Shown: positions 1 to 64,000 of the stretch, one piece after another
Position numbering within the stretch: position 1 is the first letter of the stretch
How the letters are laid out: every line of letters begins with the position of its first letter
Assembly: GCA_000004985.1 (NCBI GenBank)
Contig: GG738900.1
DNA from: Naegleria gruberi
Taxonomy: Eukaryota
Length of the DNA stretch: 64,000 bases
Strand: one strand, 5' to 3'
Position numbers and translations under genes: made by a program
Notes under the pieces: generated by a model
What the model was told of the DNA's origin: nothing
Databases searched by the model: none
Seen by the model: the letters and a program-made list of their open reading frames with translations, nothing else

Positions 1-3000
1 TCAGTGCCAAAATAGTTAATCGATGAGCAATTGCAAGTATTGAAATCTGAACAATTACCTCTCGATGTACAAACCTTAGAATTATTAGATTGAATAGAAC
101 CACATGTGGTCAATTCACATGTATCACCAAAGTAGTTATCTCTGCATGAACAATTGTTGAAAGAGGAACATTCACCTCTTGATGAACAAACTGTTGTTTC
201 CGTGTGGTTAACACCATTACAAGTAAAGTATTGACAATCATTTCCATTATAATGTTCTTCGCATTGGCATCTGTCAAATGAAGCACATTTACCAAAACCA
301 GAACAAACTGATGATGTGTTAGAGGACACTCCATTACATGTTGTAACTTCACATGTTGAACCGTAGTAGTTTGTATCACAATCACAATCATTTACATCAA
401 CACAAGAACCATGACCACTACAAACGCTGGAATCATTACTCAAAATACCATCACAAATGGTAACTTCGCACATTGGACCAAACATATTGGCCATACAAAC
501 ACATGTATTTCCATCAATACAATCACCACGACCAGAGCATGTTGAATTGGAGAATTTTGAAACACCGAAACAATTGAAATTTTCGCATTCACTTCCGTAG
601 TAACCAGCAGAACAATTACAAATATTGTAATCCATACAGGAACCCTTTGAAGAACAAACCTTAGAATCATTAGATTGAATTGAACCACATGTGGTCAATT
701 CACAATCGTTACCAAAGTAGTTGTCTCTACAAGTGCAATTGTTGTAGCTTGAACATTCACCTCTTGAAGAGCAAACTGTTGATTCAGTGTGATTGACACT
801 ATTGCAGGTGAAGAATTGACAATTATTTCCAAAGTAACCTTCATCACATTCACATTTTTCATAGCTTGTACAATGACCTCTTGAGGAACAAACAGATGAA
901 TTCAAATGTTCAATTCCATTACAATTAAAGTATTCACAATTATCACCATAATATCCTTCATCGCATGCACAAGAATCAAAATCTGCACATTGTCCCTTTC
1001 CAGAGCATACATTGGTATCGTTGGAAAGAATTGAATTACAACTAGTTAATTCGCATTCGTCTCCCAAATAATTAAGGAAACATGAACAATTATTGGTTGA
1101 CATGCATGAACCACGTGAATGACAAGCTGTCAAATTGACGTTTAAAATTTCAAAACATTTGAATTCAGAACAATCAGAACCAAATGAATTTTCAAAACAT
1201 TGACAGGAATTAAATTGAGCACAAACACCCTTTCCTGAACATGTCAAATCTGTTTGATTGGACGGAATTCCAAAACACGAAGTAACTTGACAGAATTGAC
1301 CATAATTATTTTCAGTACAATTGCAGTGATCTGTTTCAATGCATTGACCACGACCAGAACAAACAATTGATTCGTTGCTCAACGCTCCATTACATTTGTA
1401 CAATGAACAATCAGGACCATAAGCGTCTGGATCACAAATACAAGTATTCATATCAGAACATTGTCCTCTACCTGAACAAACTAATTGTGATTGATTTGAG
1501 GCAATTGAATAACAATTTGTCACTTGACAATAATCACCATAATAACCCTCTCTACATGAACATTGGTTTGGTGATAAACATTCACCTCTTCCAGAACAAA
1601 CCATTGTTTCATTACTTAAAACAGCATTACAAATAGTAACAGAACAGTTCAATCCAAAGTAATTTGAAGCACATTTACATTCATCTGTACGTGAGCAAAG
1701 ACCATGTCCAGAGCAAACTTTAGATTCTGTGTTATTCAAACCAAAACATGTATGATATTGACAATTATCTCCATAGTATCCTTCTGAACAATTACATTGA
1801 TTGTAATCAGAACAAAGACCTCTTCCAGAACAAACACTCTTATTAGCCATATCGACTCCATAACATGATGTTCTCTCACAGAATTTACCATAATATCCTT
1901 CTGTACAATTACAAGAATCTGTTCCAATACAGTGTCCCCTTGAACTACAAACAATATTGGTAAAATTACTAAATGTGCCATTACATTTAGATATGGAACA
2001 ATCATCACCATACGCATCTGAAAGACAAACACACGTATCGATATCTGAACAATTACCTCTTCCCGAACAAACAGCTTTTTCGGTATTCATTGTTCCACGA
2101 CATGAAAAGACAGAACAAATACTTCCAGAATAACCCAAATTACAAGTACAATTATTGTAAGTTGCACAGAACCCGTGACGGGAGCAAACTTGGTGACTAG
2201 TAGAGGAAACTCCGCCACAAGTTGTATTTTCACAATTTGATCCAAAATATCCTGTATCACAACTACAATGATCAGCTCCAGTACAAGAACCATGAGAACT
2301 ACAAACTGTAGAATTTACAGCTGGAATGCCGTTACAAATTGGAATTTCACAGTTTGAGCCTTCATATCCCAAGGTTTCATCACAATTACAAATGTCCAAA
2401 TGTGTACAGAAACCACGACCAGAACAAACACTAGGAATATTAGTTGGTACCCCAAAGCAACTGGTGATTTCACAGAAATCACCAGAGTAAGTGTTTGGAC
2501 AAACACAAATATCAAGATCAATGCAAGTACCTACACCATTACAGACCTCTGTAGAATTGGAAGAAATAGAATCACAGGATGTAAATTCACAACGTGGTCC
2601 ATAATAACCATCAAGACAAGAACAAACATCAAATCTGGAACAAGATCCTCTTCCTGAACACACCGTAGAATGGTTTGTTGCTTCAATACCAAAGCAAGTT
2701 GTAAGTTCACACCAAGGTCCATAATAGTTTTGAGTACAGTTGCAAGTATCTAGGCCGACACATTTACCATGACCACTGCAAGATTTGGTTTCATTACTAT
2801 AAATATCATTACATGATGTAACTTCACAATTGATTCCATAGAATTCAGGTTGACATACACATGTATCATAATTAACACATGAACCCTTGCCTGAACAAGT
2901 TTCGTTTGATAATCTAGAGATACCAAAACATTCAAAATCTTGGCAAGTATGTCCATAATAACCTTCTAAACATGAACACTTGTCAAAAGCAGTACAATTA

Positions 3001-6000
3001 CCCTTCTCTCCACAAACGGAAGAGTTGGTGGATTCAACACCATAACATGTTGTTATTTCACACCATTTACCATAATAACCATCAGCACAAGAACAATTGT
3101 TTGGTGAAATACAATCTCCTCTTCCTGCACCAGAACATAAACCAACTAATCCATTACATATTGGAATTTCACAATCTGGACCACCATATCCAAGAGTTAA
3201 ATTACAAGTACAGTTATTGTAGAATTCACAAACACCACGTTTGTTACAAGCAAGAGGTGAAGTATTGTTAATACCATTACAAGTTGTGAATTGACACATT
3301 TGTCCATAATAACCAAAATCACATACACACTTGTCTCTTCCAGCACAGTTACCATGTCCACTGCATACATATGTTTCATTACCATAAACACCATAACAAA
3401 TGGAGACAGAGCAGTCATCGCCATAGGAATCTTCCTTACAAATACATTTGTTGTAGTCAATACATTGACCTTTTCCTGCACATGTGAGATTAGAGTGATG
3501 ATCAATTAAATAGCATGAGAAAATATCCAAGCATTCAGAATTTACATAAGGCTCCTTTGGATCACAAGTGATTGGAGCATCAAATGAAGCTTCTTGGAGA
3601 GTAACTTGACCCAATTCCTCAGAATGAACCCAAACTGCACCGTGTATCTTACCTGCAACCCAAAATTCTTGACCATACTTTGCAATAACAGTTCCATGAA
3701 CATGATTGACAAAGACATTTCCGTGAAGTGTTGTACTTAAGATCCAATCAGAAACGGTATTGCCAAAGTAATAAGTAGACCAGAATACATTTCTATATGA
3801 GGCACATTTTTCATATTTGAATTCTGCACCATAATAATGGATATATGGTGCTCTGAACACTACAGGTTCAGTTCCGACAATTACAAACTTGTGACCTTCA
3901 ATTAGCCAACTGTCCCTCAAACAATAGACACCCCCAAATTCAACAATGATGAGTTTTCCTAAAGAATCTGGATTATTAATGATGAAATCACATGGGAGTG
4001 TATTCAATTCATCAACTCTTTTTCCAACCTCATCAACTAGATTTTTGCCAAATTCATCATATGTGTATGTAATTCCATAACTTCCATTTCCAACATAAGG
4101 ATAGACTGGATCAGGGAATAGGAAGGTTGGAGGAGTAATAACCTGAGAAGGAATAGCAATACTTGCTGTCAAGACAGAATTAGCTAGAGAGTTTTTAGCA
4201 AGCAAAGCAGGTTTGTTACTGATCATCTTGTAGCAAGCAAAAATATCACTTTCACATTCAGCACCAGCATAACCACCACGCAAGAACAATNNNNNNNNNN
4301 NNNNNNNNNNNNNNNNNNNNNNNNNNNNNNNNNNNNNNNNNNNNNNNNNNNNNNNNNNNNNNNNNNNNNNNNNNNNNNNNNNNNNNNNNNNNNNNNNNNN
4401 NNNNNNNNNNNNNNNNNNNNNNNNNNNNNNNNNNNNNNNNNNNNNNNNNNNNNNNNNNNNNNNNNNNNNNNNNNNNNNNNNNNNNNNNNNNNNNNNNNNN
4501 NNNNNNNNNNNNNNNNNNNNNNNNNNNNNNNNNNNNNNNNNNNNNNNNNNNNNNNNNNNNNNNNNNNNNNNNNNNNNNNNNNNNNNNNNNNNNNNNNNNN
4601 NNNNNNNNNNNNNNNNNNNNNNNNNNNNNNNNNNNNNNNNNNNNNNNNNNNNNNNNNNNNNNNNNNNNNNNNNNNNNNNNNNNNNNNNNNNNNNNNNNNN
4701 NNNNNNNNNNNNNNNNNNNNNNNNNNNNNNNNNNNNNNNNNNNNNNNNNNNNNNNNNNNNNNNNNNNNNNNNNNNNNNNNNNNNNNNNNNNNNNNNNNNN
4801 NNNNNNNNNNNNNNNNNNNNNNNNNNNNNNNNNNNNNNNNNNNNNNNNNNNNNNNNNNNNNNNNNNNNNNNNNNNNNNNNNNNNNNNNNNNNNNNNNNNN
4901 NNNNNNNNNNNNNNNNNNNNNNNNNNNNNNNNNNNNNNNNNNNNNNNNNNNNNNNNNNNNNNNNNNNNNNNNNNNNNNNNNNNNNNNNNNNNNNNNNNNN
5001 NNNNNNNNNNNNNNNNNNNNNNNNNNNNNNNNNNNNNNNNNNNNNNNNNNNNNNNNNNNNNNNNNNNNNNNNNNNNNNNNNNNNNNNNNNNNNNNNNNNN
5101 NNNNNNNNNNNNNNNNNNNNNNNNNNNNNNNNNNNNNNNNNNNNNNNNNNNNNNNNNNNNNNNNNNNNNNNNNNNNNNNNNNNNNNNNNNNNNNNNNNNN
5201 NNNNNNNNNNNNNNNNNNNNNNNNNNNNNNNNNNNNNNNNNNNNNNNNNNNNNNNNNNNNNNNNNNNNNNNNNNNNNNNNNNNNNNNNNNNNNNNNNNNN
5301 NNNNNNNNNNNNNNNNNNNNNNNNNNNNNNNNNNNNNNNNNNNNNNNNNNNNNNNNNNNNNNNNNNNNNNNNNNNNNNNNNNNNNNNNNNNNNNNNNNNN
5401 NNNNNNNNNNNNNNNNNNNNNNNNNNNNNNNNNNNNNNNNNNNNNNNNNNNNNNNNNNNNNNNNNNNNNNNNNNNNNNNNNNNNNNNNNNNNNNNNNNNN
5501 NNNNNNNNNNNNNNNNNNNNNNNNNNNNNNNNNNNNNNNNNNNNNNNNNNNNNNNNNNNNNNNNNNNNNNNNNNNNNNNNNNNNNNNNNNNNNNNNNNNN
5601 NNNNNNNNNNNNNNNNNNNNNNNNNNNNNNNNNNNNNNNNNNNNNNNNNNNNNNNNNNNNNNNNNNNNNNNNNNNNNNNNNNNNNNNNNNNNNNNNNNNN
5701 NNNNNNNNNNNNNNNNNNNNNNNNNNNNNNNNNNNNNNNNNNNNNNNNNNNNNNNNNNNNNNNNNNNNNNNNNNNNNNNNNNNNNNNNNNNNNNNNNNNN
5801 NNNNNNNNNNNNNNNNNNNNNNNNNNNNNNNNNNNNNNNNNNNNNNNNNNNNNNNNNNNNNNNNNNNNNNNNNNNNNNNNNNNNNNNNNNNNNNNNNNNN
5901 NNNNNNNNNNNNNNNNNNNNNNNNNNNNNNNNNNNNNNNNNNNNNNNNNNNNNNNNNNNNNNNNNNNNNNNNNNNNNNNNNNNNNNNNNNNNNNNNNNNN

Positions 6001-9000
6001 NNNNNNNNNNNNNNNNNNNNNNNNNNNNNNNNNNNNNNNNNNNNNNNNNNNNNNNNNNNNNNNNNNNNNNNNNNNNNNNNNNNNNNNNNNNNNNNNNNNN
6101 NNNNNNNNNNNNNNNNNNNNNNNNNNNNNNNNNNNNNNNNNNNNNNNNNNNNNNNNNNNNNNNNNNNNNNNNNNNNNNNNNNNNNNNNNNNNNNNNNNNN
6201 NNNNNNNNNNNNNNNNNNNNNNNNNNNNNNNNNNNNNNNNNNNNNNNNNNNNNNNNNNNNNNNNNNNNNNNNNNNNNNNNNNNNNNNNNNNNNNNNNNNN
6301 NNNNNNNNNNNNNNNNNNNNNNNNNNNNNNNNNNNNNNNNNNNNNNNNNNNNNNNNNNNNNNNNNNNNNNNNNNNNNNNNNNNNNNNNNNNNNNNNNNNN
6401 NNNNNNNNNNNNNNNNNNNNNNNNNNNNNNNNNNNNNNNNNNNNNNNNNNNNNNNNNNNNNNNNNNNNNNNNNNNNNNNNNNNNNNNNNNNNNNNNNNNN
6501 NNNNNNNNNNNNNNNNNNNNNNNNNNNNNNNNNNNNNNNNNNNNNNNNNNNNNNNNNNNNNNNNNNNNNNNNNNNNNNNNNNNNNNNNNNNNNNNNNNNN
6601 NNNNNNNNNNNNNNNNNNNNNNNNNNNNNNNNNNNNNNNNNNNNNNNNNNNNNNNNNNNNNNNNNNNNNNNNNNNNNNNNNNNNNNNNNNNNNNNNNNNN
6701 NNNNNNNNNNNNNNNNNNNNNNNNNNNNNNNNNNNNNNNNNNNNNNNNNNNNNNNNNNNNNNNNNNNNNNNNNNNNNNNNNNNNNNNNNNNNNNNNNNNN
6801 NNNNNNNNNNNNNNNNNNNNNNNNNNNNNNNNNNNNNNNNNNNNNNNNNNNNNNNNNNNNNNNNNNNNNNNNNNNNNNNNNNNNNNNNNNNNNNNNNNNN
6901 NNNNNNNNNNNNNNNNNNNNNNNNNNNNNNNNNNNNNNNNNNNNNNNNNNNNNNNNNNNNNNNNNNNNNNNNNNNNNNNNNNNNNNNNNNNNNNNNNNNN
7001 NNNNNNNNNNNNNNNNNNNNNNNNNNNNNNNNNNNNNNNNNNNNNNNNNNNNNNNNNNNNNNNNNNNNNNNNNNNNNNNNNNNNNNNNNNNNNNNNNNNN
7101 NNNNNNNNNNNNNNNNNNNNNNNNNNNNNNNNNNNNNNNNNNNNNNNNNNNNNNNNNNNNNNNNNNNNNNNNNNNNNNNNNNNNNNNNNNNNNNNNNNNN
7201 NNNNNNNNNNNNNNNNNNNNNNNNNNNNNNNNNNNNNNNNNNNNNNNNNNNNNNNNNNNNNNNNNNNNNNNNNNNNNNNNNNNNNNNNNNNNNNNNNNNN
7301 NNNNNNNNNNNNNNNNNNNNNNNNNNNNNNNNNNNNNNNNNNNNNNNNNNNNNNNNNNNNNNNNNNNNNNNNNNNNNNNNNNNNNNNNNNNNNNNNNNNN
7401 NNNNNNNNNNNNNNNNNNNNNNNNNNNNNNNNNNNNNNNNNNNNNNNNNNNNNNNNNNNNNNNNNNNNNNNNNNNNNNNNNNNNNNNNNNNNNNNNNNNN
7501 NNNNNNNNNNNNNNNNNNNNNNNNNNNNNNNNNNNNNNNNNNNNNNNNNNNNNNNNNNNNNNNNNNNNNNNNNNNNNNNNNNNNNNNNNNNNNNNNNNNN
7601 NNNNNNNNNNNNNNNNNNNNNNNNNNNNNNNNNNNNNNNNNNNNNNNNNNNNNNNNNNNNNNNNNNNNNNNNNNNNNNNNNNNNNNNNNNNNNNNNNNNN
7701 NNNNNNNNNNNNNNNNNNNNNNNNNNNNNNNNNNNNNNNNNNNNNNNNNNNNNNNNNNNNNNNNNNNNNNNNNNNNNNNNNNNNNNNNNNNNNNNNNNNN
7801 NNNNNNNNNNNNNNNNNNNNNNNNNNNNNNNNNNNNNNNNNNNNNNNNNNNNNNNNNNNNNNNNNNNNNNNNNNNNNNNNNNNNNNNNNNNNNNNNNNNN
7901 NNNNNNNNNNNNNNNNNNNNNNNNNNNNNNNNNNNNNNNNNNNNNNNNNNNNNNNNNNNNNNNNNNNNNNNNNNNNNNNNNNNNNNNNNNNNNNNNNNNN
8001 NNNNNNNNNNNNNNNNNNNNNNNNNNNNNNNNNNNNNNNNNNNNNNNNNNNNNNNNNNNNNNNNNNNNNNNNNNNNNNNNNNNNNNNNNNNNNNNNNNNN
8101 NNNNNNNNNNNNNNNNNNNNNNNNNNNNNNNNNNNNNNNNNNNNNNNNNNNNNNNNNNNNNNNNNNNNNNNNNNNNNNNNNNNNNNNNNNNNNNNNNNNN
8201 NNNNNNNNNNNNNNNNNNNNNNNNNNNNNNNNNNNNNNNNNNNNNNNNNNNNNNNNNNNNNNNNNNNNNNNNNNNNNNNNNNNNNNNNNNNNNNNNNNNN
8301 NNNNNNNNNNNNNNNNNNNNNNNNNNNNNNNNNNNNNNNNNNNNNNNNNNNNNNNNNNNNNNNNNNNNNNNNNNNNNNNNNNNNNNNNNNNNNNNNNNNN
8401 NNNNNNNNNNNNNNNNNNNNNNNNNNNNNNNNNNNNNNNNNNNNNNNNNNNNNNNNNNNNNNNNNNNNNNNNNNNNNNNNNNNNNNNNNNNNNNNNNNNN
8501 NNNNNNNNNNNNNNNNNNNNNNNNNNNNNNNNNNNNNNNNNNNNNNNNNNNNNNNNNNNNNNNNNNNNNNNNNNNNNNNNNNNNNNNNNNNNNNNNNNNN
8601 NNNNNNNNNNNNNNNNNNNNNNNNNNNNNNNNNNNNNNNNNNNNNNNNNNNNNNNNNNNNNNNNNNNNNNNNNNNNNNNNNNNNNNNNNNNNNNNNNNNN
8701 NNNNNNNNNNNNNNNNNNNNNNNNNNNNNNNNNNNNNNNNNNNNNNNNNNNNNNNNNNNNNNNNNNNNNNNNNNNNNNNNNNNNNNNNNNNNNNNNNNNN
8801 NNNNNNNNNNNNNNNNNNNNNNNNNNNNNNNNNNNNNNNNNNNNNNNNNNNNNNNNNNNNNNNNNNNNNNNNNNNNNNNNNNNNNNNNNNNNNNNNNNNN
8901 NNNNNNNNNNNNNNNNNNNNNNNNNNNNNNNNNNNNNNNNNNNNNNNNNNNNNNNNNNNNNNNNNNNNNNNNNNNNNNNNNNNNNNNNNNNNNNNNNNNN

Positions 9001-11789
9001 NNNNNNNNNNNNNNNNNNNNNNNNNNNNNNNNNNNNNNNNNNNNNNNNNNNNNNNNNNNNNNNNNNNNNNNNNNNNNNNNNNNNNNNNNNNNNNNNNNNN
9101 NNNNNNNNNNNNNNNNNNNNNNNNNNNNNNNNNNNNNNNNNNNNNNNNNNNNNNNNNNNNNNNNNNNNNNNNNNNNNNNNNNNNNNNNNNNNNNNNNNNN
9201 NNNNNNNNNNNNNNNNNNNNNNNNNNNNNNNNNNNCACCATAATAGTTTTCGGTACAATTACAAAGATCTGGACGGTAACAAATACCACGTCTATCCTTA
9301 GTACATACGCCAGTAAGTCCATTACAGATTGGAATTTCACAGTTAAAGCCTCCATATCCAAATGTACTATTACATGTGCAGTTATTATAAAAATCACAAG
9401 AACCACGTCCACTACAGACATCTGGAGAGTTGTATTCAATATCGGCGCAAGTTGTCCATTCACACCAAGTTCCATTATAATTAGGATAACAGCTACATGT
9501 ATCCTTTGCAATACAAGCGCCATGACCATTGCTACAAACTGATGATTCAGTACCTAGAGTACCGTTACACATGGCAATAGAACAATCTTGGCCGTATTGA
9601 TCTGGTAAACACAAGCAAGTATTGTTACCTATACAGTAACCATTATTTGAGCATCCATCTTCAACAATTGATTTGGAATTGAAACAGAATGTAAGTAAAC
9701 ATTGCTCATTAATGTATGGTTCGTATCCGTTGAATGTGATTGGAGGAGTGAATGTTACATCGAATAATAGCATCTGTGTACCACCCATAAACCATAAAGC
9801 GCCCTGAATAGTATCATAAATTTCAATTTGATGGTATGGAGCCATTCCTACCACTGTACCGTGAACATTTCCAGAGAAAAAATTACCATTTCTACCATAG
9901 TCCCAAGTCAACCAAAAGACATTTCTATAGGAGGCACATAACAGATAGTAAAAAACGGCATTATAATAATTGACGTATGGAGCCTTAAAAACAACAGGCT
10001 CAAGACCATGGATAATAAAAATATGATCCTTAATTGTGATACCATTAGGGAAACAATACACACCACCATGCTTGATAACAGTAATATTCTGTAATTCATC
10101 TTGACTATTAATGGTATGTGTACAATCCATGTACAATAATTCCATGGATTTCTTTTCCATTTCTTGAATAATCAACTCTGTCATCGGATCATTTTGAGGT
10201 TTTGAAATGACAACATCATTTCCACTTGGTTCGTACATGACTGGAGTTGTTGGTGAGTAGGCATGAGAAACCTGAATGTCAGGTAAGGCGAAACTTGCCT
10301 GTAATTCCTTTTTAGAGTTTCTGGCAATCATAATAGGTTTGGAACTGATAAGTTTGTAGCCAGCAAATATATCTACAGCACAAGCCTCACCAATGAAACC
10401 AGTTTGGCAAGTACAATTGTTGTATGAAATACAAGTACCGTGTCCAGAACAAACTAAAGGAGAATTAGAATCATCACTGAAACATTGTGTCAATTCACAA
10501 TTAGAGCCAAAATAATTATCTACACAAGAGCAAGAGTCAGGAGCAGTACAGTTACCTAGTGAGGTACAAACAGAAGCATTAGAGAAATGCACACCAGAAC
10601 AATTCCAATGTTGGCACTTATCACCATAATATCCATACAGACAATTACAGTTATCAGAACCAATACAGTCACCGTTACCAGAGCAAACAGTTGAATCGTT
10701 TGATCCTATACCATAACACCAATGAACGGTGAAAATCTCTTCATCACAATTGTTACCAGAGTATCCATCAGTGCACAAGCATTTGTCTAAGGCTGTGCAA
10801 TTTCCTTGGCCATTACATACCAGTGAGGAGTTTGACAATACACCAAAGCATTGAGTAACTTGGCAATCATTTCCAAAATAATTGGAACTACATTGACAAT
10901 TATTTAAATCTACACAAGCGCCATTACCAGAGCAAACAGTTGAATCGTTTGATCCTATACCATAACACCAATGAACGGTGAAAATCTCTTCATCACAATT
11001 GTTACCAGAGTATCCATCAGTGCACGAGCATTTATCTAAGGCTGTGCAATTTCCTTGGCCATTACATACCAGTGAGGAGTTTGACAATACACCAAAGCAT
11101 TGGGTAACTTGGCAATCATTTCCAAAATAATTGGAACTACATTGGCAATTATTTAAATCTACACAAGCGCCATTACCAGAGCAAACAGTTGAATCGTTTG
11201 ATCCTATACCATAACACCAATGAACGGTGAAAATCTCTTCATCACAATTGTTACCAGAGTATCCATCAGTGCACAAGCATTTGTCTAAGGCTGTGCAATT
11301 TCCTTGGCTACTACATACCAGTGAGGAGTTTGACAATACACCAAAGCATTGAGTAACTTGGCAATCATCTCCAAAATAATTGGAACTACATTGACAATTA
11401 TTTAAATCTACACAAGCGCCATTACCAGAGCAAACTCTAGAGTCATTACTTAGAAGTTCATTACATTCAAAAACAGAACATAAAGGACCATAATAACCAC
11501 TATCACACAAACAATTATCTGGTGATTGGCAACCATGTCCTGACAATATTAACGGATTGATTTGTGGATATTCCAAGCATTCTATATATTCACAATTGTT
11601 GCCTGAATATCCTGTAAGGCAACTACAAGTCTCATCAGCTATACAAGTTCCGTTACCTGAGCAAACCAATAGATCGGTTGAATCCAACGAATTACAGGTA
11701 AAGGCTTGTACACACTTAGTTGAAAAAACTACTAAGAGCGTTACTAACACAACACACTTAATAAATAATGAGGTGTTGATTCCGCTCAT
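1..11789 (-). CDS. Giant secreted EGF-like (tenascin-type) repeat protein. ATG at 11789 with a signal peptide; the 3' end continues off the window. The ORF is interrupted by the assembly gap. Architecture is SP - EGF modules - module X - EGF modules - [gap] - module X - at least 35 EGF modules.
   Basis: Minus-strand translation from 11789 gives MSGINTSLFIKCVVLVTLLVVFSTKCVQA, then CxSGxGxCxxxxxCxCxxGYYGxxCE repeats of ~32 aa. The same frame is continuous from 4289 down to 1 (translated by hand, no stops). The frame at 11789 and at 4289 is identical (7500 nt apart). The ORF track lacks it because the frame never terminates inside the window. Confidence 0.8.
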   Translation of the reverse strand, partial: MSGINTSLFIKCVVLVTLLVVFSTKCVQAFTCNSLDSTDLLVCSGNGTCIADETCSCLTGYSGNNCEYIECLEYPQINPLILSGHGCQSPDNCLCDSGYYGPLCSVFECNELLSNDSRVCSGNGACVDLNNCQCSSNYFGDDCQVTQCFGVLSNSSLVCSSQGNCTALDKCLCTDGYSGNNCDEEIFTVHWCYGIGSNDSTVCSGNGACVDLNNCQCSSNYFGNDCQVTQCFGVLSNSSLVCNGQGNCTALDKCSCTDGYSGNNCDEEIFTVHWCYGIGSNDSTVCSGNGACVDLNNCQCSSNYFGNDCQVTQCFGVLSNSSLVCNGQGNCTALDKCLCTDGYSGNNCDEEIFTVHWCYGIGSNDSTVCSGNGDCIGSDNCNCLYGYYGDKCQHWNCSGVHFSNASVCTSLGNCTAPDSCSCVDNYFGSNCELTQCFSDDSNSPLVCSGHGTCISYNNCTCQTGFIGEACAVDIFAGYKLISSKPIMIARNSKKELQASFALPDIQVSHAYSPTTPVMYEPSGNDVVISKPQNDPMTELIIQEMEKKSMELLYMDCTHTINSQDELQNITVIKHGGVYCFPNGITIKDHIFIIHGLEPVVFKAPYVNYYNAVFYYLLCASYRNVFWLTWDYGRNGNFFSGNVHGTVVGMAPYHQIEIYDTIQGALWFMGGTQMLLFDVTFTPPITFNGYEPYINEQCLLTFCFNSKSIVEDGCSNNGYCIGNNTCLCLPDQYGQDCSIAMCNGTLGTESSVCSNGHGACIAKDTCSCYPNYNGTWCEWTTCADIEYNSPDVCSGRGSCDFYNNCTCNSTFGYGGFNCEIPICNGLTGVCTKDRRGICYRPDLCNCTENYYGXXXXXXXXXXXXXXXXXXXXXXXXXXXXXXXXXXXXXXXXXXXXXXXXXXXXXXXXXXXXXXXXXXXXXXXXXXXXXXXXXXXXXXXXXXXXXXXXXXXXXXXXXXXXXXXXXXXXXXXXXXXXXXXXXXXXXXXXXXXXXXXXXXXXXXXXXXXXXXXXXXXXXXXXXXXXXXXXXXXXXXXXXXXXXXXXXXXXXXXXXXXXXXXXXXXXXXXXXXXXXXXXXXXXXXXXXXXXXXXXXXXXXXXXXXXXXXXXXXXXXXXXXXXXXXXXXXXXXXXXXXXXXXXXXXXXXXXXXXXXXXXXXXXXXXXXXXXXXXXXXXXXXXXXXXXXXXXXXXXXXXXXXXXXXXXXXXXXXXXXXXXXXXXXXXXXXXXXXXXXXXXXXXXXXXXXXXXXXXXXXXXXXXXXXXXXXXXXXXXXXXXXXXXXXXXXXXXXXXXXXXXXXXXXXXXXXXXXXXXXXXXXXXXXXXXXXXXXXXXXXXXXXXXXXXXXXXXXXXXXXXXXXXXXXXXXXXXXXXXXXXXXXXXXXXXXXXXXXXXXXXXXXXXXXXXXXXXXXXXXXXXXXXXXXXXXXXXXXXXXXXXXXXXXXXXXXXXXXXXXXXXXXXXXXXXXXXXXXXXXXXXXXXXXXXXXXXXXXXXXXXXXXXXXXXXXXXXXXXXXXXXXXXXXXXXXXXXXXXXXXXXXXXXXXXXXXXXXXXXXXXXXXXXXXXXXXXXXXXXXXXXXXXXXXXXXXXXXXXXXXXXXXXXXXXXXXXXXXXXXXXXXXXXXXXXXXXXXXXXXXXXXXXXXXXXXXXXXXXXXXXXXXXXXXXXXXXXXXXXXXXXXXXXXXXXXXXXXXXXXXXXXXXXXXXXXXXXXXXXXXXXXXXXXXXXXXXXXXXXXXXXXXXXXXXXXXXXXXXXXXXXXXXXXXXXXXXXXXXXXXXXXXXXXXXXXXXXXXXXXXXXXXXXXXXXXXXXXXXXXXXXXXXXXXXXXXXXXXXXXXXXXXXXXXXXXXXXXXXXXXXXXXXXXXXXXXXXXXXXXXXXXXXXXXXXXXXXXXXXXXXXXXXXXXXXXXXXXXXXXXXXXXXXXXXXXXXXXXXXXXXXXXXXXXXXXXXXXXXXXXXXXXXXXXXXXXXXXXXXXXXXXXXXXXXXXXXXXXXXXXXXXXXXXXXXXXXXXXXXXXXXXXXXXXXXXXXXXXXXXXXXXXXXXXXXXXXXXXXXXXXXXXXXXXXXXXXXXXXXXXXXXXXXXXXXXXXXXXXXXXXXXXXXXXXXXXXXXXXXXXXXXXXXXXXXXXXXXXXXXXXXXXXXXXXXXXXXXXXXXXXXXXXXXXXXXXXXXXXXXXXXXXXXXXXXXXXXXXXXXXXXXXXXXXXXXXXXXXXXXXXXXXXXXXXXXXXXXXXXXXXXXXXXXXXXXXXXXXXXXXXXXXXXXXXXXXXXXXXXXXXXXXXXXXXXXXXXXXXXXXXXXXXXXXXXXXXXXXXXXXXXXXXXXXXXXXXXXXXXXXXXXXXXXXXXXXXXXXXXXXXXXXXXXXXXXXXXXXXXXXXXXXXXXXXXXXXXXXXXXXXXXXXXXXXXXXXXXXXXXXXXXXXXXXXXXXXXXXXXXXXXXXXXXXXXXXXXXXXXXXXXXXXXXXXXXXXXXXXXXXXXXXXXXXXXXXXXXXXXXXXXXXXXXXLFLRGGYAGAECESDIFACYKMISNKPALLAKNSLANSVLTASIAIPSQVITPPTFLFPDPVYPYVGNGSYGITYTYDEFGKNLVDEVGKRVDELNTLPCDFIINNPDSLGKLIIVEFGGVYCLRDSWLIEGHKFVIVGTEPVVFRAPYIHYYGAEFKYEKCASYRNVFWSTYYFGNTVSDWILSTTLHGNVFVNHVHGTVIAKYGQEFWVAGKIHGAVWVHSEELGQVTLQEASFDAPITCDPKEPYVNSECLDIFSCYLIDHHSNLTCAGKGQCIDYNKCICKEDSYGDDCSVSICYGVYGNETYVCSGHGNCAGRDKCVCDFGYYGQMCQFTTCNGINNTSPLACNKRGVCEFYNNCTCNLTLGYGGPDCEIPICNGLVGLCSGAGRGDCISPNNCSCADGYYGKWCEITTCYGVESTNSSVCGEKGNCTAFDKCSCLEGYYGHTCQDFECFGISRLSNETCSGKGSCVNYDTCVCQPEFYGINCEVTSCNDIYSNETKSCSGHGKCVGLDTCNCTQNYYGPWCELTTCFGIEATNHSTVCSGRGSCSRFDVCSCLDGYYGPRCEFTSCDSISSNSTEVCNGVGTCIDLDICVCPNTYSGDFCEITSCFGVPTNIPSVCSGRGFCTHLDICNCDETLGYEGSNCEIPICNGIPAVNSTVCSSHGSCTGADHCSCDTGYFGSNCENTTCGGVSSTSHQVCSRHGFCATYNNCTCNLGYSGSICSVFSCRGTMNTEKAVCSGRGNCSDIDTCVCLSDAYGDDCSISKCNGTFSNFTNIVCSSRGHCIGTDSCNCTEGYYGKFCERTSCYGVDMANKSVCSGRGLCSDYNQCNCSEGYYGDNCQYHTCFGLNNTESKVCSGHGLCSRTDECKCASNYFGLNCSVTICNAVLSNETMVCSGRGECLSPNQCSCREGYYGDYCQVTNCYSIASNQSQLVCSGRGQCSDMNTCICDPDAYGPDCSLYKCNGALSNESIVCSGRGQCIETDHCNCTENNYGQFCQVTSCFGIPSNQTDLTCSGKGVCAQFNSCQCFENSFGSDCSEFKCFEILNVNLTACHSRGSCMSTNNCSCFLNYLGDECELTSCNSILSNDTNVCSGKGQCADFDSCACDEGYYGDNCEYFNCNGIEHLNSSVCSSRGHCTSYEKCECDEGYFGNNCQFFTCNSVNHTESTVCSSRGECSSYNNCTCRDNYFGNDCELTTCGSIQSNDSKVCSSKGSCMDYNICNCSAGYYGSECENFNCFGVSKFSNSTCSGRGDCIDGNTCVCMANMFGPMCEVTICDGILSNDSSVCSGHGSCVDVNDCDCDTNYYGSTCEVTTCNGVSSNTSSVCSGFGKCASFDRCQCEEHYNGNDCQYFTCNGVNHTETTVCSSRGECSSFNNCSCRDNYFGDTCELTTCGSIQSNNSKVCTSRGNCSDFNTCNCSSINYFGT
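3505..4240 (-). repeat. Non-EGF conserved module X, copy 1 (~235 aa), embedded between EGF runs
   Basis: Translation gives DIFACYKMISNKPALLAKNS...GGVYCLRDSWLIEGHKFVIVGTEPVVFRAPYIHYYGAEFKYEKCASYRNVFW...HGTVIA.... This is alignable to copy 2 through shared motifs DIFAxYKxISxKP, GGVYC, EPVVFxAPY, CASYRNVFW and HGTV. Confidence 0.7.
4291..9235. other. Assembly gap (4,945 N)
   Basis: An uninterrupted N run. ORFs 4223..9529 and 4258..9258 in the track are artefacts of translating N as X. Confidence 0.99.
9700..10385 (-). repeat. Non-EGF conserved module X, copy 2
   Basis: Translation gives DIFAGYKLISSKPIMIARNS...HGGVYCFPNGITIKDHIFIIHGLEPVVFKAPYVNYYNAVFYYLLCASYRNVFW...HGTVVG.... It is a diverged paralogue of copy 1 (roughly 40-45% identity by eye). 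Confidence 0.7.
10670..11440 (-). repeat. Near-identical tandem triplication of a 249-bp (83-aa, EGF-module) unit inside the giant gene
   Basis: The string 'agcaaacagttgaatcgtttgatcctataccataacaccaatgaacggtgaaaatctcttcatcacaattgttaccagagtatccatcagtgcac...' recurs at 10682, 10931 and 11180. The period is exactly 249 nt with only a few substitutions. A partial fourth copy starts at 11429. Confidence 0.9.
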
Positions 11790-12188
11790 TTTGAGTACGT
11801 TTTCTTAGTTATTGTTATTATTATTATTAGTATCGTTAATAAAATTAAGCGTTTTTTACGTTTCTACGTTGTTGCGTTTTTTGTTTTTTTGCAAGGGTCC
11901 TTAATTGTTGCACATTCAATCATGGCGGGCACGTATCTATTATTAAACCTAGCCTTATTCATGTGGAGTGTTCTTCATAAGAACCCTTAGATGAAACATG
12001 TTTCCATCTCCTTTTGGACAGCATCTTGTTTTGTTAACCGTTATTACCAAGACTTGGCAGTTGAACAATTTATGGGAATGAATACTAAAATCGGCCACTT
12101 TGATGCCATTTTAATTATTGTGAAATGTCTCTTTTGAATTTTTTATAATATTAATAAATATATGAAATTTAAAACTCATATTTTGTTA

Positions 12189-12326
12189 ACATAAACCTTT
12201 CAAAAGAACACAATCAATATAATTTTCTTCATCATCCTGGAAGATGGAGTTGAAGATATTCCGATAGTAATGCACACGCTCCACAATAGTATGAATTAAA
12301 TGACCAGTTTCACCAACGAGACTCAT
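12189..12326 (-). CDS. Possible small unannotated ORF or first exon (46 aa), upstream of the EGF gene promoter
   Basis: ATG at 12326 on the minus strand. It encodes MSLVGETGHLIHTIVERVHYYRNIFNSIFQDDEENYIDCVLLKGLC. Codon composition looks coding compared with the AT-rich surroundings. No recognisable family. Confidence 0.2.
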
Positions 12327-12362
12327 TTTCTTTTTTTTGAACCAATGATGCTTGAATATTAG

Positions 12363-14272
12363 TTGATCAACAGAAAAAATAAAAGCAACACAAAAGAAGA
12401 TTACAACATCATGTTCAACACAAGAGCAACTATTGTTGCTGCTGCTTCTCTAACAAGACTTGTCGTAAAATCCAAAGGTTCATTCTCCAACTCTACCAGA
12501 GCCTCACCAACAAAATTACTATTATTGAATGGAGGTTCTCAACAAACGACCAGTCGATCGGCTACTAATACAACCTCACCTGCGTCATCATCATCATCAT
12601 CGGAACAAACAATTCCATCTTCATGTCCTTATCATCAAAAGGATGCAACTTCCAACAAGGAAGAAGTAAAACCTCAACCATGGACTGAAGTGCCAGGACC
12701 AAAGCCATTGCCACTGATTGGTAATTTGATTCAAGTTCAAACCAATTCTAAAAACATGTCAGAATATTTAATGACACTATGTAAACAATATGGAGATTTA
12801 GTTAAATTGACTGTTTTTAATTTTAACATGTTGATGATTGCTAATCCACATTTATTAGGAGAATTATATAAAAAGGAAGAAAGAAGAAATGAAGTTGACA
12901 GTTTTAGACATTACAAATTGAAGAAGGGTCAAATTCTTACTCCAGTTGAAATGAGATATGATGAAGATTGGTATTCTATTCGTCAGCTTTATAACATTGC
13001 AATGAAACCAGAATATCAAGAAACCATTACACTTCCTCAATTATCTGAATTGAATGGAGACTTCATGAGAAGATTGATTAAGAGTTTGCAATCTGTCAAA
13101 GGAAGTGAAGCATTCAAATATGTCAACAGTTCAGAAACTAATTCAAGATATGCCTTTGATGTTGTCATGAAGGTCTTTCTTGTAAGTTCTATTCCAAAAT
13201 ATTTAAATATTTATATTTTAATACTAATTGAAATAATGTAGGGTGTGAAAATGACAGATGAAGTGACAAGCACTCTTCCATTCGATATTAATGAATTTGT
13301 CAATTATACTGTCCATGCCACTGATGTTGCTGTTAGATTGACAACCAAATTCCCAATGTACAAATATTACAGGACTCAAGAGTATAAAAGTTTTGAAAAT
13401 TTAATGGATAAATCATCAGAATATGCAAGATATTGCATTCAAAGATTCAAAACCAATCCATCTCAAAACGCCAGATTATTAGAATTGATTGAGGAAAGAG
13501 CTAAAGATCAAGATAGACCAGATGAAAGAGTTGAAAGCGTCTTGATGCAATTTTTACAAGGTGGTGTCGATATCACTGTTAGAATTATGAATAATTGCTT
13601 CCATAGATTAGCTCACCATCCTGAATGCCAAGAAAAGATTTATAAGGAATCTGTAGCAGTTTTTGGTGAACCATCATTGGAAGAAGTTACATCTGAAGAT
13701 GGACTTTCTATCAATTTGGAGCAGTACAAAAAGCTCAAGTATACCAAACACTTTATTGATGAGGTATTAAGATTGAATGCATTTGGTTATCTCACCATGG
13801 GAAGAAAATTGGATCAGGATACCGAAATTGGAGGATATATGATTCCAAAGGACACAATGATTCTTGCAATGCAAAGATGGGCAACTCTCAAAGATGAATT
13901 TGTTCCTCGTGGAGAAGAATTCATTCCAGAACGTCATGAAAAGGGTTCTCCATTAGCACCAGTCAATAATTTTGTTTCGCTACCGTAAGTAGTAGTTTGT
14001 TGTGGAATATCCCAATAATTTTCTAATATGAAAGATTTGGAGTTGGAGCTCGTAAGTGTCCTGGTTCACGTGTAGCAACCACAGAACTGCTCATTGGAAT
14101 TATCAATGCTGTCAGACATTTCCAGTTGTGCAACAATAATCTAGCATCATTCCCACCATCTTCTTTTGATCAATCCTTGCTTTATATTGATTCTGAAAAG
14201 TATCCACTTTATTTCACACCAAGAGATCATGTTAAGGAATTTGTAGAAAAGAACTCCAAGGTGTCTCAATAA
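12363..14272 (+). CDS. Cytochrome P450 monooxygenase, 3 exons: join(12363..13181, 13242..13984, 14035..14272). The N-terminus resembles a mitochondrial presequence.
   Basis: The last exon carries the heme-binding motif FGVGARKCPG. The introns are GTAAGT...TAG of 60 and 50 nt and restore the frame. The N-terminus is MFNTRATIVAAASLTRLVVKSKGSF. Confidence 0.85.
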
Positions 14273-14344
14273 CAAAGCAGCAAGGCCAAATAATCTAGTG
14301 TTCCCTCTTGTTGGTGGAATCAATCATTCGAACAATAAATGTGT

Positions 14345-16097
14345 TTATTTGTCAAGAATCTTTAAAGGAAGTTTGCCCTTCCATTCTGCAAACTTTTCCA
14401 GTAGCGGCATCATGTGAATAAGAATGAGAGAGAACATTCTAGTCTTCTTCCAAGCATCATGAGGATCCACCAAAATATCCTTCGAAATGTGTGGTTTCTT
14501 TGGTCTTGGGAAGTTGACACCAGTTGCAGCTCCTAAAATATCACCAACTGGATGTCTGGTCTTTTCTTGGTATTTGAGCAATTTAACAACCATATCACAA
14601 CTACTTGTAATTAAGCAACCTTAATAATAATCATATTAAGTATTAAATATTCATAAATACTTACCTGCACCATAACGTGGTTGACCCAATCCAATATAAA
14701 TCAAATTCTTTCTATTTGGAACAAAGATACCATGAATTAACTTTGGATATCCAAATTCAGTCTTTGTAACAAAATTATCCAACAATGGTACTGATGTAAA
14801 GTAACCAGTACAACAAACGATAACATCAAATTCCCTCTCTTCACCATTCTTGAATTCAACCTTATTTCCTCCTTTGAAACATTTGATATCTCCGTGTGGA
14901 TGAATTTCACCTAACTTTAAATATTGCAACAATTCAGAGTTAATAGTTGGGTGAGTTTCAAAGAGTCTGTGAGTTGGTGTTGGAATACCATAGTCCTTTT
15001 CATAGTCCAAACCAGTTGTAATTTTCAAAATCAATGTAAAGATTATTTGTTGAAGACGGAGTGGCAAATAAGGAATGATCAATTCAACAGATGGTTTACC
15101 AAATAAAGTTCTTGGTAAAAAGTAATAACCTCTTCTGATAGAAATGTGACTTTCCTTACCATATCTTGCAGCTTCAACAGCAACATCACAAGCACTGTTT
15201 CCTCCACCAATGACCAAAACACGTTTATCCTTAAAGATTGAAGGTTCCTTATAATCCTTACTGTGAATTAAGAGTCCAGTAAATTTGGATTGACCTTCAT
15301 AAGATGGCATTCTTCTACACCAATGGTGACCATTATTAATAATAACACCCTTATAGATACGTGTGAATTTTTGACCATTCTTTTCAAATTCAACCTTATA
15401 TTCAGAATCCTTATTCTCAACAGGTTCAATACTATTAACAGTAGTTTCCAATGATAATCTTTCAGCAATTCTGTAATGTTTACAATAATCATGGAAATAT
15501 TCCATCATTTGACGACAGGATGGGAATTGAGGGAATGAAGAAGGCATTGGATAATCTTTGAATTCAGTTGTCAATCTACTACTAATGATGTGTGTCGATT
15601 CATAAACTCCAACACTCCAATTACCTCCGATAACATTATTAGTATCTAATGAACAGAGTTAATTTTTCCATGAAATTTAAAAAGATTAACATTCGTGTGT
15701 GAATAAAATTATTCGATAATAATAATTAGAAACCTACCGACAATATCAAAAGGAATACCATAACGAGTCAATGTGGCACTACTTCCCAAACCACTGAATC
15801 CACAACCAACAATTAAAAATTTGTTTTCTAAATTAATTTAAATCATCAAATCATCAAATCATCATCGGATCATGAAAATATATTAATATTGATAAATTGA
15901 TTATAGTTTGAAAACATACCAGTCTTTTCGAATGGAGCATCACTGAAAATTTCATCATACTTGCTTCTATCGTAGTGGAATGGAAATTCAGTTGGAGGAC
16001 ATTTCACTGGATCTGACCAGTAGAAAATCAAATCACTCCAATAAAGCAAGTAGAGTCCCAATAGAGAGATGGCAATGCAGCCAAGAAGTATTAACAT
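14345..16097 (-). CDS. Flavin-containing monooxygenase (FMO), 4 exons: complement(join(14345..14619, 14665..15645, 15738..15827, 15920..16097)), ~507 aa. It has an N-terminal TM anchor.
   Basis: FAD motif LIVGCGFSGLG in exon 2. Motifs VLVIGGGNSACDVAVE and FxGxxxHxxxY-like are in exon 3. All donors are G|GTAAGT, G|GTAGGT or G|GTATGT in phase 1. Intron lengths are 92, 92 and 45 nt. Confidence 0.8.
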
Positions 16098-16497
16098 TTT
16101 TTTCTTTTGTGCAACAAAGCAACTTGAAAGATTGTGCCATCAACAACAGTTCAGTGTGTAATAAAGATGACACTTCTTGTGTGATGATGAAGCTTGTTTG
16201 AGGAAGGACCTCAACACCGTGGTCCTCTTTTTTGTGCGAAGGCATTATTGTTCACTTTTTTCCTTAGCCAATTTGTCAAATCACTTACCATACTTTCTAT
16301 TGAGTCCCTTAAAAGGAATTAAATTTGCCATACTTTACTGAAATACAGTTGTGAATTTTCCTGGATCTATTATGTCAATTCTAAACATTCATTATTGTGT
16401 TTAGATCTTCTAGAATAATAAATTATTCAAAACAGGTCAAGTTAATAATTAATAGTTTTTGTTTTTTTATGAAGAGTTAATACAGGTTTGTACAGGT

Positions 16498-19299
16498 TTA
16501 ATATTCATCATCATCAGATCCATAGATTTCGCCCAATTCCCACAAATTCAAACGACGGCTAATGGCAAAATCTTGTTCTTCGAGATAGGACTTGGCAACT
16601 GACTTGAATTCAGACAAAAGGAGCTTCTTATCAGCAAAAACTAATCCACTACGGATCATTTGCTTATTCAAGTTATCTTCTTGCTTGGCACCATTTTGGA
16701 CAAGGGTGACATAGTTTACACCTGCATCAGAATATTCAACAGTTAATTGCCATTCACCTTCCATCAAAGTTTCTCTCAAAAAGGTTTCCAATTCAAATCT
16801 AAGATTTTCGTGATCCTTAACGAAAGCCAAACGAGCCTTTTGAGCACATTCTGGAATAGTGAGGAGTTGATTACCGGCTGGAATAGTCTTGAGAGTTGAA
16901 ATGGCAACTTCTTCGCTGTTACCAAAATCAGAATATAAAACAACAGCATTAGCATTATTGACAGAAATAACCTTAGCTCTGTACCAAGAATTATCTTCAG
17001 TGAATTGGGCAAGACAGACTGAACCAACAGTTGCTGAAGCAAGAGCTTCAAGTTGAGCAACGTTAAGTTCAGCAATCAACTTTTCAACAGTCTTCAACTT
17101 TTCGACAACATCAGAACCTTGGTAGTAGAAAGTAATTGGATCTTCAAAATCGGTAACTCTGATAGTTTGTGTCTTTCTAGAGTGAGAAACAGAGAATGAT
17201 TGAGCAACTGGCTTGGATTTTTGTTCTTGTTCTGGTTGTTCTCTCTTCTTTCTTTCTGGGAAAGCAACAGTGTGATCTTCCAATTTCCAAACACCCTTCT
17301 TGGCCTTCTTAGCCTTACCTTCAGCTTCATTCAATTCTTCAAAGATCTTCAATCTCTTAGCATATGGTTGAACAATAGCAAGACCAGCTTCCAACAAAGT
17401 GTTAGTATAATTCTTACCATTGATCAACATTTGACCAGTGAGTGAGCTAGCCTTATCAACTTCAGCTTCAAGAACGAGTTCAACATCTCTGCATGAAGTA
17501 GAGATCAAAGTAAGTTGCTTAGCTTCTTCAGCCAAATCCTTACCGAGTGGTTTATCAGATGATGGAATAGCAATACCAGCCAATGAGAAAGTGACAACAG
17601 AGGCATCATTTGGAAGACTCAAAACGAATTTAGAAGCAGAAAGAATCTTTTCAACAACAGCCTTAGTGTTACCAGACTTACCAGTCAAAAGCTTGTTCAA
17701 TTTACCAGCAGCATCACCAGAAACAACAGTATATGGATGTTGTGGAGCTCTCTTCTTTCCGTGGAGACCCTTTTGTCTCTTGATGGCTTCATTTTCAGCC
17801 AAAATGAGACTATCAAAAGCAGATGATCTTTCTTCATCAGCCTTAAGCTTCATAACTTCAGCATAACCTTCTCTGACCAATTCAACAGCAACAGATTTCT
17901 TATTGACAAGAACAGTACAGAATCTTCTAAGTTCCTTCTTTTCAGTACCTAATTCTCTTCTATAGTCAACTTCAACTTGAATTTCCTTTCCAGCAACCTT
18001 GCTTCTCAACAATTCTCTAGCTTCCCAAGCCCATTGTTCAGATTCTGGCTTCTGTTCAGCTTGCTTGGAAGCTTCCTTCTTTTCTGGCTTCTTTGTGTAT
18101 GAAATGAATTTCTTGGTTCTAATGTTTGAGAGAGAAATCTTTTCTTCTTGTCCATCATTCTTGACAATCTTCAAAGTATCACCTGAAAGAACTTCCAAAA
18201 CTCTAGCAGTGAAACCAGTGTCAGATTGATGTAATGATTGTTTTGGTGGTTCATAATCAACCCACAAATTCTTTCTTTCATTCTTAGCTTTTTGTTCAGC
18301 ACTTCTGAATCTTGGAGCATACTTAGACTTTGGAGCGCTTCTTTCATCAACAGAAACATATCCGATCATCAAGAGTTCTTCTTGATAAGTGAATGGCTTG
18401 TCACTATTTTCATCAACAGAAATAATAATACTTCCGTGCAAATTGCTTGTCTTTTCCTTTTGTTCCTTAGCATCCTTGCCATCCTTTGATTTATCCTTCT
18501 TTGGAGTATCAATACCTTCGAACAAGACAGTAACATCTCTGTTCAACAAACGAACTTCAGTATGAGTCTTGGCTTCCTTTGAGAATGGTTGAGCAACCTT
18601 TTGTTGAGTTTCTTTACCCTTGGTTGTACTTGGGCAATAAACACCAGTCAAATTCATGAAAACAACTTCATTAGTTGGGAGTCTAACCTTCAAAGCAGTA
18701 CCGCTAATGACATATTCAACAATAACATCAACAGTCTTACCCTTGAATGATTTCAACAAAGCTTGTGGATCTTCAGTCTTGGCTTGTTTGGCATATTTCT
18801 CGCTATTTGACCAAACACCAATCTTTTGTTCTTCAGCAGCTTTTTGGAGAGCAATCAATTTCTTATAATCATCAGATTGATTCTTAATATCCTTGACTTT
18901 ACCCCAACCAGCTTCAACAACAGATTCATTAATATTTTCATCATCCAAGAAGATTGTAGCATAGTTCATTCCTGTTTCCTTGACAGTGTAATCGACTCTG
19001 AATCTAATGGTTTTACCAATGAGTTTCTTTCTCAAGAATTCTCTTGCTTCAAAAGCCCAAGGCTATTATTGTTGTAAAGTAAATTAAACACAACAAATGT
19101 GTGTGAATTAGATTATTGTTCTAGTTATCAATGATTTTCACAAAGAAATACTTACTTCATCTTCTCCATCTTTTGTACCTAAACGTGGTGCTTTAACATC
19201 AGCAAGGATTAAAGTCTTTTCTCTATCGTAGAATTGTGGATGGCAGATTTTAATAGTGTTACCACCAAGGACTGCTTTGACGATACCTTCCATAGACAT
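16498..19299 (-). CDS. SND1: Tudor-SN (staphylococcal nuclease domain-containing protein), 2 exons: complement(join(16498..19062, 19156..19299)), ~902 aa
   Basis: Repeated SN-like domains and a Tudor domain (…LAQFTEDNSWYRAKVISV…YSDFGNSEEV). Exon 1 (MSMEGIVKAVLGGNTIKICHPQFYDREKTLILADVKAPRLGTKDGEDE) splices to PWAFEAREFLRKKLIGK through a GTAAGT..TAG intron of 93 nt. Confidence 0.85.
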
Positions 19300-19878
19300 T
19301 TTTTTATAAACTTAAACACCGATTAAATAATGGTGGGATTTTTAAAACACAGTAATATACTTTGTAGCTAAAAAGCTAAATAGTATCAAAACAAAAGACT
19401 ACTAAACAGAAAAATAAAGAGTGATGATGAGATTCCACAAAGCAGATATACCTTATGGAGTCAAGGAGGGTTTTGGATTTTTTTTAAGAGTGAAAAATAA
19501 ATATTTTATTGTTGCTCCATCAATATGATCACAGGAGGTTTTTTCTTTGTGTTTTTGCCACGTATCGCAAAAAGCCTTCCGTCCAGCTCTGTTTACAATA
19601 TCCAACCACGAACCATAGCAACTTCTTCATTGACCTGTACACACAAAAATTAATTAGAAAGGACCTTTTTGCAACCATGTCGATTATCATAACTAATTAA
19701 TATTTTCATTCATCATCATGTATGAAGTATCATTAGCAACAATGAAGCTGCATACATTGATCAATTTGATTATTACATTTGGAAATTTAACGTGATTGAC
19801 CTGCCACATGCATTTCTTCTCAATCCATAAACCTAATATGAGTGAATAATAATATTACAAAGATCATCATGATACAAT

Positions 19879-21474
19879 TTATTTAGTCTTTTTAGATGGT
19901 TTTTCCGAATCTCCTGATGACTTCTTTCGTTTTCTTGTAGTTCCATCATCCTTAGCATCCAATCCAGCTTCCTTCAGAAGAGCAGCAGTTTCTGACTCCA
20001 AATCATCTTCATCTTCATCACTGGCATCTTCGTCTTCTTCATCAGATTTGCCAACAAAGTCTTCATCATCTTCTTCATCATCATCTCCCATAATTTGATC
20101 CATTTTAATCTTATCATCTCTGATATCTTTTTCTGTTTTGAGGTCCTTACTCTTTAAGAATTCTGACAATAGTTCACTTTCATTTTGATCAATATTCAAA
20201 AAGGTGTGACTCTTGCCATTCTTCAAAATAATTGACAAATCAAAGAATCTATTACCACTAGAAGCTCTAAGGAATTTGATTAATTTGATTTCATCATGTC
20301 TTATATAAATAACTGGTTTGTGTAAGAAAAAGACTGATTTTTCAAGGAAGAATAATTGACCTTCGTTGGCCTTAAGTGAACATTTCAATGCCTTATCATT
20401 TCCATGTGTAACATATTTACCAGATCCGATAAGTTTCTTCTTAGTTAGTGATCTCAAAACTTTAGCAAAAACTTCATAGATCTTTCCATTCATCTTAGGA
20501 GTCAAATCTCCCATTTCATTCTTTTCTAATTTAATAGAAAGTGGTTCATCCAATGTTTTGTGTTTTTCAATTTGGAATACAATGTGGAAGTGTGATTTTT
20601 GTCCTTGTCTGAATGGTGTATCTAAACTAATGACAAGGTACATGTGTTGGTCACCAGGTTTTGGAAGAAGGAAGAGTGTGGAAATTTGTTTGTATGTAAT
20701 CTTGTGTACATAGGTTCTACCATAGAGCCTGAGATGGCTCTTGAATAAGTCAACATTGTATTTACCTCTAGGAATGAGAACTGGCATTTGTGAAAATGAT
20801 GCAACAGGTGTTCCCAAATCTTTAGAAAGATCAGCTTTTTGTGAAATCTTTTCATGTAAAGCATCTGCTGTCATATCTTTGATTGCTAGATTCTTTTCTT
20901 CTTGTTCCTCTTCATCCTGATCTTCTGCTGGTTCGGATGTTTCAGGACAAACAAAACGAATTTCTGTCAATTGGATTGAATTCTTATCTGTATGTTCATC
21001 ATCTCTAAATTCCAAAAGTAATTCGGAGTTCTTTGGTATCTTTTGGCAATTTTTAATATCATCAGCAAGTGAAATTGAAAATAATTCCTTGTCTTCAAAG
21101 TACATCATCATATGACTACCTTTAATGACAGGTTTTCCCCAGTTAACACCCTTCATACAAGTTTCTACCTTGTTGAAAGGAATATCACTTTCGACTTGGA
21201 CTTGAACAATTTGTGATTCCAACTGTTCATAATCGGCTTCTTTGAATCCTAGGTAGCTAACAAAATCGTCATCAGCTTTCCAAAGTCTCAACTCGTATCC
21301 TCTAGGTGTGTATAACCAATCAATTGATGAAATTTCACTTTTTTTAACGGCTGAAATGATCGATTCGTTCCCAACAGATTTCCAAACAAACATTTCTTCA
21401 TTCTTTGCATCAACAATAATAGAACCTTGAGTGAAGGATCTACCGAGAAATATGTGAGAAAACTCCTTTGACAT
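19879..21474 (-). CDS. SSRP1: FACT complex subunit SSRP1/Pob3-like (no HMG box), 531 aa, single exon
   Basis: MSKEFSHIFLGRSFTQGSIIVD…; SSRP1/Pob3 N-terminal and middle (PH-like) domains; acidic Asp/Glu-rich C-terminal tail. Confidence 0.8.
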   Translation of the reverse strand: MSKEFSHIFLGRSFTQGSIIVDAKNEEMFVWKSVGNESIISAVKKSEISSIDWLYTPRGYELRLWKADDDFVSYLGFKEADYEQLESQIVQVQVESDIPFNKVETCMKGVNWGKPVIKGSHMMMYFEDKELFSISLADDIKNCQKIPKNSELLLEFRDDEHTDKNSIQLTEIRFVCPETSEPAEDQDEEEQEEKNLAIKDMTADALHEKISQKADLSKDLGTPVASFSQMPVLIPRGKYNVDLFKSHLRLYGRTYVHKITYKQISTLFLLPKPGDQHMYLVISLDTPFRQGQKSHFHIVFQIEKHKTLDEPLSIKLEKNEMGDLTPKMNGKIYEVFAKVLRSLTKKKLIGSGKYVTHGNDKALKCSLKANEGQLFFLEKSVFFLHKPVIYIRHDEIKLIKFLRASSGNRFFDLSIILKNGKSHTFLNIDQNESELLSEFLKSKDLKTEKDIRDDKIKMDQIMGDDDEEDDEDFVGKSDEEDEDASDEDEDDLESETAALLKEAGLDAKDDGTTRKRKKSSGDSEKPSKKTK

Positions 21475-21643
21475 TTTTTTTTAAATTTTTTTGAATTAGT
21501 TTTTTTGTATTGGCGGGAAAAGTGAAAGCCAAATTATTAGTTGTTCAACCAGATTATGGAAACACAATCCAGTTTCTGTGTGAGTTGAAGGGAGAAATGT
21601 TTATTCAATTTAATATTTAATTAGATAATACATTTATTTACAT

Positions 21644-22494
21644 TTAGAATTTCATACAATTGTAGAAAGCATATCCTAGGGCAGTATCTGGATCTTCAAC
21701 TGCAACCATAAACTCTTCATAGTCAATAGCTCCACTTCCATCCAAATCCATTCTATCGAAGGCAACTGACAAGTGCTTTTCGAGAGTATGCCATCTTTCA
21801 GAACTCAATCTATAACCGTTCATTTTAGCTTGACCAACATAGAATCTCTTAAAGAAGGATAATAATTCATTCTTTTCAACAGTTCCATCATTGTTGATAT
21901 CAATCAAGTTGTAAACGACTATAATGTACATGATCATTATTATGTAAAATTGAATGAACAAGATCATATTGATGAATCAATCGCAATCAATTAAAAGTTG
22001 TATAATAATTGAACAACTTACATTTCAATAATTCCTTCTTATCGGTAAAGAGAGTACCACTCAAACCAGTAGCTAATTCTACAAAATCTACGTAACCACT
22101 CTTATCAGCATCAAATACATCAAAGATCTTATCTATCGAAACTAAATCACTTTCGGAATGAGAACCTAGAGTTTTGACCACAACTTGTTCAAATTGTGGC
22201 TTGCTTAGTCTACCCTTACTATCACTGCTCTTTTTAAAACTTGCCAACAAAACCTTCATATTAGATGGAGTTACTATTGTTGGATGGAAAATTGGAAAAT
22301 TGGTTGATAATTAATTAAGAGAAATACAACTTACATTTCAAATTCCTTGATGATTCCTTGAGAACATTTCCACCATTTGATGTTTGGTTTGGAGAAGAGT
22401 TTTCCATATCAACACCCTTCACTGAGCCCAACCTTGGTCTGGCCTTCTTCTTACTATTCATCAATTCCTGCAAGAGTTCTTCTGCGTTACTCAT
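21644..22494 (-). CDS. EF-hand calcium-binding protein (calcineurin-B/NCS-like), 3 exons: complement(join(21644..21918, 22022..22273, 22335..22494)), 228 aa
   Basis: Three EF-hand loops (DADKSGYVDFVE, DINNDGTVEKNE, DLDGSGAIDYEE). Both introns are phase 1 at ...TTGAAAT|GTAAGTTG (61 and 103 nt). Confidence 0.7.
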
Positions 22495-22898
22495 TTTTTA
22501 TTTGTGTTTGTATCTCCAAGTTCCTTAGGACCAATCTTTTTGTTGGTGCCTCCTCTCTCTCAATAAGCACCACACAGTACAACATCAAGCCAGGTCAAAT
22601 AAAACATTTGAACGGGTTTAATGTGTTTATTTGAGACCAGGTGATTAGAGATTCAACTAGATTCAACTGTTAATTATGGATGTGCTTTGAACGGTATATT
22701 TACAACAGGTTCTGTCAATGGTCATTAAGTGGTTGCAAATAAATATTGGAGATTGGTTTCGAGATTCTTGGATGAGAATCAAGTTTGATACAAAGTACCC
22801 GATCTAAATGATTCACTCGACATCTAAATGTGGTAGATCTTCCTCGTATTCTTGTCTTATACTCAATAAATTCATTTCCAATAATGTTCTTGAAAAAG

Positions 22899-24773
22899 TT
22901 ATTTTATTCTTGGTGAGTTAACTGTTTTCCTAGGTGTAGTTGGTGATCTAATTGGGGAGATTTTATCAAAACTCTCATCCAAAGAATTATTCATTGATCT
23001 TCTGGGCGATTGAGCATCAAAACTTGGGAGAGTGACATCATTAGCTTGATTATGCTTATTGGCGCTCCTCTCTGCTCTCTGAATGACCTCTTTAACAAAT
23101 GTTTTCAGTTCTAGAATTTTGGTGAGAACTTCAGAGTCTCTCTCGAAATAGATCCCACCCAAAGTTACTAGGAGAGACTTTTCGAGGAGAAATATGGCCT
23201 TTTCAATTTGTTGCATGAGAGAAACGAGTCTATACCTCTCCTTGACAATTGACCCCTCACCAAATGAGCTTCTGTTTTGCAACAATTCGACTTGAGTTGT
23301 TAGTTTCATCTTCTCCTCTTGCCAAGCTTGCTTTTCCATTTGGAGATATCTGAGATCTTCCTCAATACTCTCCTTTTCCTTGTTGAGAGCAAGAACCTTA
23401 TCAGAAATGGTGTCGAGTACACTTTTTACCTTTTTACATTCGTCTTGACCTTCCACTAATGACTTTTGTAATCCTATATTCTTCTGCTGCAAGAGATCAA
23501 TATCGAACATTTTCTTTGAAAGTTCATTACTCACTCTATCATATTGCTCATTCATTTCTTCCAACTCCTCAGCTGTAATTTTGAGACTGTTGTCGAGCAA
23601 TTCTGATTTTTTTTGCAAAGCCAATTTTTCTTCTTCTATTTCCTGTCTCAAATTCAGAACTTGCTCAAGAGCCTCCTCAAGTTGCATGACAATGCCTTCT
23701 TTTTCTTTCAATTGAGAGAGTAATTTCTTCTTTTCCTCTGTTGAACCTTCCTTAGAGTTGGAAATTTCATGTTCAAGATCTGAAATTTTGATTCGTTCTG
23801 CCTCAAGTGTTTTTTCCAAGCCTGCTCTAACATCAGAAACTTGTTTCTCCTTCTCATCGAGAGAGTTTGATAAATTTTTAATGTCATCCAACAGTTTTAC
23901 TTCCTTCTCCTCAAACTTTTTAACAGTTTCCTTCTTATCTTCAATGAGGTGGTCTATTTCTCCTCTCAGGTTTTTTAAAGATCTCTTAGATAGGCACAAC
24001 AGGATGGAGCAAATTGCAAGTAAGAGTATGGAAACAGCCGATGTCAAACTCAAAACTACTGGAGTTTGAGCGGAAAACATTTGAGCCAGTGCAACTTGAC
24101 CTGCTCTTGGTTGCTCCACTGTAACGAGTGAGGAATGTATTGTTTGAACTTCAAAGAGTTCAGTCAATTCCAATTTGGATTCCTTATTAAGACCACTATC
24201 CAATTTTTTAAATATATCGACCGATAATTGTCCACATTTGTCCAGAGTTTCCTTAAGACTATTTCTCACTTTTGAATCCTTCGTTTGGAGTCTATTCTCG
24301 ACGAATGAAACAACTTGTTTTGCTATTATCATTTCAACAATTATATCGGAGCAGTGAGGCACTGCTTCTAATTCTTTGATTGCATTCTCCAGTGTTTCTC
24401 TCTTTTTCAATTCTTCAACTTCAGTACTAAATCTGACCTTGTATGCTTTGAGGTCACTAGGGTTAAACATTAATGGTATTCCAAAGCATTCCTTATTTAC
24501 ACTCGCAATTTGAAGCTCTAACAATTCTGTTATCTTGTCAGAGTTGTTCTCATTCCTATATAACGAAACCACCCTATCAAATATTATATTCTTTGCTAAT
24601 TGTCTGTGGCATTTGGCTAATTGTTTGTTGTTTTGATGTTGTGCTGAAATAAACCCTGAACATATTATCAACACTATTGATGCAACTGCTAGGGTTAATT
24701 TAAACATTGAGCCATTCCCCGAAACATTGTTTCTTCTATCATGATGAGCTGAAAAGTATCCTTTCATGGACAT
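22899..24773 (-). CDS. Hypothetical membrane-anchored coiled-coil protein, 624 aa
   Basis: Continuous ORF with ATG at 24773. There is an N-terminal hydrophobic segment, a second TM around aa 240-265, and a long heptad-rich E/K/L region. No recognisable catalytic domain. Confidence 0.6.
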   Translation of the reverse strand: MSMKGYFSAHHDRRNNVSGNGSMFKLTLAVASIVLIICSGFISAQHQNNKQLAKCHRQLAKNIIFDRVVSLYRNENNSDKITELLELQIASVNKECFGIPLMFNPSDLKAYKVRFSTEVEELKKRETLENAIKELEAVPHCSDIIVEMIIAKQVVSFVENRLQTKDSKVRNSLKETLDKCGQLSVDIFKKLDSGLNKESKLELTELFEVQTIHSSLVTVEQPRAGQVALAQMFSAQTPVVLSLTSAVSILLLAICSILLCLSKRSLKNLRGEIDHLIEDKKETVKKFEEKEVKLLDDIKNLSNSLDEKEKQVSDVRAGLEKTLEAERIKISDLEHEISNSKEGSTEEKKKLLSQLKEKEGIVMQLEEALEQVLNLRQEIEEEKLALQKKSELLDNSLKITAEELEEMNEQYDRVSNELSKKMFDIDLLQQKNIGLQKSLVEGQDECKKVKSVLDTISDKVLALNKEKESIEEDLRYLQMEKQAWQEEKMKLTTQVELLQNRSSFGEGSIVKERYRLVSLMQQIEKAIFLLEKSLLVTLGGIYFERDSEVLTKILELKTFVKEVIQRAERSANKHNQANDVTLPSFDAQSPRRSMNNSLDESFDKISPIRSPTTPRKTVNSPRIK

Positions 24774-25177
24774 TACCGTAAGAGAGTTATTATTGGGAGA
24801 TGGTGCTTGTGGGGTCTACACGAAAAACAGTAAGGGTTGTTGTTTTTGATTTTTTTTTCAAATTTTGGCGCCAACTTTAGTTGTCACTCAATGACCATTA
24901 ATCTTTCCATCATCATCATGATCTTTAAATATTATTATTAATATTATTGCATTAATAATCTGAATGTCATTACAAGTAGATCAATATTCCTAACCCCATA
25001 AGAACCTTCAAAACTTGTTCTTCTAATTTGAAGAAGCACTAAAGATTACAAAAAAATTGTTCGATTTAAAAGCCTCGGACAATAAACCATTACTCATCAC
25101 ACAATTAACATGTTATTTGGAGTTGTTTACACTTGATAGTGAAACACATGACGAATAGGAAGTTGATTCTCCGATAG

Positions 25178-27193
25178 TTGAAAAAAATGCAAGAAGAATC
25201 TTCACCACTCGTTACTTCATCATCATCAACATCAAATCAACATGCTGCTGCCGATCATGAGGAATCATCTTCTTATAATAATAACACGTCAACTCCCACC
25301 CTGATTGAGGAGGATTATGGAGTGTATAAGAAACAACGACATCCTATCATTGTCAAGTTTTTGCAATTTAAACAATTCTATCAATCGGAAAAGTTGAGAA
25401 AAGTTCGGAGATGGATTGCATTTGTTATTGGTGCTGCCATGATGATTGCTGCTGGAACACAGTATGCATTTTCATCGATTAGTCCTTCTTTGAAAAAGTA
25501 AGTTGTGTGAAAAAGATCAATATATTTACCTAGTAATAATTATTTTAATTATTAATCATTGGAATATTAAAATAGACGATTTGATTTGACTCAAACGGAG
25601 GTGAATACTATTGGAACAGCAGCAAATTTGGGAACTAATTTCAGTTTTCTCTTTTCTTTGGTGAATGATTTTCTTGGAGCTCGTTCTTGTAGTTTTGTTT
25701 CTGGTGCCTTCTTGTTTGGATCTTATTTTCTGATGGCATTGACAGTTTCTGGAGCTATTCCAGGAGCAGAGAATTATATTGCACTTTCTGCATTCATGTT
25801 TATTATGGGTAATAGTAGTGGTGGAGCTTATACAGGTAGGTTTCGTATTGAGCTTTTTGAATTTATTATTTGCAGCTGCCATGACAACAAGTGTGAAAAA
25901 TTTTCCTGAAAGAAATAGAGGATTAGTAGTTGGTGTTCTTGCCTCATTCTTTGGTATCAGTAGTGCCATTTATTCTGGCTCATATCAGTATATTTTCCAA
26001 TTGCAATTACAACCTTACATGATATTTTGTGCCGTTTTGGGAGGAATAGTTGTCTTGATTTTGGGAACTGTATTTTTGGATGGAAAGTCTTCAGCCGATA
26101 AAAATGATGCTGGGAAGAAGGTATCTACTGCCAATACCATTAATTCATCTCAACAAGAAGCCACCACCACCTCTGAGGAAGGAAAGCCAATAGTTGTGGA
26201 TCCAAGCACTGGTGAGCTACCTGCAGAACAAACTTTGGAATCTACAACAATGATGGAAGAGGATACTCAAACCTATGAAGAAGATGAACTCAGGGAAAAA
26301 TTACAACAATTGGAAATTCCAAATGTTAACTCTTTGAAGATGCTCATTTCACTTGATTTCTGGCTTGCTTTTTTGGTTATTTTCATTGTAAGTGTGTGAA
26401 ATTTTAGATTTAACAATATATTTTTATAATTTACCTCTAATATAATAGGTTGTTGGATCAGGAATTACTGTCATTAACAATTTAGGATCACTCGTATTGG
26501 CCTATGGTGGATACAATGGCCAACAAAACATGATGGTGATTGTCTTTTCAATTTGTAATTGTTTGGGAAGATTACTTTTTGGTATCTTGAGTGACAAGTT
26601 ACTTTCTCCAAAGAGAGGTATCACTAGAATTACATTCCTTTCCATTTGTATTGTCATGATGACAGTCATTCAATTCTTATTTGCCGTGATGCCTCTTGAA
26701 GGTTTTTATCCACTTATCATTTTCTTGGGTGTAAGTTTTACTAAATTTTACAAAAAATTGTAAATCAAACGTGAACACCAATCAATTCATTCAAATTTGT
26801 CTCATAACTTTCCAGATTTGTTATGGAGGAACATATGCACTGACACCAACATTCAACAGTGAAAGATTTGGAGCTAAATATTTTGGTATGAATTCTACAA
26901 TTCAATCAATGGCAGCAAGTTTAGGATCCTATGCATTCTCAACTGGATTGGCCGGCTATTTGTATCAAGTTAATATTGAAAAACCAAGAACTCTAACATG
27001 TCATGGTAGACCTTGCTATGAAGCAACTTTCTACATTTTATCTCTTCTTGGTTGTGTTGCCCTGATTATTTCCTTAATTTTACACAAGAGAACTTTGTGG
27101 TTATACAAGACATTGTATAAGAGAAGACATTATGCAACGCTATTGGATCGATTGATTTCAAATAATGGAAAGAGTACAACTAAAAACATATAA
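25178..27193 (+). CDS. Nodulin-like MFS transporter, 5 exons: join(25178..25497, 25576..25835, 25876..26387, 26449..26730, 26816..27193), 583 aa
   Basis: Nodulin-like N-terminus (RWIAFVIGAAMMIAAGTQYAFSSIS) and multiple TM segments. Intron lengths are 78, 40, 61 and 85 nt. All junctions restore the frame. Confidence 0.75.
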
Positions 27194-27546
27194 ACATGAT
27201 ATCTATTGAGAGGTTTATCTTTGATTGAGATTCGTATTGAACGTGCGGGAAAGTCCAATATAGGTTTCCAATATATCAACATGACGGTTATTGGAACATC
27301 TCTAGCAAATTAGAATACTACGGTTGCTTTTATTAGTTTTGAGGTTTCATGATGTTATTGACTGAAGTTTTGTTGTTAGCCGCACGACATTAAAAGACTT
27401 TTCAAAAAACAAAAGAAATCAAAAACCTCAATCGATTCTTATTCGGAATCACACATCTTTTGTATAAGGCACATTGAAGCAAAAATACTGTACAACATTT
27501 TTTATTAGAAACATAGAAGAAACTATCAGAAAACACAACAACAAGA

Positions 27547-30081
27547 ATGGTAGCTTCCATACATCCTGTAAACTCTGACGACCAAGATGACAACCCTCAC
27601 CAAGCAGTCAAATCAGAAACAGACTCAGTTTTATCCGATCACACCTCTTCCTTCAATGCTCAATCCATCAAATTCTGCCTAATCTTCCTAATTAGTGGAC
27701 TAGTTATCTTGAGTGTTCTCGTCCTCTCTGGCACATGGTTAGCAAGTTTTGCTCCAGCCATTACAAAATCATCCAATGCTGAAAGAGATTCCGAATTGAA
27801 ATCAATCATTAATTATATTGAAACAACTTTTAAAGAATTGGTCATGTCTTCGGTGAATATTAAACAGCAAATGGTTGGGGATGGGATTGATCCGTATGAT
27901 GAGAAGGTGACTCGACAAAAGACATTTAGTGGATATAAGGTTAGTATTTAATTGTAATCTTTTACAAAAATTGTAATATTGTAATATTTCCAAATATAGA
28001 GTGTTAAGAAAAATCATGATGGAATGATAATATCGAGCTATGTTGGTGATCCAAACAATTACTGTTTTGGAACAATCAATTGGGGCAATGGCTCTGCAAT
28101 CTTTAACATTACCAAAGTTGACCAAAAAATTTACTATTGCGACAATTGGGAAGAAACACTTTTTTGTAATTCAAGTTCAACTCCAGATGAGATTGCAGCT
28201 TCTTTTGATTTAAGTGTCATTATCGCTCAATGCAAGGACACGCCAACTGTCATTTCCTACACGCCAAGTTATGCTGACCCAGCCATGCCTCAATATGTCT
28301 TTATTTCATTGATTAATTGTGTGGCTAATCCAGTTACCAACAAATTTTGGTATTATTACGGAAATGATTTGACTACGGGTTCAATTTCTGAATTTTTACA
28401 AAAGAAAGTTGAAACTTTGGAAGGATCGAGAAGTTTCATTGTCGAAACTTCGTCTGATTATTTGATTGCAGTTGATAATTCAGTGTCTATTTCAAGATGG
28501 GGAAGTGATGGTGCATTGGTGAGAGAAACAGCTCTTACTGTATCAGATTCGTCTATTAATTCGATTACTGCCACTACACGAAACTTTCATCAAAAATGGA
28601 AAGATTTCAAATGCAATGAAATCGAAGTTTCAACCTCATCAACAGATTACATCTCTGTTTATAGACTATGTACAGATACAAACATTGATTGGATCATTGT
28701 CTTGTCCATTCCTCAATGGAAATACATTGGATCAACAATCATTGCTGTCATCACTTCCTTAATTGGAAGTTTACTAATCGTAACTATTGGAATCGTATTG
28801 GGAATTGTTGTGTCCATAAAGATTGTTAAGCCATTCAGAAATTTGATGGATCTATTCGAAAGTGTGGCCAATATGGATTTGGATAACATTGAAGTGATTC
28901 CAAGTTATTTCTCCGAAGTTAAATCTTTGCAGAAACATTTCGTCAACATGGTCAAACAGATTAAACTCTATCGATCTTTCATTCCTGCTCATATATTGTC
29001 AGAATTGGATTCAGGTAATGAGGAGGAGAAAGTTGGAGGAGTTAAAGCTGCTTCAGGAAAGGTGGAGGAAAGTATGAGATCTAGCTCTGAACGAAACTCG
29101 ATGGAAAGTGGAAATTCGAAAGAATCAAGGATGGGTGCTCATTCATCAAAGCACTCATCGAATCAATCGTCAAGAAAGAGATATTCGAAAGATATTAATC
29201 GATTTGCTCTTTATTTGGAAAAGAGAACTTTTACTGTTATTCAATTAAGGATAAAAGGCCTTAACGAATTGTTGGGAAATACAGAATACGAAAATGTTAC
29301 CAAGATTCTAAGTGAAATATTCGAAACTATTACTGTGAGCAGTAAGCTATATGGTGTTCATGTTTCTGGTTTGGAAAATGACAATATTTACATTTCCATT
29401 AACGCTTCATCCAATCAGACGAATCATGAAGAGAAGGCAGCTACTCTTTCTCGAGCCTTAGAAGAAAGATTACTCAAACTCAAGTATTCGAAATGGAAAA
29501 ATTTGGAAAGTTTCAAGAAGAAACCATTCTTACTGGAAGATTTGACCTTTCGAATGGCCATCCACTCTGTTCAAAGTCACGTTGGTAATATTGGAACGAA
29601 TGACAGTAAGGCCTTCACCATACTTGGAAGTGGCAAGACCAATCTATCCGAAATGATTGAACTTGCCGATTCTCTTGACATTTCAATTGTTTGTTCTGAC
29701 AAAATCAAGGAAAAGATTGACGTTTCATTCCAGACAAGATTTTTGGATTTCCAACAATTTCTCAATGATTCACTCGTCATGTCAAGCTCAGCCACTAATA
29801 GAAATAGTAACAATGATGAGATGGTTAATTGTATGACGAGAGGTTCTGTGCACGAGTTGGGAGTTTCCAATCATGTTCAAGATGATGAATGGTTATACGA
29901 ATTGCAAGAGAAGGAGAAGAAACAAAAGTGGACACTGTATAATCAGGGAGTTGAGCATTTCTTGGAAGGAGATTTCGAATTGGCTTTGGAAAAGTTTAGT
30001 CAACATGCGATGAAAGATCCTACAGATAAGGCAGCAATTCGAATGGTGGAAAAGTGCAAGGACGTTGGAAATAATTTCTAA
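27547..30081 (+). CDS. Receptor-like membrane protein with a degenerate adenylyl/guanylyl-cyclase homology domain, 2 exons: join(27547..27939, 28000..30081), ~824 aa
   Basis: N-terminal TM, a Cys-containing ectodomain, a second TM (IIAVITSLIGSLLIVTIGIVLGIVV), then a cyclase-like core. The second half, FRMAIHSVQSHVGNIGTNDSKAFTILGSGKTNLSEMIELA, aligns to (L/M)RIGIHSGxVxAGVVG…GDTVNxASRMES with key residues substituted. Confidence 0.6.
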
Positions 30082-30108
30082 TAAACATTATTATGGTGAA
30101 TACGAAGA

Positions 30109-33100
30109 TTAAATAACCAATTTACTAAACTTGAGGAAGAGTGCTTGTGTTAATGTTCTGGTTTTTTCATTCTTGCTCATAATCATGCTACAGAAGGACA
30201 CGTGGAGGATCTTCCAATGTTTTAGGAATTGTTCATCCTTTAGTTCAGTATATCTTTCCAAGAGAATATCGACAAGATCGTTAAAAGTTGTGAAATAGTA
30301 ATCGGATGGAGATTTCACAATGAGAGAGGAGTATTGTTGGAAGATGGTATTAATGGTGGAAATGAATCCTTCCTCCTTCTCATTGATGGAATGATAAATG
30401 GTAAAGTAGGATTCGAATACAAGTGTCAAGGATTGAATTTCTACATCAATACTGCAGTTTGTAGATTTTTCAACATTGTAGGAATGATAATCAGTATAAC
30501 ATGAGGTGAGACTATCAATCAAATGTTGAACAATAGAGTCAATCTTGTTGTTTTTGAGTAGATAATCCTTGATAGATTTGACAGTCTTGATTACTTCACT
30601 TCTACACAAATTGCTATCTGAAATCTCTCCACATAATGAGTTTACATTTTCTGTTAAAAGATTCTTGATTATTTCACAAACATTCATCCAGCATTCCTCA
30701 GTAAAATTTTCTCCAAACAAGTCAATGAATAAGAGTAAATTTGAACAGCCAACTGTAACTAATTTCAAGCTCTTGAATTCTTTGCTTTCCTTTCTGAAAC
30801 AGGTTGGTAAAATTTCAAAAATGGATTTCAAAGCTGCACTATTATCAGAAAAGTAAGAAGTAAAAGCTGTTATCAATAACTTGATAGAGTCATCACCAAC
30901 TCTTTGTACCCAAACATTATTGGTATTATCATCCTTGAATTGGTCGAATATTGGTAATAAAACTCCTTTGAAAATTACATTCCAATTCTCTTTTGACAAT
31001 TTAGAAGGAAGGGCAGTTTCGAGGAGAGCTGCATGCAAAGCTTTAAATGCTTTAATTTGTACTTCCTCTCTATTATCATTAGAGACAACAGTTGCATAGC
31101 TTGAAAGAATTTGGTACCACTGTCCCAAGAAATCAACCTCCTCCATCTTCTCGCTAGATTTCTGAATGAGTTCAATAGCTTCTACAGACAACTTGCAGGT
31201 TACTTCACTGGCAAATTGACTGAGGCAATTGATCAAGTTACTGAATGCATTATTCTTTTGAACATTTTCAAAATGTTCACCTTCTTGCACAATACAACGA
31301 AGGACATTGAAAGCTTCATTTTCAGTGGCTGCAAAGCCAGCTGTCATGGAGAGCATGCCGAACAATTCCTTCCAACCTGGTTTGATAAATGAAGATCTGA
31401 CAAGCACAATTTGATGAACGGATTGAGTGACTAATTTTCTAACTTCCTTATCCAAACAAGTTTGATAGATACGAGTGAATGGTTGCAAGAATTGTTGTTG
31501 GTAATCAATGATGGACTCTTGTTCTAAAAGTTTCATGCACAACTTGCACAATGAGTCAATACAATAAAGAGCAAGGGTGGTATTCTTGGAGCTGGCAATT
31601 TGTGAAATGAATGGACAAATATGACTCTCCCACAAGGTATCCAAAATGGTATTGATACGGTGCATGTTCAAATACAAGCTCTCAATAACTTTCTTCAAGT
31701 AAAAGATGAGATTGGTACTCTTCTTCTTACACAATCCTTCAATGTAGAAGGTAAGAGATTCCTCACTCAATTTTTCACAATTAAACACAATTCTATCGAC
31801 AATGTCAGGATCTATGGCTTTGAGCATTGGGGTTTTATCGACAGTATCAAAAATGTGCAATCTATCAATTTCTGCAATAATGTCAATGATATCACTCCAG
31901 GCATCTTTGATATTGTTTCCTTCTGTCTCTGCCAATTCTAACAAGAGTTTCAATGCTTCGACATGTCTTGCCCGTAATTGACTCTTGAGTCCAGTGCATT
32001 CAGTAAGACATCCAATCAATGCCTTTCTCAGTGGTGAATCAACATTGAAGGAGCATTTGGTGGCGTTGAGCAAAATCTTTAAAACAAGCTCATGCATCTC
32101 ACCACTCAACTTTTCATTATCGAAAACAGACTTGACCAAATTGATGATGGTTGAACTGAAGGATTCCAACATTAAGCTAATAATTGTATTATGTCCAAAA
32201 TCTTCTTCAATGATGAATGGTTCTGATGTGTACTTTTTCATGGACTTTATAATTCCTTGCTCTACAGCATCAATTTCAGCATCTGCCTCATCAAATATGG
32301 CCAAAGTATCTTCACTTAATTTGATTTCATTATCTTGCAAGTTTTTGTAAACTCTTTCCTGATATTCTCTGCTAATGCAACTAGCATCAGTGAGACTATT
32401 TCTCTCAACGAACGACTCTACAGTAGAATTACAAAGGGCCTTCATGGCAGCATTGTGTATTTCTGTATTGAGCATGACTACAGAAATGGTAAACACAAAG
32501 CAAGCTGATGGATTTTTAAATTCAGTTTCCAGCAAATCTGGGTTATCATTCTGATACTTTTCAGCAAAACATTCAATTACTCTGTTAATTTCTTGACTTT
32601 CCTTTGGAAGCATGAATAGATCAAGAGTTTTTCTGAGAGCCTTTTCAAATAAAATTCCAGAAAATGATTGCATATCAATGTACTTTTTCAAAACACCAAA
32701 ATTCTTTGGAGAAGCAAAATATTCACCAACTTTGTGTTTAGAAAATCCTGGTATAGTATTGAACAATGTTGCAAGTTCCAATTCATATTGAGTGATATCC
32801 AATGACTTGTCTGGTAGGCGCCCAATCTGGTGGAAATATTCCAATCCCTTCTTGAGATTTTCATTGAATAATTCAACACCCCTTTTGAGCTTTTTTCTTT
32901 CTGTAAGTGTTGTGTTTGGTTTGATGTTTTCTTTTTCTTTAACATTAACCAAAGAGCCAAGCATGGAATTGAAAATGGTCAAGGCAGATTTTTTGATAGC
33001 CATAGTTTGATTGACATCGTTTTGAATGGTATATTCTTGAACCATCCAAACAAGGGCATTCATTAATCTTTCCAAAATATTTCTCTTTTCAACCTTACAA

Positions 33101-34517
33101 TCAAAATTTACATATAATCTCATAATCAATTCGCCATTTGAGGTAATATTCTTCAAGAATGAAAGTACAAGATTCTTGAATGTTGGACTGAGGGTCTTAC
33201 TCTTGATCATTCTAATCAAATTGAAGAAGAGAATGTAAATTTCATATTGCATTTCTGCGAGGAAATTTTCCATTAATAATTGATAGAGACCCAATGCTGA
33301 AAGTACTATTTGAGTAGATTTACAATGCACCAAGTTAATTAATAATGTTTGGCAAACAATGGATTTGACTTGTTCAAAAACTCTTTGATGAGAGAGTAAC
33401 TTTCTTCCACAATTCTTAAAGACATCTGTTAATAAGTCAATATAGGTCAATTTTGCCTTTTCATCAAATGGGCTATTCCATCATAAATTAAAGTATTAGA
33501 TTTGATATTATTGAAATAAAAAACTCACCCATTTGTAAAATCTTTAGAAACTGATGCAGAAAGATATTTAAAAACAAGAATGGCATCTCTTTGTTTTTGA
33601 GTAAGTTCAGTCAATTCCTTATGAGTGTGACGATCTTCATCCTTTACATCTGAACCAGTTTCATTGGCAAATTCCAAAAGCATTGCATCAACCAAATCAC
33701 TGATATGAGCAATTGGATTCTCAGCTCCTTCATCCATTCTATTAATCACCATATGAAGTACTTGTTTCAAAACAGAGAAGGTATTAGTTTCATTCTTTGA
33801 AACAAAGTGAACACTCAAACAAACTTTAACTCCAATCAACAAACTCTTTCCACTCAAATGACATGAACTAATTGCAGTAAGAATAGTTTTCAAAAATTGC
33901 AATTGCAAACTTTCATCCTGATTAGAAATATCAACACATTCAGAGAGAGTTCTCATCATGACATCGGTAATCAACAAGTTTTCATCAAATTTTGTATAAA
34001 AATTGATATAATTCTTTTCCATGAATTGTTGTAATAAATCCAAGGCAATCATGATAATATTTGCTTGTTTTGTTTTACAACTCAAATTCAATACTTTAAA
34101 GTACATGTTCGGATTTTGAATTAAATCTCGTTCTACTTCAAAGTTATTCTCACAAACTTTCAAATGTTCTATTAATTTTCAATATTCCATATTCATTGTT
34201 ATTGTTGATGATGGTAATGATGATTTGAAATTCCGTAATATATTAAATAAATGATTATTTAAATATAATATTATTAATCAATGAAGATATAATAAATACA
34301 AACCAACTACTAATACACAAGCATCCTTCAACTCGATCAATTTCCGATTATTACCAACAAATTGCAAAATATTCTCAAATGATTGACGAATCGTTCCCTG
34401 TGGAGAGGAAACAGAGTTTGGAGAGGACATTAAACCTGAAAGTCTATTACTACTACCTCCTAAGGAAGTGGGACTGTTGATGGTGTTGGACACCATTGCA
34501 CGAAAGCTGGTGAACAT
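30109..34517 (-). CDS. Large Sec7-domain ARF guanine-nucleotide exchange factor (BIG/GBF1-like), at least 3 exons (about 34517-34300, 34170-33525, 33471-30109), ~1400 aa
   Basis: Sec7 motif ...LDLFMLPKESQEINRVIECFAEKYQNDNP... and long helical DCB/HUS/HDS-like flanks. Exon 2 to 3 join is phase 2: ..TNG|GTGAGT … AATAG|C. The exon 1/2 junction is not resolved and coordinates are ±1 nt. Confidence 0.7.
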
Positions 34518-34754
34518 TTTTTAATTAAAGAATTTCTTCCTTTTGATTATTATTTGAAAATTATCTGTTACGATGATGCGAATAATGATGAGGATGCAAT
34601 CTCGGAGTTTTAATATTTCCTCTATGATGAAAAATCTTCATGACATGGAAAGTGCGTCATCAAATGAAATTGTAATAAAATTTTAAAAAAATATTACCGT
34701 TAAGCTTGTTGATGATTTGATTAAGATAAATAGAAAAATAATATTTTGAAGAAG

Positions 34755-36422
34755 ATGAAGGAACCTTTTGATGCGATTTTGCCAGAGTTGTGGGAAGAAA
34801 TTTATCACTTTCTAGATGATGACAATGGCTTGGAATGTGATTGTAGTAAATTTGAAAGGGTTTGTCTCTCATTCCGAGAGCTTTGTATTCGGATGGAGAA
34901 GAGAAAGATTAGAGAACAATTAGAGTTGGAATCTAAATATTTGAAACATCCTTTATTCTTGTCCTCATCATCTTCACAGGGTGTCAGAGAGGAAGATATT
35001 CAGTTGGTAGAGGAGAGAATGGGCCAGAAATTTCCTTTTCATTTACGAGAATTTATCAAGATTATTGATGGAAGACCTGCCCATTCACAAGATTTGACAA
35101 ATTTACATTATACAAATTCATTGAGACCATTCAAATCGTGGAGTCTTGGTCTTTTTGGAAAAGTAATTATTGGTGGAGTCTTCGATGATTATGAGCCAAC
35201 ACAAATTTACATAAATTTGGAACAGGGTTGGATGGCTATGGATATTTCAACCTATGGAACTACTGATACGATAGATGGAGGATGGAAGGGCTATTTGAAA
35301 ATGACTAGCAACATGTATGAATCCTATAATCCATTCGACATGGAAAAATTGAGTGAGAATTTTTCTGACCTAGTGAAAATCTCCAGATATCATAGCGATA
35401 TTCTTTCGTGCTTACCTGATAAATTCAAGAATGATTTGGAATTGATGAAAAAGCTTGTTGTTGCCAATCCTGAAGCATTTGGATATATGCCTGAGATTAT
35501 ACGTGATGATATTAATTTTATCAGAGAACTAATCATGAGGAGACCACGTATTTACAGAAGTGTGTCTGATCGTTTGAAAAAAGATAAGGAATTATTTGAT
35601 TTGGCATGTTCGTTGGATATTACCAATTTTTATCATGCGCATCACTCTTTAAAAGATAAAGAGCTGGCTTTGAAATATTGCAAACTCTCACGATATCTTA
35701 GCGCAAATGATTTTCCAGACGAGCTAGTTGATAGCGAATTAGTTCATTATTTCAAACATTTTTGGAATGTGCCAGAAGAATTGAGAACACCAGAGCTTGC
35801 CATCCATTTTCTCGAAAATAATTATGATGTTAAACAAGAAATTAAGGGAGATTCCAATCTACAGACTCCACAAGTTCTCGAAGCCATCTTTCGGCTATGT
35901 CCAGCATTTTTATTTAATTTGAAAAAGGAACACCTTTTCACATTTGATTCGAAGGAGGTAGCTTTGAAGCTATTCAATGGACACCAAATTGACGCTTTAA
36001 AGGCCTTTAATGTGCTTCCAGAACACTTGAAAAAAGATATAGATGTAATCAAGGCTGCTATTAAAAAGAGATTTAACATTTTCAAGATTTTGAGTGAGGA
36101 ATTGAAACAAGATAGGGATTTTATATTATACTGCTGGAAGGAATCAGAATCAACAAATTTCATCTTGGATTCAGACTTTTCTCCCTATAACCAAGATTTG
36201 GAGTTTTTGGAAATTGCTTGTAATAACACCCCTGGGTTAGTTTTCTCATTAGACAGAGAATTAGTAACTGAGGACTTTTTAAACTCATTACAACGTTATT
36301 TCTATAAGGGATCCCTTGTTGGTGATTTGCTGAATATGACAAGATTTGAACATTATCAAAATTATAAAGAGAAGGAACGAGATGGGTTCAATGAGAATAT
36401 ATATTACGGAGAAACCGATTAA
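34755..36422 (+). CDS. F-box-like / DUF4116-repeat protein (~555 aa)
   Basis: N-terminal PELWEEIYHFL F-box-like motif. C-terminal repeats of the form LKKDIDVIKAAIKKRFNIFKILSEELKQDRDFILYC are typical of DUF4116. Confidence 0.65.
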   Translation: MKEPFDAILPELWEEIYHFLDDDNGLECDCSKFERVCLSFRELCIRMEKRKIREQLELESKYLKHPLFLSSSSSQGVREEDIQLVEERMGQKFPFHLREFIKIIDGRPAHSQDLTNLHYTNSLRPFKSWSLGLFGKVIIGGVFDDYEPTQIYINLEQGWMAMDISTYGTTDTIDGGWKGYLKMTSNMYESYNPFDMEKLSENFSDLVKISRYHSDILSCLPDKFKNDLELMKKLVVANPEAFGYMPEIIRDDINFIRELIMRRPRIYRSVSDRLKKDKELFDLACSLDITNFYHAHHSLKDKELALKYCKLSRYLSANDFPDELVDSELVHYFKHFWNVPEELRTPELAIHFLENNYDVKQEIKGDSNLQTPQVLEAIFRLCPAFLFNLKKEHLFTFDSKEVALKLFNGHQIDALKAFNVLPEHLKKDIDVIKAAIKKRFNIFKILSEELKQDRDFILYCWKESESTNFILDSDFSPYNQDLEFLEIACNNTPGLVFSLDRELVTEDFLNSLQRYFYKGSLVGDLLNMTRFEHYQNYKEKERDGFNENIYYGETD

Positions 36423-36430
36423 TAAGTTAA

Positions 36431-37702
36431 TCAGTACCTGTCATAGGACCTTCGCTGATAAACAATTTCACCTGTTTTCTTGGTATATTTTATGGCATCA
36501 ATGTACGAAGAGGATGGTGCAATAATGTACAAGTACTTTAAATTATTTAAAACTTCACTTTCAGCAATTGCCTGTCTTCCTTCATATCCAAACAAATTAC
36601 AAGATACATCCAGATAGGTCAGATTTGTCATATTTTGACTTTTGGCAAGTGAATTGATACCTCGAAATCCTAAACAATTTACAGATAGGTCAAGAAATGT
36701 CAAATTTTTCACATAAGAGGAAGAACTCAACTCTATTAGGTCCTCTTCCTTCACTCCTGAAGAACTCAAATTCAAATAGGTCAAATTCTTCATTGAAGAG
36801 CTATTGGATATTGCTTTCAAAATTCTGGTTAGCATTGTTTTGTTGTTGGCAAAGTTCAAACTTGTTAATTTGGCCAAACATGCAACGAATTTTGCAACAT
36901 CACTGGAGAGATTAACATCAGTTGGATTAGTGCAATACATCCACTTTAAGGTGAGGTGAGTAAGATTTGTAAATCTGCTTAGTAATTTCAAAACTGGACC
37001 AGAAAATTCACTTCCAGAAAGATTTAACTTTCTCAAACTGTGATTCAAGGTTTCATTGGCTGCTATTAATTCAACATGCTGCAAACTAAAGCTATTCATT
37101 GATAAATCCAAACATGTCAATTGTGATTTACATTCCGATATTTGTTGAATGATGGAAGGTGAATGTAAATTGTTGCATCTCAAATGTAATTCCTTTAATT
37201 TTGTAAAATATTCCAACTCTAACATTTCAATATCATTGTCATTTAAGTTCAACACTCTAATCTTTTTTTCATGACCTTTCAGAAAAGATGTTGATCTAAT
37301 ATTTTGTGATTCCAAGTGCCATTCTTCCACATTCTCAAAAGCTCCACAGTTAAATAATGCAGCAACACCTTCAGAATTTAATCTCTCTTGGGAAGGTAGC
37401 TCCTGTCCATATAATTTTACAATTTTCAAATTTTCAAAAGGTTTTGTAATTTTTTGTAAAGCTACTCCAACTCTATTTGATGTATAACCACACACCAATG
37501 AATGTGATGATGATAAACATGTATTAAACCATCGTCTGCATTCCATCCACCGATCGATCATTAATCTGGAGCTAAACTTTAACTGTCTCACCTCTATGCA
37601 TTCATGCCAACATCTACAGACCGCTGTAAAGTGAATAATTTCATACTGATCACAAAATTCCATGATCAGATTGATGAGCTCTGCTGGGAGATGTTGTGCC
37701 AT
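36431..37702 (-). CDS. F-box / leucine-rich-repeat (RNI-like) protein, 423 aa
   Basis: N-terminus LPAELINLIMEFCD (F-box) followed by LxxLxLxxN LRRs (LNLSGS, LTYLNLSSSGV, LTFLDLSVNCLG). Confidence 0.7.
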   Translation of the reverse strand: MAQHLPAELINLIMEFCDQYEIIHFTAVCRCWHECIEVRQLKFSSRLMIDRWMECRRWFNTCLSSSHSLVCGYTSNRVGVALQKITKPFENLKIVKLYGQELPSQERLNSEGVAALFNCGAFENVEEWHLESQNIRSTSFLKGHEKKIRVLNLNDNDIEMLELEYFTKLKELHLRCNNLHSPSIIQQISECKSQLTCLDLSMNSFSLQHVELIAANETLNHSLRKLNLSGSEFSGPVLKLLSRFTNLTHLTLKWMYCTNPTDVNLSSDVAKFVACLAKLTSLNFANNKTMLTRILKAISNSSSMKNLTYLNLSSSGVKEEDLIELSSSSYVKNLTFLDLSVNCLGFRGINSLAKSQNMTNLTYLDVSCNLFGYEGRQAIAESEVLNNLKYLYIIAPSSSYIDAIKYTKKTGEIVYQRRSYDRY

Positions 37703-37761
37703 TTTTTTTTGTCTTCAAATTGAAGTGCAAGTTCCGAGTTTCATTTGTTTATTTTTCAACT

Positions 37762-39441
37762 TTACAATAGCAAACATGTGTTGGATTTGTTTGTTGGGGT
37801 ATTAGATTTTGTCAATATTTTGTCAATTTCTTTTGAACTGGAACTGGAATCTGAAACAACAAGCTTTACAATCTTGTAATCTCTATTTTCAAATTTGAGA
37901 AATTTCTGCACAGCAAGTTTTGTAAAATTATTGCCAGTAATGGAAAGTTGAATTTCTGTTGTGAATTTTGATTTATACTTTGCAGCAGTTGAGATAAATT
38001 CTGAAATTGCATAATCACCAATTTCACAATTATTTGCCAGTAATTCTGTTAATTGTTTCAACAATGGAAAATGAGAAAATCCATCACCAATTGGATTGTC
38101 TGAAATATGCAAAATTTTCACATGTGAAGAAAGTTGGCAAAACTCAATGACCGCTTGGGCATTGATATGATTCGCACAAATAGAGAGCCGATCCAAGGAT
38201 TCACAAGCAGAGAGGTATTTCAACCCGTTTCTAATATTATTACCATTCAAATTGAGAATTCTTAATTTACGTAAAGTTCCATAATTTTTCAAACCTTCCT
38301 CTCCAATTAAATTATACGAAAGAATTAACTGTTCAATATTGATATTAGATGATAGATAATTAGCACCAATATTGCCAATATTGTTACCATTCAAATCCAA
38401 GTATGTTAGATTGATGAGCTTGTTGAAATCCATTAAGAAACTATCACCAATTGAATTATTCGAAAGATTCAAGTATTTCAAAGTTGTAATTGAGCTCAAA
38501 TAACATCCACCATCGAAAATATCATTATCACTCAAAATTAAACTTGTCAGATTTTTCAAATTCCCCAGCCGATCCAACTCTCCTTTTATATTATTATGTC
38601 TAACAGACAAATATTCCAATTTTGGTAAATGTACATCAATTTCCTCAATTGAGCGACCATGTACACCATGTAATGTTAATCTCTTCAATGCACCAATTTT
38701 GAAGAGTTCCTTCAATCCCTGTTCAATCTCCACAGCACCACATTCCAATTCAATCAAAGATTCCAAATTTCCAAATAATTCCAAAACTGAATTTTCAATT
38801 TTTGTTTTTGAAGGGACAAGTCTTAAACTCTTCAAAGTTTTAGAAAATTTGCTATTCAATATTGAAATCCATGAATCAAAACTGAGGCCACCAATTACCA
38901 ATCTTTCCAATGGCCAATCAACATTAAAATTCAATTCACCTCGATAATCTCTAAAGGAAATGGTGAATGATTTGATTTTTGATTGACAGCATTTCATAAA
39001 TTCAACCACCTGAGTATATTCTAAACATTGTAGGTCAACAATTTCTAAAGTTTTCATATTAGAAAAGTAACTAATCAAAGATTTTTCAGAAAAATCTGCT
39101 AATATCAATTCTTTCAAGTTGGTCAATCTAGAAATAAATTGACTTTCTATTTCTAAATAATTAGGAGAAAGCTTTCTCTTGATTACATGTGGAATGTAGA
39201 ATAAACTCGTTATTTTATCTAGCTCTTCGGAATGATCATTTAATATTAATTCTAAACCTTTCGAATCTCCTGTATATTTGATCGGAAAGTGAAATGTTTT
39301 AATTGACTTGTAATTTAAATTCCAATATTTGCAAACTAATCTTGCCGTGTTCAATACCCATTTATATTCGAAATATGGAAGAATTTGATGAAAAATAACT
39401 TCGTTGGGAAGATGTGAAAGGCAAATAGTTTGGTCCTGCAT
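37762..39441 (-). CDS. F-box-like / leucine-rich-repeat protein, 559 aa
   Basis: N-terminus LPNEVIFHQILPYF followed by RNI-type LRRs (LNLSNNSIGD, LDLNGNNIGNIG, LNLNGNNIRNG, LHISDNPIGDG). Confidence 0.7.
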   Translation of the reverse strand: MQDQTICLSHLPNEVIFHQILPYFEYKWVLNTARLVCKYWNLNYKSIKTFHFPIKYTGDSKGLELILNDHSEELDKITSLFYIPHVIKRKLSPNYLEIESQFISRLTNLKELILADFSEKSLISYFSNMKTLEIVDLQCLEYTQVVEFMKCCQSKIKSFTISFRDYRGELNFNVDWPLERLVIGGLSFDSWISILNSKFSKTLKSLRLVPSKTKIENSVLELFGNLESLIELECGAVEIEQGLKELFKIGALKRLTLHGVHGRSIEEIDVHLPKLEYLSVRHNNIKGELDRLGNLKNLTSLILSDNDIFDGGCYLSSITTLKYLNLSNNSIGDSFLMDFNKLINLTYLDLNGNNIGNIGANYLSSNINIEQLILSYNLIGEEGLKNYGTLRKLRILNLNGNNIRNGLKYLSACESLDRLSICANHINAQAVIEFCQLSSHVKILHISDNPIGDGFSHFPLLKQLTELLANNCEIGDYAISEFISTAAKYKSKFTTEIQLSITGNNFTKLAVQKFLKFENRDYKIVKLVVSDSSSSSKEIDKILTKSNTPTNKSNTCLLL

Positions 39442-39621
39442 TTAGTTTCGTTTAAAATGTGAAGGAATTTTTTTAATATTGATATTTATTGAGATGGCTC
39501 GTGAGATAACCTTTTTTAAAATAAGGCCCTGATCATTGTAAGATTCCCATGTAATCCAATACATATATTGGCACAAATATCAAGGGAATTGAAAGAAATT
39601 TCACATTTTGCAATAGTTAAT

Positions 39622-39740
39622 GGCTACGGCCATATCACGATTCATGCACCTCATCCCGTCCGATTTGAGAAGTTAAGTATCGTCGAGCCACATCAGTACT
39701 GAGGTTGGAGACAACTTGGGAACCTGTGGTGCTGTAGTCT
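39622..39740 (+). rRNA. 5S ribosomal RNA gene (dispersed copy)
   Basis: GGCTACGGCCATATCACG…CATCCCGTCCGATTTGAGAAGTTAAGT…CAGTACTGAGGTTGGAGACAACTTGGGAACCTGTGGTGCTGTAGTC matches the universal 5S helices and loop C/E. It is very close to Dictyostelium 5S as recalled from memory. A T-run follows. Confidence 0.9.
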
Positions 39741-39744
39741 TTTT
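39740..39744 (+). terminator. Pol III terminator T-run after the 5S gene
   Basis: TTTTT immediately follows the 3' end of the 5S gene. Confidence 0.5.
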
Positions 39745-40000
39745 ATTTCACTTACCCAATGGAGGATTGTTATACAACCTCTTTATGGAGTCCCCTAGAG
39801 GATGCAATATTACTATTAACTCAATTTTTTGTAGGGTCCAGAGTTGTGCTTAATTGCACACTTTTGTTAGTTTCAATCTGACATTGCACTGTCCGTCAGA
39901 AATGGAGCTATCCCACTTCATTGAAAAGTGAAAAATTACAAGAGTCTCTTATTATTTCAATCCAGTAAGATTATTGTGAAATAATTGAATGAAAATGAAA

Positions 40001-40074
40001 GCAGCGATAGATCAGTTGGTTAGATCGTAAGCCTAACACGCTTAAGGTCGCGGGTTCAAGCCCCGCTCGCTGTA
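40001..40074 (+). tRNA. tRNA-Val (anticodon AAC)
   Basis: Cloverleaf folded by hand: acceptor GCAGCGA/TCGCTGT (G1-U72), D-arm GATC…GATC, anticodon stem TAAGC/GCTTA with loop CTAACAC, T-arm GCGGG-TTCAAGC-CCCGC, discriminator A. It is followed by TTTT at 40078. Confidence 0.9.
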
Positions 40075-40324
40075 ACCTTTTATATTCTTTAAGAAGCATA
40101 TGATTTTAAGGAAAAAAAATTACAAGATGTACATCACGTTCCATCCAATTCAACATTTCATCGCGTTGTTTGAGATGGATTGAATTTTTTAAACTAATTA
40201 AAATCTAAAATTAGGAACAATTAAAAAATAGGTCAACTTTCTTCAAAGAATTATTACATCAATAGAAACAAAAGAAACCGATTTCAATTTTGTTCGATTT
40301 TTATCAACTTTTAACCGATAAAAG

Positions 40325-42157
40325 ATGTTCCGAGCACACGATGAAGAAGAAACACCATCACCATCATTATCAAATATTATTATTGTTACCGATCAACAAC
40401 AACAACAAACAAGGCTCTATCCTAACTTGAATTTGGAATCAACTGTGAATGCTATGGCTACTAATAACTTGGGTGCCAGTGTATTGTTGATTCGTGATGA
40501 GGGATTTCATCCAGTAATTATGGAAGACAATGATGAAGAAGAGGAAGAAGAAGAATTGACACTTGGTCAACAATCATCTCCGAAACTTGTTGATCAACAA
40601 GCAATTCATACTACTGGTTTTCAATCACCTATTGTGGAAAGAATACAAGGTTTTAGTACTGGAACTCCTACTAGTAATCAGAATCTGGATGGATTGAATG
40701 AGGTTGTGCTCACACCTCGATCATCAGCTCATGGTTATTCATCGAATAGATCCAGTCGATCCAATAGTAATGTCTCAACAAATAAGAGAATAGTTAGCAC
40801 TGGATACTATTATGGTTCATCACCTAATGAAGATGCATTGTCTGGATTGACTACTCCTCGTTGGAATTTGAATGGGGAGGATGATATTGATATTGAATAT
40901 GCAACAGGTGGCGGTGGCAGTAGCTCATTTGAATATAATAACCAGAATCACCACCTATTTAATAATGAATATAATGAACATAGAGATCATGATTTTGAAG
41001 AATTTGAACTTGGAGTTGCTGCTTGTAGAGAAGAGATCACCTCTTGGCAAAGGTTCATAGAGTTGAGAGTGTTACTTGCTGAGGTCCCAATACTCAACAG
41101 GGTTATTTCATTTGTATATTATCCAAACTTGTTAAATACCACTAATGATATGAAAACTAACGATATTGCTAACATGCTAAAATCAATTTTGAGATTGAGA
41201 CTTGTAAATAAGAAATGGAAACAATCAATTGATAATCCAACAGGAGTTCTCTATCACTATTTGTTAGAGTATTCATCGATTCAAAAATCTATTTCTCTGA
41301 AAAATCTCAAACTGGCTCATTCAGAATTTAACTTTTTCTCAATTCCTGGCATATACATGGTTGGTATTGGTAAAATTATTGGACAGACCTCGTTGATCCC
41401 TCTCGAAATGGGAACCAGAGCCTACACCAAGATGGAACAAGATTATGGCAGTGCAACTGCTAACACTATTTTGGCCCTTGGCGCTGGAATTACAATTGCA
41501 TCAGGTAGTTTTGCTCTGTTCATGCTTTCTGGCGCCTTTTACCTGATGCCTATTGCAGCAGGAGGTTATGTCCTCGACAAGGCAATAGAATTTGGTCTGG
41601 ATTATTCCAATAAGAAAAGTGCAGAGAAGGAAATTATTCAAACTGTAGAAGAGAAGGAGAAGGCACTTGATTCTTTCAGAATGAAAATGAGGAAAATAAC
41701 CCAATTTGAAAATATGGTTATTGAGAAGTATGAAGGTATTCAAGCGCAAGGTAATGATGCCTCCTGGACTGGTTATATTTTTTCTTTTGCCTCAATGGAA
41801 AACAAGCACTCTGTCTATTATTTGATTGATATTACCATGAAGATTGAAGAATCTACATATACCTACACACTCAAGAAGAGATATTCCCAATTTGAAAAGC
41901 TTTTCCAGAGAATGTGTGCTGTTAGAAAGACTGATAAGATTGTGGGTAAAAATGGTGAAGTTTTAATATTTCCATACAAGGAAATAATTGATTCACTGTT
42001 AGGAACTAGAAGTAAGGACATTATTGAGAAAAGAAAAGAATTGTTTAATAAGATTCTTTTTGAACTTGTAAATAATTTGGACGAATATAAGGATGATGAA
42101 GAGATTATGGTCTTTTTCACTGACTCTGAACAATACAATAGTAGTAGCAGTAAATAA
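40325..42157 (+). CDS. PX-domain protein with internal hydrophobic/Gly-zipper segment, 610 aa
   Basis: C-terminal region YTLKKRYSQFEKLFQRM…FPYKEIIDSLLG…IEKRKELFNKILFEL matches the PX consensus (R[RY]S[DE]F…P…R…LExYL). The N-terminus is low-complexity Q/N/S/E. Confidence 0.6.
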   Translation: MFRAHDEEETPSPSLSNIIIVTDQQQQQTRLYPNLNLESTVNAMATNNLGASVLLIRDEGFHPVIMEDNDEEEEEEELTLGQQSSPKLVDQQAIHTTGFQSPIVERIQGFSTGTPTSNQNLDGLNEVVLTPRSSAHGYSSNRSSRSNSNVSTNKRIVSTGYYYGSSPNEDALSGLTTPRWNLNGEDDIDIEYATGGGGSSSFEYNNQNHHLFNNEYNEHRDHDFEEFELGVAACREEITSWQRFIELRVLLAEVPILNRVISFVYYPNLLNTTNDMKTNDIANMLKSILRLRLVNKKWKQSIDNPTGVLYHYLLEYSSIQKSISLKNLKLAHSEFNFFSIPGIYMVGIGKIIGQTSLIPLEMGTRAYTKMEQDYGSATANTILALGAGITIASGSFALFMLSGAFYLMPIAAGGYVLDKAIEFGLDYSNKKSAEKEIIQTVEEKEKALDSFRMKMRKITQFENMVIEKYEGIQAQGNDASWTGYIFSFASMENKHSVYYLIDITMKIEESTYTYTLKKRYSQFEKLFQRMCAVRKTDKIVGKNGEVLIFPYKEIIDSLLGTRSKDIIEKRKELFNKILFELVNNLDEYKDDEEIMVFFTDSEQYNSSSSK

Positions 42158-42512
42158 TTCTTCATATTCATGAATTACAATTATATTCTGCATTGATTAT
42201 CTAGCGCTGCTGTAGATCTGATGTCACTAGCTACTTAAATGTGTTCCAACTTCATTTTTACATGTATTACTATTAACTATTAATATCCTTGTTGGGAATT
42301 GGAATTTTAATATTTAATTAATATTTTAATAACTGTATGTGCCCACCAGTACATAGGTGGTGACCTCCACCAATGATCAAAATGATCTCATGTGAAATCT
42401 CTGTTCCAAGTTTTCATCGACTTGGAAGCTATTTCCCACACCAAGTCAACACTCAAAATATTAATAAATATTCATTGCACATTTCTAGTAAACAAGACCA
42501 ATCAAGAAAAAA

Positions 42513-43667
42513 ATGTGTAAACATACTAATATGAGTGTTTTAATGATGATCAGCATCACTCTGATGATGGTGGTCATTTTCATGCTAATTTCATCCACTC
42601 AATGCCAAAAATCCTATTCGATTGCTTCCATTGTTTCGAATATGACATTAACCACCAACAATGATGGATGTACATCCATGAAAATTGTTGAAGATCTTGA
42701 ATATTTGTTTAATGGAAGTTTCTCAAGAGTTGGAAGAGCATTTCCATACAATGTGCTTTCCAAAATTGATTCCTCATCATGGAAAATTGAAGTTTTGAAT
42801 TCTGGCTATTCGATTTCGTCTCAATTAGAATTAGGAAGCATCTCTTCCTTTATTGTTTCTACTTTGAGTCCTGCAACACCTTCGAATAGCATTACCAAAT
42901 TATCTATTCGAATGTCATTTTCTGCATTCCCAAAACTTGAAGTGATTAATTCCAATTCCCAATTGAGATATCACTACAAAGACAATGCTCCAATCTCTTT
43001 CATTTCGACAACCATTCTATTCGATTCTTCATTTAATTCCTATCCTTTGAATTCTTCAAATGGTCAACTCTATATTCAAAATAATTCCATGCCAATTGTA
43101 ACATTTAACATGAGCAACTTGTCTCCCAATACTGAATTTCAACCAATGGTTTCTATCAACAGTTTCGTCTCAAAAGATTGTGATTCTTCTCATAATACTA
43201 ATGAGAATCAATATGACAAGATGGACTCATCATTTACATATGGAATGGTTGGTGGTATAGTGGGTTTTTTTGTTTTGTTAATTGTTGTAACGGCGGCAAG
43301 TTTAGTTTGCGTCCATTTTTGCATGAAAAAACAATTCTTTAAGGAGAAGAAAAAACCAAAAGATAGAGAAAATCCAGATGAGGTACCTGTTTCGTCTAAT
43401 AAGGAAGAAACACAAAGAAACAAACCTATCTCAGAGTCTAAACCAAAAGTCAAATACGAAAATCCAACAAGCTATATTTCCAGCTATGAAGAGCCAACCA
43501 GTACAAATTATTATTCCAGTGATATTGACTATAGTGGTGGAGGTGGTGGATGGGATTCGAATACTGGAGGTGGGTGTGATTATGGTGGAGGTGGTGGTGG
43601 TGGATGTGACTATGGTGGCGGAGGCGGTGGATGTGATTATGGAGGTAGTTCTGGATTTGCTGATTAA
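42513..43667 (+). CDS. Type I membrane protein with a Gly-rich (GGGGG-CDYGG)x3 cytoplasmic tail, 384 aa
   Basis: Signal peptide MCKHTNMSVLMMISITLMMVVIFMLISSTQC, N-glycosylation-rich ectodomain, TM GMVGGIVGFFVLLIVVTAASLVCV, basic stop-transfer, then the tail. Confidence 0.6.
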   Translation: MCKHTNMSVLMMISITLMMVVIFMLISSTQCQKSYSIASIVSNMTLTTNNDGCTSMKIVEDLEYLFNGSFSRVGRAFPYNVLSKIDSSSWKIEVLNSGYSISSQLELGSISSFIVSTLSPATPSNSITKLSIRMSFSAFPKLEVINSNSQLRYHYKDNAPISFISTTILFDSSFNSYPLNSSNGQLYIQNNSMPIVTFNMSNLSPNTEFQPMVSINSFVSKDCDSSHNTNENQYDKMDSSFTYGMVGGIVGFFVLLIVVTAASLVCVHFCMKKQFFKEKKKPKDRENPDEVPVSSNKEETQRNKPISESKPKVKYENPTSYISSYEEPTSTNYYSSDIDYSGGGGGWDSNTGGGCDYGGGGGGGCDYGGGGGGCDYGGSSGFAD

Positions 43668-43869
43668 GGCAATAACTTATTGAGATAATTCATCACCAAT
43701 TGATGAATATATTGTAAATAATACTTTCTCACAAAATTAGATTTGTTGAGATTTATCAATTATCTGAACTTTAATATTTAGTAAGGGAATAATTTCTTCT
43801 TTATTGAATATAATACAAATTAATAAATTAATGATTGAATGAAATTATTCCTCCATATGGATATCTACA

Positions 43870-45327
43870 TTAATTCTTATTGTTGTGATTAATTAATGGA
43901 TACTTTTCCTTCTCTTCCTCATCTTGTTGATTATCCAAATTATTAGTATTATTGCTGGTGATACCTTCATTGTCATTGTAAACAATATCATCACTCTGAT
44001 GATAAATAATTGGTTCAATAACTTCTGAAGAATCATTAATTGAAACATTCGAATGGGGTTCGCCTCCTTTCGTTTGATTCTTCTCCTCACTAACCTCATG
44101 TCTCAAGTGATTCCAGGGTAAAAACTTGGGATCCATCTCATAAAGTGGCTTTCGAGCGAATACTTCATATCCAATATTTCCCAATGTAATAATAATCAAT
44201 GAAACAATAATCCACCAAGTTGGTTGACTAGAAAATTGTCCAACTAATGGTTTAATCCAAAAGCAAACAGCAGTCAATGGATACAACAAGGCATTCAAAT
44301 TGGCCAAAACATTGGATCCAAACTTTTCAATCAGATAAGATCCACTCACGAAATAAACATAGTATCCAGCCACGAATATACATGTCCACAATGTGGCTTG
44401 CCAACCACCACAACATGAAGACACATCATAATTCCCAAAAAAGCATTGGAATGCTTCTCCCTGTTGCTCAAATACCTGAGTGGCAGAACATGTGGTTGCA
44501 TTCATGGAACACATGGAGAGTGGAGTGTGAGCTGGAACATTACATGAGCCAAAGTTTGGAACCATGGTCATGAACATCCATGCAGCATAGACAATCAATG
44601 AGAATAGATTGTAATAGACCAAGACGATGAAGGTAGGTGCCTTGTAGGAATCATAGGCCACCTCTTGATAGATAGTTTCAAAAGCTGTTGGAATGGCAGA
44701 ACAAATGGAAATGATGAGCCAGAAGGCAGAGTTTGAGAAGGTGGTTTCTGAGCCAGTTCCATTCATATAGGAGTAGATGGAACCAAAGAGGAGTCCGGAG
44801 AGAATGAGCAGGAAACAGCCAATTTGACCCAAATCATATTTCTTTCTCAAAATCAATGGATACATGATCCATGTGAGAGGAGCAGAAACTTGAGTCAAAA
44901 TGGCAGTCAATTCTGGATCAACAAATGGAATGGCACTCTGTGCGAAAATTCCATTGAAAGCAGTAAAGAAACCAAGTGCCAAAACACAAATGATCAACTT
45001 CTTGTTATAGTACAAACACCATCTTTCCTTGATTTGCTTGAATGAATGTTTCTGAACAACAATGGAAAGGAAAATTTCAGTTACAATAAAGAAGGAGGTG
45101 TACATGAAGGTAGTTCCATACAATAAGAAACCAGAATTGTACAATGGCATGTAGTAGCCCATAATTTGCACTCCCAAATTATTCATCATTCCTCCCATCA
45201 AGTAAATGATGACCAAAACGATGAATAAGAGATTTCTCTTTGAGAACATGGAGTTTGCCATTTGGGAGAGTCGTTGTCTAAGACCTCGACCAGTTGCTGA
45301 ATTGTTGTTGAAAAGTTTGATTTGCAT
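43870..45327 (-). CDS. Multi-pass membrane protein, putative transporter (possibly CRT-like/DMT superfamily), ~485 aa; probable ATG at 45327 (the track ORF starts from an upstream GTG at 45573)
   Basis: About 10 predicted hydrophobic helices, a Cys-rich loop (CSMNATTCSATQ…CFFGNYDVSSCCGGW) and an acidic N/D-rich tail. The family assignment is tentative. Confidence 0.45.
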   Translation of the reverse strand: MQIKLFNNNSATGRGLRQRLSQMANSMFSKRNLLFIVLVIIYLMGGMMNNLGVQIMGYYMPLYNSGFLLYGTTFMYTSFFIVTEIFLSIVVQKHSFKQIKERWCLYYNKKLIICVLALGFFTAFNGIFAQSAIPFVDPELTAILTQVSAPLTWIMYPLILRKKYDLGQIGCFLLILSGLLFGSIYSYMNGTGSETTFSNSAFWLIISICSAIPTAFETIYQEVAYDSYKAPTFIVLVYYNLFSLIVYAAWMFMTMVPNFGSCNVPAHTPLSMCSMNATTCSATQVFEQQGEAFQCFFGNYDVSSCCGGWQATLWTCIFVAGYYVYFVSGSYLIEKFGSNVLANLNALLYPLTAVCFWIKPLVGQFSSQPTWWIIVSLIIITLGNIGYEVFARKPLYEMDPKFLPWNHLRHEVSEEKNQTKGGEPHSNVSINDSSEVIEPIIYHQSDDIVYNDNEGITSNNTNNLDNQQDEEEKEKYPLINHNNKN

Positions 45328-45714
45328 GTTGAGTGAATATGAGCTTGTTGTTGCTATTAAGTAAAAATCTTGTGTTGATATGATAAAGAAAAATGGTTGT
45401 GATCTCTGGGATGACAGATAATAATGTGTGCTTGTGTTTGAGAATAATATAATTGAGAATACTGCTAACTTGAACAAATTCTTGAGTGAGATTAAGACTG
45501 TAGAGTTGTAAAGTGTGTGTGAAGGGCCTTTAATAGAAAATATCCAGACGCAAGAAAGTGAATATTGAAACACAACTAATAATTAACTAGTTTTTTTCTT
45601 TTAATTCAAGTGTTAATGCTGCTGCTGTTGTGCAATGATAAATATAGAAAACTTGAGAAAATCTTTCAAGAAACTTGCCTGATGATTTGCTGCACAGAAT
45701 GTTTGTGTCATCTC

Positions 45715-45982
45715 GCTTATTAAACTCTAGTTTACAATGACACTTGTGTCCGAATGAAAATATTCCAATTCCTGTACGAACAACTCCTCTAGCTCCATTT
45801 GTTTCGTCTTCCATAATAGTTCAATTGACCTTGTTCTGTTTGTGAAAGAAAGCGAAAATCTTGGGTCTCTTGAAAAACTGTTTTTTCGCGTGTTTGTCAG
45901 TTGTGATTTATTTGGTTGGATTTCTGTTTTGGTTTTTTACAGCTCCCAAGATTTTCGCTTTTGTAAACTCGAGTTTAATGAA
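45715..45982. repeat. Nested inverted repeats in the divergent intergenic region: outer 22/24-bp imperfect IR (45715-45738 vs 45961-45982) and inner 17-bp perfect IR (45849-45865 vs 45945-45961)
   Basis: Reverse complement of cccaagattttcgcttt is aaagcgaaaatcttggg (perfect match). Reverse complement of cgcttattaaactctagtttacaa is ttgtaaactagagtttaataagcg, against the observed ttgtaaactcgagtttaatgaa. Confidence 0.7.
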
Positions 45983-46163
45983 ATCCCCGGAAGACAAGGC
46001 TGGAAATGCACTATAGACTCTTCATGTACAGTTTGTATATTACAATATTAATCTACAGTATTAACTATTTAACCGTACATAATTAAATATTAAATACTAC
46101 ACATTCAATATTAAATTAATCAAAAAAAAATAATAAAAAAAATATTCAAATTTAAAAAAAAAT

Positions 46164-47756
46164 ATGCCAAACATACCGCCACCTTCCGGGCTCTATCGTC
46201 AGGACAATTCTTCTTCTTACAATAACAATAGAAATAACAATAATTATTCTTCATCATCATCGTCATCAACGGCATCGCGAGGAATTTCAGCCTTTCAACG
46301 ACAACATAACGCCGATCAACCTTCATCATCATACAATAATAATAATAATAGAAGAGGTGTTGGTGATAGAGGAGAGAGAGGAGATAGAGGTGGTGAAAGA
46401 GGATCTTATCAATCCTATGATTCGCATAAGAGAAATTATAATGAATATAATGATGATCATCATCAACATGATTCGTATTCTTCATCTTCGTATAAAAAGA
46501 ATAAGATGGATCATCATTATTCGTCATCTTCATATGAAAATCAATCATCACAATCATATAACAAACCAAATTCTAATGGATTTTCACTAGGCAATTCAAA
46601 TGTATCATTTCCGACTATTTTACCAAGTTTTTTGAGTAAGGATGCTATCAATGCTTTAATGGCTCGTATTCGTCTTAATGAAATTAATGAACAAGGAGTT
46701 CAAAATAATGGATTTTCCTCTCTAGAACAATATGAAAAACACAAATTATATACAGAAGTTCAAAAACTAGTTGCACTCGCAAAACTAATTAATCCTCTCT
46801 TTTCCTTTGAAAATCATTTTGTTTATGTGAAACAATTCATCTCAGAGTGTGAAATGTCAATGGCTGATTCATTGGATCAAGATGGAACTGATGGAAAACA
46901 AATTAATAGAAAGATTTACATTCCAGTAGATGAATATCCTGACTATAATTTCATTGGTTTGATTATCGGACCTGGAGGTTTAACACAAAAGAAACTTGAA
47001 AAGGAGAGTGGAGCCAAGATTGCTGTTCGTGGTAAAGGAAGTGTAAAACCAGGTAAAATACCAACAAAATCATTTGCAGATGAAGAAAACTTGCACGTTC
47101 TCATCACTGCTGATGATGAAGATTCTGTGGAAAAGGCAGCTGAAATGATCAAGAGATTATTGATTCCTGTTGAAGAAGGAAGCAATGAACTCAAGAAGGA
47201 ACAACTTAGAGAATTAGCAAGACAACGAGGTTTTACCATTGAAGGTATGAGTGATGCTGAACTAGGTGTTGTGGCAGAAGAAGGTGGTGAATCTGCTTTC
47301 CTTGCCAAACTTCAATCATATGGACTAAATCAACACATGCCAGATCAACCAACAATACCTGGTGTGACATCAAATGTTGAAATTCCAGGTATTACTGACA
47401 ATAAGAAATATAACAAGAATATGGAAAGTGCAATGGATAAACTTAAAAGAGATTTATTGGGTGGAGAGGATAATGAAAATAAGCAAGAAGAAGAAAATGA
47501 GGAAATTGTGATAGAAGCTCCAAAACTTACCACTCCTTCATCTGCTCCATTTGATGATGCCTATCAACAAACCTATGACTTGTACTATGATTATTATAAG
47601 CAATTCTTTGCAAGACAAGTTGAAACATTCCAAAAGTTTGAAGATATACTGAGAGGATATGATGGTCAGCTCCCTAAAAATGATATGAATACAGCTTTCC
47701 AAGTTGTTGTGATGGCAGTTAATGACATTGTTCCTCCAATTCCAGGAGAAAAATAA
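46164..47756 (+). CDS. SF1: Splicing factor 1 / branchpoint-binding-protein-like STAR-KH domain protein, 530 aa
   Basis: KIYIPVDEYPDYNFIGLIIGPGGLTQKKLEKESGAKIAVRGKGSVK…ENLHVLITADD is the canonical SF1/BBP KH-QUA2 core. The N-terminus is low-complexity N/S/R-rich. Confidence 0.75.
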   Translation: MPNIPPPSGLYRQDNSSSYNNNRNNNNYSSSSSSSTASRGISAFQRQHNADQPSSSYNNNNNRRGVGDRGERGDRGGERGSYQSYDSHKRNYNEYNDDHHQHDSYSSSSYKKNKMDHHYSSSSYENQSSQSYNKPNSNGFSLGNSNVSFPTILPSFLSKDAINALMARIRLNEINEQGVQNNGFSSLEQYEKHKLYTEVQKLVALAKLINPLFSFENHFVYVKQFISECEMSMADSLDQDGTDGKQINRKIYIPVDEYPDYNFIGLIIGPGGLTQKKLEKESGAKIAVRGKGSVKPGKIPTKSFADEENLHVLITADDEDSVEKAAEMIKRLLIPVEEGSNELKKEQLRELARQRGFTIEGMSDAELGVVAEEGGESAFLAKLQSYGLNQHMPDQPTIPGVTSNVEIPGITDNKKYNKNMESAMDKLKRDLLGGEDNENKQEEENEEIVIEAPKLTTPSSAPFDDAYQQTYDLYYDYYKQFFARQVETFQKFEDILRGYDGQLPKNDMNTAFQVVVMAVNDIVPPIPGEK

Positions 47757-47817
47757 TAATAATTATTTTTTTAAATTTTTTATTTTTATTTCCAAAATTA
47801 CAAAATTATTAGAGAAT

Positions 47818-48957
47818 TTACTTTTCTTCTTCTTCAATATCTTCAACAATGGTAACAGGTTCAGGTAAAGAAGTTGTCAATTTAGGATCAATATTTTCAA
47901 CAGCCTTCATGATAGTTTCAACATTTTCAGCAGCTTCTGTAGAAAAGAGAACTCTAGCCCACATTTCTCGTCCTTCTGGTGAGAAGGCTTCTTCCAAAGA
48001 TTCTAAACTAGCATAAAGAGTATGCATATCATTAGCAGCGGATTCAGTCATGTATTTAGCAAATGTTCCCTTTCCGTTTGCTTGTTCATATTCTTCAACT
48101 TGCTTTTCAAGTTGCTTTAAAGCAATCAATTCATGCATAAATGGACCAATTGGTTCAGCATCAGGGTCCAAACGAGAATCATATGTCAAACTATGGATAC
48201 TTTGGAAAGTTGTACCTTCTGGATCAATGATTCTATCAATAATTCTTGATGAGTCATCAGACATTGTTGATGTCATATCCTTTACATCGCTCTTCTTAGC
48301 TTCGGAAGCTGGAAGACTATTAGCCAAATCAGTGAAAGCAGAAGAGAAGGCCACTCGGGAATTAATTTCATCTCTTTGGGCACTTTCCAAATCATCCTTC
48401 TTGATTAAATACTTCTTATACTCTTGAATATCCTTTTGGTAATCCATATCAATTTTTTGCATTTGTTGAAGAACCTTCTTGAACATGTATTGGTTTTCAT
48501 CATCCTCTTGCAATTGTGTTAAATCTTGTTTGATTTCGCTTCTTTTAGTAGCGTATTGTGTAGGTTTAGAGAAGGTTTCAGCCTTTGGTAAATTATCATG
48601 TGAAATTTGATATAAACTCTTCTCATAGTATTTGTGAATGTGGTTATGTTTACGAGCATCCTCAATAGCACCCAAAATTTGATTTTGTAATTTCTTAATA
48701 TCAATTTGGTCCTTTCCAATCATTGGTACTTCGCTTTTATCGAGTTGTAACTTTATATCGTATTTTCCAGAGTAAAAAGCAGTTGCGGCTCCATTTCTAC
48801 CAACAGCTTCAAGAGAAGACAATTTGCTATAATAGCTAAATTGGTTCCAAACTTTAGATGGAAATCCCTTCATTTGCTCTGGGATGTTCAACATTTTGGC
48901 CACCAAATTCTTTGCCTTTCTTCCGGTTCTAATGTATGACTGTGGGACAACGTTCAT
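47818..48957 (-). CDS. Hypothetical protein, 379 aa
   Basis: Continuous ORF with ATG at 48957 and an acidic C-terminus. No family recognised by eye. Confidence 0.5.
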   Translation of the reverse strand: MNVVPQSYIRTGRKAKNLVAKMLNIPEQMKGFPSKVWNQFSYYSKLSSLEAVGRNGAATAFYSGKYDIKLQLDKSEVPMIGKDQIDIKKLQNQILGAIEDARKHNHIHKYYEKSLYQISHDNLPKAETFSKPTQYATKRSEIKQDLTQLQEDDENQYMFKKVLQQMQKIDMDYQKDIQEYKKYLIKKDDLESAQRDEINSRVAFSSAFTDLANSLPASEAKKSDVKDMTSTMSDDSSRIIDRIIDPEGTTFQSIHSLTYDSRLDPDAEPIGPFMHELIALKQLEKQVEEYEQANGKGTFAKYMTESAANDMHTLYASLESLEEAFSPEGREMWARVLFSTEAAENVETIMKAVENIDPKLTTSLPEPVTIVEDIEEEEK

Positions 48958-49339
48958 TTTTGCAATTTTTTTAAAAAAATTTCATCAAGAATTTTTAATT
49001 TTTAAATTTTCAAAAAATTATGATTGTTGGTGAAAGGGATGAAGAACAGATCTAGAACAACACTAGTAATTGGTTGAGATCATGATAACGAGTGGAGGAT
49101 ATTAAGTGATGGAAATGTAGTAGAGATTTTATTTTCTTGTTGTGTTATCTTGATGTTGTACAAATGTTTTTTAAAAACTTCAGCAAGGCTTGCCAGTAAA
49201 TTAACAAATGAAGTATAATAGGTTTAAATTCATGAAGAGTGAGGCAACGTTTCGGGAGATGAATTGAATTTGATTACGAATAACATGATAGTATTTTCAA
49301 CCACGTTGGCCGAAGGAGTTTATCACAGATGAAATTGGG

Positions 49340-49618
49340 AAAGCAATCCTTCAGAACATTTGCAGAATAATAAAGAATTTATTCTTGAACATGTGAGGAG
49401 AGATGGAATGTTTCTTGTTAGATTTACCTCTAAGGAATTACAAGGAAACAGCGAAGTAGTTGTTGAAAGTGTTAAACAAAGAGGAATTTCATTACAATTT
49501 GCCTCAGCAGAGTTGAGAAATAACAAGTAAATTGTTAAAATTGCTATTTCACAAGCTCTGGAATATGTAAGTGATTCCATTAGAAATGATGAGGAGATTA
49601 TATTGAAAGCAGAGTAAT
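49340..49618 (+). pseudogene. DUF4116-repeat gene fragment (pseudogene)
   Basis: + frame gives …NNKEFILEHVRRDGMFLVRFTSKELQGNSEVVVESVKQRGISLQFASAELRNNK*IVKIAISQALEYVSDSIRNDEEIILKAE*. This is about 3 DUF4116 repeat units with an in-frame TAA and an upstream frameshift. There is no ATG and no splice sites to rescue it. Confidence 0.6.
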
Positions 49619-50020
49619 TAGAAAATTTTCTGAAATTGACTGAACATTAGTCCAATAAGTATTTGATAATGGAAAGTGTTGAGTTTGCACCACAACATTG
49701 AGGACAAATTGAGCAAAGTAATGGGAACTTCTCACACAGGTTGAAGAACCTTTTACAAATTTCTTGCTCGCCTTAAAACAATAATTTTGAGTCTAAAAAT
49801 AAAAAATTTCCAATTTCCGAAACAATTCCGTGCAAATGAGGATGAACTCGTTTCTCTCTTTTCCAAAGGTTACACTCAATTATTTGTTTTTTTGCAACTG
49901 AGGACAAATCTATTTTTATATAAATAGCTCAAACTAAGCAAAATATTCTCAACAACAATTTGAAAAAAAACAATCAAAATACTAACTGTGTATTCTGTTT
50001 ACTTACTAAATAATAAGAAA

Positions 50021-51271
50021 ATGAGCTTTTTGTTTAATCCTTTGGTTTTTGAATCAACTCCAACTAGAAATAACATTCCTGTTTATGCCCAACAAGGAAC
50101 CATTCCAAGATATTTGAACCAACAAGTTTATGTTCCTACTCAAGTCACTTATCAAGAACCATCTCTTCAATTCAAAGTTTTTGCTTTCGACAAGTTGAAT
50201 GGTAATAGTAGATTGAATTTTGGTGAGGCATCAAATGTTTACAGATTCGAATTATTTCAAAATAGATCCCTTCAAGGATTTTTGAATGTTTTGAAGAGTA
50301 ATGGTATTTCTGCTCAATCTCACAAGTTTTATTATGTTGATGATGAACAAGATTTGGTTGTCTTGTCTACTGAGTATGATTTCAAGTACATGTTAAAGAT
50401 TTTAAAGGGAAATGCTATTAAGATTGTTTGTGAAAAGATTCCACAACCACAACCTGTATGCCAAAGATCTCATCCAAGAACTAATTGTGCAGCTGGATTT
50501 AGAAATCTTCCATTCTTTATGAAACCAATTTTTGAAAAGGAAGAAGAAAAAGAAGAGCATTTAATTGAACAAGCTTTGGATTCAGTTTTTTCTGGAATTT
50601 TTGAAAAGAAACAAGAAAGACCTCAACCAAATAACTCACAATTCAATACTCAAAGAGTGAGAACCATTAGATTGTCTGAGTTGTTGAAGAATGCTCAAAA
50701 GGAAAAGCAAGAAAAGAAGGAAGAAAAGCAAACAAGATCATTTGAGGATTATCTTGCTGAATTGTTTGGAAAGAAACTTGCCGAAAGAAGAAATCAAGAA
50801 GGAGAGCAAGCCAAGAAGGAAGAGTCAAAGGTTGAAGAAAAGAGTGTTCCACAACAACAACAAGAATCAACTGTTGAAGAAAAGAAAGAAGAGCTGAAGG
50901 AAGAATCTCAACCTGAAGAAAAGAAGGACACACCATTCTTGTCCACTTCACAAATTATTTCAAATTATTTAATTGAAGATGAGGAAGAAGATATTGTTAC
51001 AGATGAAGATGATTACGACTCTGATGATCAATCATCAGTTGCTTCTGAACAAGTCAACCAAACTGAAGTTCAATATCCAACTATTTCAGCAGAAGAAGAA
51101 TCATCAAATACAATTCCAGAAACTTCCAATGAAGAACAACCATCCTACGAAAATGAATTGAAATTACTCTCAGATATGGGATTCACCAATACAAGTGAAA
51201 ATCTCACATTATTGAACAAGTACTCTGGTGATGTTCAAAGAACAGTCTCTGAATTAGTTTACTACTATTAA
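50021..51271 (+). CDS. PB1- and UBA-domain protein (p62/NBR1-like), ~416 aa; ATG at 50021 (the track ORF starts at an upstream GTG)
   Basis: N-terminal PB1-like fold (LQFKVFAFDK…YYVDDEQDLVVLSTEYDFKYMLK), a K/E-rich linker, and a C-terminal UBA (YENELKLLSDMGFTNTSENLTLLNKYSGDVQRTVSELV). Confidence 0.65.
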   Translation: MSFLFNPLVFESTPTRNNIPVYAQQGTIPRYLNQQVYVPTQVTYQEPSLQFKVFAFDKLNGNSRLNFGEASNVYRFELFQNRSLQGFLNVLKSNGISAQSHKFYYVDDEQDLVVLSTEYDFKYMLKILKGNAIKIVCEKIPQPQPVCQRSHPRTNCAAGFRNLPFFMKPIFEKEEEKEEHLIEQALDSVFSGIFEKKQERPQPNNSQFNTQRVRTIRLSELLKNAQKEKQEKKEEKQTRSFEDYLAELFGKKLAERRNQEGEQAKKEESKVEEKSVPQQQQESTVEEKKEELKEESQPEEKKDTPFLSTSQIISNYLIEDEEEDIVTDEDDYDSDDQSSVASEQVNQTEVQYPTISAEEESSNTIPETSNEEQPSYENELKLLSDMGFTNTSENLTLLNKYSGDVQRTVSELVYYY

Positions 51272-51397
51272 TCTCAATAACCTTAAACATGCACTCTGTA
51301 AATATGTAAATAATAAATGAAAAAGCTCAGAAAGTCATTGAAATCCAATATCTATTATTTTTGGCGCCAAATATTTAATCAATTTTTTAATTAAAAA

Positions 51398-53656
51398 ATG
51401 TACAACGCTCAAGGTGGTGGAAATCATTCAACCGCCTCATCCACACCATCAACACAACAACAACCAACATCGGGTGGTGGTATTGGTGGACAACAGCAGC
51501 CTCTCTATTATGGATCGCCTTCTTTTAGTGCTGTGTCCTCTGGTAACCAGGGAATGACTTCACCAAGTAAAGGAATTTCATCGAATAGCACTGCCTTCTA
51601 TCCAAAGTTTTTCAATCCGTCCTCCTCTTCTCCCAATATGAATAATACCAACATCACCAATAATAATAATAGCAGTGTTGTTGCTAATAATAATATCGCT
51701 GCTAATAACAATAATAATACTACTATTCAATCATCACCTAAATTATCTTCATCATCATTTGTTTTTCAACCTAAGGGACAGAATTATAATGAAAATAGTG
51801 GACAACAAATTAATTTATCTTCCAATTCAACAACACCATCCTTTACTGCTGTACATGTAAGTGTAAATATGTGATCGATAATATTATAATGGCGATCAAC
51901 AAACAATAATATTTTGATTAACTTTGCTCTTTAACAATCAAATCTACTTTCATCACAATAATAACAGCAACAAAATCAACAGACATTCAATAACAAAAAG
52001 CTCCAATCCAAGTTACAATATGATCTCTACCAACAACATCTCCAACATAAAAGAAATACTCCTGTAACATCATCACCACATTATCATCATCATAATAATG
52101 TTAATGATAATAACAATAACGGATCATATATTTTCACACCTGCTGACATGTCAACCGATCCAAAATCTGCTTATCGTGGTATTCACAACTTTTTTGTTAA
52201 TGATTCACTGAGGAACATTTTGTTAAATAGAGGACTCATGAATTATGTACAAAGTTTGGATGATATTGATGAAGAAACTATGAATCAAGGAGATATTGCT
52301 GAGAGAATTTCACAAATTCCAAGATATATCGATCAATATCACTCATTCTATCCATTAGATCAAAACTTTTGGAGCGACAATAGTATCCAAGAAATTGATT
52401 TTGCCTTTGGTCAATCATTTAGAGTAATAGACTCTGCTAGTGCTTCCCCATGTTGTTTGAGACGTATTAGTGAACATCAAATTCTTTCAATTGAACAAGC
52501 TTTGACTAGTGCCGATCCATGGTTCAAGATCAAACATCCAAATATTGTCTCTTTGAAACAAGTCATCTCTACTGATCAATTCGGAAATGATAATGATTTA
52601 TTGTTTATTTATGACTATAGTCCTGGAGCAGAAACTTTGGAAGAACACTTCTTTATTGAGACCTCTAGAGCTCCTGCAGAATCTACATTGTGGAGTCTTA
52701 TTTGCCAATGTCTCAGTGCTCTAAGAGAAATTCACTCTAAGAATTTGGCCTACAGAACCTTTTACACCAACAAGATTATTATTCTTCCAGGGTTAACAAA
52801 CAAGAGATTCAAGTTGAATTGTTCTGGTATGCTTGATATTTTGGAAAATACTGAAGAGGCTGATATTGCTGCACAACAAAAGGAAGATTTTAAACATTTT
52901 GGTATTTTACTTGTAGAATTAATGTGCACATTTAGAGAATTGAGCGATGCTCCACATGCTTTGTCAGTTTTGAACAATAGTGAGGTAGGTTTTTTATTTT
53001 AAAATTTCTAATTAATTTAAATTATTTATATTAATATATTAATTTATAATTAATAATATTCTTATTTACTATTATATTAAATAATTTGAAATTACAGAGT
53101 ATTTCTTGTAAATACTCTACAGAACTTGTTGACTTTGTAAAGACCCTCCTCCAAGATGACATTGACTTGAACAAACTCATCTCAAACATTGCTTTGAGAT
53201 ATGTCGATGAATTGTCTACCATGTACAATTATGTAGATACTATTGAAAATGAATTAGCTAAGGAATTAGAAAATGGACGTTTGTTTAGATTGTTGGTCAA
53301 ATTGAACTTTGTTGCCCAACACGAAGAGTAAGTATTTCTCACATGTTTCCATTATTTAATTTACATTTTCACATAACAGCTTTGAATTTAGCACCAAAAA
53401 CAAGCAAGGAGTAACAGATAGACAAATGCTCAAACTCTTCTGTGATTATTTATTCGTTCAAGTCTCAGATACCAATCAATGCATTCTTGATTTTGGACAT
53501 ATTGTTGAAACTTTGAACAAACTAGATGCTGGAACCAATGAAAAGGTACTACTTATGAGCAGAGATGAACAATCGCTCATCGTAGTGACCTACAAGGATT
53601 TGAAGAATTCCATCAAGACTCAATTCGCCAATCTCCTTCGTAAAAATAAAGTATAA
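51398..53656 (+). CDS. PAN3: PAN3 (PAN2-PAN3 deadenylase regulatory subunit, pseudokinase), 4 exons: join(51398..51856, 51968..52984, 53098..53327, 53380|53392..53656), ~660 aa
   Basis: Pseudokinase core HPNIVSLKQVISTDQFGNDNDLLFIYDYSPGAETLEEHF…WSLICQCLSALREIHSKNLAYRTFYTNKIIILPG, then a coiled-coil and a C-terminal knob. The introns are GTAAGT/GTAGGT. The last acceptor is ambiguous; both candidates are in frame. Confidence 0.7.
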
Positions 53657-53671
53657 AAAAACAATTAAAAA

Positions 53672-56239
53672 TTAAACTCCCTTTCTTGGTTTTAATGTGA
53701 ACTTTAAGGCAATGTAAGCAATGATTCTCATTCCAACTGAGATACCCAAAACTATTCCCAAATTAACCCAAGTATTCATCAGGCCATTGTTCATTCCATA
53801 ATAATCGAGAATAAAGTCGAGATTTGGATATGGACACGATTCGTCTTGATCAGTTGGACAGTCTATTGTTCTTCCACCAAATTCATTTACAATGAGAGCT
53901 TTAAATCCATAATTGAATGGTGAAAAGTAGGTGAACCAAGCCAAGTAAACTGGAATTTGATCGATATTTCTATAAAATCCAGAAAAGACATGGAAAGTTG
54001 TTGAAATGGGAGGTAAAAGCATGGTGGCAATTTCTACACGCCTCACTAGAATGGCCAAAACCATTCCAAAACTATGAGCTGCCTGTGAAAGTACCAAAAT
54101 AATCAAAATGAACATTAAAAATCTATCAATAGTTAAGGTCAATCCTGCCAACAAGTAAACTATCGTTCCAAAAAACACTGGATGAGGAATAATCAACAAC
54201 ATATCCGCAAAGAACTTTCCAAAATAATAACTACTTATTGAAAAACATTTAGCACCTCGTTCTCTTAAAAAGTACAATCTCTCTCCTCTGAAAATTGAGA
54301 TTGGAGTACCAAATGAATTCGACCACTGATTAGTAACCACAAAGAAGAGCAAACCAAGCTTATTCTGAACTGAATTTTGATCATTCTTTGTCTGAAAGTA
54401 AATAAATCCAACTAAAATTGCATAAATAATTTGTTGAATAACTCGAATTTTTGTAAATTTGAAATCTCTGTACTGATTGAGGAAACTTCTTAAAAACATG
54501 ACAAGGAATTGAGTCCACCATGTTGATTTCTCCACTTTTGGTAAAGTACATTCTCGTAATTCGAAAGTGTCATGCACAGATGGAATAATCTGTTGCTTAA
54601 TCTTTTCAAAACTGTCAACAATCTTATTAATCCTTTCCATTTCACTTTCATGTGTCTTTTCATGAGCAAATATAGCATGTGAATCCTCTGTTATCATATC
54701 CATCACAAAATCTGCTGGATTGTAATTGTCATTCATTGCAAAACCAATCTTTTTAAAATACTTTACAACTTTGCTAGTTGATCCAAAGTATGCAATTTTA
54801 CCACTTGCTAACAGGAGTAAATTATCCAGATAATCCAAAATATCAGATCTAGGTTGGTGAATTGTCATAATCACTGTAATATTATGAGTTTTGGCAACGT
54901 GTGAAATTGTTTGAACCACGTCGAGGGCTGTCTTTGAATCAAGGGATGTACTTGGTTCGTCTAGAATCAAAATTGGAGGATTGGTGAGTAGAGCAATCGC
55001 AATGCCCAATCTCTTTCTTTCACCTCCACTAATTCCTTTGGAAAGTCCAACTTCACCAATTAAGGTATCAGCACACTTTTCCAATTTGAGTAATTGAAGA
55101 ACGTAATCAACTTTTTTCATCTTTTCTTGATAAGAAGTCGTTGAAGGAAGTTTCAACATGGCAGAATATCGTAAAGTTTCTCTAACTGTCAAATTTCCCA
55201 TCAATAAATCATCTTGATAGACATATCCCACTAATGATTTCAATCTATTTTTCACAACCATTCCATTTATAATAATTTCACCACTCGTACATTTCGTCTG
55301 TCCAGCTAAAATATTTAAAAGTGAAGTTTTTCCTGCTCCACTAGGTGCCTAAATTAATTTCCAAAATTGGTAATATAACATTTACACTCTCTCCAACAAT
55401 TCAAATCATTTCCAACTTACCATGATAGCCAATATCGATCCTGGATATGCAATACCATCAATTCCATTCAAAATTTGAATAAATTTACTTGGTTTTTCCA
55501 TTTTTGAATCGCCTTCCTTTTTTAAACTTTTTGAAATGATATCATTGAGGAAACTAGTTTCTCTTTTGACCTGATAACAAATATTTCTCCATGAAATAAT
55601 TGCTCCAGTTTCATGTTTTTCATTTTTCCAATCTTGGAATTGATCCAGATAAATTTCACTATACGAAACTACGTCCGATTTACGAAATGAACCTTTTGTG
55701 GGAGAAACTAGCTTTTTCACAACATCTACTAAAGTTTCTGTTGGAGTTTTTGCGGAATCTTTTGAATTCATCTTTCGAATAGAATAAGACGAACCAGTTT
55801 TCTTCATTGAATGTTCCTCAATTTGTTTTTCATGTGTTCGAATGATTTTTGACAAATCCAGAGATATGTTATAATCATCTTCCACTAGAATGTGAGTTTC
55901 GTCTGAAGAAGTTGAAGAATTCGGTGAAGGAATCTCAATATTCGAAAGACTATTCGAATAGTAAACTTTGTGATGATTATCAACATTATTATCAATGGCA
56001 TATAATAAATTTGGCGTATTCGGTGATATTTCATAAATTTCTGGCGTTCCAAAATTTACAGTTTTCGTCTTGGTATGCTCCCGAGCTGTTGTTGGTATTT
56101 CTAATGTTTGTTTAGTTTCGTTTTGTTTCGTTTCATCCAATATGATGATGTTTTCTTCGTCTGCATGTACGATTGCTGTACGTCGACGAGTCATGGATGA
56201 TTGCTCCACATCTCGCCTTGTATTTGAAGATTCGTCCAT
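53672..56239 (-). CDS. ABC transporter, G-family half-transporter (NBD-TMD), 2 exons: complement(join(53672..55348, 55421..56239)), ~831 aa with a Ser/Thr-rich N-terminal extension
   Basis: …ISWRNICYQVK…GSILAIM|GTAAGT…TAG|APSGAGKTSLLNILAG (Walker A split by a 72-nt intron). ABC signature ISGGERKRLGIA, Walker B ILILDEPSTSLD, and six C-terminal TM helices. Confidence 0.8.
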
Positions 56240-56758
56240 ATTATTTCAGTTTCTAATAGAGACGATTTTTTTAAAGTTTGTAATACACTTACATTTTCAT
56301 TAGAATAGCATGCAAATGCTCCCAAAAGTGCATCCACAAGAACATTTTCTCTGACAGTAACGTTTTTTACCTCATGATAGGAACCTTTAATGTCAACTGT
56401 CAAGCCATTTTCTTTCATTTTTGCCAAGTTGCAATGTAATTGGATATAATGCCGCACCATACAACAGGAAATGAACAAACATTAATAAAATTTACCTTAC
56501 ATTCATGAAAGTCACATTAGAAATCATTAGTTTACTTTAGTTTTGCAAGTAAAAGAAAAGTTTACAAAAAATTTTACAATTTATTAAAGTACATTCAAGG
56601 CAATAAACTCTTAAATAATTCGTTGCATTGGCCAAATACATAAACAACCCGGTTTTGACCTTTCGTCAGTGAAAAAACTCTTTCTTGACTATGAATCGTC
56701 CACTTTCTAATTTTCATTCGAATAGCCTTCATTGGAAAGCAATCGAATTTGATGAGAA

Positions 56759-58277
56759 ATGCATTTTACAATTTTCGCAGTATTTCAACTACAGTTTTTG
56801 AAAGGTCCTGAAAAAAATACAAACTCTCAAAAAGAGAAAGATAATTCACCAAATAGAAATTTTTTTTTTATTTCTTTATTTGGTAACATTAGGTATGTGG
56901 ATAATGAATTTATTCTAAACTTGTCGAATATTCATCAATTCTTTAATAATTTTTGAAATTCCATTTTCGAATCAAAAATGATTCATCAAATCAGAAAAGT
57001 ATATCGGGCGGAAAAGTAACACTGAACAACTGGTTGTAGTTACGGCTGCACTTGTAGACAACTCGAATATTCATCAATTTTACGCAAAATTATTTGCGTC
57101 CTTATTAAAGCAAGCAAAAGCAAGGGAAGAAGATTTGGATTTTGGCGGGAAAAATGTGGTTTGCTCACCTGTTTCTGTGGTTGTGGCCCTTTCGATGGTT
57201 TTGGTGGGTGCGAGTGGAAAAACATTTATAGAGATGGTGAGAGGCATGTTTGGAAGTGAATTGGAAGAGCAGGGATTGGATTACTTTGGAATCATTGAGA
57301 AAGATGTCAAGCCAATGATGGAACAAATGATGAAGAGTTTCAATATTGAGAATGATGATGATTGTGGAACGACCCTTAGTATGGTGAATTCTATTTTCCT
57401 ATCTGATCAATTTACGTTGTTAGAGAGCTATCACTCATTGGTCAATCAAACGTTTAATGCTAAAGTTGATTCGTGTGATTTTGTGAATAATCAAGAAGGA
57501 GAAATTGCAAAGATTAATAAGTTTGTTTCAGATTTTACAAAGGGAATGATTCAAAACATTGTAGATTGTAATTTCATTCAGAAAACAACTCGAATTGTTT
57601 CACTGAATGGGATTTATTTTGCAGCTCAATGGAAAGATCAGTTTGATCCATCCGAAACTAAAAAGAAACCATTCTTCACTTGTGATGGCTCAGATTCCGT
57701 TTCAATAGAAATGATGATCAAGAAGGATACAAGAGTTCTCTACGGTAATGATGATCCTGATGAGGATGAAAATCCTCAATATCACTGGATTAAACTTCCC
57801 TACAGAAGTGAACATTCAATGATAATCATCATGCCAATGGACAAAACTGAAGAAAATGATGTGTTTGACAAGTGGATTGTGGAAAAATTGGAAAGAATGT
57901 ATTACTTCTCAACTGAAAGTATTACCATGGACAGACTTTCACTTCCCAAAATGAAAATCAAGGAAAAGGTCAACCTGAACGATGTCTTTAAATCTGAACC
58001 ATTCAATATGAAAAGCATGTTTTCAGAGAATGCCAACTTTGAAAGAATGATTCAAAATGATCATCTTCCAATCACTGATATTTTCCACGAATGTGTTATT
58101 GAAATCAATGAAGAGGGAACCAAAGCGTCTGCCATCACTATCAAAGGAAGAGGAAAATCAGCTAAAAGCAAATTCTACTTTGATGTGAATCGACCTTTTG
58201 TAATGCTCATTACAGAAAATTGCACTCAACAAGTTCTATTCATATCGAAAATTAACAATCTTTCCAGTAGTGAATAA
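56759..58277 (+). CDS. Serpin (serine protease inhibitor). The main exon from ~57040 to 58277 is secure. The 5' exon (56759..56882, MHFTIFAVFQLQFLKG…) is a tentative assignment.
   Basis: …FYAKLFASLLKQ…NVVCSPVSVVVALSMVLVGASGKT… (serpin N-terminal helix motifs), NGIYFAAQWKDQF, and the C-terminal FYFDVNRPFVMLITE signature. The in-frame region upstream of 57135 has no ATG, so a spliced 5' exon is required (donor G|GTAACA at 56883). Confidence 0.65.
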
Positions 58278-58715
58278 TAACTAACACCAACAATTTTATT
58301 AATTGTTTCTTCAATTTTGTAACGATTACCAAGTTCCAAAAAATGTTAACAAATCATCAGGCAAAAAGTTAGTTTTCTTCAATGTTGCGAATTTTTATAA
58401 GAATAATAATAATTGCTTGTTTATGATCATTACCATCATCATGATGAACGAATACTGATACTAATAATAATAATAATAATAATTTAATTTTTATATTACT
58501 GAATTGATTGATGAACAATTGATGAATAATTAATTATAGGGAAGGGAGAAAATAATTCCTTGTGCAACCGATCAAGATCGGGTCGTGAATTTGAAGGTTG
58601 TACAGTGAATCGTATCTTTGCAAGCTTTTCTCATACATTTTCCAGTACAAATCCAAAGTTTCAAGACAATTATACTCCTCTCGATCATAGTAAATATGAA
58701 TTATACGAGTGGAAA

Positions 58716-59915
58716 ATGTCGACCAATCAGCCACAAATTGTCATTAAGGAAGTTAGTACTGGAAAGGACTATATGACATTATTAACCATGGATGGTCGAT
58801 TGTTGTTTATGGGACAAAATACATTTGCATTGGGTTCTGTATTGAGTGGAGAAAAGCTTCCTGATTATGTAACATGTCTGGAGGAGGCTTGTGTAAAGGT
58901 AGTCAGTGGGAGAGGTGATAATGGTGTAGGAGAAACCTTTTTAGAATTGGGTAAGAAGGAGACGAGGAATTTTCTTCATGTTGGAAGTGGAATGTACTTT
59001 ATGGTAGTTCTTACGTCAGATTATAGATTGATTTCTTCTGGATCTAATGAGTGTGGACAGACAGGTGTTGGTCAAAATGCTAGTAGCATGGGAGGTTTTT
59101 CTGAATGTGTTTTCAATAAGGATTTACAAGATTCAAAGAATGAAATATTGAGAGGAATTGTTAAAATTGCATGTGGATACCAACATTGTATGATATTGAC
59201 TAGAGATGGAACAATGATTGGAACTGGGTGTTCCTACCAACGTCAATTAGGTCCAATTGAAAATGATATATCCTATGAATTTACAAAATTAGTATCTCCT
59301 GAAACGACTACTCCAATAGTAGATATTCAATGTGGATACTTTAGTAGTTCATGTATTGACGCTAATGGAATGGTATATGTAGTTGGACAAGAGAGTTACA
59401 CTCGACTCGTCGCTGCAGAGAAATGGACCAAATTACAAACTTTTATTTATGATCCAGTTCAATACATGACAATGAGTTGTTCCAATTCATTCTTTCGAAC
59501 AACAAGTGGATTAGTCTATCACAATTGGGGAAGTAATGATGACAATGAAAACAAACCATTTGAGAATTTGCAAAAATTAAGTGAGATACCTAATGTGGAA
59601 TATATATTTGGAAAGGAAAATTTCTTAGCTGTAACGGAATCTAAGGATATCTATCTCTCCACAAACTCTTCTTGTTCTGGAATTATTAAACCACCAACAT
59701 CTGATACTCGTTGGTTTGAATACAATGGCCTCAAACAACACATTCCTAAAAATGGAAGATATCAACTATTCATCGCCGATGCATTCAGCTTTTACATGTA
59801 CTTTATTCTATCCTCCAATAAGGAAGGTCACTTGAAGGATAATCTGAAAATTACACTCCAAAAAGGACAAACAGATTTTGAAAAGAATTATTTCATGGAC
59901 ATTATCATCAAGTAG
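58716..59915 (+). CDS. RCC1-repeat (beta-propeller) protein, ~400 aa; ATG at 58716
   Basis: Repeated …ACGYQHCMILTRDGTMIGTGCSYQRQLG… / …SSGSNECGQTGVG… motifs typical of RCC1 blades. Confidence 0.6.
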   Translation: MSTNQPQIVIKEVSTGKDYMTLLTMDGRLLFMGQNTFALGSVLSGEKLPDYVTCLEEACVKVVSGRGDNGVGETFLELGKKETRNFLHVGSGMYFMVVLTSDYRLISSGSNECGQTGVGQNASSMGGFSECVFNKDLQDSKNEILRGIVKIACGYQHCMILTRDGTMIGTGCSYQRQLGPIENDISYEFTKLVSPETTTPIVDIQCGYFSSSCIDANGMVYVVGQESYTRLVAAEKWTKLQTFIYDPVQYMTMSCSNSFFRTTSGLVYHNWGSNDDNENKPFENLQKLSEIPNVEYIFGKENFLAVTESKDIYLSTNSSCSGIIKPPTSDTRWFEYNGLKQHIPKNGRYQLFIADAFSFYMYFILSSNKEGHLKDNLKITLQKGQTDFEKNYFMDIIIK

Positions 59916-60120
59916 TAATCATACGAATTATTATACTTGTAAATATTAAACTTGTTAAAGATCATCCTTCACCATATATGATTACTACTACTTCAAAACC
60001 AAGTACAGACCTCATGACCATATACCATCACATTTACAAATAAATTCAGTGAAAATCCTGCAACTGTAACTCTTTAAAAAAAAACGGCGCACTATTTTTT
60101 GTGAATATTTTAAAAAAAAA

Positions 60121-60946
60121 ATGAAAAATTCCTTTACTGCCTCCGTCGTGATGACCATTTTCATGGTTGTTGTGTTGATGAGTTTATTGGCGCTTGATGT
60201 TGTTGAAGGTATTATGGAATCTCGTGTTCGTTTAATTGACTCCAACTCACAATTAAATCGTTTCCTCTTCCGTGGTAATACTCCAATTGAACATGGAAAT
60301 TTTGCGATTGGAAAGTTGAGAGATTTAGTCAGAGAGGTTGGAAAGAATAATAATGTTCAAGTGCCTGATGAATTCTATTTGATTGATGTATCATTCTTGA
60401 ATATGTTTGAAGAAGATTTGAAGGATGAAACAGAATATTTCAAAGCTAATCCACATATTGGTGAATTGGTTCATTGGACTATTATTGGTAATCCAATCAA
60501 TGGTACTGATTTACCTGAATGGTTGAGAAAGGATCTTGCTATTTATGAAAAGAAATGGGATAGAGAAGATAAATTGATCGATAGAGTCGATCAGCTCTAT
60601 AACTGGATTCACACTCAAGATAGCATTCATAATTTGAATCAAGATGCTCAATCTGCCAAAGCTTTGGTTTTCTACATCCATTGTGAGGCTGGAATGGATA
60701 GGTATGTAGAGTTTCATATTATTTAAAGTTGTTAACAAGTGGAATAGAACTGGTGAAGTTTCAGGTTCATATTATTTAAAGTATAACAAGTGGACATATA
60801 TGCAGACTTTGGAATATGATTATCATGTCGAAAATAGACCAATTGAGTTCATGTCACAAAATGCATTGAACTGGTTCTGTTGGCATCAATTTTACACTCT
60901 TGGTTATCCAACTGATTGTAACTTGTCACCAAGCAGAAACAAATGA
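60121..60946 (+). CDS. Secreted protein-tyrosine-phosphatase-like enzyme (Y_phosphatase3-type HCxxGxxRTG P-loop), 2 exons: join(60121..60701, 60748..60946)
   Basis: Signal peptide MKNSFTASVVMTIFMVVVLMSLLALDVVEG. The P-loop VFYIHCEAGMDR|TGE is completed only after removing a 46-nt GTATGT…ATAG intron (phase 2). Confidence 0.65.
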
Positions 60947-60989
60947 ATTTAATTTTTTGTGTCAATTTTGTTTATTAATATGAGGAGGA

Positions 60990-61610
60990 TTATTCAAGAC
61001 TTTGAATCAGATCATAATGTTGTTTCTTTTCATCGTAGGATAACCAAACTTCCTTATTCACATTTTTCACATGTTCTGGATTGACTTCAATCACTTCAGA
61101 TTGAATAATCTTCCCAGAGACAATCAAAATTCTAAAGGCAACATTCGGATACACTCTACTAGCTGCCACAACACTTGTAAAATCACCAAAAGTTCCACTC
61201 TTACTCAAACTATTCAAATATTCATCAAAACTTTGTCCTTCCTCAACAAATAGAGCATGTTTCAACTCTAATCCATCAATTTTAGTTTCCAAATTATTTC
61301 GCATCCAACCAACAATTTCCTCTCTCAATTTTTGATGATTCTTTCCATTATTAATTCCTTTCGAAAGACTATCATAGAGACAATTGCCATCCGATACGGA
61401 GGGAATAATTTTGAAATGATCAGTTAGTAATTTTCCTCGGAGTGATGATGATGATGAAATATTGTTATCAGCAAAAGAAAATCTTGATGCAGAGAAATTA
61501 CGCAAATAATTAATTTTTCTATTATTACTTGAAAAATTGGTGAATTGTTTTCTGCTTATAGATTTAATCATTTTTTTTTGATTTTTAAAAATTGTAATGG
61601 AATTGAGCAT
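60990..61610 (-). CDS. OTU-domain cysteine protease (deubiquitinase-like), 206 aa, with an N-terminal presequence-like region
   Basis: IPSVSDGNCLYDSLS (catalytic Cys box) … HYDLI (His box). The N-terminus is MIKSISRKQFTNFSSNNRKINYLRNFSASRFS. Confidence 0.7.
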   Translation of the reverse strand: MLNSITIFKNQKKMIKSISRKQFTNFSSNNRKINYLRNFSASRFSFADNNISSSSSLRGKLLTDHFKIIPSVSDGNCLYDSLSKGINNGKNHQKLREEIVGWMRNNLETKIDGLELKHALFVEEGQSFDEYLNSLSKSGTFGDFTSVVAASRVYPNVAFRILIVSGKIIQSEVIEVNPEHVKNVNKEVWLSYDEKKQHYDLIQSLE

Positions 61611-61650
61611 ATTTGGTAATTGTTAATAAATTGTTAATAATAAATTCATT

Positions 61651-63320
61651 TTACTGTATTCCAGCAAGTTGTTTCAATGTAGCATCATTGATTCCCTCCT
61701 TTCGAATATCTTCTCTGCATTTCATATCGGTGGCTGATAAGTTCCATAAGGATTTGGCTGCGAATGAGCTCACTTGCTTATCCTTTCCATTGGCAAATCG
61801 AATTAGTTGTGGAACAATTGCATGAGAGAGGAGAATCTTTTGATTTTCTGCATTCTTGGTCATGTTAAATAAGGCAGCATTATACGATTCCAAATTTGGT
61901 TGTGGAATTGGACATGGAGATTTGGAAAACCATTCAGCAATGAGTTTTACAAAACCACTCTCTCTAAATGCCTCAATATTTTCTCTCATATTGGTCAATT
62001 TGACCAACAAACTTGTGGCCATATTGAAACAAGATGGTTTTTGAGAGGCAATGCTAATTTCATCTCTCAAAAAATTGGTCAAAATAATTAAACCTCCCTT
62101 AGATTGTGAAAATTCGAGGCACATTTCTGGACTAGCATAGCATAGGGAAACTACTGAGGAGAGGACATGTTCGAGAGCTGTCTTGTTTTTTGAAGAGAAC
62201 TTTTTGAAGGCCGACACCAAATTGGACATGATGAATGTGTGTTCGTGGAGTTGAGCGGAAATTTCTGGATTTTGGACAATGTTTCCAACTGCTCCTGCAG
62301 CACTTTGAGCAATTGAATCAACTGCATGAGTGAGGAAATTGCTTACCACTTTCAATGCCCTAACAAGTTGAATTTCAGAACATTGTCCCTTCTTTTCACA
62401 TACAAATGAGAGTGACATTAGACAGTTAGCAAGTCATTCATTATTTTCACTGTTTGGATTCTCTAAAACGGAAACCATCTTTTCCACAAATCCTTCCTTT
62501 ACCAATAATTTCTGAATGGAACCACTCTCATCATCACTGACAATTAAATTGTAAACACAAAAGACAGTTTTCGATCTGATTTGTTCCAATTGTGTTAAAT
62601 CTATTTGTTTCACTAAAATCCTGAGAAGTGATTGATCATTGGCTGAGTTTTGTAATTTCTGAGCCATGTATTTTCCAGTGGTTGCACTTGTAGAGCTAGT
62701 TGTGGTGGAATTTGAACTTGCTTTTACAATTTTTGTAATAAATGTTGGTTCCAAACTCAGGAATGAAATCAGTGATAACACATTTCGTTTCATTTCTTCT
62801 GTAAATTTGGCATCTTTCAATATTTCTGAAAAAACTTTGATTGAATTTTCCTGATTGACCATTTCTTTTCGTATTGAGGCATCATTATCCTCACATAAAT
62901 TAACCAATGCACCAATTCCATACTCTATAATCGCCAACTCACTTGAATGATTCTCCAAAACCTTGAAAATCATTGAAATTCCACTCTTAATTTCATTTCT
63001 ACATTTATCCAACGTTGCCAAATTCAGTAAAATTCCCAAAACATTCTTTACAATTCTCTTATCATTCTGTTGATCATTTAATAATGAAATTATTATCGGA
63101 ATCCCTCCCAATCTATGAATTTCAAACAAATTGGCATCTTCACTTGTCATGTTAAAAACATCTCCAATGGCGGACAATTTAACTAACGAATTTCCTGTTT
63201 TGATCTTGTTCAATAATTGACCTAAATCTTGTGGTTGGGAAGGAGTAGCTTGTGCTGTGAAAAGTTGGTGTTGTGATCTAATAAAACCGCACAGAAAAAG
63301 TACCTACTCATGTTTGACAT
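61651..63320 (-). CDS. Armadillo/HEAT-repeat protein. Structure is complement(join(61651..62418, [in-frame TGA at 62434-62436], 62437..63254, 63308..63320)). A tiny first exon (MSNM) is spliced via a 53-nt GTAGGT…CAG intron.
   Basis: Two long same-frame ORFs (259 aa + 255 aa) are separated by a single TGA. Repeat-helical ARM-like sequence runs throughout. The in-frame region upstream of 63213 has no ATG; the donor at 63307 and acceptor at 63255 restore a start. Confidence 0.55.
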
Positions 63321-63498
63321 TTTTTTTTAATATTTATTTTGAATAGTGACATGACAACCATTACAAATCATCACATTATTGACTTCCTTTTAGAGACATT
63401 ATGCAGTAGTATTTACAGTTTTTCACCTTCACAATTCTTCATCATTTTCAACTTCCTTACAAAATTTTAAATATTGAATTTAATCTTTACAAAAAAAA

Positions 63499-64000
63499 AT
63501 GTCTCAACATCAAGATGATGAATTTACAGAACAAGATACCGTTCCGGATTGCTCTTTAGAATCCCTCTCCATTGTCTTTAATTATGATCAATTAATAAAA
63601 GATCGGAGTAAGATGCACAAAATAACCAGAAAATCAAACTCTAAATTTAATAATAATAATAATCGTGATGATCATGATGATCGTGATGATAACAATTCGA
63701 GTAATGGAGAGAATCATTCTGATGAAACGTACTATGTTGGTGCTTCCAATAATTTTGTTCGTGTTTTTACGTTGAATGGAAGAAAATACTGGATAGCCCA
63801 AGCCTTGTGTTATCATAGAGCACCCGATATGAAGATTCACTTCTCTGTAAAGAGGAAGGATGTCCCGAAGGCTTTTAATGTGATTGGAAAGTACTTTTTC
63901 GAGAGTGGTATGAAATTTGGAATGAAATCTATAATGATTGATGAAGAGACTGAGGTGAAGAGCAAGAATTCTGGAAAGTTGGATTTGAATTGGAATACGG
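63499..64000 (+). CDS. 5' part of an unidentified protein-coding gene (runs off the window end)
   Basis: ATG at 63499. It encodes MSQHQDDEFTEQDTVPDCSLESLSIVFNYDQLIKDRSKMHKITRKS…RDDHDDRDDNN…WIAQALCYHRAPDMKIHF…. It is open to the window end and divergent from the ARM gene (178 bp apart). Confidence 0.45.
   Translation, partial: MSQHQDDEFTEQDTVPDCSLESLSIVFNYDQLIKDRSKMHKITRKSNSKFNNNNNRDDHDDRDDNNSSNGENHSDETYYVGASNNFVRVFTLNGRKYWIAQALCYHRAPDMKIHFSVKRKDVPKAFNVIGKYFFESGMKFGMKSIMIDEETEVKSKNSGKLDLNWNT

What the first reader, a model, noticed from the sequence alone, without database searches (positions are those of the whole stretch)
62419..62436. Single in-frame TGA splits an Armadillo-repeat gene into two same-frame ORFs
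ORFs at 62434-63213 and 61651-62418 are in the same frame and separated only by TGA plus 12 nt (…SENNE*LANCL MSLSFV…). Every GT/AG combination around the stop gives an intron length that is not a multiple of 3, so no canonical intron can remove it. Candidates are a sequencing or assembly error, a very recent nonsense mutation giving a pseudogene or truncated product, or stop-codon readthrough.
Basis: seen in the sequence. Interest (0 to 1): 0.5.

Follow-up and report, generated by a model that had tools for sequence, protein, structure and literature searches.

The report
Premature stop in Naegleria Armadillo gene
One copy of an Armadillo-repeat gene in the draft genome of the amoeba Naegleria gruberi carries a single-base premature stop codon where a near-identical second copy in the same assembly has cysteine, so this is an ordinary nonsense variant or base-call error that also made annotators split the gene in two.

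Summary
The core observation holds. On the minus strand an in-frame TGA (62434-62436) separates two long same-frame ORFs. The window is Naegleria gruberi NEG-M (312-kb scaffold), where the locus is annotated as two 'predicted proteins', NAEGRDRAFT_72865 and _72864. Both ORFs are halves of one gene. Single-chain homologues align collinearly over both, and a confident AlphaFold model gives one continuous beta-catenin-like ARM solenoid. The stop lies in a loop inside one repeat, and the downstream ATG lies mid-helix.

The decisive result is a second N. gruberi copy on a 15-kb scaffold (NAEGRDRAFT_76406). It is 334/338 identical, uninterrupted, and has Cys (TGT/TGC) where the window has TGA, a one-base third-position difference. 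More distant homologues have Thr/Leu/Val.

Other explanations fail:
- TGA is not reassigned: 0 in-frame TGAs in the window's other long ORFs.
- No SECIS was found.
- No stimulatory RNA structure follows the stop.
- No intron-like donor could remove it.

Most likely this is a recent nonsense variant in one of two alleles or young duplicates (about 0.6). A consensus error in the low-coverage draft is the main rival (about 0.27). Ordinary; low interest.

The parts
63308..63320 (-). Proposed first exon (ATGTCAAACATGA; Met-Ser-Asn-Met + 1 nt) of the ARM gene; inferred, not annotated
   Evidence: The main ORF has no ATG before Met 'MTSED' and is preceded by an in-frame TAG, yet homologues align to residues upstream of that Met. 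Splicing 63308|63254 restores the frame.
63255..63307 (-). Proposed 53-nt 5' intron (GTAGGT…TTTTCACAG); inferred
   Evidence: Its size and ends resemble the local verified-looking introns of 56-72 nt with GTRAGT…AG. It holds the only GTA[AG]G upstream of the stop in the gene region.
62437..63254 (-). Coding sequence upstream of the stop: N-terminal half of the ARM solenoid, including a low-complexity insert (SSNSTTTSSTSATT) modelled as disordered. Annotated in part as NAEGRDRAFT_72865 (238 aa, from Met at 63150).
   Evidence: Pfam Arm PF00514 E=1.6e-7. P0001 is 100% identical. Model residues 170-193 have pLDDT<50 and the rest are helical repeats.
62434..62436 (-). Premature in-frame TGA (codon 278 of the reconstructed 538-codon gene), followed by C (TGA-C)
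   Evidence: The near-identical copy P0138 has Cys here. Other homologues have T/T/L/V.
62419..62433 (-). Five codons (LANCL) between the stop and the first downstream ATG; these are coding sequence of the same repeat, not an intergenic spacer
   Evidence: Identical to P0138 residues 79-83. Aligned to 'xxNCxMxLS' of the family consensus. Start of helix 262-273 in the model.
61654..62418 (-). Coding sequence downstream of the stop: C-terminal half of the ARM solenoid, intact, with no further stops or frameshifts. Annotated in part as NAEGRDRAFT_72864 (192 aa, from an internal Met).
   Evidence: Pfam Arm / ARM_ARMC5 hits. P0002 is 100% identical. Only one amino-acid difference from P0138 downstream of the stop.
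61651..61653 (-). Normal TAA terminator of the gene; the next gene (OTU protease) starts 40 nt downstream on the same strand
62524..62526 (-). Codon AGT (Ser) that differs from the second copy (Gly); a one-base difference
62467..62469 (-). Codon GTT (Val) that differs from the second copy (Ile); a one-base difference
62254..62256 (-). Codon GCT (Ala) that differs from the second copy (Thr); a one-base difference

Best explanation
The locus is one roughly 538-codon gene for a beta-catenin-like Armadillo-repeat protein of a Heterolobosea-restricted family, in Naegleria gruberi NEG-M. In the copy on this 312-kb scaffold, a Cys codon (TGT/TGC) has become TGA through a single third-position substitution. 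That creates a premature stop at codon 278, in the loop between the second and third helix of a mid-protein ARM repeat. The same genome assembly holds a 99%-identical copy on a 15-kb scaffold (NAEGRDRAFT_76406), which keeps Cys and is uninterrupted across this point. The most likely reading is therefore a real and very recent nonsense variant in one of two alleles of this heterozygous diploid, or in one of two very young duplicates. Its loss would be masked by the intact copy.

Shown: the single-gene architecture, the position of the stop within the fold, and the Cys in the twin. Inferred: that the A is real rather than a base-call error; that the two copies are alleles; and that the TGA copy yields only a truncated product of about 277 residues or an unstable mRNA. 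A secondary consequence is an annotation artefact, because gene callers split the locus into two fragment models (NAEGRDRAFT_72865 and _72864).
For: The TGA is in frame between two ARM-containing ORFs. The organism and existing split models were identified from 100%-identical P0001 and P0002. Homologues P0004, P0003, P0016, P0057 and P0005 align collinearly across both ORFs. The AlphaFold model (pLDDT 87, pTM 0.82) is a continuous solenoid with the stop at residue 260, between helices 242-251 and 262-273, and the downstream Met inside a helix. Foldseek matches the whole 12-repeat beta-catenin ARM domain over about 500-540 columns. P0138 spans the site with Cys and is 334/338 identical, and all four differences are one-base changes, so the TGA is one of several point differences between two distinct copies. 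There is no further decay downstream, only 1 missense in 260 codons, which fits a recent event. Naegleria is described as a mainly heterozygous diploid (PMC9928731). TGA behaves as a stop elsewhere: there is no in-frame TGA in the other long ORFs, against 99 TGG.
Against: No reads, traces or transcripts could be inspected, so a consensus error cannot be excluded. This is a draft scaffold with a 4.9-kb N gap. The neighbouring genes (OTU P0146, NAEGRDRAFT_72862, RCC1-like _52488) have no annotated twin on the 15-kb scaffold. The allelic relationship is therefore unproven, and the second copy could be a partial duplicate. The 76406 model lacks the N-terminal ~200 residues for unknown reasons. The DNA of the second scaffold could not be retrieved, so synonymous divergence and the exact codon (TGT or TGC) are unknown.
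Confidence: 0.6

Rival explanations
1. Base-call or consensus error. The genome really has TGT/TGC (Cys) at this codon on this scaffold too, and the A at the third position is an artefact of a low-coverage draft assembly in which two near-identical copies were assembled separately.
For: The difference from the intact copy is a single base. The reading frame downstream is completely undamaged and the last 192 residues are identical to the twin. The window is a draft scaffold with a 4.9-kb N gap. No independent assembly of this site exists in the collections searched.
Against: Three other one-base, amino-acid-changing differences lie within 300 nt either side. The two sequences are therefore genuinely different copies, and true differences between them outnumber expected consensus errors. 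Only about 4-5% of random single-base errors in coding sequence create a stop. This is my rough estimate and was not computed from read data.
Confidence: 0.27
2. The TGA is decoded. This would be either programmed or leaky stop-codon readthrough (near-cognate Trp/Cys/Arg insertion at UGA-C) or selenocysteine insertion, so that a full-length ARM protein is made from this copy.
For: The stop is TGA followed by C, which from general knowledge of eukaryotic termination is the leakiest tetranucleotide. The twin has Cys at the site, the classic counterpart of Sec and one of the near-cognate readthrough products. N. gruberi has Sec machinery (SPS2; PMC4561486).
Against: No SECIS-family hit on either strand in 59000-64000, even at E<=10, and only 40 nt separate the gene's TAA from the next gene's ATG. 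No stable structure lies downstream of the stop (z = +0.83 versus shuffles). The aligned column is variable (C/T/T/L/V) and sits in a surface loop of a scaffold protein, not at a redox site. No homologue conserves a stop here.
Confidence: 0.04
3. Gene fission. The two ORFs are now two independent functional genes, as the current annotation (NAEGRDRAFT_72865 and _72864) implies.
For: Both ORFs are long and have ATG codons, and public annotation lists them as separate proteins.
Against: The stop falls inside one ARM repeat, and the first downstream ATG is in the middle of the repeat's third helix. Only 15 nt separate them, leaving no room for a promoter in a monocistronic eukaryote. The annotated 72864 model starts arbitrarily 69 codons further down. 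All relatives, including the 99%-identical twin, are single chains.
Confidence: 0.03
4. An intron (canonical or non-canonical) removes the stop from the mRNA.
Against: Introns seen in this window have GTAAGT/GTGAGT donors, lengths of 56-72 nt and T-rich…AG acceptors. The ARM gene has no GTA[AG]G between its 5' intron and the stop. The candidate donors are GTTTTA, GTTTCC, GTGGAA and GTGAAA, with purine-rich acceptors (GAAAAG, AAGAAG). Every candidate would delete >=26 codons that are coding in the twin and aligned in homologues and that form helices of the solenoid.
Confidence: 0.02
5. A variant genetic code in which TGA is a sense codon (Trp or Cys).
For: Allowing TGA as sense lengthens many ORFs in the window. 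The twin has Cys at this site.
Against: The lengthened ORFs are off-frame or antisense to real genes. The genuine long ORFs (1429, 856, 854, 693, 1128 aa and others) contain no in-frame TGA, against 99 TGG codons, and ORFs such as 36431-37702 terminate at TGA within a few codons of the next stop.
Confidence: 0.005

Closest known systems
Heterozygous nonsense allele / young (unitary-type) pseudogene copy with an intact counterpart
   Same: A single disabling point mutation (TGY to TGA) in an otherwise intact reading frame. A 99%-identical intact copy is present in the same genome, and there is no secondary decay.
   Different: Whether the two copies are alleles or recent duplicates is unresolved. 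Whether the base is real is untested. Nothing is known about expression or nonsense-mediated decay.
Beta-catenin / importin-alpha type Armadillo-repeat domain proteins
   Same: Pfam Arm repeats in both halves. The predicted continuous right-handed alpha-solenoid superposes on the 12-repeat beta-catenin ARM domain (TM about 0.6 over 500-540 columns).
   Different: Only about 15% sequence identity. It belongs to a Heterolobosea-restricted family (N. gruberi NAEGRDRAFT_81203; the N-terminal domains of N. lovaniensis C9374_005652 and of the Acrasis kona 'armadillo repeat-containing kinesin-like protein') with no known function. It also carries a disordered Ser/Thr-rich insert.
Eukaryotic selenoprotein genes (UGA-Sec with a Cys homologue)
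   Same: In-frame UGA, a Cys in a close homologue at the same position, and an organism with Sec machinery.
   Different: No SECIS element and almost no 3' UTR space. The position is not conserved and not catalytic. The protein family is a structural scaffold.
Programmed stop-codon readthrough (e.g. UGA-CUAG genes of animals)
   Same: UGA followed by C(U).
   Different: The full CUAG motif is absent (CUUG). There is no downstream RNA structure, and no relative conserves the stop. All of them have sense codons.

Membership tests
Armadillo-repeat (ARM) protein | Tandem ~42-residue repeats matching the Arm profile | tested here: met
   PF00514 in the N half (E=1.6e-7, above the curated cut-off) and in the C half (E=2.1e-5, above the cut-off)
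Armadillo-repeat (ARM) protein | Three-helix repeats stacked into one continuous alpha-solenoid | tested here: met
   AlphaFold model with pLDDT 87 and pTM 0.82, all-helical repeats. Foldseek top hits are designed ARM proteins and the beta-catenin ARM domain, probability 1.00.
Nonsense allele / young pseudogene copy | Disabling mutation inside a region that is coding in relatives | tested here: met
   TGA at the codon aligned to C/T/T/L/V in homologues, with collinear homology on both sides
Nonsense allele / young pseudogene copy | Intact counterpart in the same genome or species | tested here: met
   P0138 = NAEGRDRAFT_76406, 334/338 identical, Cys at the site
Nonsense allele / young pseudogene copy | The variant base is real (present in reads), with allelic or paralogous status defined by flanking synteny | not testable with these tools
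   No reads were available and the second scaffold's DNA could not be obtained. Neighbouring genes show no annotated twin.
Selenoprotein gene | SECIS element in the 3' UTR | tested here: not met
   No SECIS family hit in 59000-64000 at E<=10. 40 nt to the next gene.
Selenoprotein gene | Sec position aligned to a conserved (catalytic) Cys in homologues | tested here: not met
   Column is C/T/T/L/V, with a gap in one sequence. The position is a loop preceding a helix.
Selenoprotein gene | Organism encodes the Sec machinery | tested here: met
   From the literature only: SPS2 and Sec machinery reported for N. gruberi (PMC4561486)
Programmed stop-codon readthrough | Leaky stop context | tested here: inconclusive
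   TGA-C is present, but the extended CUAG motif is not (TGA CTT G). The link between context and efficiency rests on general knowledge from other eukaryotes and is untested in Naegleria.
Programmed stop-codon readthrough | Stimulatory downstream RNA structure and/or evolutionary conservation of the stop | tested here: not met
   Fold z-score +0.83. No homologue has a stop here.
Variant nuclear genetic code (UGA sense) | In-frame TGA recurrent in conserved genes, and TGA not used as a terminator | tested here: not met
   No in-frame TGA in the other long ORFs. TGA-terminated ORFs are present.
Stop-containing spliceosomal intron | GTRAGT-like donor, T-rich…AG acceptor, local size range (56-72 nt), and sequence not coding in relatives | tested here: not met
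   compared with real introns. The region is coding in P0138 and in homologues.

The most novel reading that the evidence does not exclude
The TGA copy is translated through: UGA-C is decoded at a useful level by near-cognate tRNA (Cys/Trp/Arg) or by SECIS-independent Sec insertion. The TGA/TGY pair would then be a natural recoding polymorphism producing full-length ARM protein from both copies in a heterolobosean.
Probability: 0.03. Interest if true: 0.55.

Novelty: already known. Interest (0 to 1): 0.1.

Why it matters
The practical value is curation. NAEGRDRAFT_72865 and NAEGRDRAFT_72864 are fragments of one disrupted gene and should be merged and flagged as a nonsense allele, pseudogene or possible error. 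NAEGRDRAFT_76406 is the intact but N-terminally truncated model of the same protein. If the base is real, it is one more example of a masked loss-of-function variant in a clonally propagated heterozygous laboratory amoeba, which is expected biology. It has no bearing on any open question about genetic codes or recoding unless the low-probability readthrough reading were shown experimentally.

Tried and rejected
1. Variant code (TGA = Trp/Cys, as in heterotrich ciliates or Blastocrithidia). This was my first suspicion, from the AT-rich, intron-poor sequence and the ARM consensus. I rejected it because the real long ORFs have no in-frame TGA.

2. Tandem duplicate genes. The two halves share only repeat-level similarity (34% over 65 aa), and there is no paralogue elsewhere in the window.

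3. The word-indexed homology search with the full joined protein returned nothing, probably swamped by the low-complexity insert. The exhaustive HMMER search was what found the relatives. A second word-indexed search around the junction recovered only P0001.

4. Exact-protein contig look-ups for four products gave 'not on record', so the DNA of the second scaffold could not be obtained.

5. Synteny test of the 15-kb scaffold through twins of neighbouring genes found no twins, leaving allele versus paralogue unresolved.

6. A metagenome DNA pattern scan and a related-loci scan both came back empty.

7. Literature. The Fritz-Laylin 2010 genome paper and the 2011 review are not held. No paper mentions these gene IDs. 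The other hits were uninformative.

9. A 26-nt alternative for the 5' intron is frame-compatible, but I consider it too short compared with the local introns.

Full report
**1. What is in the sequence**

On the minus strand the frame reads …VLENPNSENNE-TGA-LANCLMSLSFVCEKK…. The TGA occupies 62434-62436. ORF 62434-63213 lies upstream of it, and ORF 61651-62418 starts at the first ATG downstream.

Across the whole window, only two pairs of >=100-codon same-frame ORFs are separated by a single stop. The other pair, split by TAG at 13239-13241, lies in a cytochrome P450 gene. That stop is simply the last three bases of a textbook 60-nt intron, GTAAGT…TGTAG (13182-13241). The TGA case is therefore the only unexplained interruption in the window.

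**2. Source and context**

- The window has about 33% GC, holds a 4.9-kb run of N (4291-9235), and is densely packed with mostly intron-poor eukaryotic genes. These include SSRP1, Tudor-SN, a BIG/Sec7 GEF, a serpin, an ABCG transporter, an RCC1-like protein and an OTU protease.
- An exhaustive HMMER search with the joined protein found two 100%-identical fragments, P0001 (238 aa) and P0002 (192 aa).
- Cluster look-up identifies them as 'predicted proteins' NAEGRDRAFT_72865 and NAEGRDRAFT_72864 of Naegleria gruberi NEG-M, on a 312,004-bp scaffold. Neighbouring genes confirm the source.
- The public annotation therefore already treats the locus as two genes. One starts at an internal Met and ends at the TGA. 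The other starts 69 codons after the TGA.

**3. It is one gene**

- Both halves carry Arm repeats. They are not duplicates of each other, since they share only repeat-level similarity.
- Single-chain relatives align collinearly over both ORFs from end to end. These are P0004 (468 aa, ENA), the N-terminal ~490 residues of N. lovaniensis C9374_005652 (P0003), Acrasis kona KAL0478580 (P0016), P0057, and the N. gruberi paralogue NAEGRDRAFT_81203 (P0005).
- An AlphaFold model of the joined sequence built on this alignment is confident (mean pLDDT 87, pTM 0.82). It is a continuous helical solenoid apart from a disordered Ser/Thr-rich insert at residues 170-193.
- In the model the stop is residue 260, in the loop between helix 242-251 and helix 262-273 of one repeat. 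The Met that opens the downstream ORF (residue 266) lies in the middle of that last helix.
- Foldseek aligns the model with the whole 12-repeat beta-catenin ARM domain over about 500-540 columns (TM about 0.6, probability 1.0).
- Two independent genes separated by 15 nt, with the boundary inside a repeat, is not credible.

**4. The decisive comparison**

- P0002's 90% cluster contains a second N. gruberi protein, P0138 = NAEGRDRAFT_76406 (EFC35931.1, 338 aa), encoded on a different, 15,192-bp scaffold.
- P0138 runs uninterrupted through the junction, …ENPNSENNE-C-LANCLMSLSF…, and is 334/338 identical to the window's translation.
- The four differences are all one-base changes: AGT(S)/G, GTT(V)/I, TGA(*)/C and GCT(A)/T.
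- The window's TGA therefore differs from a Cys codon (TGT/TGC) only at the third position.
- More distant homologues have Thr, Thr, Leu and Val in that column. The stop is derived, and the position is not a conserved Cys.

**5. Alternatives tested**

*(a) Variant code.* Treating TGA as sense lengthens many ORFs, but these are off-frame or antisense. The genuine long ORFs contain no in-frame TGA, against 99 TGG, and TGA terminates ORFs such as 36431-37702. Some apparent TGA 'terminators' are really inside intron donors, for example GTGAGT at 33528 and the ABC intron.

194 frame-preserving GT/GC…AG intervals span the stop, the shortest being 78 nt. However:
- Real introns here have GTAAGT or GTGAGT donors, lengths of 56-72 nt and T-rich…AG acceptors.
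- The ARM gene has no GTA[AG]G between its 5' end and the stop.
- Every candidate would delete at least 26 codons that are coding in the twin and helical in the model.

*(c) Selenocysteine.* N. gruberi has the machinery (PMC4561486). Against this, no SECIS model hits 59000-64000 even at E<=10, the 3' spacer to the next gene is 40 nt, and the column is variable and in a loop.

*(d) Programmed readthrough.* The context TGA-C is leaky (general knowledge). There is no downstream structure (z = +0.83), and no relative conserves the stop.

**6. What remains open**

I could not obtain reads, transcripts or the DNA of the second scaffold.

The adjacent genes have no annotated twin on the small scaffold. 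This applies to the OTU gene 40 nt downstream, NAEGRDRAFT_72862 and the RCC1-like gene. I therefore cannot say whether the two copies are alleles of a heterozygous diploid or a recent, possibly partial, duplication. Naegleria is described as a heterozygous diploid in PMC9928731.

I also cannot exclude a consensus error. My weighting is real variant about 0.6 and error about 0.27. It rests on two points:
- The TGA is one of four closely spaced single-base, amino-acid-changing differences between two clearly distinct copies.
- Only a few percent of random base errors create stops.

This is an estimate, not a measurement.

**7. Mechanism, as far as can be said**

- Shown: a TGY-to-TGA third-position difference creates a premature stop at codon 278 of a 538-codon ARM gene, and an intact near-identical copy exists.
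- Inferred: the TGA copy gives at most a ~277-residue N-terminal fragment (about 6 repeats) or an unstable mRNA, and the intact copy supplies function. Trace amounts of full-length protein through basal UGA-C readthrough are possible but unsupported.

**8. Gene structure note**

The annotated start (Met 'MTSED') lies inside the region conserved with homologues, and the ORF has no upstream ATG. A 13-nt first exon (63320-63308) plus a 53-nt intron (63307-63255, GTAGGT…CAG) restores an ATG-initiated 538-codon frame. This is inferred only.

**9. Verdict**

The answer is ordinary: a nonsense variant, or possibly a base-call error, in one of two near-identical copies, compounded by a split annotation. 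Interest is low.

Noticed in passing
window 12363-13988 (+), intron 13182-13241: The only other same-frame ORF pair split by one stop (TAG 13239-13241) is a cytochrome P450 gene. The stop is the last three bases of an in-frame 60-nt intron, GTAAGT…TGTAG. It served as a positive control for what a stop-removing intron looks like here.
   Followed up: yes
window 63255-63320 (-): The ARM gene seems to need an unannotated 13-nt first exon plus a 53-nt intron (GTAGGT…TTTTCACAG) to obtain an ATG. The public model starts at an internal Met inside conserved sequence.
   Followed up: partly
window 3-4289 and 9237-11804 (-), N run 4291-9235: Two very long ORFs full of teneurin-type EGF repeats flank the 4,945-bp assembly gap on the same strand. 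They are probably one giant EGF-repeat gene broken by the gap, in which case the repeats would have defeated the assembler.
   Followed up: no
window 53672-56239 (-), intron 55349-55420: The ABCG-type transporter is split into two ORFs by a 72-nt GTAAGT…TTTAG intron just before the Walker A motif. The upstream ORF's apparent TGA 'terminator' lies inside that intron.
   Followed up: partly
window 30109-34163 (-), intron about 33473-33528: The DCB-domain ORF (33525-34163) and the Sec7/HUS/HDS ORF (30109-33450) are one BIG/GBF-type ARF-GEF gene joined by a 56-nt GTGAGT…ATAG intron. The TGA that ends the upstream ORF is part of the donor site.
   Followed up: partly
clusters of window 60121-60726 (+) and 47818-48957 (-): Proteins >=90% identical to two neighbouring N. 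gruberi genes occur on short contigs from other sources: ENA (P0142, 1,418-bp contig) and Logan (P0145, 988-bp contig). Independent sequence data from N. gruberi or a very close relative therefore exist publicly and might cover the TGA site.
   Followed up: no
window 62661-62720 (-), residues ~170-193 of the model: A Ser/Thr/Asn-rich low-complexity insert (SSNSTTTSSTSATTGK…) interrupts the ARM solenoid. It is absent from all homologues and modelled as disordered. It probably also swamped the first word-indexed homology search.
   Followed up: partly
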